A stretch of 64,000 bases of DNA from Gammaproteobacteria bacterium (GTDB lineage Bacteria > Pseudomonadota > Gammaproteobacteria > JBCCGL01): contig OZ255836.1 in assembly GCA_965277715.1 (NCBI GenBank), forward strand, positions 128,001 to 192,000, in the 5' to 3' direction. Below, in pieces: positions 1 through 64,000 of this stretch (position 1 is the stretch's first letter; each line of letters starts with the position of its first letter). Both the position numbers and the translations under genes were made by a program. The notes under the pieces are model-generated. The model ran no database searches. It worked only from the letters and a program-made list of their open reading frames with translations, and was not told where the DNA came from.

Positions 1-728
1 TCCAGTAGCTCTTTGCGCTGGCGGTATTCGATACTGGCAAACCGAGCTTTTTGTAACTCAATAGAACTTTTTGTTATTTCTGCCTTACTTACATAATTTT
101 TTGCCAGTAAAGCCTCGCGTGCGCTGTGGCTTGCCTGAATTAAGGGTTCTATTTCCTTTGCCTGAAGAGCCTGGGTTTTTGCGTAACGCATTTCAGCTAG
201 GAGTTCAACTCTCTCTCTCTCCATATTGTCAAGTTGGTCTTTAATAGTGGAGAGGCGCTGGATAATCCAAGCACGCTGAAGTGGCTGTACTGATTCATCT
301 TCCGGTATTTTTCGGTGAATCTCCACCAAATTAAGCTGTTTAAAATCCTCGAACTCAAAACGATTAACAGCACTATACAAAATCAATTGGGATTGGACAC
401 TCTGTAGTTCTGCCTCTATTTCACGCAATTGCGCACGTAAGCTACGATCATCCATCTGAATCAGTATCTCACCCTGTTTGATCCGTTGGCCATCATGCAC
501 TGCCAGCTTTGATACTACACCAGACCGGGCGGCACGGAGGGTTTTTACTTTACCACTGGGAATAATATGCCCTTTAGCTGTAGTAATCACATCAATTGAT
601 GTAAAAATAGCCATCGTAATCGCAACAATCACAGTGATAATCACCGACACTGGCATAATCGAAGAGCCTGGCAGTATCGGTCGTTGTTGCGTCATTAAAT
701 GCTCAGGATGGAAATTTAGCTTTGGCAT
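1..728 (-). CDS. HlyD-family type I secretion membrane fusion protein (runs off window start)
   Basis: Manual translation from ATG at 728: MPKLNFHPEHLMTQQRP...TM segment...IDVITTAKGHIIPSGKVKTLRAARSGVVSKLAVHDGQRIKQGEILIQMD, the typical HlyD N-terminus; directly downstream of the ABC exporter. Confidence 0.85.
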   Translation of the reverse strand, partial: MPKLNFHPEHLMTQQRPILPGSSIMPVSVIITVIVAITMAIFTSIDVITTAKGHIIPSGKVKTLRAARSGVVSKLAVHDGQRIKQGEILIQMDDRSLRAQLREIEAELQSVQSQLILYSAVNRFEFEDFKQLNLVEIHRKIPEDESVQPLQRAWIIQRLSTIKDQLDNMERERVELLAEMRYAKTQALQAKEIEPLIQASHSAREALLAKNYVSKAEITKSSIELQKARFASIEYRQRKELL

Positions 729-733
729 AAGTA

Positions 734-2485
734 TCAATCTACCATTGCCAAAATACGCGAAGAAACGCCTGTCTGGTATTGACATAAGCGACTATATACC
801 CCTTCGTGCTTTATCAAATCCAGGTGTTGGCCTTGCTCAACGATTTCCCCCGCTTGCATAACCACAATACGATCACAGAGACGTGCCAGTGACAAACGGT
901 GAGTTACGATAATAACCGTTTTTTGCCGCCCTAAAGTCTGCAAGTTATCGATCACTTTCGCCTCAGTTTCATAGTCTAGCGCACTACTCGCCTCGTCTAG
1001 TATCAAAAGCGGTGTATCGGCGGCAATAGCACGCGCCAGCGCAATACGCTGTACTTGGCCGCCGGAAAAGTTATGCCCACCTTCCATCACCGGGCTGTAA
1101 TAGCCTTTCGGCAATGTATCAACAAACTGATCAATGCAGGCGATACGTGCAGCCCTGCGCATTACTTCATCATTTGGTGCGTCACAGGCATAGAGAATAT
1201 TACTGGCAATCGTGCCACTGAAGAGTATATTGCGCTGCAACACATAAGAAACTTGTCCACGAACCGATGCGATATCAAGCGTGCGTATTTCATGACCATC
1301 AAGATAGATCCCTCCTTTATACTCATCGTAAGCCAATGATAAAAGTTTTACCAACGTACTTTTACCTGCGCCTGATTCGCCGAGTAGGCACACGCGTTCG
1401 CCGTGGTGAATCTCCATATTAATATTTTTTAACGCCGATGACGAATGTTCAGGATAAGTAAAAGAAAGCTGCCTGAACTCTATAAGACGCTGAAACTTAT
1501 CTGCCATCCGGTAAGAGGTCTGTGTAGCGCTTTGTTCAATCTGGTGTGCAAGCACAGTATTCAAACGTTCGACAGACAGGCGAAAAGCCAGTATCTCCTC
1601 CCAGATGGAAGCGAGCCGGATAAGCGGACTGGTTACCCGGTCTTTCAGCATATTAAAAGCCACCAGCGCGCCAAGCGTGAGGTTCTGTTCCAACACCAGA
1701 GTAGCGCCAACATACAAAACAAATACCTCGGATACCACTCCAATAAACTCCGAGGTACGTTCCGACCACATGCCTACCTGCGCCAACCTGTACGACTTTC
1801 GCAGACGCTTATCCAGTGTTCTGAAAATACCATCCACTCCAGCGGCCGTTTTATTGCTCGCACGAACGGTTTCAATCCCTTGCAAACACTCGATTACCCA
1901 GGATTGATGTTGTACACCGGCTGCAAAATTTTCCTTTTCGCGATGCTTTAGTGTTTTACCGAATAAAAAATACTGACCCGCATGTAAAGGAACGGTTGCC
2001 AATACTATCAGCGACAGTGGCATGCTCAAAGAAAGCATCACCAGTAAAAAAATGAGCATAAAAAGCAAGTCCACAGCCAGTGACAATACCCAGCTACTGA
2101 GTATGCCGCGAATGGCATCCAATTCTGCCGAGCGCGATACGATCTCACCTACTGGCGTGCGATCAAAATATGATTTTTTGAGTTTAAAGAGGTGGCGATA
2201 AAATACACCGGCTGACTCGCTGCCCATGCCGATTCCAACCCATTGAGACACGCGAAACTGCGCCACTTTCAGCAGCTGTGTCAACACTGCCGTAGTCAAC
2301 AGTATTATCAAGATAACGGTTAAAGTCGCATAACCTTCAGACACCAACACACGGTCAATTACCGCCATAAACGACAATGGTGTCGCTAATGACAGAGTAT
2401 TTAGGACAACGCCAATTAGCGCGGTCCAAGCAAGCAACCGGGCATAGCGACGAAATAGACCAGCAAAGAGGCTTTTGGATCCCAC
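734..2485 (-). CDS. HlyB-like type I secretion ABC transporter lacking an N-terminal C39 peptidase domain
   Basis: TM domain begins at the N-terminus (VIDRVLV); Walker A GESGAGKST, signature FSGGQVQR, Walker B LLILDEA; 583 aa. Confidence 0.9.
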   Translation of the reverse strand: MGSKSLFAGLFRRYARLLAWTALIGVVLNTLSLATPLSFMAVIDRVLVSEGYATLTVILIILLTTAVLTQLLKVAQFRVSQWVGIGMGSESAGVFYRHLFKLKKSYFDRTPVGEIVSRSAELDAIRGILSSWVLSLAVDLLFMLIFLLVMLSLSMPLSLIVLATVPLHAGQYFLFGKTLKHREKENFAAGVQHQSWVIECLQGIETVRASNKTAAGVDGIFRTLDKRLRKSYRLAQVGMWSERTSEFIGVVSEVFVLYVGATLVLEQNLTLGALVAFNMLKDRVTSPLIRLASIWEEILAFRLSVERLNTVLAHQIEQSATQTSYRMADKFQRLIEFRQLSFTYPEHSSSALKNINMEIHHGERVCLLGESGAGKSTLVKLLSLAYDEYKGGIYLDGHEIRTLDIASVRGQVSYVLQRNILFSGTIASNILYACDAPNDEVMRRAARIACIDQFVDTLPKGYYSPVMEGGHNFSGGQVQRIALARAIAADTPLLILDEASSALDYETEAKVIDNLQTLGRQKTVIIVTHRLSLARLCDRIVVMQAGEIVEQGQHLDLIKHEGVYSRLCQYQTGVSSRILAMVD

Positions 2486-2508
2486 TTAGCAAGCAACCGT
2501 CGGTAGAA

Positions 2509-5277
2509 TTAAGGCAACCATATAAAGCGCGACTGCGCACTCCGCTTGCCCACCAGAACCTGGAGCACACGTTGTAATGCATCGGGAGCAGGTGCCACTG
2601 TTCTGGCTGCTATGTTAAATATATAGCGAGGTGTAAATCCGGTTATTGTCGTTGAGGCTACTTCTTGCGCAACTATAGCCGGATTTTTATAAAGCCTCTT
2701 CAACCTGTTGAGTTGATTTTTTTTCCATTGTGCTAACTGCGTTGGTTCTGGGGTTGTTTTCGCTAATTTCCTCAATAAGATGTCGATAGTATCAATGATC
2801 TCGTCGACATTTCCTGGGTCGCAGGCAAAGCGGATTATCAGTGTATAAACATCCTGCTCCGATGCAGCACCATCTATAGTAGTGTTAATGGCGTACACAA
2901 GGCTTCGTTGCTCGCGTATCTCAGTTAATAGCACACCCTGAAGCCAGAGCCTGATAAAATCCATTTTATCTGAATTCATATCAGGCAAGGCTGGCTTTTC
3001 GATCTCATAGCGTAACATGACACTGGCTTCTTTTTGTCCGCTACCACTCACCCGGATATCTGCATTATTTTTCGGTCGCGGAAAAAAGCGAACGCTGTCT
3101 TTTTCAATCATGTTGGTAACAACTGGCAATGTTGCGAGACTCCGCAAAACTGCTGGTCGGAGGGTTGGCTCCAGAATATCGCCGACGATGGCTATACGAT
3201 AATTTTGCGCACCCTTGAAATAACGTTGATAAACAGTGCTCACAGCTTGCATATCAATCGAGTTTAGCTCGTCTAGTGTCATCACACGCAAGGCCGCATC
3301 GCGGTTGAAAAGTTCAACTCCCAGTGCATCCTGCCAAGGCTTGGCTGGATTTCGTAGAAACCGCTCAAGGTCGGCACGGTTTTTCGCTTTGTAGTGTCGC
3401 CACGCAGTTGAATCGATCCGCGCTTCGGTTAGAGCGATATGTAGTAGCCGTAGGAGTGTATCGATATCTTCGCTTTTGCCGCTGCCGTTAATACCCCGGT
3501 TAAAGTAGGCAAAGTAAGGCTGTAACCCGGCATTATGATTGTTTAGCCAGTCATTGAATTCGGCCGCGTTTTTATCACGTAAACCACTGGCAGCAATGGT
3601 ATCCAACGCCAACCTCGCGTGCAGGGTTTGAGCTTCTGACAATCGATTCAGCCCACCTGCACCCGCTAGGCTGTAGTGCACTCTGCCGGGGGACCCACCG
3701 CTATATTGGTGCCATACGACAATACCATTACTCAAAGTCCACTCGGTCACCCCTCCAGGCAGTACACGCGTACCAACAATACTACCCTTCACAGCCGGAG
3801 AAATAGACCAGTCTTCGCTCGCTTGTATGGGCACCTGCGCAGCGGAAAATCGGGTTTTATCGACGCTTAGCCACCGTTCAACATGCGCCTGCTCTGTCGG
3901 ATCGGGCCTATCGGCGTGTACCAACAGGACGTGTGGATGACTATCCATAACCTGTGAGACTGCGTTATCGATATCCTCAATCCGCACATTTGCCAATTGT
4001 TCTTCTATTAGCGAGTACCATTGTCTGGCACGAACGATGGGGACACCATAGAGAAAGTTGTGCATGGCGGCGTCGGCCAGGCTGTGCGCGGAATCCCATT
4101 TCACGCGTTGCTCCGCCAAGTAAGCAGTCCGCCAATTATCCAGTTCGATCTGTGTAATGCCTTGCGACAATAGTTGCGCTCGCTCTTCCGCTAGAATGCG
4201 TGTTGCGGTTTCAAAATTTCCCGACGACAATATCGCCTTGAGCGAAACACGCAGCACCTCTGGCGATTCTTGCCGCCACTGGGTATAAAAGTTGCCCACC
4301 GCGCCCTCGGTCGCCTGCAATCGATGATTCAGGCGTCGTCTGAGTATCTTTAAGCCTGCCTGCCAAAGCGCAGCCCTGTAGAGTTTGTCGTGCGTTGTAG
4401 GTCGTGCCATGCGACTAAAGTGATCGAATGATACAGACTCCTCATGCGTGTGTTTATCATTGATAATGAGTGTTTCCGGAAGAGTGTCGATATTGATATT
4501 GTATACTCCAGGGCTGCCGGATAGCTGGGGTGCCCAGTCGGAGAATTTTTCTTTTATCATCTCGATTATTTTGGAAGTGCTGGAAATATCGCCTGTTACG
4601 ATTATTGCGGCATTGTCGGGGCGATACCAACGCTGGTAGTAAGCCCGTAGTGTGCTTGGCTTGGCCGATTCGATACTTTCTAGGGTACCGATGGGATAGC
4701 GCTCAGCGTAGCGACTGTTGCGGTACAGTGCCTGCCAGCGTGCATCATTATCTTCTCGTAAGCGCCACTCCTCACGCACAATCGGTATCTCGCTGGCAAG
4801 CACGTCGGGGGGGAAGCGGATATACCTTGCCCATTGAGTCAACAGATCAATTGCGAAGGCTATATCGCTGTCAGTCGGATCTTCAAGCCTCAGCCAGTAG
4901 GTTGTATGGTCAAAATAAGTGGCGGCATTACTGTGCTGGATAAACGAGATGCCCCGTTTTTTCAACTGTTCGAACAACTGTTGATTAGGGTAATCACGAG
5001 TTGAGTTAAATGCCATATGCTCAACGATATGAGCATGGCCTTGTTGCTCATCCGTTTCGTGTAATGAACCAGATTTTATTACAAGACGAGCTTCCACTAC
5101 TCTAACACTAGCACTTGAATATTTGTTTTTTAAGACTGTAATCGTCATTTTATTGCGAAGAACTCCGGAGTAATCTCCGGCGAACGCCTCTTTGTTTGCT
5201 TTAAATAATGCGAAGGAAAAGATCGTTAGGATGAAAAGTAAAAAAGTAAAAAATTTGATATTTATTTTTAGTTTCAT
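2509..5277 (-). CDS. M16 family zinc peptidase (PqqL-like) with N-terminal signal/anchor
   Basis: Inverted zinc motif HIVEH, NAATYFDHT, RYPIG, YYQRWYRPDNAAIIVTGD; hydrophobic N-terminus; 922 aa. Confidence 0.9.
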   Translation of the reverse strand: MKLKINIKFFTFLLFILTIFSFALFKANKEAFAGDYSGVLRNKMTITVLKNKYSSASVRVVEARLVIKSGSLHETDEQQGHAHIVEHMAFNSTRDYPNQQLFEQLKKRGISFIQHSNAATYFDHTTYWLRLEDPTDSDIAFAIDLLTQWARYIRFPPDVLASEIPIVREEWRLREDNDARWQALYRNSRYAERYPIGTLESIESAKPSTLRAYYQRWYRPDNAAIIVTGDISSTSKIIEMIKEKFSDWAPQLSGSPGVYNINIDTLPETLIINDKHTHEESVSFDHFSRMARPTTHDKLYRAALWQAGLKILRRRLNHRLQATEGAVGNFYTQWRQESPEVLRVSLKAILSSGNFETATRILAEERAQLLSQGITQIELDNWRTAYLAEQRVKWDSAHSLADAAMHNFLYGVPIVRARQWYSLIEEQLANVRIEDIDNAVSQVMDSHPHVLLVHADRPDPTEQAHVERWLSVDKTRFSAAQVPIQASEDWSISPAVKGSIVGTRVLPGGVTEWTLSNGIVVWHQYSGGSPGRVHYSLAGAGGLNRLSEAQTLHARLALDTIAASGLRDKNAAEFNDWLNNHNAGLQPYFAYFNRGINGSGKSEDIDTLLRLLHIALTEARIDSTAWRHYKAKNRADLERFLRNPAKPWQDALGVELFNRDAALRVMTLDELNSIDMQAVSTVYQRYFKGAQNYRIAIVGDILEPTLRPAVLRSLATLPVVTNMIEKDSVRFFPRPKNNADIRVSGSGQKEASVMLRYEIEKPALPDMNSDKMDFIRLWLQGVLLTEIREQRSLVYAINTTIDGAASEQDVYTLIIRFACDPGNVDEIIDTIDILLRKLAKTTPEPTQLAQWKKNQLNRLKRLYKNPAIVAQEVASTTITGFTPRYIFNIAARTVAPAPDALQRVLQVLVGKRSAQSRFIWLP

Positions 5278-5340
5278 GCGACAATTTACTGTATTTTTTA
5301 ATGAAAAACCAATTGTTTAAAAATTAAAATTATTTCCTGA

Positions 5341-6582
5341 TCATCGAATAAAAACAATATTAGGTATCTCCTCTGTCCTGGATATAGCCCTGATTAATTC
5401 GCGGCATGAGTCTTCCTTTGAGCAGTCATATCTGTTGCTGATAAATATTGTAATCATGTCAGAAGTTGAAAAATATGCAGACATTATAACTTGCGAAGCC
5501 AAGTAAGCCTGAGCAAAAATCCGAGGCGGCAACTTGGAAAGGTTGGAACGATCTACAGCGCTTGAGCTAACCTCAAAACCACCTAAGTCGGATTGAATAT
5601 CAGAAATCCAGTTGTTAATCGAATTTAATAAGTCGTTGTTGGAGGATTTCTGCTGTTCCGTATCGATAATATTTGCAAAATGCAAAGATGTGTTTTTTAA
5701 ATCTTTTTTCAATATTTCGATAATTTTTAATCTGTGTCGCTGCGCTCCATCCCAGATAAGGTAATTTCTAGCATCAATCTCTTGTTGTTTGTCCTGAATC
5801 TCTATTGAATTAAATTTCAATTTTTGACGGCAAGCAAGACAGACTGACTGATAATAATCAGCCTCCGAAGGTGAAAACCATTTCAACTGTTTAAAGCCAG
5901 CGGCACATAATCTCTGAGACAGTTCCGCAGGTGTGATAGCTCGCCGTTTCATGGAGATAATTTTCGCGGGTGCCATGGACTTGTCTGGAACCACGAAATA
6001 ACTGCAATCGTGTATTGGAGATCTCGGTGAGCCTTGCCAAATTCGTCTTTGAAAATACAGTATGTTGCCTTTTTCACGACTAACTGGAGCAACATTTGAT
6101 AGGGCAATATCCGGCTCCTCAATCATTAGTTTTCCATAGTCATATATTCCAATAACAGCTATGCCATCTGGTTTTAAACAGTTAAATATCTTTTCTATAC
6201 AGGTTTCCAACTCTGTATCTTCAAGAAAATGAGTGATAAAACTTGAGAGAACAAAAGCAATATCATATTTCTCTTTAAATTCTCTTTCTAAAAAATCTGT
6301 GCACTCTAACTGGATATTTAGATTCTGTTTTTTTGCAAGCTGTCTCGCTACTGCCAAACTCTTTTTACTAAAATCGATCCCTGTGACTTTATGGCCCATC
6401 TGTGCAAGGGCAACGGTGACCTGCCCCGTTCCACATCCAACTTCTAAAATTCGTTGCCCGGCAGGTAAATCTGAGAATATACGAAAGTACAATCTATGTA
6501 CCTCATCAATACCTCCATTTTCTTGGCGGTGCATTAAGTCGTAGTCCTCTGACCAGTCATCATATATATTTTTATACGACAT
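5341..6582 (-). CDS. Class I SAM-dependent methyltransferase with C-terminal degenerate QueC-like domain
   Basis: Motif I ILEVGCGTG, VTGIDFS; likely start MSYKNIYDDW at 6582; C-terminal ~140 aa resemble ORF 7608..8270. Confidence 0.8.
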   Translation of the reverse strand: MSYKNIYDDWSEDYDLMHRQENGGIDEVHRLYFRIFSDLPAGQRILEVGCGTGQVTVALAQMGHKVTGIDFSKKSLAVARQLAKKQNLNIQLECTDFLEREFKEKYDIAFVLSSFITHFLEDTELETCIEKIFNCLKPDGIAVIGIYDYGKLMIEEPDIALSNVAPVSREKGNILYFQRRIWQGSPRSPIHDCSYFVVPDKSMAPAKIISMKRRAITPAELSQRLCAAGFKQLKWFSPSEADYYQSVCLACRQKLKFNSIEIQDKQQEIDARNYLIWDGAQRHRLKIIEILKKDLKNTSLHFANIIDTEQQKSSNNDLLNSINNWISDIQSDLGGFEVSSSAVDRSNLSKLPPRIFAQAYLASQVIMSAYFSTSDMITIFISNRYDCSKEDSCRELIRAISRTEEIPNIVFIR

Positions 6583-7027
6583 GTCGTTTTGTCCCAAAGA
6601 TAGTGTCCCATAGACGAAAATACAGATCATAGTTTACTGAACAGTCCTGATGATGAATAAGGTGGTAGCGCCCCATCGCAAGTCCAGGTATGTTAATTCG
6701 TGGGTTATGATCAACGATGCCTTCGGCAAGAATGAAACCATCAATGTAATATAATACAGCAATCGGCCACGCCTGTGGCCACACCACCATTATGGCTAGT
6801 AAAGGTAAAATTTCAGTTATCCACTGATCTGTGGTAGCTTTCCAATCACCAAACCACCCAATAAGATTAAGCCAACTGAACTCACAGTCACCGGCATAAT
6901 TTACCACATGATGGCTTTTGTGAAACTTCCACAGAAAACTAAAACTGTGTGCTGCTCTATGCGTCCAGTAAATGATAAATGTAAAGAGAAAAAAACAGAT
7001 CGTTAAATTCAAAATGTATGAAATCAT
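6572..7027 (-). CDS. Sterol desaturase / fatty acid hydroxylase family membrane di-iron enzyme
   Basis: His boxes HRAAH, HKSHH, DHN, HLIHH and C-terminal WDTIFGT. Confidence 0.85.
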   Translation of the reverse strand: MISYILNLTICFFLFTFIIYWTHRAAHSFSFLWKFHKSHHVVNYAGDCEFSWLNLIGWFGDWKATTDQWITEILPLLAIMVVWPQAWPIAVLYYIDGFILAEGIVDHNPRINIPGLAMGRYHLIHHQDCSVNYDLYFRLWDTIFGTKRHVV

Positions 7028-7036
7028 AGTAGTATA

Positions 7037-7621
7037 TCAACCCCACTTACACCAAGTATCAGTAAAAACCACTTCGCAGCTATGGTGCCTGGTTAAAATA
7101 TTTCCGCGATTGAAATCCAAAGCATAATTGTAATTTCTAGCGCGTTCTCCCAGTGAGGTAGCGATATTTTTAAGTTCGGAATTTGAAGGAGGGTAATATT
7201 TAGGCCGGTCATCCAGTGATGCGTAGGCATAATTGATCGCCAAGTTTGTCTCTCCCCAAAAGGAACCATCTTTAGGTGCTGGAAATAAGCGTTCCATAAT
7301 AGTCATTGCCGAGATCCCATCATCATGATGGCTTAGGATGTTGGGAAGATATTTGCAATTGTTTTTTTTGGCAAAATCTACAAATCTAGTAAAAGCCTCA
7401 CAGCTTATGCCTATTCGGACTACCGTTCTTTCATCTAATCTGTCGAAAACAATAGCATCGTCCCCTCTACCAATTTCAGAAAAAGATTGCTTGTATATAT
7501 CTTCCAGCTGTGAGGCAGCAACAAGCCAAGCTGGATGTAGTGAAGTCTTCTGTGTTGCCTCGTCGTTAGGTAGTAGCCTGGTGGTGTTATCACAAGTAGA
7601 AATTAGTTTACTGGAGTGCAT
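7037..7621 (-). CDS. Small protein-kinase-like fold protein
   Basis: Gly loop IGRGDDAIV, hinge IMERL, catalytic-loop-like DFNRGNIL, metal-binding VVFTD. Confidence 0.55.
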   Translation of the reverse strand: MHSSKLISTCDNTTRLLPNDEATQKTSLHPAWLVAASQLEDIYKQSFSEIGRGDDAIVFDRLDERTVVRIGISCEAFTRFVDFAKKNNCKYLPNILSHHDDGISAMTIMERLFPAPKDGSFWGETNLAINYAYASLDDRPKYYPPSNSELKNIATSLGERARNYNYALDFNRGNILTRHHSCEVVFTDTWCKWG

Positions 7622-8270
7622 CTTTTATCCTTTCATTATGAGAGACAGAACTTAAAGTGATACATTCAGGACATCTCTGGCAACTAGAGAATGTATCTAC
7701 TTCATCATCATAGGAAGGGTTTCTGCAACTTGCAGTAAATTTAAAGATATCATCTGGCAAATAATTCACCTCTTCCTGTTTTGTTGGGGGATAAGGCCAC
7801 AAAAAACACTGTGGATGATCTTCGTTCCCCCAGATCAACCTTAAAATACGCACTGTGTAAGCGCGAAGAAACTGATAAATCTCGCTACCAGGATTCCAAC
7901 TCTTGTCTTCATCACTGTTCATGCTCAATAAAATGCGATCTTTACGGCAGAAAGAATGTGAAAGCGCTGAGTGTGCAGAAAAAAACATGGCGGTGGAGGT
8001 GTCTCTCGCAAAGTTCCTGAAACTTGTTAAGTTCACACTACTGCTGTCAAAGTGAAACTCCCTATATCTACTTAATAAGATAGGATGCATAAAGGAAATT
8101 GCCCGATCTTCGTAGGGTGCTGTATATGTCTTTTTCTTTCCGGTATCATCCAAAGCATATCGACTAATGTGGTGAGCATAAACATCGTCGTTAGTTTCGC
8201 GGAGAAGGCGAACCAATCCATAAGTACTGTCCAGTCCACCGCTCCACATTACAAGCGTTTTACGTTTCAT
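7608..8270 (-). CDS. QueC-like PP-loop ATP pyrophosphatase
   Basis: N-terminal LVMWSGGLDST PP-loop and C-terminal Cys cluster SC-x-CQRCPEC as in QueC. Confidence 0.8.
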   Translation of the reverse strand: MKRKTLVMWSGGLDSTYGLVRLLRETNDDVYAHHISRYALDDTGKKKTYTAPYEDRAISFMHPILLSRYREFHFDSSSVNLTSFRNFARDTSTAMFFSAHSALSHSFCRKDRILLSMNSDEDKSWNPGSEIYQFLRAYTVRILRLIWGNEDHPQCFLWPYPPTKQEEVNYLPDDIFKFTASCRNPSYDDEVDTFSSCQRCPECITLSSVSHNERIKDALQ

Positions 8271-8452
8271 TTCCTGAGCTCCTCATTTATACAACTCGAT
8301 TAGGTTAAATAGCACTTGACATAGCTTTTCTGCCACGATTTGTGAAAACACAATCGAAAAGTATGCGTGAGACTAATTTGACTTGCTTTTTACCCTAGCA
8401 TATTCGTCTATATAGTGATGTTTTTACAGTAATTAAGTATTGCGATGAAGCA

Positions 8453-8647
8453 TCAGCGTGTGCTAAGCCAATTGCTCAGAGGGTTAATTATCATATAAAA
8501 TACAACCAAATAAATGAGAAAAAATGTAACTAACTCCACATAGGACAAGCTTTTTTCTGACATGAAAAGGACCAAAATAAAATAAATAACCGTAGAAATA
8601 ATCGTACTAAGAAGTGACATATATATATTTTTTCTTTTGATAAACAT
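8453..8647 (-). CDS. Small two-TM membrane protein, candidate immunity protein
   Basis: 64 aa, two hydrophobic helices, RBS-like GGAG upstream, just downstream of the precursor. Confidence 0.55.
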   Translation of the reverse strand: MFIKRKNIYMSLLSTIISTVIYFILVLFMSEKSLSYVELVTFFLIYLVVFYMIINPLSNWLSTR

Positions 8648-8951
8648 TTTGATTCTCCAATTTTCATTTGGCTTTAATTATAGATGCGGAATAATCATTA
8701 AATTTAATTTTATGCAACTATTTTACACCTGAAAGCCAGGTTAACTAAAAACTAAAAATATTTAGTAACATAGCTATAAATAATGTCTTGCTTATATTTA
8801 TATTACTTAGTTTTCCGTATTATAAACTAGTAAAAAATTTCTGCATAACTAGAGACACTAACAAGAGTTTAAGGGTTAACCTATTCATTTTCAGGCGAAC
8901 GATTAGCTGTCTATTCACTAATATCCTGTTCTTGAAAAAAATTATCGCAAA

Positions 8952-8971
8952 GGGCATCTAAATTGATGCCC
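8952..8971 (-). terminator. Hairpin downstream of the precursor gene
   Basis: GGGCATC-taaatt-GATGCCC, followed by TTT on the minus strand. Confidence 0.4.
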
Positions 8972-9025
8972 ATTACCAGAAATACCCAAACTTAGTGCTT
9001 AAAAAAACGCCTCATTAATCCGCCA

Positions 9026-9364
9026 TTATTGACCCCCGCCACCATAACCGTTGCCGTTACGACCAGCACCGGCATAGCCGCGGGGATTACTAAGGCCAGA
9101 GGGATCACCAAAACAATTATCTGATCCGAGAGCGCCGACTACACCACCGCTCACCCCGCCAGCCACCGCGCCTGATAAAGCACCAGGTCCGCACCCGACG
9201 CCACCAGCAAGCGAACCTGCGGCACAGCCACCGGCTGCACCACCAATGGCTCCCTGCGCAGCAGCTGTTCCAATGTCACCGGCGCAGCTTCCACCACCTC
9301 CACCGCCCCCACCAAAACTGGTGGGTTCAAAAAGATCATCAAAACGAACATTTTCTAATTTCAT
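9026..9364 (-). CDS. Glycine-rich microcin/glycine-zipper bacteriocin-like precursor peptide
   Basis: Charged 17-aa leader, Gly8, GxxxG repeats (GAIGGAAGG, GALSGAVAGGVSGGVVGALG), 4 Cys; strong RBS GAGGAG; embedded in an export/modification cluster. Confidence 0.8.
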   Translation of the reverse strand: MKLENVRFDDLFEPTSFGGGGGGGGSCAGDIGTAAAQGAIGGAAGGCAAGSLAGGVGCGPGALSGAVAGGVSGGVVGALGSDNCFGDPSGLSNPRGYAGAGRNGNGYGGGGQ

Positions 9365-9519
9365 TTACTCTACTCCTCAAAAATTACGAAGTGATTTGTA
9401 ATGCACCTCATTTAACTGGCCGAGAACAACCCGACCACCTTATTGAGTGTGATGGAAAAAACCACACTCAGCAATTGTCAACATTGCTGACAACTACATT
9501 CCTTACACTGAAGATATAT

Positions 9520-10656
9520 TTAATATCTCCAGAAATAACTGACCGACATGTTATGACTGTCAAGCGCATGCGCCTGATAAAACCAGCCAACGGGTTGAAT
9601 AAATAAATCACCAGGGTTCAGTATTATCGATAAGCATTTACTAGATTTCGACAATGGAAACAGTTGATAATCAGGTATCTCAGGTTTAAACCAACACGTC
9701 TGATAACTGTTATATCCCAGCATAGGGTAGAGCAGTTCTGATTGATCAGCTGAATATAAATCCAGTCGTTTACGCCCAATTACCTGACCCAGAAATTTGT
9801 GAAAGGGGTTGCGATGTAGATCTGATACTAGTAGGCGTGTCGGTATTATCCCCAACGATAACTTTGGAGGAGTGAAATCACCGTGATCAAAGTACGGTGG
9901 CCCAAAATCGGCAAACATTTCCACAGGCAAATTGACATTTTCGACATAAAGTTTCGAGAAAACATTGACCGCAACCTTCCGGGAGCTAGGTTTCAAACTC
10001 TTAAGCTCTTTGGCGAGTTCCCGAATAGTCTGCTGCGAAAACGTTGTGTGGAAGGGAATAACAACATCAGCATAGCGCTCAACTAAACATTCAAACGTCC
10101 AGTTCCTATATGGAACAATATTTTGTATTCCGTGAACTATCGTTGGCATACCTGCTTCCATCTGCTCTAGCACTTGCATTTGCGTTGGGCTTTCCAAATT
10201 AGTGGGCTGTTCAAGCTTTGCGTACCCCTTCAACATGTGTGTTTTTTCCGCACAACGCAGTCGCCTTTGCGTCTGTATCGACGGTCTCAAACAGGCTTTT
10301 GATAAATGTTTGACGAGATTAAGATCCCCCGAGAACTCCACTGCACCAACAATATCAGGCGCACACCAGTCAAAATACTCGCATTCATCAACAATTTGCC
10401 TGAGTGTTGTGATCGGCATACCAATCTCGGCTGCCACAGGAATACCCTGCTCCAGTTTCGACATAATACGCAGATGCTGCTGGTCAAATATGGCGAAAAA
10501 AGTGCTCTCAGGATATTCAAATATCCGAAACTGAACTGCCCCTCGTATACCGTAAGGGTTTTCAAAACCCTCCTGCAATAATTGGGCAAAAAGTGATATA
10601 GCTTCAACATTTGACTGCTGCACTTGTTCATGAGATAGATGACTCATGCATGACAC
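9520..10656 (-). CDS. SCP2-like + JmjC/cupin-8 domain protein
   Basis: C-terminal JmjC pattern (LHRNP..KFLGQVIGRKR, LNPGDLFIQPVGWF..SVSYFW); N-terminal region resembles the SCP2 lipid-binding fold (VEFSGDLNLV). Confidence 0.7.
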   Translation of the reverse strand: MSCMSHLSHEQVQQSNVEAISLFAQLLQEGFENPYGIRGAVQFRIFEYPESTFFAIFDQQHLRIMSKLEQGIPVAAEIGMPITTLRQIVDECEYFDWCAPDIVGAVEFSGDLNLVKHLSKACLRPSIQTQRRLRCAEKTHMLKGYAKLEQPTNLESPTQMQVLEQMEAGMPTIVHGIQNIVPYRNWTFECLVERYADVVIPFHTTFSQQTIRELAKELKSLKPSSRKVAVNVFSKLYVENVNLPVEMFADFGPPYFDHGDFTPPKLSLGIIPTRLLVSDLHRNPFHKFLGQVIGRKRLDLYSADQSELLYPMLGYNSYQTCWFKPEIPDYQLFPLSKSSKCLSIILNPGDLFIQPVGWFYQAHALDSHNMSVSYFWRY

Positions 10657-11093
10657 TCGCGGGAAAATGTACGAACTTTACTGCCTGTCCAGCGATTGAC
10701 CTTGCGCACTGAACCGTCTGAATTTCGGCGTAGGCTACTTGCAACCTGATTGGGGAATACGTTATTAGTCATGTCGCGTACGATGTCCTTGATGTTGCCG
10801 TGAGGCGTGATCCAGTCGTTAAAAAACAGCCTGTCACCACACTGCCATTCGCCACTGCAGAGTGAACGGCCCGTGATACAAATCGCTTGCTCAATACTGG
10901 TTGATAGCCACGCCCAGGTGACCATAGCGGTTGGCAAACCATCGCCATTTAAATAGATTCGTGCCTGATTAACGTTAAGCGCAGGCAATATTTCGGTGCG
11001 CATATACTTCCCTAGTTGAAATCGGCTGTGGTAACTGGATTGCGCCAGCAATTCGAGGGCATAGGCGGTGCTAGTGTAGTAGTCGAGGATCAC
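10644..11093 (-). CDS. HlyC-family toxin-activating acyltransferase
   Basis: QSSYH active-site motif, PTAMVTWAWLS, WQCGDRLFFNDWITPHG. Confidence 0.9.
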   Translation of the reverse strand: MILDYYTSTAYALELLAQSSYHSRFQLGKYMRTEILPALNVNQARIYLNGDGLPTAMVTWAWLSTSIEQAICITGRSLCSGEWQCGDRLFFNDWITPHGNIKDIVRDMTNNVFPNQVASSLRRNSDGSVRKVNRWTGSKVRTFSRECHA

Positions 11094-12250
11094 CAGATCA
11101 CCTGCTTTCTTTGTCCACCATGCCGATCAACAAACATTGCCGACACGACCTTGTTACCAAACTGTTTACGCAGTGATTTAAGCAAACTTAAATGATCACC
11201 GAATGGTGCCGATAGTTTTGTTACATATAATCTATCCTGCGGATATCCACCAACTTCCCAAGCTATATAGCCGACAGGTTTACCTTTGTCAAAATGGATA
11301 AAAATCCTATTTTCGAATAGTTTTTCGCGAGCACTCAAGTAGTATTCATATATGGTCTTTTCTGGCTCTCCATGTGCATAATCCGTATCCAGCAGCAACA
11401 TTGCACCCAAACGTCGATAAATTTCACAAGTAGATATATCACCCACTGATTGTAGGGGGAAGTCCGGCAAATAATTTTCCCGATTACAACTGATTGATGC
11501 ATAGGGAATTATATTGCCCAAAAGTTCACTTAAGGCTTGCCCCGTGTATAGAGACCAAAGACTGGCAGCGTTACATTCTCTGTTCAGAACAATCGCGGCA
11601 ACACGTGCTAAGGGATAGTTCCAACGATATAAGTAAGTTTTGCCCGCCGATTTTAGTGCACTACGCAAACATTGTGCATCATCCAACAGATAAGCCCTAT
11701 TATCCCTCTCCCAGACAATACACATACTAGCATATAGTGCAGGCTGGTCATTTTTGACATAATCCATTAGTGCCTGTTCACCAATAAATGCACAAATTTC
11801 ACGATCAACTGGTGAAGCTACTGCAATTGGAGACACAATAGACTGTACTGCATGCGAAAATTCATGCGCCAGATTGAGTAGATCTCTTGCACTACCTCGA
11901 TAAGGGCAATAAATACGGGGGCGAGAAGTATCCGAATGATCAGTAAAAGGCTGCTTTATCACAGTAGCCTCACAACCGTATTCAACCAATGTCGAAGATT
12001 GCACATTTTGAATAGCTGCCGATTGATGTGGAAACCGTGCCGCAAGCGTAGTTGCCACAAAATCCAAAGCATCCGGCATGCGAATATTGGTAAGCTGAGC
12101 TGTGTTTTGAGTACTATAGTTTTCTTTTTCCTGCTCTTGAACGAGGCTCGCTGCTTCCGCTAGAAGATCCACACAATCTAGAACACTCAAACCCGTAAGC
12201 GACAACCAATCCTCAAGTGTAAATCGCTTTCCGTTATTTTCATCATTCAT
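11090..12250 (-). CDS. HEXXH metallopeptidase-like domain fused to a degenerate HlyC-like domain
   Basis: LAHEFSHAVQ with downstream EICAFIGE; C-terminus GKPVGYIAW...DRLYVTKLSAPFGD matches the HlyC pattern. Confidence 0.65.
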   Translation of the reverse strand: MNDENNGKRFTLEDWLSLTGLSVLDCVDLLAEAASLVQEQEKENYSTQNTAQLTNIRMPDALDFVATTLAARFPHQSAAIQNVQSSTLVEYGCEATVIKQPFTDHSDTSRPRIYCPYRGSARDLLNLAHEFSHAVQSIVSPIAVASPVDREICAFIGEQALMDYVKNDQPALYASMCIVWERDNRAYLLDDAQCLRSALKSAGKTYLYRWNYPLARVAAIVLNRECNAASLWSLYTGQALSELLGNIIPYASISCNRENYLPDFPLQSVGDISTCEIYRRLGAMLLLDTDYAHGEPEKTIYEYYLSAREKLFENRIFIHFDKGKPVGYIAWEVGGYPQDRLYVTKLSAPFGDHLSLLKSLRKQFGNKVVSAMFVDRHGGQRKQVIW

Positions 12251-12735
12251 AGCAATCCTAACTTCACTAAAATTCCAAATAAACCTTCCCCAAAATATTA
12301 GATTCGTTAATCGATTTTGTCAACAGTCAGTTTTGTTTAATAGCAATTTTCACAGAAAAATAAATTTAAATAATTGATTTTATGAGATAATTTTTTAACG
12401 CAACAACAAAATCAACAGTTTATACGATCATGGCGTGTCAAAAAAACAGCTTGACGGTTTTAGCCTATCTTTGACAATTTATGCCTTATTTATTCACATT
12501 ACTATGCATGCTAGTTGGTTCCTGTGGGTTAAAGGGTGCTTGTGCTGGCAACAAATAACCTACCATAGAACCAGCTTTTTTTGTAATTACTTCAAATGCT
12601 TACAGCATAAGGAAGTGCCATTCGAGTATGAGATCATGATTACAAATCACTAGGAAATAATGAGGTAATTATTCCTTGCAGATCATATAAAATACCACTG
12701 CTGTCCCGTTAAGAGGAAATAAAGAGATCTGAATA

Positions 12736-12944
12736 GAATGGCACTTCCTTATGCTGTAAGTATTTGAAAGTATTGGTATTATGTGCTTGGTTCAGATAAC
12801 TTGGCATATGGTTCTTGAAAGCAATATTTGTAAAACTATCCCGGTTATCATTGGCGGCAACTTTCAAAATATCATTTTTGTTTCTTAGAAAAAATAAATA
12901 AACTCTTTACTATCAGTTGCTTACGCCTTAAGGAAGTGCCATTC
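12736..12944. mobile_element. MITE-like non-autonomous IS4-family derivative
   Basis: 16-bp TIRs GAATGGCACTTCCTTA / TAAGGAAGTGCCATTC; 11-bp flanking repeat agatctgaata / aggtctgaata; another related end at ~12588-12623. Confidence 0.75.
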
Positions 12945-12955
12945 AGGTCTGAATA

Positions 12956-14484
12956 CAATACCGCTACCTCAGGTTTAACCCAATGAATCTTTTAGCCTCT
13001 GAGAGGCCTTGATACGAGGTTCAGTTAACAGTGGGTAGGCTTTTGGTCGTCGTTTAATTGCCCTTGGTTGGGGTGATCGTTTTCTCCTGCCAATTAACGT
13101 TGAAGCGATTATCCTTAATAAGGAAGTGTACGCTTTTTGTATCATACTGGATGTTGAATGGATGAATTTAATATGAGCAATACCCAGTAGCTGTACCGTT
13201 GCCTTAAAACTTATTTGACGTGCTACTTCACCCTCTGTTTTTGCTGACTCTGCCATGCTACCCCGAATCAGGTTATAAGCCATAAAGGTTGTTGCTATTT
13301 CTTTTTCAACCATATCGGGTGAATGGCATCGCAACATATCCATTTTCAAATCTATTTTAATTGTACGAAAATCCAATTCAACTTTCCAACGTTCCTTATA
13401 CAGTGTTGAAAGCTCTTTCTTAGGGTAAGTATCAACCTCCAACAAAGTGCTAACATAGACTGTCCCATCCACTGAAAATTCTCGAACTGTCAGTGTTTTC
13501 GGCAATAGATCAAAGTCTGATTGCGACATCCAAACCGGTTTTCTTTTAGGTTTTTCCCACTCGATAAGATGATCTTTTGCACCAAGCGTTAACCCTGTTT
13601 TGTAATCCGCTTTCTTTTGTGCGTGATTCATTGAGACGAATGCAACCCCTTTCGATTGTAGAGCCGCTAAGACAGCATAAGTACAGTAATAGCGGTCTGC
13701 CAGTAACAGATCATTGGCGGTTAATGACGTCATCAGGGTACTGAATAATGACATTTCCCCTGTTCCCTTTCCTTGATACTCTCCCATTGCATAATCAATA
13801 ATAGCGCCAGAACTTAAAGAAATGAGTCCGACTATTCGAGCAATAGGAAAACCTAAACCCGGTTTTTGAGTCTGTTGCTGGGGGTATTTATGTTGATTTT
13901 TCTGGGTATCAGGCATGAGAACAGTGGTTCCATCCACAAGCACCACATTATACCCTTTCCATGTCCAAATTTTACCTGCTCTGGCATGTAACGTTGAACC
14001 GATTGAACGTACCTCCTGAAGTACCCACGACAGAGATAAACGTTGACGGGCTTTACAGTAAGGACCGCTATTAAAAGAACTTGGAAGCAGGTTTTCATGT
14101 AAACGATCAACTAGCAGACGGGCGACTGTTTCTTTACAACTGCCATTATCACTTAACACCTGCCAGAGAAATAAACGCAGTGTAACAAGTGGGGTGAATA
14201 CCCGGTCTCGATAGCTGCCCGATAGTTCGCTTAGGTCGTTTAGACGCTTGGAACAGAGTAAATTATTAAAGTCTCCTGTGTTTAACTGAAAAAAAACACG
14301 TTTGATCGTTTTAATTTGCTGTCGGATAGTGAATTTCATAGAATAGGTCAGCGTTAGGTTTTTTGGCGAAGTACTTGTGTGTTTTGTCGCTTACAAGGAT
14401 ACTTCAAAAGGAAACCTAACGTTACCCATCTATATGACTTTTAACGTTATTTTAGTTCTTCACCAAGCTGAGGTAGCGGTATTG
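12956..14484 (-). mobile_element. IS4-family insertion sequence (complete)
   Basis: 17-bp TIRs CAATACCGCTACCTCAG / CTGAGGTAGCGGTATTG flanking a DDE transposase. Confidence 0.9.
12975..14339 (-). CDS. IS4-family DDE transposase
   Basis: VDGTT, LADRYY, YKERWKVELDFR (YREK-type motif). Confidence 0.92.
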   Translation of the reverse strand: MKFTIRQQIKTIKRVFFQLNTGDFNNLLCSKRLNDLSELSGSYRDRVFTPLVTLRLFLWQVLSDNGSCKETVARLLVDRLHENLLPSSFNSGPYCKARQRLSLSWVLQEVRSIGSTLHARAGKIWTWKGYNVVLVDGTTVLMPDTQKNQHKYPQQQTQKPGLGFPIARIVGLISLSSGAIIDYAMGEYQGKGTGEMSLFSTLMTSLTANDLLLADRYYCTYAVLAALQSKGVAFVSMNHAQKKADYKTGLTLGAKDHLIEWEKPKRKPVWMSQSDFDLLPKTLTVREFSVDGTVYVSTLLEVDTYPKKELSTLYKERWKVELDFRTIKIDLKMDMLRCHSPDMVEKEIATTFMAYNLIRGSMAESAKTEGEVARQISFKATVQLLGIAHIKFIHSTSSMIQKAYTSLLRIIASTLIGRRKRSPQPRAIKRRPKAYPLLTEPRIKASQRLKDSLG

Positions 14485-14497
14485 GGGTCGGGGCCGA

Positions 14498-15202
14498 ATG
14501 CTTATTCATAAAAAAAGTGACTACGATATTCTTGCTATTACCCGCAACGAGTACATCGCCAAAGATGTCACGCTTTGGCACAAGATCAAAGATGAATGCA
14601 CCAAGCTGAACGTCAGCGCCTATGTTCGCATTCTCGCCCGTGATATTGAGTTTATTAATTACAAGCTTCATCAGGGACAGTACTTTTTTACCGAGATCAT
14701 ACAACAGGGTATCGCGCTTTATGACAGTGGAAATGTAGAGCTGGATGAAAAGCGACCGCTTGACCCTGCTGAAGAAAAGCGGATCATTCAAGCGGATTTG
14801 GATGAGGCTTTTTCAGCCGCTAAAGAATTTTATGAAGGCTGCGAATGGAATATGACAAAAGAGTACTTCAAGAGAGCTGCTTTCAATCTTCATCAGGCGT
14901 GTGAACATGCCTACAAAACTATTCTGCTGATTTTTGCAGGAGAAAGCCCACAAGAACACCATCTGAATGTTTTGGGCGATATGGCGGCAGACTACTGCCC
15001 AGATTTAGTTGGTGTAATACCCCGTGAAACCCCCGAACAAAAAGCGCTGTTTGAATTGTTGGACTATGCGTATATTGGTGCTCGTTATGATCGGAGTTAT
15101 AAAATTACCCAAGAGCAGTTGGCAGTTTTGATTCCCTGTGTGAAAAAACTGCATGAAGTGGTCGAGAAATGTAGTAGTGAGCGTATGGCGGGTTTTTGTT
15201 GA
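14498..15202 (+). pseudogene. Nucleotidyltransferase-HEPN fusion, 5' truncated by the IS
   Basis: Paralogous to 33814..34677 (SDYDIL, LLDYAYIGARYD) but lacks the FGSYARG N-terminus; begins 13 bp after the IS end. Confidence 0.7.
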
Positions 15203-15223
15203 TATATTGTCGATTGCATTTAT

Positions 15224-15943
15224 TTAATCTTTCAGCCAATCCGCATATGCCTCGACATCAATCATTGGTACCGTCCCGGCCATTTGTAATTGGGAGATCA
15301 GGCGAAATAGAAAACCCGTAGCTGCTGTTCTATCAGTATTGATCTGATATTTATCTGTTTTTTGATTCAAATAAAAAAAACCGTGTGAAGCAATACAGCC
15401 TAAATCAAGGTGTCCGCCCTCACTAGAACTGAGCGATTTGTCAAAGGAGTCACCGAATGGCGGTTTCCACTCAGATTCAAAAGTCAGCATCCCACCCAAG
15501 ATGTGGAACGGTTTTTTTGCCGGATATTTACCTCCAGCGTGTGGGATGGGTAAACTTGTTCGCTTCAGCCTACGAACGCTTGCAATTTTTTCCCGAGAAT
15601 AAGCGACGAGGCTTGCATTCATTGTCTGCTTGGCTTCAAAAACACCGTATACACTCTCAGCAGGGATGACCGTTGAGCCTTTGAATTTTTGAATAAATGG
15701 TGAGTATTGGCGATCAAAGATCACGACATCTATCTGATCGCTAAAGGTTCCCTCGCTATCTACAACGTGAGCTTTCTTTGCGTGATACCTAGCCGGAAGG
15801 TATTCCTGAAGCAACTCAAGCCAGACGCCTTCACTAGCATCTCCTTTCTCTGAAGGATGACCAATGCCCCTAGCTCGACACAACTGCCCCTGAATGTCGC
15901 TGTGCAGATGACCCAAGATTGTTTTGAGATTCCACTCTGTCAT
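15224..15943 (-). CDS. nucC: NucC cyclic-oligonucleotide-activated endonuclease
   Basis: Close match to the NucC sequence as I recall it: HPSEKGDASEGVW, QIDVVIFDRQYSPFI, PAESVYGVFEAKQ, RTSLPIPHAGG, GTVPMID. Confidence 0.9.
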   Translation of the reverse strand: MTEWNLKTILGHLHSDIQGQLCRARGIGHPSEKGDASEGVWLELLQEYLPARYHAKKAHVVDSEGTFSDQIDVVIFDRQYSPFIQKFKGSTVIPAESVYGVFEAKQTMNASLVAYSREKIASVRRLKRTSLPIPHAGGKYPAKKPFHILGGMLTFESEWKPPFGDSFDKSLSSSEGGHLDLGCIASHGFFYLNQKTDKYQINTDRTAATGFLFRLISQLQMAGTVPMIDVEAYADWLKD

Positions 15944-16235
15944 ACTGGCATGTCCTCTATTTTCTTTTCAATACGTATGGGTTGCGGGCTAGTAAATATC
16001 TAAATGGGGTGTGAAGTATGAAATCCCACTCAAATGCTACCACCGTCAGCGAAAATGGGAAGCATGACATTTTACCTAATAAGACCTAAATAATGGGCTT
16101 ATTTTAGCTTGTTTTGACCGGCTCTTTCCATAATCACTGTACGCCAGTATCAACAGGGATAGCTGTCGAGTCAGGTACGTTTTTGCACATGGCTTAGCGC
16201 CAATCCGGCCAACAGTGCCAGGCCCATCATCCTCA

Positions 16236-17990
16236 TTAATCCACATCACTGGTGACGCGAATCACTTCGTCGATGGTGGTGACGCCCTGCTGTGCCATGT
16301 GCAGGGCACGACGCGACAGGTTGGTGTAGTCCTGCTGTTGTCCGATGGCGTGGGTGAACCTGCGCAGGTCATCGTTGCGCAGCGCGACTTTGGCGTCGTG
16401 GCCGAGGATTAACAGTTCGTAGGTGCCGGTTCGACCGTCGAATCCGCTATTGTTACAGCGTGGGCAACCGTCGCCACGAAAAAACGACAGGGTGTTGCTG
16501 TCCAGATCGGGGAACAGGGTTTCCAGCCACACGTGCTGGGCATCCTCAATGCTGTGCGGTACTCGGCACTTTTCACAAATGCGGCGCACCAGGCGCTGCG
16601 CCAGAATACCGGAGAGCGAGGTCGCCAGCAGGTATCCTTTGGCGCCAATGTCGATCAGGCGGGCGATGGTACTGGCGGCACTGTTGGTGTGCAGGGTGGA
16701 CATCACCAGGTGCCCGGTGATCGATGCGCGCACGCCTATCTCGGCAGTTTCCAGGTCGTGCATTTCACCGATCAGGAGCACATCCGGGTCCTGGCGTAGC
16801 GCGGTACGCAGCACCCGTGAAAATGTCAGGCCAATTTTTTCGTTGATCTGCACCTGATTGATCCGCGCCATTTGGTTTTCGATGGGATCTTCGACAGTAA
16901 TGATTTTTCGATCCGGTGTGTTCAATTCCTGTAGGCAGGAATACAGGGTGGTGGTTTTACCGCTGCCCGTTGGCCCGGTGACCAATATCAGGCCGTGGGG
17001 TTGATTGATCAGACGGCGGAGTTTTTTGATCATACCCGTGGGTATGCCGAGCTGATCCAGCGTCAGTTGCCCGGCGGTTTGGTCGAGCAGCCGCATGACC
17101 ACTGATTCACCGTGCTGCACGGGCATGGTTGAGAGCCGCACATCGAGGTTGTGGCGTTTTACTTTGATATGGAAACGGCCATCCTGTGGCAGGCGCTTTT
17201 CTGCAATATCCAGTTGCGCGAGGATTTTCAGGCGTTGTACCAGCGCCGGGGCAATGCGTGTTTCACTGACAATGTGTTCATTCAGTATGCCATCGACGCG
17301 TTGGCGTAGGCGCAATACCTGCTCGTCTGGCTCGATATGAATATCGGAGGCGCCCGCGTGTACGGCGTCTTCAAACATGGATTGCAGCAGTCGGAATACC
17401 GGGGTTTCAGAGGTTTTGGCACTGCGTATCAGCTCGTCGAGGTCGAGCTTGATACCACTGGCAGATAACTGCTCGTCGAGTGCTTCAGCGAGGCTGTCGA
17501 TTTCCTCTGTGCGCCGGTAAACGCTGTCGATACTGTGCAAAACATCGGTTTCGCGCACCACTGCCTGGTGCACACGGCGCTTTAGCTGGCGGCTGATTTC
17601 ATCAAAGGCGTACAGGTTGGTGGGGTCGGCCATGCCCACCAGCGCCTGTGTGTCATCCATCTCCAGCACCAGGGCGCGGAAGCGGCGCGCCGTGCTCTCG
17701 GGCAGTTTTTTGACGGTTCCGGTATCGAGCTTGTAATCGACCAGTTCTATAAACGGTATTTTGAGCTGCTGCGAGAGAAAATTGAGCAGATGGGTTTCCT
17801 GGATAATACCCAGTTCGATCAGTGTGTTACCGAGTTTGTTGCCGGTTTTTTCCTGCTCGACGAGGGCGCTTTGCAGTTGTGTCTGTGAAATGATTTCGTT
17901 CTGCACCAGCATATCGCCAAGGCGCAGTTTCTTTGCCAGTGGGGCTGTTTTTCCGTGGGTAATTAAACCGGGCGTTATTTCAGAGGTCAT
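16236..17990 (-). CDS. mshE: MshE/PilB/GspE-family extension ATPase with MshEN domain
   Basis: RLGDMLV...KLGNTL MshEN repeats; ASDIHIEP, GPTGSGKTTT, LRQDPD, TGHLVMSTLH, Cys tetrad. Confidence 0.8.
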   Translation of the reverse strand: MTSEITPGLITHGKTAPLAKKLRLGDMLVQNEIISQTQLQSALVEQEKTGNKLGNTLIELGIIQETHLLNFLSQQLKIPFIELVDYKLDTGTVKKLPESTARRFRALVLEMDDTQALVGMADPTNLYAFDEISRQLKRRVHQAVVRETDVLHSIDSVYRRTEEIDSLAEALDEQLSASGIKLDLDELIRSAKTSETPVFRLLQSMFEDAVHAGASDIHIEPDEQVLRLRQRVDGILNEHIVSETRIAPALVQRLKILAQLDIAEKRLPQDGRFHIKVKRHNLDVRLSTMPVQHGESVVMRLLDQTAGQLTLDQLGIPTGMIKKLRRLINQPHGLILVTGPTGSGKTTTLYSCLQELNTPDRKIITVEDPIENQMARINQVQINEKIGLTFSRVLRTALRQDPDVLLIGEMHDLETAEIGVRASITGHLVMSTLHTNSAASTIARLIDIGAKGYLLATSLSGILAQRLVRRICEKCRVPHSIEDAQHVWLETLFPDLDSNTLSFFRGDGCPRCNNSGFDGRTGTYELLILGHDAKVALRNDDLRRFTHAIGQQQDYTNLSRRALHMAQQGVTTIDEVIRVTSDVD

Positions 17991-18049
17991 GGCGTTATGC
18001 TTTTGATCGTGGTGTTTATGGCGTCTACACGCCGCTGTGCGTGGCGGCG

Positions 18050-18354
18050 TAATTCAACCGACAGGTAAGGGGTGCTGAATACTGTTGCTGTATCTGGGAT
18101 CACTGCCAGCGCTGCCGGTAGGCGAGGTGTCTGCGGTATTGTGCCCGGTATTGTGCCTGTCCCGACAAAGTAGTCCCGACAAAGTATTTTGCATCGTCGA
18201 ATACCTGTTGGGCCGGTTTATCCGGGGCCATACTGAGGCAATGCGCTTCGAGCAATTGGGGTTGCGCGTTTTTGCCGTGCTCGATCACGACCGTCAGCGC
18301 GTTGTCCTGAATACTCAAGCCAACCTGAAGTGTGTTGTTGCGCCGTTTAAACAA
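18050..18354 (-). pseudogene. Probable remnant of msh biogenesis genes upstream of mshE
   Basis: Short ORF MFKRRNNTLQVGLSIQDNAL resembling an MshI-type N-terminus, in the position of msh genes. Confidence 0.3.
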
Positions 18355-18689
18355 TGTTGTCGTCCAGAAAATTATCGATAAGCCTACTGATTATCTATAA
18401 CGGCCATCGCGGTAGTAGGTTTAACCTATTTTTCAGGTCTGGTCGCTCGTCTAACAAGACGTGACTGAAGATCGATAGATTCTGTGTTTGTCTGCATGAA
18501 GAGAATATGCCGTGAAATTCCTTGATCAAAAATTGTGCCAGGTGCGCCATTGTTCGGGGTGTGCGGGGAATCGCTATTGGAGGCTGCGCAGAGCAGATAA
18601 GCACGTATCTACGGCATGGCTGTTAGGTCAGGTTGGATTAGGCTACGTTAGGGTAGGTCGGGTGAGATTTAAGCCGGGTGAGGTTTAAA

Positions 18690-19592
18690 CTAGGCCAAAT
18701 CGGCCTCGGTTTTGTAATCGAGTAAAAACTGGAGGAAGGTATTGGCTACCCGCGACAGCTGTTTGCCCTTCATATAACCGACATACCAGCGCCGCAATAG
18801 CGGGAAAGCCTCAACATCAAGAGTGATAAGCTGGCCCGTTTTAAGTTCGGTGTGCAAATTATTGGTAGACAGAATAGACAGGCCCAGCCCTGCCATTGAG
18901 CCTTGCTTGATCGCCTCGGTACTGCCCAGCTCCATATAGGGCTCTACACTGAGTTGGTGTTCGGTGAAGATACGCGTGACTGCCAGGCGCGTTCCCGAGC
19001 CTTGTTCGCGCATCAGCAAACGCTCTTTGGTGATACGCTGCAAGGGGATATTTTTTTCACTGGCCAATGGGTGTTGTGGGTTGGCGACTACCACCAGTGG
19101 GTTATCCATAAAAGGGTAGGCTTGCATTTCCATCGAATCGGGGATTTTTCCCATAATCACCAGGTCATCGCTGTTGTCGTTGAGCCGTTCGATGAGTTTG
19201 GCGCGGTTGACGACCACCATACTCGGCTCGACTTGTGGGTACGCCTGGACAAAACGGCCCAGCAGATGCGGCATAAAGTGCTCGGCGGTGGTGACGACAG
19301 ACAAGCGCAATTTACCCTTGATAGAACCCTGTAACTCACCAATCGCTGCACTCAGGTGATCGATGCGTTCGAGTATGTCGATACAGGCGGCGTGCATTTC
19401 TTTACCGGCATCGGTAAGGTAGTTACGCTTGCCGATTTTTTCAAATAATGGCAGGCCAATATTATCTTCCAGGCGTTTAACCTGAATGGAGATAGCGGGC
19501 TGTGTGAGGTGCATCTCCCTGGCGGCACGGGTAAAACTGGCGTGCCGGGCCACCGCGTCGAATACTTTCATTTGTTGAAGGGTGAGGTGCAT
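18690..19592 (-). CDS. cbbR: LysR-family regulator, CbbR-like
   Basis: HTH FTRAAREMHLTQPAISIQVK; CbbR-type LSVVTTAEHF, REQGSGTR, STEAIKQ; divergent from rpe. Confidence 0.75.
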   Translation of the reverse strand: MHLTLQQMKVFDAVARHASFTRAAREMHLTQPAISIQVKRLEDNIGLPLFEKIGKRNYLTDAGKEMHAACIDILERIDHLSAAIGELQGSIKGKLRLSVVTTAEHFMPHLLGRFVQAYPQVEPSMVVVNRAKLIERLNDNSDDLVIMGKIPDSMEMQAYPFMDNPLVVVANPQHPLASEKNIPLQRITKERLLMREQGSGTRLAVTRIFTEHQLSVEPYMELGSTEAIKQGSMAGLGLSILSTNNLHTELKTGQLITLDVEAFPLLRRWYVGYMKGKQLSRVANTFLQFLLDYKTEADLA

Positions 19593-19702
19593 GGTTTAAA
19601 ATTAACATAATTTTATTAGCTTTATAAAATTTATTATTTTTGTTTATGATAAGTTTGCCCAGAACGCCTATTTACTTACCGTCAACGATGAGAAACACCT
19701 GT

Positions 19703-20383
19703 ATGAATAAAGACGTGATCGCGCCCTCAATCCTCGCCGCTAACTTTGCCCGCCTGGGTGAAGAGGTCGACAACGTACTCGCCTCTGGCGCTGATATGGT
19801 GCACTTTGATGTGATGGATAATCACTATGTACCTAACCTCACGATTGGCCCGCTGGTGTGTGAGGCCTTGCGTAAACACGGTGTGCAGGCACCTATCGAT
19901 GTTCATTTAATGGTCAAGCCGGTTGACCGTATCATCCCCGATTTTGCCAAAGCAGGTGCCAGCTATATCACCTTTCACCCGGAGGCCAGCGAGCATATCG
20001 ACCGCAGTCTACAACTGATCCGTGAGTGCGGTTGTAAATCGGGGCTGGTATTTAACCCCGCCACATCACTGGATTATCTGGATTACGTACTCGATAAAGT
20101 GGATATGGTGTTATTGATGTCGGTTAACCCCGGATTTGGCGGGCAGCAGTTTATACCCTCGACGCTGGACAAACTGCGGCGGGTGCGCAAGATCATCGAC
20201 GCCAGTGACCACCCGATTCGTCTTGAAGTGGACGGTGGTGTGAAGATCGATAACATCGCTGAAATAGCCGCAGCGGGGGTGGATACGTTTGTCGCCGGTT
20301 CGGCGGTCTTTGGTGCTGGGCGAGATGCGGACCCCCATCGCTACGATACGGTTATTGGGCAGTTTCGGGAACAGTTGGGGTAG
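19703..20383 (+). CDS. rpe: Ribulose-phosphate 3-epimerase
   Basis: [39 protein letters not shown]; likely start MNKDV at 19703. Confidence 0.95.
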
Positions 20384-20555
20384 CTTGGTGCTGGTAGGGG
20401 AGGAATAGCGTGAGCGGGTGCTTATATCAGTGGTTCGGTTCGTGTACCCTGATTTTCTCAAACAACCAGTTTCTGAATTTTTGCAACTGTCGGTTTGATC
20501 GTATGCATGTCTTACGCCGTGCCATTCAATCATAGTCGAAAAGATAAATTAACAA

Positions 20556-21203
20556 ATGCACAACGTCTTACAATTTCAAGAAGACACACTGAAGAGTGAA
20601 AGTGCCGCTTGGGAGCATTCAATATCAGACAAGGGGCAGGTTTATACCCGCCCGGAAGTTGTCGAGTTCATGCTTACCGCATTGGGTTTGAACACATGCG
20701 ATGATTTTAAAAATACCCGTATTCTTGAACCATCGTGTGGTGAAGGTGAGTTTGTCGTCGCCATTGTAGACAGGCTTGTCAACCTTCCGAAAAACCGTCC
20801 TACTGTTAAACAACTTGGCGGTAAGCTGCTCGCGATAGACCTTGTGGCAAGCAGCCTTGAAATAACCAAGAAGAAGGTGGCCACATTACTTGAAACAAGA
20901 GGTTATAGTACTATTGAAGTAACCTTATTGCTGAATCAATGGTTTCTATCGACTGACTTTCTACTTGCAGATATAACACCGGGTTTTACACATGTTATTG
21001 GTAACCCTCCGTATATCAGGGTTGAAAATATTCCTAAAAGTCTTTTAAACGAATATAGAAGACAGTTTGCGACAATGACTGATCGTGCTGATTTGTATAT
21101 TCCATTTTATGAAAAGTGCCTTTCACTGTTAAAAGATAATGGAAGACTCTCATTTATCTGTACAGATCGCTGGACAAAAAACACCTATGGTAAGAGATGT
21201 TAA
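20556..21203 (+). pseudogene. Truncated Eco57I/TaqI-type N6-adenine DNA methyltransferase
   Basis: GQVYT, ILEPSCGEGEF, IGNPPY, ADLYIPFYE; ends abruptly with no target-recognition domain. Confidence 0.75.
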
Positions 21204-21295
21204 GGGAGATTTTCCAGTTTCGCTGCACCCCCGGCTGCGCTTCAAGTGGGGCTGATTACAAGGCGTGAGGCATAATAAACACAAGAGGAAAAACC

Positions 21296-21724
21296 ATGAT
21301 TGAAATTATTGCAACTTTATGCGCCGGTACTTTTTTCGGTGCCGCCGTATATATAAACCTTGCTCAACATCCGGCCACGTTGGAAACGGGAGGTGAATTC
21401 GCGGGTAAATTTTTTCCACCAATGTACGCCAAAGCGTCTGTATTACAAATTGCTCTTGCACTTTGTGGTACAGCTCTAGGTGTCATTTCCTGGTTTCTTT
21501 CTGATGATACATACTGGCTTATCGGTGCTGTTTTTCTTGTGTCAGTTGTTCCGATTACACTACTCTTTATCAAACAAATAAACGATCAGCTACTACACCC
21601 TAAGCACCAACTTAAACCGGAAGAGGTAATCGCTTTACTTGCGCAGTGGAACCCTAGGCATTGGGTTAGAACAGGCGTTAGTCTTGTCGCTTTTGTTTGT
21701 TATCTTTTAGCCGTTGCAGGGTGA
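21296..21724 (+). CDS. DUF1772 / anthrone-oxygenase-like membrane protein
   Basis: Four hydrophobic helices, C-terminal WNPRHWVRT; flanked by degenerate attC-like sequences. Confidence 0.65.
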   Translation: MIEIIATLCAGTFFGAAVYINLAQHPATLETGGEFAGKFFPPMYAKASVLQIALALCGTALGVISWFLSDDTYWLIGAVFLVSVVPITLLFIKQINDQLLHPKHQLKPEEVIALLAQWNPRHWVRTGVSLVAFVCYLLAVAG

Positions 21725-22104
21725 GCCGTACCAAGCAGGACTATTAAATTTTCTACCGTTGATCGCCGGGCGCCCAACTACTGCGCTCGCCGTTTATGGC
21801 AGCGTTAGGCAAATATAGAGAACCATGCCATAACATAATGTATACCCGTGCTATTGTTGTGAGAGAAACAGGTATCAGGCATATTTCATTGTATAAAAAG
21901 AACTTATACGAGTAGGAAAAAAATCGGGTGGACGATTTTTCATAGCAATGCCCTGCTGGATACGGTTTAGATATGATCGTTTCTTTTTTGTGGCATTTTT
22001 AACATGATAATTATGACGGGCTGTAAGGTGACACACGGCTTGAAAGTTATTAGTGGTCAAGGCACACTGGTAAATTCAAAATAACTTCACCACTCGGGGG
22101 CTTT

Positions 22105-23379
22105 ATGAAGCTGGAATCTATTGCACTACACCATGGGTATGAGTCGGAAGCCACGACTAAAGCGGCGGCGGTACCGATCTACCAGACTACATCTTACACT
22201 TTCGATAATACCCAACATGGCGCGGATCTGTTCGATCTCAAGGTAATGGGGAATATCTATACCCGTATCATGAACCCAACCCAGGATGTTTTAGAACAAC
22301 GGTTGGCAGAAATGGAAGGCGGTATCGCTGCCCTGGCTACTGCTTCTGGTATGGCGGCAATCACTTATGCAATTCAATGTATCACCCAGGCTGGCGATAA
22401 TATTGTCAGTACCAGTGAGCTTTACGGCGGCACTTATAATTTATTTGCTCACGGACTGCCTAATCAGGGTATTGAGGTGCGAATGGCCTCCGGTGATGAT
22501 ATCGGCGCCCTTGAAGCGTTGATTGATGATAAGACCCGTGCAGTATTTTGCGAATCAATTGGTAATCCCCTTGGCAATATTGTGGATTTAGCGGCCCTGT
22601 CAGAAATGGCGCATCGCCATGGTGTGCCGGTAATTGTCGATAATACTGTTCCTACCCCTTATCTGTGCCAACCCTTTAACCATGGCTGTGACATCGTTGT
22701 TCACTCGCTTACCAAGTATATTGGTGGTCATGGCACGACTATTGGTGGCGTCATTATTGATTCTGGAAAATTCGATTGGGTGATCAATAAGGATCGATTC
22801 CCGATGCTTAACCAGCCCGATCCGTCTTATCATGGTGTGGTCTATACGGAAGCCCTGGGGCCTGCCGCCTATATTGGGCGTTGCCGCGTAGTGCCGTTAC
22901 GAAACACCGGTTCTGCCATCGCGCCCCATAGCGCTTTTATGGTGTTGCAGGGTTTGGAGACATTGGGGTTACGCATTGATCGCCATTGTGAGAATGCGCT
23001 GGCTGTGGCCAGTTATTTGTCGGACCATGATCAGGTCAGTTGGGTTAATTACGCGGGCCTTGAAAACCACAAACACCATGGGCTTTGCCAAAAGATTACC
23101 AGCGGCAGGGCGTCGGGGATTTTGAGCTTTGGTATTCAGGGTGGCGAAGCAGCGGGTGCAAAGTTTATTGACGCTTTACAAATGATTCTGCGGCTAGTCA
23201 ATATCGGTGACGCCAAATCACTCGCTTGCCATCCAGCATCCACCACTCACCGCCAGCTCGACGATGCCGAACTTGCAACTGCGGGTGTGAGCCGGGATAT
23301 GGTGCGGATATCGGTGGGTATTGAGCATATCGACGATATTATTGCGGATATCAGTCAGGCGCTGGATACGGCTGCATAG
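22105..23379 (+). CDS. metY: O-acetylhomoserine aminocarboxypropyltransferase / sulfhydrylase
   Basis: PIYQTTSY, GNIYTRIMNPT, HSLTKYIGGHG (PLP lysine), NIGDAKSL. Confidence 0.92.
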   Translation: MKLESIALHHGYESEATTKAAAVPIYQTTSYTFDNTQHGADLFDLKVMGNIYTRIMNPTQDVLEQRLAEMEGGIAALATASGMAAITYAIQCITQAGDNIVSTSELYGGTYNLFAHGLPNQGIEVRMASGDDIGALEALIDDKTRAVFCESIGNPLGNIVDLAALSEMAHRHGVPVIVDNTVPTPYLCQPFNHGCDIVVHSLTKYIGGHGTTIGGVIIDSGKFDWVINKDRFPMLNQPDPSYHGVVYTEALGPAAYIGRCRVVPLRNTGSAIAPHSAFMVLQGLETLGLRIDRHCENALAVASYLSDHDQVSWVNYAGLENHKHHGLCQKITSGRASGILSFGIQGGEAAGAKFIDALQMILRLVNIGDAKSLACHPASTTHRQLDDAELATAGVSRDMVRISVGIEHIDDIIADISQALDTAA

Positions 23380-23990
23380 GGCGCGGTTGTTTGGTGAAAT
23401 TTGAAAAATGATGCCTATAGAATTAGTTTTGGGATAAAATATAGTAGCCTTAATATGTTTTTGGCTAGGGCCTGTTGACGTTTGGCTATAAGCTTTTGAA
23501 ACAAAAGGCAAACTCGTATCATTAAGTTTAAACCGGCGTGCAAAAAGCGTGCTTGGCTTAGTTCGACGTTATGTGCAAAAAGAATTCATCCTTTTGGTTG
23601 AATCCCGAAAACCCTATATTTGTCATCAGCGTTCCAAAATTCCTGGCTGTCGAGGTTTTAAATGCCTCACTAAGCTATGCATAATAGTTCTAAGGGACTT
23701 TCTTGTCATTATTTTTTGCAGAGAGCGGATGGTGAATGAGCATATACGGGTAATTCTAGCGTAAAAAAACAATGGATTAACAAAGCCGCCTTTTTTCTGG
23801 GCAATTTGTTGTCTCTTATCAAGCATTTTAGTGTATTTTTTATCAGATGGATGAATACATTCCAGGTTTTTTGTTTTTGATGTTTTTTCAAAAATACGCA
23901 TGATATTATAGGCCATAGCAGTAAAACGCATTTGACTGTTCAGCGTATTCAGGTTTGAAGACCGAGTATGACCTTAATTTGATGTTGTAT

Positions 23991-24648
23991 TTAAGCGGCG
24001 ATAAGCAAACTAAATTGACCGACCTTTTGCCAAAACTGCTGCCATCTGCCAGTACTATAGTTTATGCAGCGTAAACCTAACACGGCTGCCGCCCCTTTTT
24101 CTTTCCACTTTATTGCAGAACCACATAACCGTTGTTTCATAATCACCTTGCAAGCCGCTTCCGTTACACCCGAACCAATGGGTAAGCTATTTTTTACATT
24201 ATGAGCATATTTCATCTTATCTTTGTTGTTTGTAAAATAGGTGATAACAGAATTAAGGGCATTTCGTTTCTCTTTCGATAGATCACTGTTATTGCCAAAA
24301 GCCACCATTTCGTTCAGTAACCGCGTTGCCGAACCCACACAGTGCTTTAGCTTATGGCAAGATTGATCAAGCCATTCACTCCTATCTAACGCGTTTCTTT
24401 TTCCATGAAACATCACATGAGCGGCTTTTCCAAGGTATTCGCTCACATGCCAAAAGTCGATTGTTTGGGTATGAGTATGTCGCTTTAAAAAAGGCCAATT
24501 ACATTTCGCACCATCAGCAATTCCTACATAGTGGGCATCAGGGTAGTACTTCTTTACTTTGATGATCGCCTGTTCAAAACGCCCCAAAAAGGTCTCCTTG
24601 CCATACTCAGGCGTAGCCGCCATATAGATGGTATGTTGTCTATCACCC
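23991..24648 (-). pseudogene. ISKra4/UPF0236-like transposase, C-terminal fragment
   Basis: ADGAKCNW, IDFWHVSEYL, LPIGSGVTEAACK; 5' part cut by the IS at 24649. Confidence 0.75.
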
Positions 24649-26208
24649 CAATGGCACTAAGTTAAGCCGCTTTAGCTTGCCAATATTCAGTTTTTAAAAC
24701 GTTCCTTGGTCGAGTCATTAATGCCCGTGGTTTAGGTCGCCTTTTTACCACTCTTGGTTCAAATCTAAAAGGTCGATGAAGCACACGATCATCCGCAATC
24801 GCTGCATATAAATAATCAAGATATTGCCGTCTTTTTTGTGCTGGACTCTGCCCACTACCAAGTGATGAAGTGCTTTGTCGGAGTGTTTGCAAAACACCTT
24901 TAAGACTTAGCCGATCAACCGGTGTGTCATGTCGGTATGAAGCGACACACATGATGTGCCTGATCGTGTTGTAAACAATCATGTGCATGATGATTTCCTT
25001 ACGAACCATATCAGGTGTTTTACAGCGTAATATATCCATACCCATGGTGGTTTTAATATTGCGAAAATACAGTTCCACATTCCAGCGCTGTGCATAGAGG
25101 TCGATAATTTCTATAGCGGGATATTGCTGAGCATCAAGTAGTGTCGTGATGATATAAAAATGGTTCGTCCTAAATCCTTTTCGTACAATACTGACGTGTA
25201 TTTGTCGTAAAGTTAAGGTCTTTGGAAGGTCGCTATGCTGCTCTTTTGTGTAACGGGTCGCTTTTGTGTGTTTAGGTTTTTGCCATTCAATATGAAGGTC
25301 ATTATCGGCTATCTTCTTTTTGGCCTGGGAGGCAGTGCTGGGCGTTCTCCGCGCCAATGTAACGACACTGTCAACCGTTCGTCGAGAGAGGCAGTCAATA
25401 TCGTAGAAGCTGCAAAAACCTTTATCACCTAAGAAAATGTCACCTTCATTGAAGGTATCCCATTGTTCTTCTAAAAGTCTTAGCTCATGACTTTTTTTAT
25501 TTCCTAGTGCATAGCTCAGAATTAAACCGCTATAAAGATTAAAACAAGCTAAAAGCCGTGCTTGAGGAAATCCGCATCCCTGTTTTTGTGATTTCGGTTG
25601 TGGGTAAGTTTGTTGATTCGCGGGCGTATCGGGCATGGATAGGCCTGTCCCATCGGCAACGATAACCGGTCGACCTTGGAGCGCTTTGGGTTGAGGTGGC
25701 GATAATCGACACGTCCCTGAAAATACGTTTTTAAGATCGTCCATGGGTAGTTTTTTACGTGCTTGGCAATAGGCGGAGGTGGATGATGAAGGTATGGGAA
25801 TGCCTTGGTTGTGGGCGACATTTTGCAGTTGTCTAACGACTTCTTTACAGCCACCATCGGCGTTCATTATTTGTGAAAAAAACAACCAGAAAGTATTTTC
25901 TTTACTGAAAATACGTCGACGACTATTCACACCAAAATCATTCGGTTTAAGAATATTCGTGGGTATAATATCGCCAAGAAAAACAGGTAGTTCACTCAGT
26001 GATTTGTGACGTATTTTTGCTATCTTATCGTGCAAGATTTGAATGGCTGAACGGGGTGTTTTGCGGAGTGTTTGGATGTTGAATCCGGGTAGAAATAAGG
26101 TTGTATTTTTCATACAAAATTATAACATTTCAGCCTTTTTTATTGGGTTTATTACAGTTATTTTTTCGTTTATTTTACCCGCTAAAACCGCTTAACTTAG
26201 TGCCATTG
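24649..26208 (-). mobile_element. IS4-family element, transposase 24662..26113
   Basis: 19-bp TIRs CAATGGCACTAAGTTAAGC / GCTTAACTTAGTGCCATTG; ADGT, LGDKGF, YAQRWNVELYFR. Confidence 0.9.
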
Positions 26209-27561
26209 CGATCAAACGTGTTTTTTTTCAGTTAAACACAGGAGACTTTAATAATTTACTCTGTTCCAAGCGTCTAAACGACCTAAGCGAACTATCGGGC
26301 AGCTATCGAGACCGGGTATTCACCCCACTTGTTACACTGCGTTTATTTCTCTGGCAGGTGTTAAGTGATAATGGCAGTTGTAAAGAAACAGTCGCCCGTC
26401 TGCTAGTTGATCGTTTACATGAAAACCTGCTTCCAAGTTCTTTTAATAGCGGTCCTTACTGTAAAGCCCGTCAACGTTTATCTCTGTCGTGGGTACTTCA
26501 GGAGGTACGTTCAATCGGTTCAACGTTACATGCCAGAGCAGGTAAAATTTGGACATGGAAAGGGTATAATGTGGTGCTTGTGGATGGAACCACTGTTCTC
26601 ATGCCTGATACCCAGAAAAATCAACATAAATACCCCCAGCAACAGACTCAAAAACCGGGTTTAGGTTTTCCTATTGCTCGAATAATCGGACTCATTTCTT
26701 TAAGTTCTGGCGCTATTATTGATTATGCGATGGGAGAGTATCAAGGAAAGGGAACAGGGGAAATGTCATTATTCAGTACCCTGATGACGTCATTAACCGC
26801 CAATGATCTGTTACTGGCAGACCGCTATTACTGTACTTATGCTGTCTTAGCGGCTCTACAATCGAAAGGGGTTGCATTCGTCTCAATGAATCACGCACAA
26901 AAGAAAGCGGATTACAAAACAGGGTTAACGCTTGGTGCAAAAGATCATCTTATCGAGTGGAAAAAACCTAAAAGAAAACCGGTTTGGATGTCGCAATCAA
27001 ACTTTGATCTATTGCCGAAAACACTGACAGTTCGAGAATTTTCAGTGGATGGGACAGTCTATGTTAGCACTTTGTTGGAGGTTGATACTTACCCTAAGAA
27101 AGAGCTTTCAACACTGTATAAGGAACGTTGGAAAGTTGAATTGGATTTTCGTACAATTAAAACAGATTTGAAAATGGACATGTTGCGATGCCATTTACCC
27201 GAGATGGTTGAAAAAGAAATAGCAACAACCTTTATGGCTTATAACCTGATTCGGGGTAGCATGGCAGAGTCAGCAAAAACAGAGGGTGAAATAGCACGTC
27301 AAATAAGTTTTAAGGCAACGGTACAGCTACTGGGTATTGCTCATATTAAATTCATCCATTCAACATCCAGTATGATACAAAAAGCGTACACTTCCTTATT
27401 AAGGATAATCGCTTCAACGTTAATTGGCAGGAGAAAACGATCACCCCAACCAAGGGCAATTAAACGACGACCAAAAGCCTACCCACTGTTAACTGAACCT
27501 CGTATCAAGGCCTCTCAGAGGCTAAAAGATTCATTGGGTTAAACCTGAAGTAGCGGTATTG
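26209..27561 (+). mobile_element. Second copy of the 12956-14484 IS4 element, 5' truncated
   Basis: Near-identical transposase (26358..27542 ORF) missing about the first 11 codons; right TIR ..GTAGCGGTATTG at 27561. Confidence 0.88.
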
Positions 27562-28444
27562 GTACCTGGGTTAATTGACTCTGGTAGCGTTGAAATAAAT
27601 TGATGTAATTGACCTGTTTCTGGGTCGCGGTATTTAACAAACTGAAATCATAAAATTCTGGTGCTGTTTTTGCTTTTCCCACCATGCATAATCAGTCACC
27701 GCCTTATCGTATATATAGAGATGCTTTTGCCAAGCCTCTTTTTCGACACAACGTTGTTCAATATAAGAACGTAACACGGGTATTTCCTGGTGCCGTGTTC
27801 AGTACCGTTAGTCACGACACAAAGTGGTCTTAGAAGTCCATTTCTGAGGTTCAAGACATGAATAAAGCCTGCTGCGAAGACGTTGCCCTGACGATTTTTC
27901 TCTGTGTGACAAGCATGCTGTATAAAATGACCATCAGCTGCTTCTACTCGATATTCTTCAAGTTCAGGAAATTGTTTTAAATAATCAATGTCCAAAGAAG
28001 ATAATTTCTCACTTTGCAGTTGATAGCTTTGCTTTTCCATGGCTTGCATCATCTTCATCCGTCTTGTCGACTTCAATGCGTTAAAATAGCTTGAATGACA
28101 AATTGTCTCGTCGTATATTTCATCCGTAACCTGTAGATAGTGACGACCACTATGTGCAAGGCTTATACAGCGAAGTAACCCATGGCGAGAAAAAGCTATG
28201 TCATCAATGGCATCGCGTGATCTTTTCCATAAAGGGAAGCGTTCAGCAGCAATTGCTTTTTCCATACTTATTTTACAGTGTTCGGTGATATATTCTTCAG
28301 CGGTCATCATTTCGTTCATATTCAATTTGCCCATTTAATCAGATATTAAATGGGTATTTTAAAAAAAATTCTGCTGGTGAATGCAAGTGTTTTTTTGGAT
28401 AATTTTATTTATTTTATGAATTATAAAGCTTGTTATCGGTTTAT

Positions 28445-28672
28445 AAAAAAACAGTACAAATTTTATAAAAAATACTATTTATAGCTTATGGCGGCTCTTT
28501 TCAGGTGTTATTCATTTCGTTATTAGCTTCCTGGTAGGATTCTAGTGGTACACCCATGAAAAAAACAGTACAAATATTATAAAAAATACTATTTATAGCT
28601 TATGACGGCTCTTGTCAGGTGTTATTCATTGCGTTATTAGCTTCCTGGCAGGATTCTAGTGGTACACCCATG
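28445..28672. repeat. ~114-bp tandem duplication of an IS end
   Basis: aaaaaacagtacaaa...ggtacacccatg occurs twice in tandem, and again at ~42745-42858. Confidence 0.8.
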
Positions 28673-28838
28673 AAAAAGACTGTAAAATCGAAACTGGGAG
28701 TCTTATTTAAACTAGGTTTTGTCGGTTTCCCACATTCAACTGAGGTCGGAATCTTCGGCCTAACAAGCTCTGGGGCGTTGCCTTCCGCCTCGCGATGCAT
28801 AACATGGCGAAGGCTTTCTTAATTTAGAGGATTAGAGT

Positions 28839-29936
28839 ATGACCAAACTAAAAACTATTGCTGCCAGTGCAGCAGCCTTGACCCTCATGGCATCGTCTGC
28901 CATGGCGGCTGACAAGGTCTTGCGTATCCAGTCGGTACTACCCGGTTCAGCTGACGAAGTCGTTATGTTGAAAGAGTTCGGTAACGATGTCGCAGCGTTG
29001 ACTGATGGCTCGCTCACCATCGAAGTTTTGCCAGCAGGTGCTGTTGTTGGACCACGAGACATCATGGATGCCGTTGACGCGGGTCTGGTTGAAGGTGGTT
29101 TTGCCTGGACACACTATTGGGGTGGCAAGCACGTTGCAGCTAACCTGTTCGGCGCGCCTGTTGCGGGTGCCGGTGTAGGTCTCGATAACATCGCGTTCCT
29201 GAGCTGGTTTCAGTACGGTGGTGGTAAGGAGTTGTATGATCGTCTGTGGGATGAAATGGGTGTGAACGTCAAAGGATTCATGCTGCAGCCAGTGGGTCCT
29301 GAGGCACTCGGTTGGTTCCCAAAGCCAATCGAATCGATGGATGACTTTCGTAAATTGCGCTTCCGTGCACCTCCGGGCATGGTTGGTGCTGCATACGCTG
29401 AAATCGGTGTTCCAGCGGTTGCTATGGGCGGCGGTGACATCTTGCCAGCGCTTGAGAAAGGCACGATCGATGCAGCCGAGTGGTGCTGCCCCAAACCAGA
29501 TTCCGTCTTTGGTTTTCAGAAAGTGCTAAAGCACTACTACCTCCAAGGTCTGCATCAGGTGGTCGTGAACGCAGACTTGTATGTGAATGGCGATTTCTAC
29601 AACTCGCTGAGCACGATTGAGAAGAAAGCACTGGAAGTGGCGGCAAACGCGTCTCTGTCAAAATCCATGTCTTACCGAATCTTTGAGAACGGTAAGGCGC
29701 TGAAAGATTTGACGGATAATCACAGTGTTATCCTGGAAGATACTCCAGCGGATTACTTCACAGAGTACATGGCGGCCGCTAAAAAGTCGCTTGAAGCCGC
29801 TGCGGCAGAAAACGAGTTCTTCGCAGAAGTGTGGCAGTCGCAAAAAGATTTCGCCGACATCGTGGTCCCATTCTGGGCAGGTGCACAGACCTCAAACGCA
29901 GGTTTGGGCCGCGCACACGCAGAAACACTGAAGTAA
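28839..29936 (+). CDS. dctP: TRAP transporter substrate-binding protein
   Basis: Signal peptide; IEVLPAGAVVG, LRFRAPPG, LEKGTIDAAEW. Confidence 0.9.
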   Translation: MTKLKTIAASAAALTLMASSAMAADKVLRIQSVLPGSADEVVMLKEFGNDVAALTDGSLTIEVLPAGAVVGPRDIMDAVDAGLVEGGFAWTHYWGGKHVAANLFGAPVAGAGVGLDNIAFLSWFQYGGGKELYDRLWDEMGVNVKGFMLQPVGPEALGWFPKPIESMDDFRKLRFRAPPGMVGAAYAEIGVPAVAMGGGDILPALEKGTIDAAEWCCPKPDSVFGFQKVLKHYYLQGLHQVVVNADLYVNGDFYNSLSTIEKKALEVAANASLSKSMSYRIFENGKALKDLTDNHSVILEDTPADYFTEYMAAAKKSLEAAAAENEFFAEVWQSQKDFADIVVPFWAGAQTSNAGLGRAHAETLK

Positions 29937-29944
29937 AAAAGGAA

Positions 29945-29978
29945 TTCGAAGCGAGGCCTGTCAAAGCCTCGCTTCGAA
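29945..29978 (+). repeat. Perfect 13-bp stem hairpin between dctP and the permease
   Basis: TTCGAAGCGAGGC-ctgtcaaa-GCCTCGCTTCGAA; likely mRNA stabiliser or attenuator. Confidence 0.6.
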
Positions 29979-30054
29979 GTTTGTTAAGGGCCTTGGCCCT
30001 GTTTAAATAATTAGAGCCCAAAATGGGTACAAGCGTAAGTAGGGGAGAAGGGGC

Positions 30055-32529
30055 ATGGCTGAAGAAGAGGTAAATCCAGAAGATCTCGAAATTGCAGACG
30101 AACTGATTGCGGAGCGTCGTGCCGAAGCCCCTGGCGAAACGCCGGAGGATATGACACCTTGGCAACGTCCGATAACCGCAGCGATTGACGTCATTAATTA
30201 TCGGGCGGGCCAGATTATTGCCCTGCTCATGGTGCCGCTCATTGTTGTCGTGGTGCTAGAAGTTCTTTCACGCAACTCCTTTGCGATCTTGCAAGATGCC
30301 GGGTTCGCAGATCTCGCCCGAAGCCTTGGACTTGGCCCCACGCTCTGGGTGTATGACACCAGTCGTATGATAGCCGGGGTGCTCTTCATGGCGGCTGCGG
30401 GCTATGGTCTGATGCGCGGAGTTCATATCCGTGCCGACTTCCTCTACCGAAATTGGTCGGCAAAGACACAAGCGACAGTGGATGCAACACTGTACCTTCT
30501 GTTCTTTATGCCTTCGATGATCTTCTTCACCGTTATCGCCTCAGACTTCTGGTGGCTCGCCTTTTCAAGAGGTGAAACCATGCAGGTCGACAGTGCATGG
30601 GGACCACTCTTGTGGCCCGCGCGCCTAGCGATGCCCGTCGGTGCCTTCCTCTTGATGCTGCAGGGCATCCCTGAGATTTTTCGCGCATTTCACAAGATGG
30701 GTAAGGAGCGAGAGCGTTTGTTCGTACAGGCCTTGCCTGTCTATTTAATCGCACTGATCTGGCTCGTTCTGGCGGTGTTCCAACCGGGCATGGTCCCCGG
30801 TGGCGAATTGTTTTCTGACCTCATGTCTGCCCGACCGAATATGGATAAAGCTACCATCGGATTGATCATGCTGGGAGCCATGCTCTTCGTGATCTTTATC
30901 GGTTTTCCAATTGCGTTCACGTTGATCTTCCTTGCCTTTGTCTTCGGTATTTGGGGCGCCAACTTCAAGCTGACCACGCTGTTGATGACGCTGAACACAA
31001 ACTCCACTATGTTGAACGATCAGCTCATGGCCGTGCCACTTTTTGTACTGATGGGGATTGTGATGGAAGCGGCGGGTTTGATGGATCGGCTGTTTGTGTC
31101 GATCCAGATGATCATGTCGCGCGTTCGCGGCGCGTTGTTCATCGCCGTGCTGATTGTATCCACGATTTTTGCAGCAGCCACTGGCATTGTGGGCGCTTCT
31201 GTGACCCTGCTTGGGATCATGGCTGGCGCGACCATGACCAGATCCGGCTATGACGTCAAGCTTGCGGCTGGAACCATCACTGCGGGCGGTACATTGGGGA
31301 TTCTGATACCGCCTTCAATTATGCTGATCGTCATGGGACCTGTTCTGGAAGTTTCAACCCTTGACCTCTTCCGTGGCGCCTTTATTCCCGGTGCCCTGCT
31401 GGCTACCCTTTATCTGGTCTACACGCTTGGACGCTGCTGGCTGAATCCGAACCTAGGGCCAATTTTGGCAGAAGAGGATCAACCTCAAACGTCCACATTT
31501 TATGGTGCTGAGGTAGCGCTGATCTGCCTGGGTGTTTTGACTGTTTGCCGAGTTTTTGGCCTTGGCATGGTTGGTGTTTTTGGCGGTGTGATTCCATTTG
31601 GTGGCTTGATCGTTTTGGGCATTACTTGTGCTGCCGCCTATGCTGCATACCGTCATTTGAATGTACTTAAGATCGTGCTTCCGATCACGTTGGTCTTCCA
31701 CTTCTATATGATCGTTGTGAATATGGGCGAGGACGGTGGCCTGCCGATCTGGTCGATCACCTTTGCTGTATTCACCTTGTTTCTGGCGTATCTGGGACGG
31801 CCAATTTATAGCACCTCTACAGATAATGGTTTCTATTTTTCTGATCTCTGGAATGAGTTCTTTGCAGGGCTCATGCCTCCCACGATTCTGATTTCTTTTG
31901 CTTTGGGGTCGATTCTCCTTGGCCTGGCAACACCTGCTGAAGCCGCAGCGATGGGTGCCTTTGGTGCTATCTTGTTATCTCTCGTTTACGGCAAGTTCAC
32001 CATGCCTAGTTTCTTTGATAGTCTGATCAAAGCGCTGGAGATCACGGTTTTGATTATGTTCCTGGTTGCCGCATCGAACTTCTTTGGCGCCGAATTCAGT
32101 GCCTTGGGCACGCCAAAGATGATGACTGAGTTGCTACTTGGCCTCGATATGTCGCCTTACTTGATACTGTTATTGGTCATGGCATTGATCTTCCTGCTCG
32201 GATGGCCACTGGAGTGGGTGCCTATTGTTCTGATCGTTGTGCCAATTTTGCTACCGACGGTCGAGGCGTTGGAAGTCCATGGACTGGGTCGCTACGACCT
32301 AATGGTCTGGTTTGGCATTCTGGTCGCGGTGAACCTGCAGACCGCATGGCTATCTCCACCTGTGGCTTTGTCAGCTTACTTCCTGAAGGGTGTTGTGCCG
32401 GATTGGGATCTCAAGGACATCTATCTAGGCATGATGCAGTTCATGGTGATTCAACTCGTCGGTCTCATCCTGCTGTTTTCCTTTCCACAACTGGTGCTTT
32501 GGCTACCCAAAGTAATGTCTGGTGGGTAA
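30055..32529 (+). CDS. TRAP transporter fused small+large permease (DctQ-DctM)
   Basis: N-terminal DctQ (HIRADFLY) followed by DctM motifs AVPLF, GGTLGILIPPS, TPAEAAA, LSPPV. Confidence 0.88.
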   Translation: MAEEEVNPEDLEIADELIAERRAEAPGETPEDMTPWQRPITAAIDVINYRAGQIIALLMVPLIVVVVLEVLSRNSFAILQDAGFADLARSLGLGPTLWVYDTSRMIAGVLFMAAAGYGLMRGVHIRADFLYRNWSAKTQATVDATLYLLFFMPSMIFFTVIASDFWWLAFSRGETMQVDSAWGPLLWPARLAMPVGAFLLMLQGIPEIFRAFHKMGKERERLFVQALPVYLIALIWLVLAVFQPGMVPGGELFSDLMSARPNMDKATIGLIMLGAMLFVIFIGFPIAFTLIFLAFVFGIWGANFKLTTLLMTLNTNSTMLNDQLMAVPLFVLMGIVMEAAGLMDRLFVSIQMIMSRVRGALFIAVLIVSTIFAAATGIVGASVTLLGIMAGATMTRSGYDVKLAAGTITAGGTLGILIPPSIMLIVMGPVLEVSTLDLFRGAFIPGALLATLYLVYTLGRCWLNPNLGPILAEEDQPQTSTFYGAEVALICLGVLTVCRVFGLGMVGVFGGVIPFGGLIVLGITCAAAYAAYRHLNVLKIVLPITLVFHFYMIVVNMGEDGGLPIWSITFAVFTLFLAYLGRPIYSTSTDNGFYFSDLWNEFFAGLMPPTILISFALGSILLGLATPAEAAAMGAFGAILLSLVYGKFTMPSFFDSLIKALEITVLIMFLVAASNFFGAEFSALGTPKMMTELLLGLDMSPYLILLLVMALIFLLGWPLEWVPIVLIVVPILLPTVEALEVHGLGRYDLMVWFGILVAVNLQTAWLSPPVALSAYFLKGVVPDWDLKDIYLGMMQFMVIQLVGLILLFSFPQLVLWLPKVMSGG

Positions 32530-32574
32530 ATCATAGTGCATCTCCTTCGGTTTACCTTGTCCTGGGTAAGCACC

Positions 32575-33030
32575 CGACATGATGATATATATCCTGGCAA
32601 AGGCCGGGATGTATGAAACGCGAACGCGGCTCCTCGATCGATCGGTGCTCGATATTCTCGACACCGTCACCGCATCGACGAAGCCGCTTAGCGCAACCGA
32701 TATCAACGAGGCGCTGAACCTGCCCAAGGTAACCACGCATCGGTTTTGAGCCAAGCTCGAAGCGCGGAGATACTTGCTCAAGAGAGTCGATAGTAAAAGT
32801 TATCAGGTCGGCAATCGCCTTTTTGCTGTTGCTGTTGGAGTCCTGGCCAGTTCTCGTTCGACAACCAGGAACTTTATGATGATGTTGTCGCCATCGCGGT
32901 ACTTATCAAGGACAAGCGAGGCAGATATTATAGTTCGCTCGCGATCCAGGCTCCGGCGTCGCGTCTCTCCATCAATTATAGTGAACGTTACCTGCCATTG
33001 TTGTGTGAGGCTGCTAACGAATTAGCGATG
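32575..33030 (+). pseudogene. Decayed IclR-family regulator
   Basis: SSIDRSVLDILDTV..LNLPKVTTHRF then an in-frame stop; YLLKRVDSKSYQVGNRL; effector domain mostly deleted. Confidence 0.6.
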
Positions 33031-33329
33031 CTGGCCGAAGACGAGGAACAGGGAAAAATCCAGGCAAGCCTGGCTGATCCATATGAAAAAAGCAAAGAAA
33101 GCAAGAAAGACAGGCACTATATAAAAAATATAAAAACAACTTGAAAATAAAAATAGTATCGAGAGTATCCGAGTCTGGATTTTTTACCTATCTTGGAGGG
33201 TATTCAGTGTAATTATCCAATCATTGAGTCTTGTTTTAGCAAGAAATATTTTTTTCAGGAAAATGAAAACAGCCGATTTGAATCGGTTGAGAAAATCCAG
33301 AGAGTTGAAACAGTGGAACGGCTGAATGG

Positions 33330-33656
33330 CTATCCCGTATCAGCAGCAATGATCTTATTAGCCAACGCCTTCCAATAACGCGATTCAAAGTATTGGGTGT
33401 TGTTTAGCCAGTTTTCTCTGCCAATGTTGAGCCGTTGTAATATTGGTGGTAGATCTTGAGAAATGTAGCCCCGCTTGTCTTGTCGAATAGCTTTACCCGT
33501 CCAGTCAACCAAATTCAAACTATTGGTGATGGTATTCATAATCGCGTTGAGTGAGCAGATCCAGCCCGCAGAGAAAGGTGCGCCGTACACAGCGTGATAC
33601 GATGTGGTAGTAGGGGGTGTCTGATAGTGAGGTTTGGTCTTTGCGGGGCGGGTCAT
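33330..33656 (-). pseudogene. Internally deleted REP-associated/Y1 tyrosine transposase remnant
   Basis: N-terminus MTRP, frameshifted YHIVSRCVRR, joined to C-terminal LVDWTGKAIRQDKRGYI. Confidence 0.6.
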
Positions 33657-33813
33657 GATCAGTTCCTTTAACGCTGGCTGGGTTCCATCCTAAAAGAGAG
33701 TAAGGCTATCTGTTAATTATTCGATGCCTGTCCTAGTAGCTATACTACCGGTAGTATACTCAAAAACCTGATATAGAGTTTAACCTCTAGCTCATTTAAA
33801 GTACTATCAGGCC

Positions 33814-34677
33814 ATGCAAACGGGCATCGAACATTTACCTGCGGAAAAACAAACTGAGTTAAAACAGCTTGCTACTATCGTTCGTCGGCATACCGACGAT
33901 GTAGAGATGATCATATTGTTTGGTTCTTATGCTCGCGGGGAATACAAAGAAGAAAAAGATTTAAAGCCAGATCGTAAATCGGGCCATGCCTCTGATTATG
34001 ATATTTTAGTAGTCACTAAAAACCGAGATACCGTTGATAACAGTGAATTATGGAAAACCATTAATGATGATTGCTATGCCCAACAGTTTAGTGCTGTGCC
34101 ACGTTTCATTGTACATGACATCCAACAATTAAATACTAAACTGGCTCAAGCACATTATTTTTATACAGAAGCAACTGAAGAGGGTTGTTTCCTTTATAAT
34201 TCTGAGCAGTTTACTTTAGCAAAAAAATGTGAGTTGTTACCAGAAGAGCGTAAGCGCTTAGCTCAAGAGCATTATGATTCTTGTTTCAATAGCGCAGTTG
34301 ATTTTTTTGAGGGTTATGAATTTTATTTAAACAAAGCCAAATTTTCCAAAGCGGCTTTTCTACTTAATCAATCCACTGAATCTGCGTACAAAACAATTTT
34401 ACTTGTCTTTACCAATTACGCTCCTCATGAGCATTATTTATCATTATTGGGTAATTACGCTGTAGATGAGCATAAGTTGTTTGCTGATATTTTTCCATTA
34501 GATACTAAAGCGCAGCGAGATAGGTTTAATTTATTGGATTATGCTTATATCGGTGCCAGATATGACCCGGCATTTAAGGTTGGAAAAGGCGATTTAGAGT
34601 TGTTAGCTGAATGTGTCAAAAAGCTCATAGAACTGGCAAAGAAAATATGTGAAGAGAAAATTCAAAGTTTTGCATAA
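33814..34677 (+). CDS. Nucleotidyltransferase (MNT)-HEPN fusion protein
   Basis: ILFGSYARG..SDYDILV, then HEPN AAFLLNQSTE..YAYIGARYD. Confidence 0.85.
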   Translation: MQTGIEHLPAEKQTELKQLATIVRRHTDDVEMIILFGSYARGEYKEEKDLKPDRKSGHASDYDILVVTKNRDTVDNSELWKTINDDCYAQQFSAVPRFIVHDIQQLNTKLAQAHYFYTEATEEGCFLYNSEQFTLAKKCELLPEERKRLAQEHYDSCFNSAVDFFEGYEFYLNKAKFSKAAFLLNQSTESAYKTILLVFTNYAPHEHYLSLLGNYAVDEHKLFADIFPLDTKAQRDRFNLLDYAYIGARYDPAFKVGKGDLELLAECVKKLIELAKKICEEKIQSFA

Positions 34678-34691
34678 TAGTTTAGCAACAA

Positions 34692-34739
34692 ATTTAACAA
34701 AGCATTCCAGCGGGTTAACCGCTGAATGCGACGTTAGCA
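34692..34739 (+). other. attC-like recombination site
   Basis: ATTTAAC ... internal hairpin GCATTC-CAGCGG/CCGCTG-AATGC ... GTTAGCA. Confidence 0.55.
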
Positions 34740-34744
34740 ACTAA

Positions 34745-34978
34745 GCTGTGATTTGAAGGGAATCGTCGCTTGGTTATACTCAAAAAAGCGTGGGTGGGAA
34801 AGTTTCGCTGCTGTGATTTGAAGGGAATCGTCGCTTGGTTATACTGGAATATGCTGAACCAAGAGAGGGTGTGGGGCTGTGATTTGAAGGGAATCGTCGC
34901 TTGGTTATACTAAGTTTAGATGATTTAAAGTCTGCTCATCAAGCTGTGATTTGAAGGGAATCGTCGCTTGGTTATACT
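34745..34978 (+). CRISPR. Type II-C CRISPR array, 4 repeats and 3 spacers
   Basis: Identical 36-bp repeat GCTGTGATTTGAAGGGAATCGTCGCTTGGTTATACT at 34745, 34810, 34876, 34943; spacers 29, 30, 31 bp; next to cas2. Confidence 0.97.
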
Positions 34979-35026
34979 ACCTGTTCTGTAAGTGGTTGAA
35001 TCGACAATAGAAAAGTATTCAATCGC

Positions 35027-35356
35027 TTAGAACATTTCGATCTGCGAGGGCGCCTTTTCCGGCGCCCCTCGGCTTTTTCCATGAAAAATTTCCATCTTGC
35101 CATACTGTACATCTGTTAAACTCATTACCCTTACTTCACCATCTGGTGGTAAGGCTTGTTTGATGCGCTTACGGTGAACCATGGCTTTTTCTTCCCCCGG
35201 GCAGTATCTGGCGTACACGGAATACTGCAGCATACTAAAACCGTTTTTCAGTAATTGTTTGCGAAAATCTGTATACGCCCGGCGGGCTTTCGGCGTATCC
35301 GTCGGGAGATCAAATAATGCGATGAGCCACACGGCCTGATAAGGCGAAATCGCCAT
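35027..35356 (-). CDS. cas2: CRISPR-associated Cas2
   Basis: WLIALFDLPT, GFSMLQYSVYAR. Confidence 0.95.
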   Translation of the reverse strand: MAISPYQAVWLIALFDLPTDTPKARRAYTDFRKQLLKNGFSMLQYSVYARYCPGEEKAMVHRKRIKQALPPDGEVRVMSLTDVQYGKMEIFHGKSRGAPEKAPSQIEMF

Positions 35357-36247
35357 CTATACCGTTGGCAGCATAAGCGTTTTCCTTTCGCCCAGCATAA
35401 CCTGCGCCAATGACTGAGCGGACTTTTGAATAGCCCCCTGTAAAGTAAGTTGCTCTTCGTTTACGGTAACTTTGTAACTTATCAGCTCCAATAGCTGGCG
35501 TCTCAATTCCTGATCCAGCTCGGCGTTAGCGTCACACGCTTGTATCAACTGCCAGACATGCAAATCCACATAAGGCCGGTAAGGTTCCATTACATCGTCT
35601 GATAGGCAATAGGCGTTGTAGCGGTTGTGATGATGTATACCCAACGACGGGTGTAGCCCCGCAGCACACAAGGAGCGACTGACCAAAGCGCGCAAGATAG
35701 CGTAGCCATAATTGAGAAAGCGGTTTTGATCCGGTGCGTCTCTATCTCTTTTAAAACCTTCGCCCTTAAACAGGCGGCTCCAATAGCGACGGGCCGCCTG
35801 AGCCTCGATATTGGCAGGGTCGCCGGAACGCACCTTTTTTACCAACACTGACAAACCAGCGTCATTTCCCGTAAGGTCTTGCAAAACGCGGCCTTGAAAG
35901 CGGATTTTGGCCTGAATCAGTTGCTTCCATAGTGCCTTTTTCACGGGTTTCTGCAGTTCCACTTGTGCGGCAAAGCGTTCGGTTTGTAAGGTATTACTGT
36001 CCAGCGGCATAAACAGGCCAATAGGGTGATGGCTCTGGTTACTGCTGATCACCATCACATTTGCCTGTACCAGCTCACTCAAACAATATTGAGTAATCAG
36101 TGTTTGCGGATGGTCGATAATCACCGCAGAGAGGTCTTCTATGGGCACGGAGCCAATCTGTTGCTTATCGCGTTCGATAATCAGTTGCTGATGGCGGTAG
36201 CTGAGATAGCAGCCTTCTGTGCCGATTTCGATAATCCGCTTACTCAT
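35357..36247 (-). CDS. cas1: Type II CRISPR-associated Cas1
   Basis: VPIEDL, NIEAQAARRYW, NRFLNYGYAILR, GIHHHNRYNAYCLSDDVMEPYR. Confidence 0.95.
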   Translation of the reverse strand: MSKRIIEIGTEGCYLSYRHQQLIIERDKQQIGSVPIEDLSAVIIDHPQTLITQYCLSELVQANVMVISSNQSHHPIGLFMPLDSNTLQTERFAAQVELQKPVKKALWKQLIQAKIRFQGRVLQDLTGNDAGLSVLVKKVRSGDPANIEAQAARRYWSRLFKGEGFKRDRDAPDQNRFLNYGYAILRALVSRSLCAAGLHPSLGIHHHNRYNAYCLSDDVMEPYRPYVDLHVWQLIQACDANAELDQELRRQLLELISYKVTVNEEQLTLQGAIQKSAQSLAQVMLGERKTLMLPTV

Positions 36248-39200
36248 GGGGGGTGGCCACTTTTCCTAGCGGGCTTATCGTTAACAGTCTTGCTCCAGAC
36301 TGCCTGAGTGTTTCAGGGGTTTTATAAATAAATTTCTGCGAATCCTGACTTGCATCCGTATGAGTACGTAATGCGATAAGACCGTTTTGATCAAATTTCT
36401 GCACCCGGCAAATTAAAGCCTGGCCTTGATGGTTTAGTGAGAATACATCTTCTTTGTGTACAGTCATAACAAAGCGCTCATCTTTGCCATGTTGGATTGT
36501 TACCACGGGCTGACCGTGCCGTTTACGAGTGGCTGCTTCCAGCATGTTCACCACTTCGCCACGCCATTTAAGCCTGCCTTTTACGTCGGTAAATTCAATA
36601 ATCTCAATATGATGATTGTTGCGCGTCCAGACGTTACGTTGATGCCTGATGCTTTCATCATTGCTGCCAATAGTGGCGATAGTGCGTTGATAAACCAACC
36701 GGACTTTTTTGATGGGGCGAGTTACACGGCCCTGTTTATCCCGAAAACCGAAAGGATTTTCGGGGTTGGCGAAAGCGTCTTTGAAGTTTTGTGACCTGGC
36801 AAAGTGCTCTAACGCCATTTGCCGGATTTTAGGGTCACGGATATGGTGCAGATCCTTTTGCTTGCTTAATTCCACCAGCGGTTTGCGTATAACAACTTCT
36901 GGCACGCCTTTGGTGTCGGTGTTGCCGGTAAGCCCGTAGAGAAACTCTTTGTGTAATGCGCCTTGCACCTTGCGATTGGTTTTGTGGGAGACCGTGATTT
37001 TCCCCACCGCTTTGGTGGCGTGTTGACGCAGGTCAGTGATAGGTTCCGGGTAGTTTTCTATGCGTAGACCGCGATATGAAAGGGTGTGATAGCGACTGAG
37101 CCGCTGCACTGCTCGCCTATCTGTCAAGGCAACCACTAACGCATCTATAGCATGGTGGCGGTGGTCCTCTCGCGTTTTTTCACCATCATTGCTAAGAATG
37201 CCATTAAGTGCCCAGGCGCGCCTTAAGAGTGCAGTGGTGCCTCCTTTAACCGGTTGTACGTTTACGCCAAGCTGCCCTAAAAAGGTAACGGTTTGCCGCG
37301 CAATATAGCGGGTTTCATTTAACTGCTGGCTGACAAAGTCCACGTCGTCAAGATTTTCCATAGTGAAGCGTTTGCGCTTTGGGTAAGGCAACTTTTTTAC
37401 ACGTGCCAATATTTCACCGTATATCACTTGGTTACCAGAATAGTGTTCATAAGGCGTATGGTTTGCTTTGCGCTCGTTTTCGCCTTTTTCACACAAGGTT
37501 TTGTTCATAAAGCTGTCATCCAGACTGCGAGAATAGGGGATGATGTGTTCGATATCAAAGCGCGGGGAATCACCGAACAGTGCGTCCATGCTAATAGTCT
37601 TACCTGTATAGGGGCACAGGTGTTCGCATTCCTCCCAGAGTTTGTATTTGATGATATCGTTTCGCGTGGGGTTAAGGCCGTATTCGCCTAGTCTTTCCTC
37701 TGCTATTTTATTTTTCTTTTCATTTTCTTTATTGCGCCGGTCATCTTCCGCACGCTGCTTGGCGTTGGCTTTAAGGTCACGCGCCATTTCTACCCGGATA
37801 ATATCGGTTGCCGTAGGTTTTGATAATGGCATTCACTACCTTACGCACCTGATATAAAGCGCGTTCCACCATGGGGTTGCGCAGATCACCGATACACATA
37901 GGGCCGTCAGTCAAGTCATCGGCGTGATTGGCAGAGTTGATTACTGTGCCGTCTTTTTTCTCTTTACGCCGGGCGGCTTTACCGGGAAAAGGCAGTGCAT
38001 CGAAACACTTTTCAGGTTCCGGTTTAGTATGCATATAACCAGCACGCTCGCAGGCTTGGTTGTAGGTGTATCCACGATTCTCTGGAGTGGAAACTTCACT
38101 CAAAAACGACAGAATATCGCGGATCGCCTTGTGTGATAAGTGCATATACCCTTTGGGTAGACGAAGGTTGAGCAGCTTATCAATAGTAGATTCTTCAAAG
38201 CGCCAGTATTTCCGCAGGCGATTTTTGAGGGGCTGTTCTTCGGCGATATTAATCAGGTCGGATACCAAGTCCTCCTTCTGTCGATTCGACAGTGACTGCC
38301 AGGTTTTTTTGGTCAGCGCGCTGGAGAGCATAGCGGCGGTTTGGTTGCCTAGCAGGCCGGATTTGCGCACCCGCTCCAGGTTCAAGTGGCTGGATTTGTC
38401 GGGAAGACTCAGGGCTTTTTTCACCTTTTCCCAGGACATTTGCTTACTGGTGCCAAGTTTGCTGTGCAGAATCAGTCGCTCTTTGTCGGTGAGAAAACGT
38501 TCTTTACCATCGGCAAAAATAACCTTTAGGTTGTTCAGGTTTTGCCACAACCTAAATTCCTGAGCAGCCAGGGTTGCCGCTGCCGCTCGTTTACGTTGAG
38601 TAAACTCACAACTGCCTATCAGATGCTTTTGTATTTTTAATGGCCGCTGGTCAAAAATTGCCGCCCTTATACGCTTACGTGATGTTGGGGTCATGGCCTT
38701 GGGGTGATGTGTCTCCTGTGCCAGCCAAATCTCATCAAACTCCTTTTCATACATGCGTCGGGCGGTATAGTTGCCACGGATACGGGTTTTATGCGGGTCG
38801 AGTGAATAGAAATACTCGCCGAGGCTACGGTAGCGACCCTCTCGCATCGCTGTATCTATTTCACCGATGCCGCTACTGACTGCGCCGTCTTCTTTGTCAT
38901 TGCCCACTTTCCGATTGGAAAGATAGCCACGCCGCTGGCCCAGATGGTATAAAGCTCTGCCCAGGTGGTAAGCGGATAACGGTTTGTCCAGCGCCTGAGC
39001 GCGTAAGGCGTAGGGATCAAGCTGAAACACTTCTGCCAACTCGACAGGTTTTTTAGGTAACAGGCGACTGTCTTGCAGAGCATGTAACAGCTTCTGCTTG
39101 CGGCGCACCCGGCGATAACCCTGCCGCCTTAGCGAACGCGCCTCACGGCGCTCCTGGTTCAGTGATTTTTCGCCATTACTGCGGTCCACCCCTTCAGGGA

Positions 39201-39309
39201 AGATACGCACGCCCATATCGACTATGGACTGCGGTGTGGGGTCAACGTCAATCAGGCACCAACCAACTGAGCTGGTACCAAGGTCGAGGCCGAGAATGGT
39301 TTTTTTCAT
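36240..39309 (-). pseudogene. cas9: Compact type II-C Cas9 (~1020 aa) split by one frameshift near 37815
   Basis: RuvC-I LGLDLGTSSVG and Arg-rich bridge helix in 37777..39309; RuvC-II IRVEMARD, HNH DIEHIIPYS..N and RuvC-III HRHHAIDA in 36240..37832; no csn2/cas4. Confidence 0.92.
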
Positions 39310-39450
39310 TCCTGTACTCCTTATGTAAGTTTATTAGGTTTAGTGTTGCAGTTTTTGTAGGAATAGAAAAATTGCTTTGTCGTTTATTAGATTTTAGTGC
39401 AGTTTTTGTTTTCGTGTGATTTTACTCAAGGTTGCCCGATTTCACAGTTA

Positions 39451-39630
39451 CTAATTTTTGTTATGAAAATAGCTGTAAATGCCCTTGAATAGTCTGGCTA
39501 TGATGTGCTTTTCAGTTTGTTTTCCCCTGGAATCGCTAATGTTTAGGCTGATGTCTGTTCCCGGTGGCGCACTCACTGCTATTCTGATGGGTTCATCATT
39601 TGCTTTAGAGGGGATTATTTCTTTGTTCAT
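39451..39630 (-). CDS. Putative 59-aa ORF upstream of cas9
   Basis: Manual translation MNKEIIPSKANDEPIRIAVSAPPGTDISLNISDSRGKQTEKHIIARLFKGIYSYFHNKN; below the ORF-track cutoff. Confidence 0.35.
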   Translation of the reverse strand: MNKEIIPSKANDEPIRIAVSAPPGTDISLNISDSRGKQTEKHIIARLFKGIYSYFHNKN

Positions 39631-39637
39631 AGAAAAA

Positions 39638-42600
39638 CATCAGTGTTTCAAAATTCCTGGCTGTCGAGGTTTTAAATGCCTCACTAAGCTATGCATAATA
39701 GTTCTAAGGGACTTTCTTGTCATTATTGCATTTTGCAGAGAGCGGATGGTGAATGAGCATATACGGGTAATTCTAGCGTAAAAAAACAATGGATTAACAA
39801 AGCCGCCTTTTTTCTGGGCAATTTGTTGTCTCTTATCAAGCATTTTAGTGTATTTTTTATCAGATGGATGAATACATTCCAGGTTCTTTGTTTTTGATGT
39901 TTCTTCAAAAATACGCATGATATTATAGGCCATGGCAGTAAAACGCATTTGACTGTTCAGCGCATTCAGGTTTGAAGACCAGGCTTTTCTTTCGGTGAAA
40001 TCACTTTTACTATTGTTGAATGATTTTTCTATCGTCCAACGCTTGTAATAGAGCATAGCAATAGTGCCTTGGTTAATTGACTCTGGTAGCGTTGAAATAA
40101 ATTGATGTAATTGACCTGTTTCTGGGTCGCGGTATTTAACAATATGAAATTGGACCTTTTTATTTTTATATACACTATAGCCTTCAACCCCTGTATTAAT
40201 TTCACTACCCTGGTCATAGGGTATAGAGTTGACAAAAGTTGCAACTGCATTTTCTTTGAGTACTGAAATCATAAAATTCTGATGCTGTTTTTGCTTTTCC
40301 CACCATGCATAATCAGTCACCGCCTTATCGTATATATAGAGGTGCTTTTGCCAAGTCTCTTTTTCGCCACAACGTTGTTCAATATAAGAACGTAACGCGG
40401 GTATTTCCTGGTGCCGTTCAGTACCGTTAGTCACGACACAAAGTGGTCTTAGAAGTCCATTTCTGAGGTTCAAGGCATGAATAAAGCCTGCTGCGAAGAC
40501 GTTGCCCTGACGATTTTTCTCTGTGTGACAAGCATGCTGTATAAAATGACCATCAGCTGCTTCTACTCGATATTCTTCAAGTTCAGGAAATTGTTTTAAA
40601 TAATCAATGTCCAAAGAAGATAATTTCTCACTTTGCAGTTGATAGCTTTGCTTTTCCATGGCTTCCATCATCTTCATCCGTCTTGTCGACTTTAATGCGT
40701 TAAAATAGCTTGAATGACAAATTGTCTCGTCGTATATTTCATCCGTAACCTGTAGATAGTCCCCCTGTGTCAGGGTAGTTGTCCCCCTCCCTAAATTGGG
40801 ATTCAATAAGTTATTACAGGAGGCAAAGAGAGAGATATGGGTTATCCAATAGAAAGAAAGGCCGCTGTTTTAAAGAAGATGCTGCCGCCGAACAATCAGA
40901 CAATTTCCCGGTTAGCCAAAGAAGAAGGCATTGCACAAGGTACGCTTTATAGTTGGCGAGCCCAAGCAAGAGCGAAAGGCGAACTCATGCCAGATGGCGA
41001 TTTGACACCAGCAGGTTGGGGTTCTTCGGATAAGTTTGCAGCGGTACTGGAAAGTGCGTCATTAAGCGAAACAGACCTTTCAGCTTATTGCCGTCATCGT
41101 GGTTTGTACCCTGATCAGATTAAGGCGTGGCGAATGGCTTGTGAACAAGCCAATGACTGGGATCGCGCCCAAACGAAGCGTTTACAAACCAGTCGTAGAG
41201 AAGCGGATAGACGTATTAAACGTCTCGAACAAGAACTGCACCGAAAGGAGAAAGCGTTAGCCGAAACAGCCGCTTTGCTGGTGCTTAGAAAAAAGGCCCA
41301 AGCGATCTGGGGGGAGGTAGAGGACGAATGACCTGCCATTCAGATCGCCAAAATAGTATCCGTTTAATCAAAGAGGCCGTTGTCGCTGGCGCTACATTAA
41401 GCAAAGCTTGCAAAGTGCTTGAATTACACCCTAAGACGTACCGACGCTGGGCAAACGCGGGTACTGTCCGCGCTGATGGCAGACCCAGCGCTCATCGACA
41501 GGCGCCTGGTAATAAGTTCACAGCAGAAGAGCGGGCATTGATCGTCACCACTTGTAATGAAGCGAAATACCAAGCGCTACCCCCCTCGCAAATTGTGCCC
41601 AAATTGGCGGATGAAGGTGTGTATATTGGATCAGAGTCAAGCTTCTATCGGGTGTTAAAGTCGGAAAACCAACTGCAGCGGCGAGGTAAGGCGGCGGCGC
41701 CTAAAAAACGGCACAAACCTAACAGCTACCTGGCATCAAGGCCAAACGAGGTGTGGTCTTGGGATATTACCTTTTTGAAATCGAACATAACCGGGTGGTT
41801 TTACCGGCTTTATATGATGATGGATATTTACAGTCGTAAAATTGTTGCCTGGGAAGTACATGACAGTGAATCGGCTGATCTGGCAGCGGCGCTGATCCAG
41901 CGTGCCTGTTTAGCGGAGGGATGCAGCCAGAGTCAATTGGTATTACACGCGGATAATGGTGGCCCGATGAAAGGTGCTACCATGTTAGCAAAACTGCAAT
42001 GGTTGGGTGTGATACCTTCGTTTAGCAGGCCATCGGTAAGCGATGATAACCCTTATTCAGAAAGCCTGTTTAGAACCTTAAAATACACGCCTGCCTATCC
42101 GTCAAAGCCATTTGATAGTTTAGCCTCTGCCCGAAACTGGGTGCATGGATTTGTGCAATGGTACAACGACTCTCATTGCCATAGCGGCATTGGGTTTGTG
42201 ACACCAACCTCACGTCATAAAGGCGAAGACCACGCGATACTGGCAGCCAGAAAAGCAGTTTATGAACAAGCAAAGGCCAAACACCCTGAACGCTGGAGTC
42301 AGGATATTAAACACCTCGAACCGGTATCGGGGGTGTGGTTAAACCCGGAAAAGGAAGGCTTGGTTATGAGACAAAAGCACAATGGAATTGAAGAGCAAGT
42401 AGCATAGTAAAACGGACAACTACCTTGACAAACACCGTAGTGACGACCACTATGTACAAGACTTATACAGCGAAGTAACCCATGGCGAGAAAAAGCTACG
42501 TCATCAATGGCATCGCATGATCTTTTCCATAAAGGGAAGCGTTCAGCAGCAATTGCTTTTTCCATACTTATTTTACAGTGTTCGGTGATATATTCTTCAA

Positions 42601-42858
42601 CGGTCATCATTTCGTTCATATTCAATTTGCCCATTTAATCAGATATTAAATGGGTATTTTAAAAAAAATTCTGCTGGTGAATGCAAGTGTTTTTTTGGAT
42701 AATTTTATTTATTTTATGAATTATAAAGCGTGTTATCGGTTTATAAAAAAACAGTACAAATATTATAAAAAATACTATTTGTAGCTTATGGCGGCTCTTT
42801 TCAGGTGTTATTCATTGCGTTATTAGCTTCCTGGTAGGATTCTAGTGGTACACCCATG
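39638..42858 (-). mobile_element. IS4-like DDE element interrupted by an IS3 element
   Basis: 8-bp target duplication TAGAAAAA (39630-39637 / 42859-42866); imperfect ends CATCAGTGT / CATGGGTGT; transposase split into 42438-42634 and 39640-40760 (ADGH, YDKA, YYKRWTIEK). Confidence 0.88.
40761..42437 (+). mobile_element. IS3-family element (orfA 40837..41331, orfB 41328..42407)
   Basis: IRs TGTCAGGGTAGTTGTCC / GGACAACTACCTTGACA, 4-bp duplication TAGT, A6G slippery site ~41289, integrase motifs WSWDIT, HADNG, DNPYSESLF. Confidence 0.92.
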
Positions 42859-42923
42859 TAGAAAAATGGAATATTCTTGACGTGGCCGTGATTAGGCGAA
42901 AACCGTCTCTTGGATATATTGAG

Positions 42924-42951
42924 TTGAAAACATCGTGTAAATTGCTACACT
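42924..42951 (+). promoter_or_regulatory. Probable sigma70 promoter for the tracrRNA
   Basis: TTGAAA-16 nt-TACACT with extended TG, 7 nt before the anti-repeat. Confidence 0.55.
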
Positions 42952-42958
42952 TATAACC

Positions 42959-43089
42959 AGTATAACCAAGCGACGGTTTCCTACTTATCACAGTAAGACA
43001 GATTCTGTCGTGGGCTCTGCACGTTAGTGCAACCCGCCAGTGCCGAGGCACAACCAGTAGAGAACCCCATCTGATCAATGGGGTTTTTT
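42959..43089 (+). ncRNA. tracrRNA
   Basis: AGTATAACCAAGCGACGgtttcctacttATCACAGt is complementary to the CRISPR repeat; followed by a GACAGA/TCTGTC hairpin and the terminator AACCCCAT..ATGGGGTT-TTTT. Confidence 0.85.
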
Positions 43090-43375
43090 ATTTTCTGATG
43101 CCGATAAAATTATTATTTAGGCTTGATATCAAAAGCGTGCTTGTTGTACGCATCAGCTCTCTATCGACCTCACTCGGTGCGACTGTCCTGCAACTTCGCC
43201 GCGTGCATGGAAAACGCCCGAAACTCGAAGGTACGCGCCTATCGATGCGGTCTTCGCGTGGCGATAGGCCAGTGTCGCGGCGGAATAAACGCTCCAATTG
43301 ATGCTGTGATCGGTTAACGCAGCGGCGACGGTGGGGATGGGTAAGAGGGTGTTCCAAATGGCGCTTCATTATCAC
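43088..43375 (-). pseudogene. AraC/GlxA-family regulator fragment
   Basis: MKRHLEHPL...SQHQLERLFRRDTGLSP, frameshifted. Confidence 0.45.
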
Positions 43376-43424
43376 AATAGCTTTGCGCCAACTATCGGAG
43401 ATAGGTACTTTCTACTCTTTCTAC

Positions 43425-43784
43425 GTAAGCGCCAATATATGGGCGTACTACCCGTTTGACAGTTGGGTTCGGATAATAAAAGCCTTATCCATTGAAGGCA
43501 CCTATGAATTCATCAATAATGCCATTTAATCAATCGTCCAGTAAGCAAGTTTTTTGGCAGAAACATCTTCAAGACCAGCGTGAATCAGGCCTAAGTCAGC
43601 ACAGTTATTGCCAAGCTCACAACCTGAAAGCCCATCAATTTTCGTATTGGAAGAAGGCGAATTATTTAATGAAGCCGAGGCATTAAGTGAAACGGATGGG
43701 GGGATAACGGCGTTTGATGAGTTACAAGGTAATACAACATCGACAAAACGTAAAGATCGCAAAGAACTTGAAATGGGCGCTTAC
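43425..43784 (+). mobile_element. Internally deleted IS66-family element
   Basis: TIRs GTAAGCGCC / GGCGCTTAC; TnpA-like FWQKHLQDQRESGLSQHSYC fused to TnpC-like LFNEAE fragment. Confidence 0.7.
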
Positions 43785-43879
43785 ATTTATGGTGGCCAGG
43801 TTAATAGATTTAGGTCGCCCACAAAATCTCCACAAATTTCCCAGATAATTCTTCATCTGAATTTCGTAGGTATCACTAA

Positions 43880-45058
43880 ATGAATAGAAGAGATTTCACC
43901 CGCATGTGCGCCATTTTGGGAATAGGAGCACCCATTATTGGTTGCGGTAGTTCGCCTAGCACTACTAATACACCCAGCACGCAAAGCTTTAACACCAACG
44001 CTGGGCCTGTGTTGATTATTGGTGCTGGCGCCGCAGGCATGTCTGCCGGTTATTTACTTGGGCAGCGCGGTATTGAGTATCAAATTCTAGAGGCCAGCTC
44101 AGTGGTGGGTGGTCGTATGCGCGTAAATGAATCCTTTACTGATTTTCCTATTCCATTAGGAGGCGAATGGATTCATAGTCAAGTTAGCATTCTGGAAGAG
44201 GCTGTTAATAACAGTAGTGTTTCTATTACTACACAAACTCAAGGCTATTCGCCTAGTGATATGGGTGGTGTGTGGAATGGTAGCAGTTTTGAAACCTATA
44301 CCATTGGTGCCTATAGTGATCTGAAGTTTGTCGGCTCGTCCTGGTTTAACTTTTTTGAAGAGTACATATTGCCCACTGTGCAAAACAATATTTTGTTTGA
44401 TTCGGTCGTATCCAATATCAATTACTCTGGCAATTCGGTCACCGTCACCACCGCTGCTGGTCCTATATATACAGGCTCCCGTGTGATTGTTGCTGTACCA
44501 CTTAAAATTTTGCAGGAAGGCGATATTACTTTCACCCCCGCCTTGCCTGCTAACAAAACCAACGCCATTTCACAGACGCTGGTATGGCCAGGTTTAAAAG
44601 CGTTCTTTGAATTCTCTGGCGAGTTCTATCCAACCTTTATCAGTTTTACTGATACTGATGGAAGCAATGGTGAGCGTATTTATTACGATGCTGCCTATGC
44701 ACAAACCTCTGATAGAAACATATTGGGTTTTTTTACGGTAGGTACTGCTGCCGACCCCTACATCAATATGACAGCTGATGAGTTGCGAGATAACTTGTTG
44801 GCAGAGCTAGATACTATTTTTGACGGTGCAGCCAGTGCTAACTTCGTGCAGTTTTTACACCAGAACTGGCAACAGCAACCCTATGCTCAAGCTGCCTATG
44901 TGCAAGATTTTGAAGGTTCAGGTCGAATGACTACATTGGGGCAACCGGTGAATAACATAATGTATTTTGCTGGCGATGCTTATTTTGATGGCAGTGATTG
45001 GTCTAGTGTTCATGTGGCGGTAAGATCCGCCCGACGCGCAGTAGACGCTTTCACCTGA
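43880..45058 (+). CDS. Flavin-dependent amine oxidase family, Tat/lipoprotein signal
   Basis: MNRRDF twin-Arg, lipobox-like IIGC, IIGAGAAG, EASSVVGGR, LGGEWIH, YFAGDA. Confidence 0.85.
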   Translation: MNRRDFTRMCAILGIGAPIIGCGSSPSTTNTPSTQSFNTNAGPVLIIGAGAAGMSAGYLLGQRGIEYQILEASSVVGGRMRVNESFTDFPIPLGGEWIHSQVSILEEAVNNSSVSITTQTQGYSPSDMGGVWNGSSFETYTIGAYSDLKFVGSSWFNFFEEYILPTVQNNILFDSVVSNINYSGNSVTVTTAAGPIYTGSRVIVAVPLKILQEGDITFTPALPANKTNAISQTLVWPGLKAFFEFSGEFYPTFISFTDTDGSNGERIYYDAAYAQTSDRNILGFFTVGTAADPYINMTADELRDNLLAELDTIFDGAASANFVQFLHQNWQQQPYAQAAYVQDFEGSGRMTTLGQPVNNIMYFAGDAYFDGSDWSSVHVAVRSARRAVDAFT

Positions 45059-45377
45059 GTTAAACCGGTTTAGGCGGCATGAAAAAATGACCCAAAAACG
45101 CGTATTGATGATTTATAAAACCTGCTCTCTTACCCGCAGTGTTAGCAATGTCAATTGCATCTGGTCTCTGGGTATACCGATCAACTCCCCGCTCCGCTTT
45201 GTAGCACCTCTGTTAGCCTATCATGGAATCAGTGATGGATTATTCATAGAAAGTGGTGTAGCTTTGTTCATAGCGTACTCACGTTGAGATAGTTGTTGAT
45301 AAGTAAATTTCAACAAAGTACGTTATTTTTTTTATTATCATTCACCCGATTCGAATATAGCTCAAGCACTTCACTAC

Positions 45378-46094
45378 ATGTCTTCGCTTGAAAACTCTCT
45401 ACTATCCAACAAAGTCGCCTTGATCGTTGAAGACGATCCCGACATTCTTCGTATACTTCGACAGTATACCAAGCAGGTAGGCATGCGTGTGCATAGTGCA
45501 GGTGACGGCGAAATGGCACTGAAAATTCACCACATGGCCAAGCCGGATATCATTTTGCTGGATATCGGCATACCCAAATTGGATGGTTTTGAAGTGCTGA
45601 AAGTAATCAATCAGAACACCAAGACGCCCACTATTGTTATTAGCGCTCGTGTCGAAGACGAAGACAAGCTGCTTGGCCTGGGTTTAGGTGCCGATGACTA
45701 TGTTGTAAAGCCGTTTAACCCGCAAGAAGTTATGGCGCGCATAGAAGCGGTCTTGAGAAGAACAGAACCCAAAAATAAACCCAAACTATTAAGATTTGGG
45801 GATTTGTGCGTTGATTTAAATACGGGTGAAGCCTCAGTGGAAAAGGACTCAGGTATGCAAGCTATCAATTTAACACCCAGTGAGTTCCTGTTGTTGACCA
45901 AGTTAATGGCAGCGCCCAATAAAACACATAGTCGATTAGAGCTGATTGAAACTTGCTTTCTTGACAGCGATGCGCTGGTCAGAACCATTGATAGCCACTT
46001 AAGCCATCTACGCAAAAAGCTGTCTGTTGCTGGAGCTGGCAATTGCCTAACCGTGGTGCGCGGTCTGGGTTATCGGCTGCAAGGCGTGGAATAG
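45378..46094 (+). CDS. OmpR-family response regulator (AdeR/BaeR-like)
   Basis: VEDD, LLDIGIP, GADDYVVKPF, winged helix RTIDSHLSHLRKKL. Confidence 0.92.
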   Translation: MSSLENSLLSNKVALIVEDDPDILRILRQYTKQVGMRVHSAGDGEMALKIHHMAKPDIILLDIGIPKLDGFEVLKVINQNTKTPTIVISARVEDEDKLLGLGLGADDYVVKPFNPQEVMARIEAVLRRTEPKNKPKLLRFGDLCVDLNTGEASVEKDSGMQAINLTPSEFLLLTKLMAAPNKTHSRLELIETCFLDSDALVRTIDSHLSHLRKKLSVAGAGNCLTVVRGLGYRLQGVE

Positions 46095-46113
46095 AGTCAA
46101 GGGCTGCAAAAAA

Positions 46114-47355
46114 GTGTATCAGCCCAGGTCCAGATCATCTTTGCGGCGCCAGTTAACGCTGACAATCTGTGCTTTTTTTTTTGACATCAGTAACTTTAAT
46201 TATTGGTGGCACATATATTTATGTATATTTGGGCTTTTCACGATTTATAGACTCGCTTTCTCCGGAAGCACAAGACGCGTACTACACCAACTGGACTGAA
46301 GAAGGCCTACCCGCACCGTATCTGGTGGATGAGATCAGTATTGCTGAAGAGACTATGTTGAATCCAATATATGAAAACGAGTTGACGGTGGCGTTACTAC
46401 TGACGGTGATTACTTTTTGTTTGGTAGTGGTCATCGCACCCGTGGTTGCGCGAAGACTTACCCAGCCACTGGAACAGGCAGCAGCTTCTGCACAGGAAAT
46501 CGCCGATGGTAATTTTGATCACCGTATAGAGCTGTCATCACATAGGAGTGCTGAAGTGTCATCACTTAATGAAAGCTTTACAGCGATGGCAGCTTCACTT
46601 CAGAAAAAAATGCTGAAGTGAAATATGGCACAGCCTCTGTCGCTCATGAGCTGCGCACACCTATGACAATCGTGCAAGGTTATCTGCAGGGTATCCGCGA
46701 TGGCATTTTTACCGCCGACGAAGCGCAACTGGATTTAATGCTCAAACAGATGGATAGCTTGGGAAATTTGGTAGATGATTTGAAAACCATCTCGCTGGCA
46801 GATTCGGGGCAGCTTAAATTGAATCTGGAATCTGTCAATTTGGCTGACATCGCTCAGCAGACCGTGGAAATCATTCGGCCAGAGTATCCAGACATTGATA
46901 TTCGCTTTGACAGCAATGATCATGCTGAATTTATCACCCGCTGCGACTCTGATCGTGTCAAACAACTGTTGATGGGGCTTATCAATAATTCTGCCCGCTA
47001 TGGTGGCACTGAGGTACTAATTAGCTTAGCTAATTTTGGTGATGGAGACATCCACCTATCTGTCGCAGATAACGGTCCCGGTTTTAGTGATCAAGCACTA
47101 CAAAGAGGCACCGAGCGCTTTTGGCGCGATGAAGGCTCTCGTTCCAGGGATATGGGCGGATCTGGTTTTGGGTTAGCTATTGCAGATGCGGTGATGATCG
47201 CACATAGAGGGAGCCTGCAGTTAATGAACACAGCGACGCAAAAACATGGCGCTATTGTTCATTGCAGTTTTAATGGCGTGCTGCGTTTAAAGGTTTCTTA
47301 TAGCTTTCACTCCGCTGATAGGTACAGGTACGGTAGGCGCGGCTGCCGTGCCTGA
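46114..47355 (+). pseudogene. Sensor histidine kinase with two homopolymer frameshifts
   Basis: Pieces 46114.., 46169..46621 (TM/HAMP) and 46618..47355 (AHELRTP, DNGPG, GSGFGL); breaks at T and A runs near 46173-46182 and 46604-46610. Confidence 0.8.
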
Positions 47356-47849
47356 TTTAGCCATTAATAAATTCAATCGTACCTCCTTTCCCTCCGTTTC
47401 TTCCCTAAATTCCGTATAATCTCATTGGCTTGCTTTAGCATATTGGTCGACCAGTTTATCTTGAGACAAAAAAATTATCGAGCTAAATCAAAATTTCCAG
47501 CTAAGAAATACCCTACAGCTACGAATTCTGGATAACCACCCTATCGTCTAACCCCGCTCTTTGATTAAAAGAACGATTACAATTGAATGACATTCTGCGC
47601 TCAAAATATTATCCTTTTACTTACGGTGTTGCTCTAACGACTATCAGTGAGTACAAAGAATCCATAAAAACTATTGAGATAGCTGTTTATTATGAAAGCC
47701 AGCAATGTAATAGGTCTGTACAACGTGCCATCTAAATGTATAACAAAAGTGTTATGTTCGCCCGCAAAAAGCGCGGGCTGGGATGGTTTACGCTATCGCT
47801 CCAGCCGCCCCATACTGGCGTTAGGCGATACCGTTACTAAGGAGCAGCA

Positions 47850-48194
47850 GTGAAAGTTCACTACTTGGAAATTGTTTCTCATGATGTCGAGGCAGTGTGC
47901 AAGTCATATGAAATAGCCAATTCTGTCAGTTTTAACGAACCAGATGAATTTCTCGGTGGAACTAGAACATGCGCTTTAGCCGATGGTTCAGTCGTCGGTG
48001 TAAGAGCGCCACTACGGGATACCGAGGAACCCGTGGTTCGGCCTTATTGGCTAGTTGACGACATTGAGAAAGCCGTAGCTAAGATAGAGGCAGAGGGAGC
48101 ACAAATAGCCGTACCACCGATGGAAATTCCAGGGAAAGGAAAATTTGCAATTTATGTTCTTGGGTCTAACGATCATGGACTCTGGCAACTATGA
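47850..48194 (+). CDS. VOC/glyoxalase family protein (gene cassette)
   Basis: VHYLEIV, PYWLVDDIEKAV, GAQIAVPPMEIPGKGKFA. Confidence 0.8.
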   Translation: MKVHYLEIVSHDVEAVCKSYEIANSVSFNEPDEFLGGTRTCALADGSVVGVRAPLRDTEEPVVRPYWLVDDIEKAVAKIEAEGAQIAVPPMEIPGKGKFAIYVLGSNDHGLWQL

Positions 48195-48301
48195 GCTTGT
48201 ATCGCCTAACAAGCGCATGCAGTCGGACAGCCAAACCGCTACGCGCTTTGTCCGCCGCTGATGCGAAGCGTTATGGTTGTAAAAAAGCACCGATATTTAA
48301 T

Positions 48302-48955
48302 ATGAACTTAAAAGAACAGTTGAAAGCCAAACGTACCGAATCTGAATCTGGTCGTGACAAGATTCAAGTCGACACAATGAGAGATGCTACCGAACGGCTT
48401 ATAAGAGAAGGAATTGAAAAAAATGCATTAGGTGTCGGAGATAAAATTCCTTCATTCCAGTTGCCAAATATTCATGGGCAATCGGTCGAGATACGTGACT
48501 TGCTTGTAAGTGGCCCACACATTCTGATATTTTATCGAGGTAGTTGGTGCCCTTACTGTAATTTGGAATTAAGAGCCTACCAGAAAAAATTGGCAACAAT
48601 TAAGTCACTTGGCGCTCAAATCGTTGCAATCTCACCAGAACTGCCAGATAGCTCCCTTTCCAATGCAGAAAAACTTGCCTTGGACTTTGAAGTGCTCAGT
48701 GATATTGGTAATGAGGTTGCAAGAGAGTTTGGGTTAGTATTTAAAGTGCCAAATGACTTAGCAGAGATTTATAAGCAGCTAAACAGTGATATTACAAAAT
48801 ATAACGGAGATAACAGTTGGGAGCTTCCAATACCAGCGACTTATGTTGTTGACCCCGACGGAATAATTACCTTTTCATTTGTTAATGCCGACTACTTGAC
48901 GCGGGCTGATCCACAACAAGTAATTTCGGCGCTCACTGAGTTGTCAGCGAAATAG
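48302..48955 (+). CDS. Peroxiredoxin-like AhpC/TSA family protein (gene cassette)
   Basis: FYRGSWCPYCNLEL, LPIPATYVVD; true start MNLKEQ after the attC. Confidence 0.85.
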   Translation: MNLKEQLKAKRTESESGRDKIQVDTMRDATERLIREGIEKNALGVGDKIPSFQLPNIHGQSVEIRDLLVSGPHILIFYRGSWCPYCNLELRAYQKKLATIKSLGAQIVAISPELPDSSLSNAEKLALDFEVLSDIGNEVAREFGLVFKVPNDLAEIYKQLNSDITKYNGDNSWELPIPATYVVDPDGIITFSFVNADYLTRADPQQVISALTELSAK

Positions 48956-49049
48956 TGAAAGTCCATGAGCTATAACAAAGTATTTCACACGGATTTACTC
49001 GCTGTTCTCGCTCTCCGGTGAATGTAGTGTTATGTTTCAAAAGGTTAAT

Positions 49050-49514
49050 ATGGTTACATTAAAAGTAGATCGAGATAGTGTTCACGCTGGAGATGATATG
49101 TCATCACATGAAATATCTATAGACGTGACCGAAGGTATGAGTATCAAAGAACTTTTAATCTTTGCAGTACAAAAATGTGTTTTACCTGATATTTCTGGTG
49201 GTATGGGTATGTGGTTTACTTATGTAGAATCAGAACTAAAAAAATATCTTGGTGTACTTGCTCAACAATGGAAAAATACCAAGCTTCTTGTAAACTCCGC
49301 CACTACGGTAGGGGTAATATATTCAAAAGAGCAAATCAAGCTAATTTTTCGCTACTGGTGCCAGGTAGGCCCAGATCTAGTTTTTAAATCATTAGCTAAC
49401 AATACTGTTAAATACATTCCAACCGAAAAAAGCGCGACTTCCATTGGGCTGGCTACGCGTTGCTTCGCCAGCCGTTTACAGTGGTGTTATGCGGTAGCGA
49501 TATTCCAGCATTAA
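49050..49514 (+). CDS. Hypothetical cassette protein (ORF reads through its attC)
   Basis: VDRDSVHAGDD N-terminus; lies between two attC sites. Confidence 0.5.
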   Translation: MVTLKVDRDSVHAGDDMSSHEISIDVTEGMSIKELLIFAVQKCVLPDISGGMGMWFTYVESELKKYLGVLAQQWKNTKLLVNSATTVGVIYSKEQIKLIFRYWCQVGPDLVFKSLANNTVKYIPTEKSATSIGLATRCFASRLQWCYAVAIFQH

Positions 49515-49549
49515 CCATCGATACTGAATTTAATTCCGGGTAATTCGAA

Positions 49550-51157
49550 ATGTCTGACAAACCAAACGTTATTTTGATACTTGTGGATGACATGGGGTTT
49601 GCAGACCTCGGGATCACAGGTTCAGAAATCCGTACACCAAACATCGATCATCTTGCTGGGAATGGTGCCTTACTGACAGCGATGTATAACTGTGCCCGTT
49701 GCTGCCCAACGCGCGCCTCACTGCTGACCGGGTTGTACCCGCATAACGCCGGTGTCGGCCATATGGGCGCAAACCTCGGAACACCGGCCTACCAGGGCTT
49801 TTTACGCAACGACAGCGCCACCATTGCGGAAGTACTGCGCGCATCTGGCTATCGGACAGCAATGTCGGGTAAGTGGCATGTAGCGGGTGACTTCATGGCA
49901 CGCGAGGTCGATAGCTGGCGTGTCGGCGATATCGATCATCCCACTCCCCGGCAACGCGGTTTCGATCGTTTTTACGGCATTGTCGATGGCGTTACCAATT
50001 TCTTCTCACCGCATTTCATTCTGGAGGACGACGACCGGGTCGAAGTCTTTGCCGACGATTTCTATTTTACCGATGCGATTACCGATAAAGCCATCACCAT
50101 GATGGAGGAATCGGTTGCAGACGATCAGCCCTTTTTTCTCTATCTCGCCCATGCGGCGCCACATTGGCCGTTGCACGCACCGGCCGAAGACATCGCCCGC
50201 TATGACGGAGTTTATAACCAGGGCTGGGACGCCGTTCGGACCGCACGCCATGAAGCGTTAAACGGTCGCGCCGTACTGCGCGCCAACTGGGATATTTCAC
50301 CGCGTGACAATGATGTACTTCCATGGGAGGCGATCAAACACAAAGACTGGGAGGCCAGCAAAATGGCTGCCTATGCCGCAATGGTCGATCATATGGATCA
50401 GTCTATTGGTCGACTGCTTAACGCCTTGAAACAAATCGACCAGTATGACGATACGCTAATTCTGTTTCTGTCCGACAATGGCGGCTGCGCCGAATTCATG
50501 GCCGAGGACGGCTGGGCTCAGTTCTATCCCGATACGACACTTGATGGACGGAAGATCACCATGGGTAATATTCCCGGGCTGCACCCCGGTGGAGAGTTAA
50601 CTTACCAAAGTTATGACAAACCCTGGGCGAATGTTTCGAACGCGCCTTTCCGGTTGTTTAAGCACTATGTGCATGAAGGTGGTATTTCGACGCCACTGAT
50701 TGCACACTGGCCGCGCCAAATAGCCGCAGGCCAGGTCGCACACGAACCCTGTCATGTCGTTGATGTGTTACCCACTATATTGCAAGCAACGGGCAGCGAC
50801 TATTTATCCGAGATCGGTGGAAATGCAATTCAACCCTTGCAAGGGGAGTCATTTCTGGATCTCTTGACTGAAAAGAATTGGACGCGTGAACAACCGATAT
50901 TCTTCGAACACGAAGGCAATAGCGCGATTCGTTTCGGCAACTTTAAGCTAGTGCGTAAGCATGAATCTGACTGGGAGCTTTACGACATGGACGCTGATCG
51001 CACTGAGCTGAATAACCTGGCGGGCCGAAATCGTCCACTGGAGTCAGATTTGCTTAAGCAGTATCAGGAATGGGCCGATAAAACGGGCGTGCTAGACTGG
51101 AACACGGTGTTACCGATACTGCTGGAAGCCTGGAATCTTCAAAGTGAAGAAGGGTGA
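49550..51157 (+). CDS. Arylsulfatase
   Basis: KPNVILILVDDMG, CCPTRASLLTG formylglycine motif, GKWH, LSDNG. Confidence 0.93.
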   Translation: MSDKPNVILILVDDMGFADLGITGSEIRTPNIDHLAGNGALLTAMYNCARCCPTRASLLTGLYPHNAGVGHMGANLGTPAYQGFLRNDSATIAEVLRASGYRTAMSGKWHVAGDFMAREVDSWRVGDIDHPTPRQRGFDRFYGIVDGVTNFFSPHFILEDDDRVEVFADDFYFTDAITDKAITMMEESVADDQPFFLYLAHAAPHWPLHAPAEDIARYDGVYNQGWDAVRTARHEALNGRAVLRANWDISPRDNDVLPWEAIKHKDWEASKMAAYAAMVDHMDQSIGRLLNALKQIDQYDDTLILFLSDNGGCAEFMAEDGWAQFYPDTTLDGRKITMGNIPGLHPGGELTYQSYDKPWANVSNAPFRLFKHYVHEGGISTPLIAHWPRQIAAGQVAHEPCHVVDVLPTILQATGSDYLSEIGGNAIQPLQGESFLDLLTEKNWTREQPIFFEHEGNSAIRFGNFKLVRKHESDWELYDMDADRTELNNLAGRNRPLESDLLKQYQEWADKTGVLDWNTVLPILLEAWNLQSEEG

Positions 51158-51215
51158 CTGTTTTTTGCATTTTTCTTTACCTCGATTGTTCTATTTGGTA
51201 TTTGGGTAATCATCG

Positions 51216-52352
51216 CTATCCAACAACAAATTCAGGATTGTGGTCGATAAGGAAGTCGCAAACGGGCATTACGCGAATCCCATCCTTTGTGGACCACTTG
51301 CGTTCGAGGTGGTGAACTATTTGTATGGCATCAATGCTTGTAAAGCCATTGGCGAAATGTGCCAATGAGCGGCTGATATCGGTATCGCTCAATTTAACCT
51401 CTACTAACTGTTTCGGTTGCCTATCCACCAAGGTTAGAAAATCAACTTCTCGGCCTTGCTTATCGCGCACGTAGCGCAAGTCGGCATCTACGCCTTCGGT
51501 GTTGAGCAAAAAGTCCATCTCCGCACGCAAGCCGCATGCTACCGCGTTTTCCAACCGTAGGCCCTCTTTCGCTGGCAACGCGCCGCAGTCGTAAAAGTAA
51601 TACTTAGGCATTTTCAAAATCGCCCTGGCGATATTGCGGTGATAGGGGTAGACGGGAAACACGACATACAAGCTTTCCAATATCGATAGCCAATGCTTAA
51701 TGGTATGTGACGATACCTGTAAGTCATTGGCTAAGCTGGTGTAAGAAAGCGGGGAACCGACTCGTTCGCCGAGTAACTCCACCAGAATCTCGATGGATTT
51801 AATGTCGCGCACTCGCTCCAGGTCGAGCAAGTCTTCGCGCAAAATCCTCTCCAAATGGGATTTGCGCCAACGCCTGGCGAACCGTTCCTCACCCTTTAAC
51901 AAGGGTTCGGGAAAGCCACCAAACCGGAGAATAGAGGATAACGCTTCTTTCGCTGGCGCTTGCTCGCGCAGTTCCTTAACTGTAACGGGGTGTAATTGGT
52001 AGGAATGATGGCGTCCAGCTAGGGAATCACCGCCTTTTTTATAGGTATCCATTCTCGCTGAACCTGTTACCAGCAACCCAGGTGGAATGCTCTCAGTATC
52101 GAAAACACCTTTTAACCAACGCTTCCAGCCCTTTATCTTGTGCAATTCATCAAAAATGACTAACTCACTCTGTCTATCCCACATAGTGGCCAGCATTCGC
52201 TGGTGCTCAGCCTGTTTATCGGCGTTCAGATAATCGTGGTTAGCGAATAATTGCAGGGATAAAGTAGTCTTTCCCACCTGGCGCGGGCCGGACAGCAAAA
52301 CCAATTTGTCTTTGAGGTCGTCTTTGATAGGCTCTTCTAGTAGGCGATTCAT
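51216..52352 (-). CDS. AAA+ ATPase (AAA_14 with DUF4143-type C-terminus)
   Basis: GPRQVGKTT, IFDELHK, TGSA, SLAGR, GGFPE, EVDF..VEVK. Confidence 0.88.
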   Translation of the reverse strand: MNRLLEEPIKDDLKDKLVLLSGPRQVGKTTLSLQLFANHDYLNADKQAEHQRMLATMWDRQSELVIFDELHKIKGWKRWLKGVFDTESIPPGLLVTGSARMDTYKKGGDSLAGRHHSYQLHPVTVKELREQAPAKEALSSILRFGGFPEPLLKGEERFARRWRKSHLERILREDLLDLERVRDIKSIEILVELLGERVGSPLSYTSLANDLQVSSHTIKHWLSILESLYVVFPVYPYHRNIARAILKMPKYYFYDCGALPAKEGLRLENAVACGLRAEMDFLLNTEGVDADLRYVRDKQGREVDFLTLVDRQPKQLVEVKLSDTDISRSLAHFANGFTSIDAIQIVHHLERKWSTKDGIRVMPVCDFLIDHNPEFVVG

Positions 52353-52357
52353 GCTTA

Positions 52358-52418
52358 ACTATTTTGAAGTGTACTTCAAAATAGTCAAGACTTTTTTGAA
52401 GTTCACTTCAAAAAAGTC
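52358..52418. promoter_or_regulatory. Twin perfect palindromes upstream of the ATPase
   Basis: ACTATTTTGAAGT-gt-ACTTCAAAATAGT and GACTTTTTTGAAGT-tc-ACTTCAAAAAAGTC. Confidence 0.65.
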
Positions 52419-52561
52419 ATTTTATATTACTGTAATTCGAATATGTGGCTGGAATTTCTCGATGACGAAAATAGACAATAAAAGCGCTAGAATAGACACC
52501 CTTTCCACAGCCCTATGGCACAAATTTGCGCGGTAGTTCAACCGTTGGAGTTATCCTTATT

Positions 52562-53707
52562 ATGCCTTCGCTATTCAGCACCGCCGATTACCAGCGATTA
52601 TCCCAAGGGTTTGATTTCGATAGGCCCGCACGTTCACATTCGATCCACGCTGACTGCTACCGCCAACCAAAGTTTTTGCGCGTTGAGCAAGCGCAAGTAT
52701 TTCACAAAAGCTGGCAGTTTCTCTGCCACGAAGAAAAGTTGCGCGAACCCGGCAGTTACGTTGCGGCTGATGTCCAGGGGCAAAGCATTTTCGCCTGCCG
52801 CGATGGCAGCAGTGAGCTGCGCGCCTTTTACAACGTGTGTAAACACCGTGGCCACGAGTTGTTGTTTGGCGAGGGCGTTGCCAAGTCCATTATCTGCCCC
52901 TACCACGCTTGGGTTTACAGCTTGGGCGGCCAGCTAATCAATGTGCGCCGCGAAGAATACATCGAAAACTTTGACAAGAAAGACGTTTGCCTCGACGCGG
53001 TTAGAGTGGAGGTTTTCTGCCACCTCGTGTTTGTCAATCTCGATCCTCAGGCGATGCCCCTTGCCGAACAGTCCGGTGAGTTAGCCAACGAAATAATGTC
53101 CTATGCGCCTGACCTCGCCGGGCTGACCTTCGCCCACCGGTTAACCTACAACATCAAAGCGAATTGGAAATCGGTGGTGGACAACTTTCTCGAGTGTTAC
53201 CACTGTCCAGTGGCGCACAAAGACTTTTGCAGCCTGGTGGAAATGGATACCTACAAAGTCAAGACCCACGGCATCTATTCCAGCCATATGGCCAAGGCGG
53301 GGCGCGGCGATAATAATGCCTATTCGGTGGGTGACGCCAGTGTGACGGATCATGCCGTTTGGTTTTTGTGGCCCAACATTACACTGATGCGCTACCCCGG
53401 TCGCGGCAACTTCATGGTTTGGCGGTTTTACCCCGACGGCCCGGAAAGTACTTACGAAGTGTTCGATTTTTTTCTGGCGTCAGCCGAACCCAACGAGGCT
53501 GAGGTCGAAGCGATAAAATTTATTGATGAAGTGTTGCAGCCCGAAGATATCGGCCTGGTAGAGAGCGTCCAGCGCGGCATGCAAACGCCAGCGTTTAACC
53601 GTGGGCGCTATATGGTCGATCCTGCCGGTAGCGGGTTGAGCGAACACGCAGTGCATCACTTCCATAAATTACTACTCAAAGCCTATCAATCTGGAGTGAC
53701 CGAATGA
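52562..53707 (+). CDS. Rieske non-heme iron oxygenase alpha subunit (choline/carnitine monooxygenase-like)
   Basis: CKHRG and CPYHAW Rieske ligands; NWKSVVDNFLECYHCPVAH; start probably MPSLF. Confidence 0.88.
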   Translation: MPSLFSTADYQRLSQGFDFDRPARSHSIHADCYRQPKFLRVEQAQVFHKSWQFLCHEEKLREPGSYVAADVQGQSIFACRDGSSELRAFYNVCKHRGHELLFGEGVAKSIICPYHAWVYSLGGQLINVRREEYIENFDKKDVCLDAVRVEVFCHLVFVNLDPQAMPLAEQSGELANEIMSYAPDLAGLTFAHRLTYNIKANWKSVVDNFLECYHCPVAHKDFCSLVEMDTYKVKTHGIYSSHMAKAGRGDNNAYSVGDASVTDHAVWFLWPNITLMRYPGRGNFMVWRFYPDGPESTYEVFDFFLASAEPNEAEVEAIKFIDEVLQPEDIGLVESVQRGMQTPAFNRGRYMVDPAGSGLSEHAVHHFHKLLLKAYQSGVTE

Positions 53708-54474
53708 ATACCCCTAGTGCGGTGCGTGAGAATTATTTACAGGGCAAGACCGCGTATGTCACTGGTGGCATTGGACAGGCGATTTGCGCCCGGTTCGCTC
53801 GCGAAGGTGCGCGGGTGTACGCCGCCGACCTCGCCGAATCGCATTCGCTGGCGGATGGTGTAACATTTATCCGTCAGGACGTCACTAGCGAAGAGGACGC
53901 GATAGCGGCGATGGAATGCATCAATGACGATGTCGGCCAGTTGGATATTCTGGTTAACGCCGCCGGGATCGAGATCGAAACGACTATCGAAGACACCACG
54001 TTGGCGGAGTGGAACCGCATATTCGCCATCAACGTTACCGGCACGTTTCTCACCGCAAAATATGCCCTGCCGCTGATGCGCAAAGCGGACGCCGGTTCGA
54101 TCATCAACTTCGGCTCCTACGATGGCTTTATCGCCGACCCATCGCTAGCGGCCTACTGTGCGACCAAGGGCGCAGTGCACGCGCTGACCCGCGCCATGGC
54201 CTGCGACTACGGGCCAGAAGGTATTCGCGTCAATGCCATCTGCCCAGGCTATGTCGATACGCCAATGTTGCAGAGCTTTTTTGGCGGCGCGGGGGATATT
54301 GCAAGCCTCCAACAGGCGGTGCGCGACGTCCACCCGCTGCGCACTTATGGCTCGCCGGAGGATATTGCTAACCTGGTCAACTGGTTAGCGGGCGACGAGG
54401 CGCGCTACGCCTCCGGGCAGTTGTGGGTGATTGATGGCGGTTTGTCTGCGCAAGTACAACAAATGCGTTTGTAA
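53704..54474 (+). CDS. SDR-family oxidoreductase
   Basis: LVNAAG, YCATK catalytic motif, IRVNAICPG; shortened Gly motif. Confidence 0.85.
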   Translation: MNTPSAVRENYLQGKTAYVTGGIGQAICARFAREGARVYAADLAESHSLADGVTFIRQDVTSEEDAIAAMECINDDVGQLDILVNAAGIEIETTIEDTTLAEWNRIFAINVTGTFLTAKYALPLMRKADAGSIINFGSYDGFIADPSLAAYCATKGAVHALTRAMACDYGPEGIRVNAICPGYVDTPMLQSFFGGAGDIASLQQAVRDVHPLRTYGSPEDIANLVNWLAGDEARYASGQLWVIDGGLSAQVQQMRL

Positions 54475-54588
54475 GCTGGAAAACTGTTATGGCTAAGCCC
54501 GTCAGCGCCCGGCACTAAAAGGCATCGATAACGTCAATATTTGAGGTGAAGTAATGCAAACCAAACAACTAATCCCTGGGAACCGCCC

Positions 54589-55353
54589 GTGAGCCGCCTG
54601 CATGGCAAGGCCGCCATCGTAACGGGTGGCGGCAGCGGCATCGGGCGCGCCATTGTCGAACGGTTCGTCGCCGAAGGTGCGCACGTGTTGACCTGTGGCA
54701 GGCGTGATGAGCCGACGGATCTACCTGGGGGAGTGCAGTGGCTGAGCGCCGATGTTTCCTGTACGACCGATGTCAGGGCCTTGGTACAAACCGCTCGCGA
54801 TGACTTTGGTCGCCTGGATATTCTGGTTAACAACGCTGGGGTGCAAATCGAAAAGACTGTGCTGGAAACCACCGATGAAGATTGGGAATTGCTGATGGGT
54901 GCCAACGCTAAAGGCGTATTCTTGTGCTGCCGTGAAGCCATGCCGCTGATGATCGAAAACGGTGGTGGTGCGATCATCAACATCGGTTCGATAGCGGGCA
55001 ATATTGCCGATATTGGCTTAGCGATTTACAACGGCTCGAAAGCCTTCGTCCACGGCTTAACCCGTTCAATCGCCACCGATCACGGTAAACAGGGAATCCG
55101 TTGTAACGCTATCTGCCCTGGCTGGATCATGACCGAGATGGCCGACGCCGCCTTCGCTGCAGCTAACGACCCCGAGGCGGCCATGCGAGATGCGTTAGCG
55201 CGGCACGCCTGTGATCGTTTCGGCCAACCAGGCGATATCGCCAATATGGCGACATGGTTGGCCAGTGACGAATCGCGGTTCGCCAACGGCCAAGAATTTA
55301 CCGTCGATGGTGGGCTTACCGCCGCCTCGCCACTCAATCCGGGATTATTTTGA
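54589..55353 (+). CDS. SDR-family oxidoreductase
   Basis: TGGGSGIG, NNAG, YNGSK. Confidence 0.9.
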   Translation: MSRLHGKAAIVTGGGSGIGRAIVERFVAEGAHVLTCGRRDEPTDLPGGVQWLSADVSCTTDVRALVQTARDDFGRLDILVNNAGVQIEKTVLETTDEDWELLMGANAKGVFLCCREAMPLMIENGGGAIINIGSIAGNIADIGLAIYNGSKAFVHGLTRSIATDHGKQGIRCNAICPGWIMTEMADAAFAAANDPEAAMRDALARHACDRFGQPGDIANMATWLASDESRFANGQEFTVDGGLTAASPLNPGLF

Positions 55354-55562
55354 TGGGGTGATATTACTACCGTGGGGTAATCGGTACGGGCGTTATACGC
55401 CGAGATCAAACCACACCTGGATACCGGCGTGGTCGTGGCGTCATCCGCGCCTGGCCTAATGGTGAGCGAAATGCAGCAGGGCTGGCGCGCTCCATCGCGC
55501 TTCCTTCTGGCACTATTTGACAGTAGCTGGTACATACTTTACCAATCGCGTACTATCGCGCC

Positions 55563-56459
55563 ATGCAAATCGCTAACCCAATCTACGATGTAGTATTTAA
55601 ATATTTGATGGCCGATGAGCGTGCCGCCAAACTGATTATTAGCGAAATCATCGGCATGGACGTGGTTGACATCGCGCTGCAACCGCAAGAGCGATTGGCC
55701 AATCTGCCTGAAAAAAATCTCACTGTTTATCGTCTCGGTTTTTCTGCCAGGATTAAAACCAACGATGGACAATTCAAACAAGTCATCATAGAAATTCAAA
55801 AAGCCAAATATTCCAGCGATATCATGCGCTTTCGACGCTACCTTGAGCAGCAATATAGCGATGAAAAGAATGCCCACGAAACCACTTCGGCTACGGGGTT
55901 TAGCACATTTCAGGCGCTACCTATTATTACCATTTACTTTTTGGGCCATACACTCAACCACTGCACGGCCTCCGCTATCAAAGTAGGCCGGGTGTATACC
56001 GATATTATTACTGGTGAAACACTGACGCAAAAAGAACCTTTTATCGAAAGCCTCACTCACGACAGTTATGTCGTGCAAATCCCCTACCTGAAGGCGCAAC
56101 GCCGTAACGACCTGGAAAAGCTGTTGACCATTTTCGACCAGGATCTACAAGTGCATGACAAACACAGGTTAGCGATTGACGAAAAGACATTTCCGCAGAA
56201 ATACCGCCTATTGATCAGGCGTTTGCAGGCAGCGATTAGCGAACCAGAGATTATCGATACCATGCAAATTGAAGACGAGATACTGCTGGAACTGCAAAAT
56301 AAGGAACGTGAAATCGAAGCAAAAGAGCAACTCGTCGAGGCACAAAGCAAAGCGCTTGAAGAGAAAGACCAAGTAATTGAGGGAAAAGACCAAGCACTTA
56401 AAGATAAAGACAAATTGATCGATGAGTTAAAAAATAAACTTAACCGGCTATCTGAATAA
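55563..56459 (+). CDS. Rpn/PD-(D/E)XK-like nuclease with C-terminal coiled coil
   Basis: NPIYDVVFKYLM, VIIEIQK, RFRRYL; KDQ heptad repeats. Confidence 0.65.
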   Translation: MQIANPIYDVVFKYLMADERAAKLIISEIIGMDVVDIALQPQERLANLPEKNLTVYRLGFSARIKTNDGQFKQVIIEIQKAKYSSDIMRFRRYLEQQYSDEKNAHETTSATGFSTFQALPIITIYFLGHTLNHCTASAIKVGRVYTDIITGETLTQKEPFIESLTHDSYVVQIPYLKAQRRNDLEKLLTIFDQDLQVHDKHRLAIDEKTFPQKYRLLIRRLQAAISEPEIIDTMQIEDEILLELQNKEREIEAKEQLVEAQSKALEEKDQVIEGKDQALKDKDKLIDELKNKLNRLSE

Positions 56460-56534
56460 ATAGGTTTCAAAACCCAATCGATTTCAACGGTGATCTCAGC
56501 AGTTCTCGCCACGATTTAACTGAAGCGTTGAGTT

Positions 56535-57248
56535 TTACGGTATTTTACCCGTTAAAAAATTTCGTATCCACAACGCCCAGGTATCTGCATCAGTCGGCAT
56601 ATCTTGCATACTGCGCTCAGCTTCATCAAGTCGTTGATGGTCAATAGTCTTACGCGTTGCCCTGATAAAATTACGCATTGAATCGATACCCTGTTCCGGG
56701 TGGCCCTGAATGCAAAAAATACGGTCCTCAAAGCACCAGGCGGCGTAGCGACAATTGGGCGCTGTGCCCAGGTGTTTTGCCTCCACGGGTAATGTAGCGA
56801 CTTGATCCTGGTTAAAATAATAGATGTGTGTGTCGGTCAGCGGGGGTGTCATCCACGGCTGGTGATCGATAACGGTGAGCGGGTGCCGACCAATCAGCCA
56901 GCCGGTTTGACTGCGCTCGACGCGGGCGCCGAGGCAGCGGGCGATAAATTGATGGCCAAAGCAAATACCGGCTAACCTTATCTTCTGCTGGATAATTTTA
57001 CCGATCAGTATGGTAAAGCGCGGTGTCCAGTCATATACCAGATTGGCGCTGCACGGGCTGCCAGAAACCAGATAGGCATCGTAACTATCGACGGCAGCGG
57101 GCCAGTCGTCTTTTGTAATACAGTGCACCGTCAGCGTGGCATCAATGCCTGTTTTCTGTAGCATAGCGGCGAATTTGTCGCCATCATTGCGGCCTTCATC
57201 GTCGGCCCAGTGAACTTCGGGTACTACATCGAGAATCGCTATTTTCAT
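56535..57248 (-). CDS. Type 1 glutamine amidotransferase-like protein
   Basis: SGSP, GICFGHQ, QGHPE triad. Confidence 0.88.
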   Translation of the reverse strand: MKIAILDVVPEVHWADDEGRNDGDKFAAMLQKTGIDATLTVHCITKDDWPAAVDSYDAYLVSGSPCSANLVYDWTPRFTILIGKIIQQKIRLAGICFGHQFIARCLGARVERSQTGWLIGRHPLTVIDHQPWMTPPLTDTHIYYFNQDQVATLPVEAKHLGTAPNCRYAAWCFEDRIFCIQGHPEQGIDSMRNFIRATRKTIDHQRLDEAERSMQDMPTDADTWALWIRNFLTGKIP

Positions 57249-57263
57249 CTTTAGAGCAACCTT

Positions 57264-57824
57264 ATGAATAGTCAGTCATTGATCGAACGCCTTGAGGGCT
57301 ACCGACAGCGATACCCACAGCAAACAGAAATGGTGGATGATTTTATCGACTTTCTGCAGAGAAACCAGCACGACAGCTTTAAGCGTGAATTACAAGAGGG
57401 GCATGTTACGGCGTCCTGTTGGTTGCTGGATACAACGCAATCGCATGTTTTGCTAACCCACCACAAGAAACTAAACCGATGGCTTCAATTGGGTGGGCAC
57501 GCCGATGGTGAAGCCGATGTGCAAAAGGTGGCGCTAACCGAGGCCAGGGAGGAGTCGTCAATAGCCAGGTTGCAACTATTACTCGATGGTGAAATCTTCG
57601 ACATTGATAAACACCGCATTCCCGCCAGAAAAAACGAACCCGCACACGTTCACTATGATTTTCGCTTTGTCCTGCGTGCAGTAGCGAGCGACAGCTTTGT
57701 GGTCAGCGATGAATCACACGATCTGCAATGGGTGGCGATTGATCGGCTCGACGAATATACCAACGATGAATCGGTATTGCGCATGGGGCAAAAGTGGCTA
57801 CAGCAGGTGGCTACTGTTGAATAA
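57264..57824 (+). CDS. NUDIX hydrolase
   Basis: GHVTAS, WLQLGGHADGE...EAREES, HYDFRF. Confidence 0.88.
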   Translation: MNSQSLIERLEGYRQRYPQQTEMVDDFIDFLQRNQHDSFKRELQEGHVTASCWLLDTTQSHVLLTHHKKLNRWLQLGGHADGEADVQKVALTEAREESSIARLQLLLDGEIFDIDKHRIPARKNEPAHVHYDFRFVLRAVASDSFVVSDESHDLQWVAIDRLDEYTNDESVLRMGQKWLQQVATVE

Positions 57825-58143
57825 CATCCAGTAGCGCGCGTATCCATTCGCCGATGATCGGCAGAAACTCAAATTGCCCTAAAATATAGACCAACACCGA
57901 TACAACAAATGTCGCGCCAACCACACTGCCCAGGCCAAATGCGATGCCTTTTAGGAACATAAAGAACAACAATGAGGGTAGTGCGTTGTAAACGCGAATC
58001 AATCGGTGCGTGTTTAACTGAGCCAACTCATCGCCAATAAGGCGTATTTCACGGTGTATTTCGTCGATTCGGTCTCGTGTATTGATTGGTTTCATCTTGC
58101 CTGTTTTTGCCTTTTTACAAATGCCCTCTATGTTACCCTGCAA
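57811..58143 (-). CDS. Small membrane protein (DUF5665-like)
   Basis: FLKGIAFGLGSVVGAT, LPIIGEW. Confidence 0.6.
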   Translation of the reverse strand: MQGNIEGICKKAKTGKMKPINTRDRIDEIHREIRLIGDELAQLNTHRLIRVYNALPSLLFFMFLKGIAFGLGSVVGATFVVSVLVYILGQFEFLPIIGEWIRALLDVIQQ

Positions 58144-58237
58144 CCGATTGTTAGGTTAATGTCGTTGGCAAAGAGAACATGTTGCTTTTATTTTTGTCCG
58201 AAACGGTTAATTGAGGATTATCGAAATGGGCCAATCG

Positions 58238-60259
58238 ATGACGAAAAATACCCGAAAAATACCATCACCACTATCACTTAAACACTGGCGTCTGACTATC
58301 GATACTGCCGGGATATTCTGGCTGTACTGCGATTGTGCCGAGGAAACAACCAACACTCTGGGCAATGCAGTGATGCTGGAACTGGAGCGGGTTGTCGATC
58401 TGGCCTATTCGCACCCAGCCAAGGGGATGGTGTTTTTATCGGCCAGGGAAAACGGTTTTATCGCCGGTGCTGATATCCGTGAGTTCGACGGGGTTGATGT
58501 TGAGCAGGTCGCTGAGGTGATTCGCCAGGGGCACGCTATTTTTGACAAAATCGAACAGTTGCCCTGTCCCACTGTCGCCGCTATTCATGGTTTTTGCCTG
58601 GGGGGTGGTTTAGAGCTGGCACTGTGCTGTGACTACCGTATCGCCCGTGATATACCCTCGACTAAGATAGGTTTACCGGAAGTGAAGATTGGTATTTACC
58701 CTGGCTTGGGTGGCTCAGTGCGATTGACTGAACGGGTCGGTGGTTTAAAGGGAATGGAATTGATGTTAACCGGCAGAGCACTCGGCGCGGGGGCAGCCCG
58801 TGTGGTTGGCGTGGTTGATGAGCTGGTGGGCCAACACGCTGAACTGTATTGGCATGCACGCCGCGCCGTATTGCAAAAGCGCCGTGCTAAGGCGCCGGGC
58901 CTGCTGGCGCGCTTGAGCAATACATGGTTGCTGCGGCCTTTTTTAGCCCGTATTTTTTACCGGCAAACGGTAAAAAAAGCTAACCCGGATCACTACCCGG
59001 CACCGTTTGCATTGATCGATGCGTGGCGGGCGTTTCGTGGTGATCGTGCGCGGTTATTTCAGGCGGAGGTTGAACAGGTCAGCCAGTTGATTGTGGGGGA
59101 AACGGCGGTCAACCTGCGCCGCGTATTCCGCTTGATGGAAAATCTTAAGGGTCTGGCCAAAAAAGAAGCGGTCAAGGTTCGCCGGGTGCACGTTATTGGT
59201 GCCGGGGTTATGGGGGGCGATATTGCCGCTGTGTGCGCGGCACGCGGTATGCAGGTGACCTTGCAGGATCGGGAGATGCAGTATATTCAGCCCGCACTGG
59301 ATCGCGCTAAAACCACGTTTAAAAAAATCCTGAAAAAACCACTGGCTGTTAAAGCTGCGCTAACCCGGCTGAGCGCTGATGTCGATGGTGCAGGTGTCGC
59401 CTGTGCCGATGTGGTTATCGAGGCCATTTTTGAAGATGTTGAAGCGAAAAAAGCGCTGTTTCAAACACTCGAACCCAACATGAAGGCGGGCGCACTGCTG
59501 GCGAGTAATACTTCGGCGATTCCGCTGGAGGCGTTATCTAAGGTTTTACAGCACCCGGAACGCCTGATTGGCCTGCACTTTTTTAATCCGGTGGCAAAAA
59601 TGCCATTGGTGGAAGTGGTGCAAAGCGCAAACGTCGACCACCGGGAAATTGCCAGAGGGTGTGCTTTTTGTGCACAGATTGGCAAGCTGCCGCTGCCGGT
59701 AAAAAGCAGCCCGGGTTTTTTGGTTAACCGAGTGTTGGCACCGTATATGATGAAAGCGCTATCGCTGCACCTTGAGGGTCGTTCAAAATCGTTGCTCGAT
59801 GCCGCCGCTACCGGCTTTGGTATGCCGATGGGGCCTATCGAGTTGGCTGATACAGTTGGCCTTGATGTGTGTTTGAAAGTCGCCGAAACCCTGGTCGCTG
59901 AAACTCTGGTCGCTGGCACGCAGGATGATGGAGTGGCTGGTGCGGCTACGCTTGAAAAAGAGCGCGCTATGCTGGAGAAACTGATCGCCGCTGGCCATCT
60001 TGGCAAGAAAACCGGCAAGGGTTTATATCTATGGGAGAAGGGCAAGCCCATCCGTACTGGAAGCACCATTGTTTACGATCAACATCTACAAGCCCTGGCC
60101 GGGCGGTTGTTGCAGCCGTTTTTCGACGAGTGCCGGGCCTGCCTCGCCGATGGTATTGTCGGGGATGCCGATTTGCTGGACGCCGGGATTATTTTTGGTA
60201 CTGGTTTTGCGCCGTTCCGTGGTGGTCCGATGCAGTATCTGGCCAGTGAAGCGACTTAA
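58238..60259 (+). CDS. Fatty acid oxidation multifunctional enoyl-CoA hydratase / 3-hydroxyacyl-CoA dehydrogenase (FadJ/FadB-like)
   Basis: FIAGADI, GGGLELAL, GLPEV, IGAGVMG, ASNTS, HFFNPV. Confidence 0.9.
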   Translation: MTKNTRKIPSPLSLKHWRLTIDTAGIFWLYCDCAEETTNTLGNAVMLELERVVDLAYSHPAKGMVFLSARENGFIAGADIREFDGVDVEQVAEVIRQGHAIFDKIEQLPCPTVAAIHGFCLGGGLELALCCDYRIARDIPSTKIGLPEVKIGIYPGLGGSVRLTERVGGLKGMELMLTGRALGAGAARVVGVVDELVGQHAELYWHARRAVLQKRRAKAPGLLARLSNTWLLRPFLARIFYRQTVKKANPDHYPAPFALIDAWRAFRGDRARLFQAEVEQVSQLIVGETAVNLRRVFRLMENLKGLAKKEAVKVRRVHVIGAGVMGGDIAAVCAARGMQVTLQDREMQYIQPALDRAKTTFKKILKKPLAVKAALTRLSADVDGAGVACADVVIEAIFEDVEAKKALFQTLEPNMKAGALLASNTSAIPLEALSKVLQHPERLIGLHFFNPVAKMPLVEVVQSANVDHREIARGCAFCAQIGKLPLPVKSSPGFLVNRVLAPYMMKALSLHLEGRSKSLLDAAATGFGMPMGPIELADTVGLDVCLKVAETLVAETLVAGTQDDGVAGAATLEKERAMLEKLIAAGHLGKKTGKGLYLWEKGKPIRTGSTIVYDQHLQALAGRLLQPFFDECRACLADGIVGDADLLDAGIIFGTGFAPFRGGPMQYLASEAT

Positions 60260-60294
60260 GAATATTGTTAGGTTTGGTTAAGCAGGTATAAATT

Positions 60295-61578
60295 ATGGCT
60301 CGAAAAACGATACGCCCTGTCGCTATTATTGGCGGCATTCGCACGCCATTTTGTCGTTCTAATAGCGCGTATTCGGCGTTGACTAATCTGGATATGATGT
60401 CGACGGCAATACAGGCCCTGTCTGAGAAATACGCCCTTAAAGGCGAGCTGATTGACGAGGTGATCGGTGGTGCCGTTATCTCTCATGCCAAAGACTGGAA
60501 CCTCGCCCGCGAGGCCTTACAAAGCACCGACCTATCGCCTTTATCGCCTGCGATTACACTGCAGCAGGCTTGTGGCACCAGCTTGCAGGCGGTATTGACC
60601 AGCGCCGCGAAAATTGCCACCGGGCAGATCGAGTGCGCCGTTGCGGCGGGCAGTGATACCACCAGTGACTCACCCATTGTATTCAGCCGCAAATTTGCCC
60701 AGCGTTTGATCGACCTGGGTCGGGCGCGTGATATAAAATCCAAACTGGCTGTGTTTAAAGGCTTTCGTTTGCGTGAGCTGGCACCTCAGCCACCCGCGAT
60801 TAACGAACCGCGCACATTGTTGAGTATGGGGCAGCATTGCGAGCTGATGGCGCAGGCGTGGGGTATCGACCGCGCCGCGCAGGATCGGCTTGCCGTCGCC
60901 AGCCACCACAAGGCGGCGGCGGCGTATACCGAAGGTTTTTTTGACGATTTACTTACACCCTGTGCAGGGATTTTGCGCGATAACAATGTGCGTGCAGAAA
61001 CCAGTACAGCGCAAATGGCCGGTTTGCGCACTGTATTTGATAAGAGTGATGCGGCGACGTTAACCGCCGGGAACAGCACCCCCTTAACCGATGGTGCCGC
61101 CAGTGTATTGATCGCCTCTGAGCAATGGGCGAAAAAGCACGATCTGCCGGTGCTCGCCTGGTTGACCCACAGCAAAACCGCTGCAGTCGACTACGTGGCG
61201 GGCGAGGGCTTACTGATGGCGCCCGCTATCGCGGTGAGTGATATGCTGAAGCAAGCCCGGCTGGGCTTTGATGATTTCACCCACTTTGAAATCCATGAAG
61301 CCTTTGCCGCCCAGGTGTTATGCACACTTAAAGCCTGGGAGTCGGAGACATTCTGCCAGCAACGGCTGAAGAGAAAAGTGCCACTGGGGGCTATTGACCC
61401 TGAAAAACTTAATATCAAAGGCAGCAGCCTGGCGGTTGGCCACCCGTTTGCCGCGACGGGTGCGCGCATCGTGGCAACACTGGCGAAAATTCTCGACCAG
61501 GCTGAGTCTGGTCGGGGGTTGATTTCGGTGTGCACAGCGGGTGGGATGGGCTTATCTGCAATACTGGAACGCAATTGA
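60295..61578 (+). CDS. Acetyl-CoA C-acyltransferase (thiolase, FadI-like)
   Basis: QQACGTS, HEAFAAQ, GHPFAATG, CTAGGMG. Confidence 0.92.
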   Translation: MARKTIRPVAIIGGIRTPFCRSNSAYSALTNLDMMSTAIQALSEKYALKGELIDEVIGGAVISHAKDWNLAREALQSTDLSPLSPAITLQQACGTSLQAVLTSAAKIATGQIECAVAAGSDTTSDSPIVFSRKFAQRLIDLGRARDIKSKLAVFKGFRLRELAPQPPAINEPRTLLSMGQHCELMAQAWGIDRAAQDRLAVASHHKAAAAYTEGFFDDLLTPCAGILRDNNVRAETSTAQMAGLRTVFDKSDAATLTAGNSTPLTDGAASVLIASEQWAKKHDLPVLAWLTHSKTAAVDYVAGEGLLMAPAIAVSDMLKQARLGFDDFTHFEIHEAFAAQVLCTLKAWESETFCQQRLKRKVPLGAIDPEKLNIKGSSLAVGHPFAATGARIVATLAKILDQAESGRGLISVCTAGGMGLSAILERN

Positions 61579-61819
61579 AGCAGATGTCGAAAAACGACTG
61601 TATTCGCAAGGTTTTCCGAGCGCTTATAAACACCGGGAAAAAACGCTAAAAAGCGCTATTTTGGCATTGCTGGCAAACGGCAAAAACGGTAGCATTCAGC
61701 CCTTTTTTACCCTCTCTTAATCGAGGGTGTCAGAAAGCGCAGTAGTTTTCCGGCACCTTCTATTGCGTTTTTGAGGGATCTTTTTTCACCCACAGTATGA
61801 AATGCGAGGAAGGCCTGAA

Positions 61820-62569
61820 ATGAAAGTGCTTGTCGCGGTAAAGCGCGTGCTTGACTACAACGTTAAAGTACGTGTGAAAGCCGATAATTCCGGTGTCGAA
61901 TTGGCGAACGTTAAAATGTCGATGAACCCATTTGACGAAATTGCCGTCGAAGAGGCCATCCGGCTTCAGGAGGCGGGCATTGCCAGCGAGCTGGTCGCGG
62001 TATCGCTGGGGGTTACACAGAGCCAGGAAACCATCCGCACGGCACTGGCCATGGGCATTGAACGCGGTATTCTGGTCGAGACGGATCAGGAACTGGAGCC
62101 GCTGGCCGTTGCCAAGCTGTTAAAAGCAGTAGTCGAAAAAGAACAACCGCAAATCGTTATTCTCGGCAAGCAGGCAATCGATGACGATTGCAACCAAACA
62201 GGCCAAATGCTGGCGGCATTATTAGGCTGGCCTCAAGCCACCTACGCCTCAAACGTTGAGGTTACCGACGGTGCGATGGCGGTTACCCGCGAAGTCGATG
62301 GTGGGCTGGAAACCCTCAACTACACACTGCCCACGATTATCACCACCGACCTGCGTTTAAATGAGCCGCGTTACGCCAAGCTGCCAAACATTATGAAAGC
62401 GAAGAAAAAACCGCTGGATATTATCCCGGTTGCCGATTTGGGCGTCGATATTACGCCGCGTTTAAAAACGGTTAAAGTCGAAGAGCCGCCCGCTCGTCAG
62501 TCGGGCGTTATTGTTGGCAGCGTGGCGGAATTAGTCGCCAAGCTGAAAGACGAAGCCAAGGTCATTTAA
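61820..62569 (+). CDS. etfB: Electron transfer flavoprotein beta subunit
   Basis: [36 protein letters not shown]. Confidence 0.95.
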
Positions 62570-62579
62570 GGGGATCGGC

Positions 62580-63512
62580 ATGAGCGTATTAGTTGTAGCA
62601 GAACACGATAACGCGTCGCTGGCCGACGCAAGTTTAAACACGGTGAGTGCCGCCACCCAGCTGGGTGATGTCACTGTTTTGGTCGCTGGCGATGCGTGCA
62701 GCGCGGTGGCAACCGCTGCCGCTACTGTTGTTGGCGTTGATAAAGTATTGATTGCGGAACATACCGGCTACGATCACGGTGTGGCTGAAAATATCGCTGC
62801 GTTAGTGGTGGGCATGGCTGATAGTTATAGCCATATCCTCTTTCCGGCTACCGCCTACGGTAAAAATATTATGCCACGCGTAGCGGCATTGTTAGATGTG
62901 GCGGGTATTTCTGACATTACCAGCATCGAATCTGCCGATACCTTTGTGCGCCCAATCTATGCGGGTAACGCAATGGCGACCGTGCAAAGTACCGATAGCA
63001 TCAAGGTGATTTCAGTGCGCACCACTTCGTTTGAAGCGGCGGCTGCCGAAGGTGGCAGTGCGGTGAGTGAGTCAATCGCTGCTGCGGACATCAGTGATCT
63101 AGTGCACTTTGTCGGTGAAGACCTGACCGTATCTGAGCGCCCTGAGTTGACCAGTGCACGTATCGTCGTCTCCGGTGGTCGGGGTATGCAAAGCGGTGAT
63201 AATTTCCCCATGCTTGACTCGATTGCCGACAAATTGGGCGCGGCGGTTGGTGCATCGCGGGCCGCTGTCGATGCCGGGTTTGTGCCCAACGACTACCAAG
63301 TAGGGCAAACTGGCAAAATCGTTGCGCCTGATCTGTATATTGCCGTGGGTATATCCGGTGCCATCCAGCATTTGGCCGGGATGAAAGACAGCAAAGTCAT
63401 TGTCGCTATCAACAAAGATGAAGAGGCGCCTATTTTTCAGGTGGCCGATTACGGTCTGGTTGCCGACTTGTTTGAAGCTGTTCCCGAGCTGGATGCTGCA
63501 CTTAGCAGTTAA
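62580..63512 (+). CDS. etfA: Electron transfer flavoprotein alpha subunit
   Basis: [28 protein letters not shown]. Confidence 0.95.
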
Positions 63513-63576
63513 GTACACCCACCTCTAAATCGCGTGGCGCATTCTGCGCTGCGCGATTGTGGTTTGATGCACTGTT

Positions 63577-63680
63577 TATCAGGGCGAACTTGCCTGATAC
63601 CCCGGTAGATTGTTACTTATCAAGGCAAATTTGCCTGATTTACTGAGTAATATCCAATATCAGGGCAAATTGGCCTGATA
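63577..63680. repeat. Three 23-bp palindromic direct repeats
   Basis: TATCAGGGCGAACTTGCCTGATA, TATCAAGGCAAATTTGCCTGATT, TATCAGGGCAAATTGGCCTGATA at 63577, 63618, 63658. Confidence 0.7.
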
Positions 63681-63721
63681 CTAATTGTTAGCGTTATAAG
63701 ATACTTCGATATAGGTAAACC

Positions 63722-63926
63722 ATGTCTGAAATCGATTCTCAAATTCTGGCTTGGGGTGCTCGTCGTTTCCGACATTTCCCTGGTAGGTTGGTTGCTGACC
63801 AATGTCGGCAAAGAACTCGATCTTAAAACCGCAGGTGCTATATTTGGCGTACTAATCATCACTTCTGCGGTATTATTCGTACACAGACGAATTGAGCGTT
63901 TAATATCTAAATTAGAGGGTTTATAG
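63722..63926 (+). pseudogene. Frameshifted small membrane protein
   Basis: MSEID start out of frame with LKFWLGVLVVSDISLVGWLL...; another small hydrophobic ORF begins at 63928. Confidence 0.35.
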
Positions 63927-64000
63927 CATGGATATTTTGACCACTATTATCTTAGTTGCAGTTGCTTCAGTTTTTGCATTTATAACGTACGATGCTGCCA

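What the first reader, a model, noticed from the sequence alone, without database searches (positions are those of the whole stretch)
10644..12250. Tandem HlyC pair: one canonical, one degenerate and fused to a HEXXH peptidase domain
Seen: 10644..11093 keeps the SSxH and DW catalytic positions. The overlapping upstream gene has HEFSH plus a downstream Glu, and a C-terminal HlyC-like region lacking those residues (TKLSAPFGD). Known: HlyC-family enzymes can dimerise, and MceI needs the partner MceJ. Inference: a heterodimer that couples proteolysis to acylation of the new N-terminus.
Basis: partly seen in the sequence, partly recalled or inferred. Interest (0 to 1): 0.7.

Follow-up and report, generated by a model that had tools for sequence, protein, structure and literature searches.

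The report
Peptidase tethered to HlyC acyltransferase
Two overlapping genes encode a small zinc peptidase carrying a dead copy of a toxin-activating acyltransferase and, next to it, a live copy; together they most likely trim and lipidate a neighbouring glycine-rich secreted peptide, a maturation route not found described in the papers searched.

Summary
10644..11093(-) is a canonical toxin-activating acyltransferase (TAAT/HlyC; Pfam 1e-25, ApxC 1e-15, His22/Asp93 kept). 11090..12250(-) is a truncated M3-like HExxH metallopeptidase. It is fused to a TAAT-fold domain that lacks the catalytic dyad (Asp position 0 of 61 relatives).

The pair is a conserved module:
- The fusion gene is followed directly by the HlyC gene in 10 of 10 fetched loci.
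- 14 of the 150 best representatives carry both on one chain.
- A complex model scores 0.79 against 0.00 for controls, through the first helices of both TAAT folds.

The module heads hlyCABD-like operons. There the 'A' gene is a 72-112 aa glycine-rich peptide with a ~18-residue leader ending in invariant Ser-Phe (mostly SFGG). The HlyB-like exporter lacks its C39/CLD domain. 16 of 22 distinct cores have no lysine, so the usual TAAT acceptor is missing.

Best reading (about 0.45 for the whole chain): a cytoplasmic peptidase-acyltransferase complex removes the leader and fatty-acylates the new N-terminal amine.

The MceI/MceJ analogy is functional only, because MceJ is a SelO-like kinase-fold protein. 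No paper describing this module turned up in five searches. It is a new variant of known kinds, and no biochemistry has been done.

The parts
11090..12250 (-). 386-aa fusion protein: truncated M3-like HExxH metallopeptidase plus a catalytically dead TAAT (HlyC-fold) domain. It is the first gene of the operon.
   Evidence: ORF. AF2 model with pLDDT 86 and pTM 0.79. 394 relatives at E<=1e-3.
11477..12250 (-). N-terminal peptidase domain (residues 1-258). HEFSH lies at residues 129-133 (nt 11852-11866). E151 is the likely third zinc ligand.
   Evidence: VIA-align: oligoendopeptidase F 2h1j_A Z 15.6, 250 aligned; 3ce2_A Z 14.4. Foldseek: 3ce2 E 9.7e-4. hhalign against a bona fide PepF: prob 97.3%, E 2.5e-11. 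H129, E130, H133 and E151 kept in 61 of 61 relatives.
11093..11437 (-). C-terminal pseudo-TAAT domain (residues 272-386). K345 sits at the catalytic Asp position and E295 at the His position. It is about 20 residues shorter than HlyC.
   Evidence: Pfam HlyC E 1.9e-7, partial. ApxC 4whn_A Z 11.1, rmsd 2.7. hhalign mapping. Asp in 0 of 61 and His in 5 of 61 relatives at those columns.
10644..11093 (-). 149-aa canonical TAAT/HlyC acyltransferase. GTG start overlaps the upstream stop codon (GTGA).
   Evidence: Pfam 1e-25. ApxC E 1.1e-15. H22, N92 and D93 invariant in 27 of 27. Overlap read.
9520..10656 (-). 378-aa cupin/JmjC-like protein, a likely peptide hydroxylase. It is an accessory gene, seen only in the window and in L008.
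   Evidence: Pfam Cupin_8 E 2e-18. 46% identical homologue in the same position in L008.
9026..9364 (-). 112-aa precursor peptide. A 17-residue leader ends in TSF, followed by a poly-Gly, Gly-rich (41% Gly), lysine-free core.
   Evidence: ORF. Aligned with 8 locus precursors; S16, F17, G18, G19 and G21 are invariant. No Pfam or NCBIfam family.
8453..8647 (-). 64-aa two-helix membrane protein, a candidate immunity protein.
   Evidence: Hydrophobic ORF. Only weak TM-type Pfam hits. An 83-aa TM ORF sits in the same position in L002. Function inferred.
7608..8270 (-). 220-aa protein with an N-terminal PP-loop (SGGLDS)-like motif. Accessory tailoring enzyme, function open.
   Evidence: Only sub-threshold QueC/QatC hits over residues 4-38.
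7037..7621 (-). 194-aa protein of no known family.
   Evidence: No Pfam or NCBIfam hit.
6572..7027 (-). 151-aa fatty-acid-hydroxylase-superfamily membrane protein. Its presence is compatible with a lipid moiety on the product.
   Evidence: Pfam FA_hydroxylase E 3e-15. Weak OlsE hit.
5341..6630 (-). 429-aa SAM-dependent methyltransferase with an extra C-terminal region.
   Evidence: Pfam Methyltransf_25 E 7.9e-22.
2509..5277 (-). 922-aa M16 (pitrilysin-type) peptidase with a signal-peptide-like N-terminus, so probably not cytoplasmic.
   Evidence: Pfam M16 and M16_C. N-terminal 60 residues read. M16 genes also in L002 and L009, but none matched in the six Nitratireductor loci.
734..2485 (-). 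583-aa HlyB-type ABC exporter lacking the N-terminal C39/CLD domain.
   Evidence: TIGR01846 E 1.4e-139, aligned to model positions 128-694 of 694. Pfam ABC_membrane starts at residue 26.
3..785 (-). HlyD-family type I secretion adaptor. It runs off the window end.
   Evidence: TIGR01843 E 5.8e-29.

Best explanation
The two genes encode the two subunits of a cytoplasmic peptide maturase.

Subunit 1 is a cut-down M3-type zinc peptidase whose C-terminal domain is a dead copy of a toxin-activating acyltransferase (TAAT). Subunit 2 is a live TAAT. The dead domain pairs with the live one through their equivalent N-terminal helices, a pseudo-symmetric dimer. This holds the peptidase next to the acyltransferase.

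The substrate is the peptide encoded three genes downstream. It has a leader of about 18 residues ending in Ser-Phe, then a run of glycines and a glycine-zipper-like core. The peptidase removes the leader, either after Phe or after the following Gly-Gly. The TAAT then transfers a fatty acyl chain from acyl-ACP, most likely onto the newly freed alpha-amine.

The lipopeptide leaves through a HlyB/HlyD-type type I exporter that needs no C39 domain, because the leader is already gone. In this window extra enzymes (cupin, methyltransferase, fatty-acid hydroxylase, PP-loop protein) decorate the product.

Shown here: folds, residues, gene order, fusions. Modelled: the dimer. Inferred: the substrate, the cleavage, and the acyl donor and acceptor.
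For: Active TAAT: 1e-25; ApxC 1e-15; H22, N92, D93 in 27 of 27.

Peptidase:
- HExxH plus E151 in 61 of 61 relatives.
- M3B fold at Z 15.6 and 14.4.
- Profile match to a bona fide PepF at prob 97.3%.

Dead TAAT fold: (ApxC Z 11.1, next GNATs <=8.8). Asp column 0 of 61 and His column 5 of 61.

Coupling of the two proteins:
- Fusion gene directly followed by HlyC in 10 of 10 fetched loci (9 distinct, plus the window).
- GTGA start/stop overlap.
- Among the 150 best representatives, 12 are N-domain+HlyC and 2 are N-domain+pseudo-domain+HlyC on a single chain.
- Complex model ipSAE 0.79 against a best control of 0.00. That mark was reached by 116 of 157 solved complexes and 2 of 215 mismatched pairs. 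The runs share >=93% of contacts and the partner pLDDT is >=86. The interface is fusion residues 261-305 with HlyC residues 4-36.

Substrate:
- An SF-GG precursor lies beside the pair in the window and in 8 of 9 distinct loci.
- 22 distinct cores: SF in 22 of 22, SFGG in 20 of 22, no lysine in 16 of 22.

Need for a separate peptidase:
- The exporters align to HlyB model positions 128-694 (window) and 124-667 (L001), so they lack C39/CLD.
- The BLAST scan found no M16 match in the six Nitratireductor loci, and I saw no other peptidase among the ORFs of L001.
- The M16 proteins that do occur look exported: a signal-peptide-like N-terminus in the window and N-termini that I read as lipoprotein signals in L002 and L009 (read by eye).

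Precedents:
- N-terminal fatty acylation after leader removal is known for GNAT-type RiPP lipopeptides (PMC13647313, passage).
- TAATs use acyl-ACP and a His/Asp dyad (PMC8510554, passages).
Against: - No biochemistry: no product mass, no cleavage site, no acyl chain.
- TAATs characterised so far acylate lysine side chains (RTX toxins, CdiA). An alpha-amine acceptor would be new for the family.
- 6 of 22 cores do contain lysine. In L006 it lies in a Gly-Lys context near the start of the core.
- If the leader is removed in the cytoplasm, how the exporter recognises its cargo is unexplained.
- M16 peptidases in the window, L002 and L009, and the start of an M16-like ORF at the end of L008, could be the real leader peptidases there.
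- One locus (L009) has the pair but no SF-GG precursor that I could find.
- The complex model may echo the solved ApxC entry (4 chains in 4WHN). I could not compare interfaces.
- The hhalign link between the dead domain and HlyC is only moderate taken alone (prob 55%, E 1.2e-4).
- The loci are few, and 6 of the 9 come from one genus.
Confidence: 0.45

Rival explanations
1. Same complex and same substrate, but the acyl group goes onto a side chain: Ser/Thr/Cys, or the occasional Lys near the start of the core. Alternatively, acylation precedes leader removal. The peptidase is tethered only for substrate hand-over.
For: All characterised TAATs modify side chains. Ser of the SF motif is invariant in 22 of 22 cores. 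L003 and L006 carry a Lys within 8 residues of the motif.
Against: No side-chain nucleophile is conserved in the cores apart from the leader Ser. 16 of 22 cores have no Lys, and 14 of 22 have no Cys. O- or S-acylation has not been reported for TAATs in the passages read.
Confidence: 0.2
2. The HExxH/pseudo-TAAT protein is not the leader peptidase. It is a regulatory, scaffolding or proofreading subunit. It might present the peptide to HlyC, or degrade unmodified or stray peptide as self-protection. The leader would be removed elsewhere (exported M16 or a host protease) or not at all.
For: M16 peptidases co-occur in the window, L002 and L009, with a partial M16-like ORF at the end of L008. T1SS cargo normally needs no N-terminal processing. 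The truncated M3 domain lacks the second lobe that forms the substrate channel in PepF-type enzymes (aligned range 3-256 only).
Against: All zinc-binding and catalytic residues are invariant in 61 of 61 relatives, which argues for catalysis. The six Nitratireductor loci gave no M16 match. The only invariant feature of the peptides is a short N-terminal motif at a fixed distance from Met1.
Confidence: 0.15
3. An MceI/MceJ-like ligase: the pair attaches a non-peptide moiety (siderophore-like or other) to the peptide's C-terminus, with the HlyC-like enzyme using the peptide as acyl donor.
For: MceI/MchD is a HlyC-family protein that works only with a partner, MceJ/MchC (PMC3281104 passages; PMC6071977 abstract as shown in the listing).
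Against: MceJ/MchC is SelO/kinase-like, while the partner here is M3-like. The C-termini of the precursors are not conserved. No glycosyltransferase or esterase was found among the 12 cluster ORFs scanned. The minimal loci contain nothing that could make a second moiety.
Confidence: 0.05
4. The dead domain is merely a decaying duplicate of hlyC with no role, and the gene pair is a chance juxtaposition.
For: The catalytic residues are lost, and a segment of about 20 residues is deleted.
Against: 88 of the 150 best representatives keep the domain. Several of its positions are nearly invariant: P325, G327, Y328, W331, P349. Adjacency holds in 10 of 10 loci, and fusions exist.
Confidence: 0.02

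Closest known systems
RTX toxin-activating acyltransferases (HlyC, CyaC, ApxC; Pfam PF02794) in hlyCABD operons
   Same: The 149-aa protein is a clear member, with the same His/Asp dyad. The operon also has the C - A - B - D logic, with HlyB-type and HlyD-type genes.
   Different: The 'A' gene is a 72-112 aa Gly-rich peptide without RTX repeats and mostly without lysine. HlyB lacks its C39-like domain. An extra peptidase/pseudo-TAAT gene precedes hlyC.
CdiC, the TAAT of class IV contact-dependent inhibition loci (PMC8510554)
   Same: It is a precedent for TAATs recruited to non-RTX substrates in bacterial competition systems.
   Different: CdiC acylates one lysine of a very large CdiA protein and has no peptidase partner. 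Here the substrate is a small leader-bearing peptide.
MceI/MceJ (MchD/MchC) of siderophore-microcins E492/H47
   Same: A HlyC-family protein works as an obligate pair with a second protein on a Gly-rich, exported antibacterial peptide.
   Different: The partner is SelO/kinase-like and ATP-dependent, not an M3-like peptidase with a dead TAAT domain. The modification there is at the C-terminal serine.
M3B oligoendopeptidase F (PepF) family
   Same: HExxH plus a downstream Glu, the same catalytic-lobe fold (Z 15.6), and a profile match at prob 97.3%.
   Different: About 250 residues instead of about 600. Below the Pfam and NCBIfam thresholds. Fused to a TAAT fold.
GNAT-dependent N-terminally acylated RiPPs (lipolanthines, goadvionins, lipoavitides, aphotorhaptins; named in PMC13647313)
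   Same: The proposed logic is the same: the leader is removed, then the new N-terminus is fatty-acylated (passage).
   Different: The acyltransferase family differs (classical GNAT against TAAT). I know of no dead-domain tether to the peptidase in those systems (recalled, not checked).
Class II microcins / double-glycine-leader bacteriocins exported by C39-ABC transporters
   Same: A short acidic leader mostly ending in Gly-Gly, a Gly-rich core, an ABC plus HlyD-type exporter, and a small membrane protein that may confer immunity.
   Different: The exporter has no C39 peptidase. The invariant motif is Ser-Phe rather than Gly-Gly (2 of 22 cores lack GG).

Membership tests
TAAT / HlyC (PF02794): the 149-aa protein | Sequence match above the curated threshold over the whole domain | tested here: met
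   90.5 bits against a cut-off of 25, model positions 8-127 of 127. ApxC E 1.1e-15.
TAAT / HlyC (PF02794): the 149-aa protein | Catalytic His/Asp dyad (His24/Asp93 in ApxC; the His24 number is from PMC8510554 and the Asp93 number is recalled) | tested here: met
   H22 and D93 align to the ApxC positions. They are invariant in 27 of 27.
TAAT / HlyC (PF02794): the 149-aa protein | Acyl-ACP-dependent acylation of an internal lysine of a protein substrate | not testable with these tools
   16 of 22 candidate substrate cores contain no lysine, so the acceptor may differ.
TAAT / HlyC: C-terminal domain of the 386-aa protein | TAAT fold | tested here: met
   4whn_A Z 11.1, rmsd 2.7, 113 aligned, ranked above all other GNAT-like chains. 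Foldseek 4whn_B prob 1.00. Pfam 31.4 bits against 25, but partial.
TAAT / HlyC: C-terminal domain of the 386-aa protein | Catalytic His/Asp dyad | tested here: not met
   K345 sits at the Asp column and E295 at the His column. Across 61 relatives, Asp occurs in 0 and His in 5. The domain is a pseudoenzyme, not a working member.
Peptidase M3 (M3B / PepF) | HExxH plus a Glu ligand about 20-25 residues downstream | tested here: met
   H129, E130, H133 and E151 in 61 of 61 relatives. E151 aligns to the Glu of the PepF 'AETAS' segment. That this Glu is the third zinc ligand is recalled knowledge of the M3 family.
Peptidase M3 (M3B / PepF) | Match to the family model above the curated threshold | tested here: not met
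   No Pfam M3 hit at E<=1 for the window protein. TIGR02290 gives 19.7 bits against a cut-off of 561.7. Homology appears only at profile level (prob 97.3%) and fold level.
Peptidase M3 (M3B / PepF) | Two-lobe enzyme of about 600 aa enclosing a substrate channel | tested here: not met
   The domain is about 250 aa. It aligns to parts of 2h1j_A residues 130-547, with 250 residues aligned.
MceI/MceJ-type microcin maturation pair | Partner protein of the SelO/kinase-like fold (MceJ/MchC) | tested here: not met
   MchC is SelO-like (PMC3281104). The partner here has an M3 fold plus a TAAT fold.
MceI/MceJ-type microcin maturation pair | Siderophore-tailoring genes and a Ser-rich C-terminus of the peptide | tested here: not met
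   No such Pfam families among the 12 cluster ORFs. The C-termini are not conserved.
Double-glycine-leader bacteriocin with C39-ABC exporter | C39 peptidase domain on the ABC transporter | tested here: not met
   The window ABC aligns to HlyB model positions 128-694 of 694. The TIGR01193 match starts at model position 147.

The most novel reading that the evidence does not exclude
This would be a previously unrecognised class of ribosomal lipopeptide bacteriocins of marine Proteobacteria. A HlyC-type enzyme, so far known only as a lysine acyltransferase, fatty-acylates the alpha-amine of an N-terminal glycine. That glycine is exposed by a dedicated mini-M3 peptidase cutting at an invariant Ser-Phe|Gly-Gly site. 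The two enzymes are held together by a pseudoenzyme copy of the acyltransferase. The result is a bacterial counterpart of N-terminal glycine myristoylation, built into an hlyCABD-like secretion operon.
Probability: 0.35. Interest if true: 0.8.

Novelty: new variant of a known kind. Interest (0 to 1): 0.66.

Why it matters
TAATs are known for activating RTX cytolysins and, more recently, CdiA. MceI is the only family member tied to a small peptide.

If the reading holds, three things follow:
- TAAT chemistry would extend to small leader-bearing peptides that mostly lack lysine.
- It would be a clear case of a pseudoenzyme domain tethering a protease to its sister enzyme.
- It would define a compact, genetically encodable route to lipidated peptides: two small proteins plus an 18-residue leader. 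RiPP engineers are looking for such routes.

It would also give a function to a family that an automatic cluster name labels only 'Peptidase M3A/M3B catalytic domain-containing protein'. The family has 394 cluster representatives at E<=1e-3. Finally, it would explain a set of HlyB-type exporters that lack the C39/CLD domain.

Tried and rejected
- **MceJ homology.** Rejected after reading PMC3281104: MchC/MceJ is SelO-like.
- **Whole-genome search.** No genome is held for the window.
- **Word-indexed protein search.** It found only 2 relatives of the fusion protein. The exhaustive profile search showed this was a sensitivity limit, not rarity of the family.
- **Search for more loci.**
L010 duplicates L003.
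  - Two 400-genome class samples found the family only in the seed genomes: 1 of 399 scored and 1 of 401. The four other hits are short matches (profile positions about 49-178) in open frames of 599-790 aa. The one I checked (L014) is an ordinary PepF.
- **Reduced pseudo-domain in the N-domain+HlyC proteins.** I looked for one in the linker of the 12 such proteins. There were only weak hits to its first helix (iE about 0.05 at best) in six of them. Left as a hint.
- **PDB sequence search with the 386-aa protein.** Nothing meaningful (best E 0.064, Cas9/WDR5 noise).
- **Earlier findings of this scan.** Nothing relevant.
- **ApxC structure paper (Greene et al. 2015).** Not held. The statement that ApxC is a dimer is recalled, not read. 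I could not compare the modelled interface with the crystal dimer.
- **Literature.** Five searches found no description of a TAAT with a peptidase partner or of SF-GG precursors. A sixth search, on 'aphotorhaptin', returned only the paper already read. Subscription journals and bioRxiv supplements were not searchable.
Full report
**What is there**

The finding lies at the head of a minus-strand operon that runs from 12250 to beyond the window start. Spacing is tight or overlapping throughout. In order, the genes are:

| Coordinates (-) | Product | Evidence |
|---|---|---|
| 11090..12250 | 386-aa protein (the fusion) | |
| 10644..11093 | 149-aa HlyC-family protein; GTG start overlaps the upstream TGA as GTGA | |
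| 9520..10656 | cupin/JmjC-like protein | |
| 9026..9364 | 112-aa glycine-rich peptide | |
| 8453..8647 | 64-aa membrane protein | |
| 7608..8270 | PP-loop-like protein | |
| 7037..7621 | 194-aa protein of no family | |
| 6572..7027 | fatty-acid-hydroxylase-family membrane protein | |
| 5341..6630 | methyltransferase | |
| 2509..5277 | M16 peptidase | |
| 734..2485 | ABC exporter | |
| 3..785 | HlyD-type adaptor (runs off the window) | |

An IS4-type transposase gene lies just upstream, at 12975..14339.

The 149-aa protein is a canonical toxin-activating acyltransferase (TAAT):
- It matches Pfam HlyC at E 1e-25 over the whole model.
- It matches ApxC (4WHN) at E 1.1e-15, with SSYH on the ApxC His motif and NDW on the ApxC Asp motif.
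- H22, N92 and D93 are invariant in 27 of 27 aligned members of its subfamily.
- That subfamily is about 60% identical to it. It comes from marine Alpha- and Gammaproteobacteria and carries only the generic name 'toxin-activating lysine-acyltransferase'.
- The His/Asp dyad and acyl-ACP dependence of TAATs are taken from passages of PMC8510554.

The 386-aa protein has HEFSH at residues 129-133. Its last ~50 residues match Pfam HlyC above threshold, but only partially (E 1.9e-7, model positions 78-124). 'VTKLSAPFGD' lies on the neighbour's 'FFNDWITPHGN'.

**Anatomy of the 386-aa protein**

An AlphaFold model built on 61 relatives is confident (pLDDT 86, pTM 0.79).

*Peptidase domain, residues 3-256.*
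- It superposes on the catalytic lobe of M3B oligoendopeptidase F: 2h1j_A at Z 15.6 with 250 residues aligned, and 3ce2_A at Z 14.4. M32, M2 and M3A enzymes follow. Foldseek gives 3ce2 at E 9.7e-4.
- The tool warns that helical models can reach Z of about 13 by chance. The sequence evidence therefore matters.
- The family profile aligns to a bona fide PepF at hhalign prob 97.3%, E 2.5e-11. That protein carries Pfam Peptidase_M3 plus M3_N. HExxH lies on HExxH, and E151 lies on the PepF Glu. I recall that Glu to be the third zinc ligand in M3 enzymes.
- H129, E130, H133, R150, E151, Y208, N211 and Y212 are invariant in 61 of 61 relatives. E158 is kept in 60 of 61.
- The domain is thus a cut-down M3 relative of about 250 residues. 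It is almost certainly still catalytic, but it falls below the curated M3 thresholds.

*TAAT-fold domain, residues 272-386.*
- It superposes best on ApxC (4whn_A: Z 11.1, rmsd 2.7, 113 aligned). This is clearly above the next GNAT-like chains (Z<=8.8).
- In the profile alignment to the live HlyC subfamily, K345 falls at the Asp column and E295 at the His column. A segment of about 20 residues is missing (prob 55%, so moderate taken alone).
- Across 61 relatives the Asp column holds R 31, H 14 and no Asp. The His column holds His in 5.
- It is a pseudoenzyme domain.

**The pair is a conserved module**

- The exhaustive profile search found 394 cluster representatives at E<=1e-3 and 214 at E<=1e-30.
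- I classified the best 150 with my own domain HMMs:

| Architecture | Count of 150 |
|---|---|
| peptidase + pseudo-TAAT | 88 |
| peptidase only (some may be fragments) | 48 |
| peptidase + full canonical HlyC domain | 12 |
| peptidase + pseudo-TAAT + HlyC (P0041, P0069) | 2 |

- Pfam sees the full HlyC domain in all 14 of the long forms (36 proteins scanned, chosen by me and enriched for long ones).
- In every one of the 10 loci fetched, the fusion gene is followed directly by a HlyC gene of the same subfamily. They are 9 distinct loci: six Nitratireductor, one Pseudomonadota MAG and two metagenome contigs.
- A complex prediction of the 386-aa protein with the 149-aa protein, each supplied as an alignment, gave ipSAE 0.79 (runs 0.80, 0.78, 0.79). 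The best of 3 controls scored 0.00.
  - That mark was reached by 116 of 157 solved complexes and 2 of 215 mismatched pairs.
  - Contacts agree in >=93% across runs, and the partner pLDDT is >=86.
  - The interface joins residues 261-305 of the fusion with residues 4-36 of HlyC. By the hhalign mapping these are the equivalent first helices of the two TAAT folds, so the arrangement is pseudo-symmetric.
  - The tool's caveat applies: a solved TAAT entry exists (4WHN, four chains), so the pass may reflect likeness. I could not read the ApxC paper to compare interfaces.

**The likely substrate**

- A small ORF sits next to the pair in the window and in 8 of the 9 distinct loci. It has a short acidic leader ending in [V/T/F]-S-F, followed by G-G-(G/R)-G and a Gly-rich core.
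- S16, F17, G18, G19 and G21 are invariant in the 9 aligned precursors.
- A profile search added 14 more peptides.
- Among 22 distinct cores:
  - SF is present in 22 and SFGG in 20. The two exceptions read SFRR and SFSG.
  - 16 contain no lysine after the motif.
  - In 20 of 22 the distance from Met1 (or the nearest in-frame Met) to SF gives a leader of 17-18 residues. P0284 has 13. The start of L006 is ambiguous.
- One relative carries Pfam Gly-zipper_Omp.
- L009 has the enzyme pair, M16, ABC and HlyD, but no such ORF that I could find.

**The rest of the operon**

- The ABC protein is HlyB-type (TIGR01846, E 1.4e-139). It aligns only to model positions 128-694 of 694, so it lacks the C39/C39-like domain. 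L001's ABC behaves the same way. The adaptor is HlyD-type.
- The core layout is therefore hlyC - A - B - D, with a peptide in place of an RTX toxin and an extra first gene.
- The BLAST scan found no M16 match in the six Nitratireductor loci. Reading all ORFs of L001, I saw only the pair, the peptide, ABC and HlyD in the cluster.
- M16 genes occur in the window, L002 and L009. L008 ends in the start of an M16-like ORF.
- These M16 proteins look exported. The window's N-terminus resembles a signal peptide. In L002 and L009 I read the N-termini as lipoprotein signals. This is by eye; no predictor was run.
- The cupin is shared only with L008.
- The fatty-acid hydroxylase, methyltransferase, PP-loop protein and 194-aa protein have no BLAST match in any of the fetched loci.

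**Mechanism**

*Shown or modelled.* A live TAAT, a probably active mini-M3 peptidase and a dead TAAT domain form one unit.

*Inferred.* The unit acts on the adjacent peptide.
- The exporter cannot cleave a leader, and the minimal loci show no other peptidase. The mini-M3 domain is therefore the best candidate for leader removal.
- The invariant Ser-Phe, with variable following residues in 2 of 22 cores, hints at a cut after Phe rather than after Gly-Gly. This is a guess.
- Most cores lack lysine, and nothing else in them is conserved. The amine that the cut exposes is therefore the most economical acceptor for the TAAT.
- The fatty-acid hydroxylase in this window fits a lipid on the product.
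- GNAT-type RiPP pathways already show N-terminal acylation after leader removal (PMC13647313, passage). The logic has precedent, though the enzymes differ.

*My odds.*

| Claim | Odds |
|---|---|
| The two proteins form a functional unit | about 0.85 |
| The unit acts on the SF-GG peptide | about 0.75 |
| The peptidase removes the leader | about 0.6 |
| The acyl group goes on the new alpha-amine | about 0.4 |
| The whole chain as stated | about 0.45 |

**Comparison with known systems**

- The 149-aa protein is a TAAT member. The C-terminal domain of the fusion has the fold but fails the catalytic test.
- The N-domain works like, and descends from, M3 peptidases, but it is not a curated member.
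- The MceI/MceJ analogy is only functional. MceJ/MchC is a SelO-like kinase-fold protein (PMC3281104), and that system modifies a C-terminal serine.
- CdiC (PMC8510554) shows that TAATs can be recruited to non-RTX cargo, but CdiC acts on a lysine.

**Novelty**

- Five literature searches found no description of a TAAT tethered to a peptidase, of SF-GG precursors, or of TAAT-modified small peptides other than MccE492/H47.
- The ESM Atlas gives the family only the automatic name 'Peptidase M3A/M3B catalytic domain-containing protein' (score 0.97, probably its own cluster).
- The family is sparse. It was found only in the seed genome in each of two samples of about 400 genomes.
- I rate it a new variant of known kinds. 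It is interesting to RiPP and RTX specialists, but everything beyond folds, residues and gene order awaits experiment.

Noticed in passing
window 12975-14339 (-): An IS4-family DDE transposase gene (Pfam DDE_Tnp_1, E 3.4e-23) lies directly upstream of the operon's first gene. The cluster may sit on, or next to, mobile DNA.
   Followed up: no
window 14498-15202 (+) and 15224-15943 (-): A HEPN-domain protein with a weak nucleotidyltransferase-like N-terminus, next to a DUF6602 protein (E 1.9e-30). This may be a small defence or toxin-antitoxin-type pair between the transposase and a pilus/secretion ATPase gene.
   Followed up: no
window 16236-17990 (-): A T2SSE-family ATPase with an MshEN domain (E 5.5e-128 and 4.3e-14). 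GC rises to about 0.55 here against about 0.40-0.45 in the peptide operon, which suggests the operon is foreign to its surroundings.
   Followed up: no
precursors of window, L001-L008, P0272-P0285: The leader has a nearly fixed length: 17-18 residues from Met1 to the invariant Ser-Phe in 20 of 22 distinct sequences. The peptidase might therefore measure from the N-terminus, as some M3/M32 relatives measure from a chain end.
   Followed up: partly
P0041 (529 aa, three-domain natural fusion): Its otherwise canonical HlyC domain has Gln where the catalytic His should be (SGYQRR). P0069 keeps the His. Residual activity of His-to-Ala TAAT mutants is reported in PMC8510554.
   Followed up: no
L009 7965-15319: This locus has the peptidase/pseudo-TAAT gene, HlyC, two M16 genes, ABC and HlyD, but no SF-GG precursor ORF that I could find. 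The precursor may lie elsewhere or may be lost.
   Followed up: partly
ESM Atlas, second cluster: A cluster of M3-family fragments in which 39% of members also carry Acetyltransf_1 (GNAT), with score 0.81. Peptidase-acyltransferase fusions may be a wider theme. This is a lead only.
   Followed up: no
L002 12003-12254 and 18997-19224: Two similar small membrane proteins (83 and 75 aa), one right after the precursor and one beyond HlyD. They are candidate immunity genes, possibly duplicated.
   Followed up: no
linkers of P0077, P0094, P0106, P0111, P0120, P0121 (about residues 305-377): In six of the 12 peptidase+HlyC single-chain forms, weak hits (iE about 0.05 at best, most near 1-7) fall on the first helix of the pseudo-TAAT profile. 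The dead domain may be reduced there to its docking helices.
   Followed up: partly
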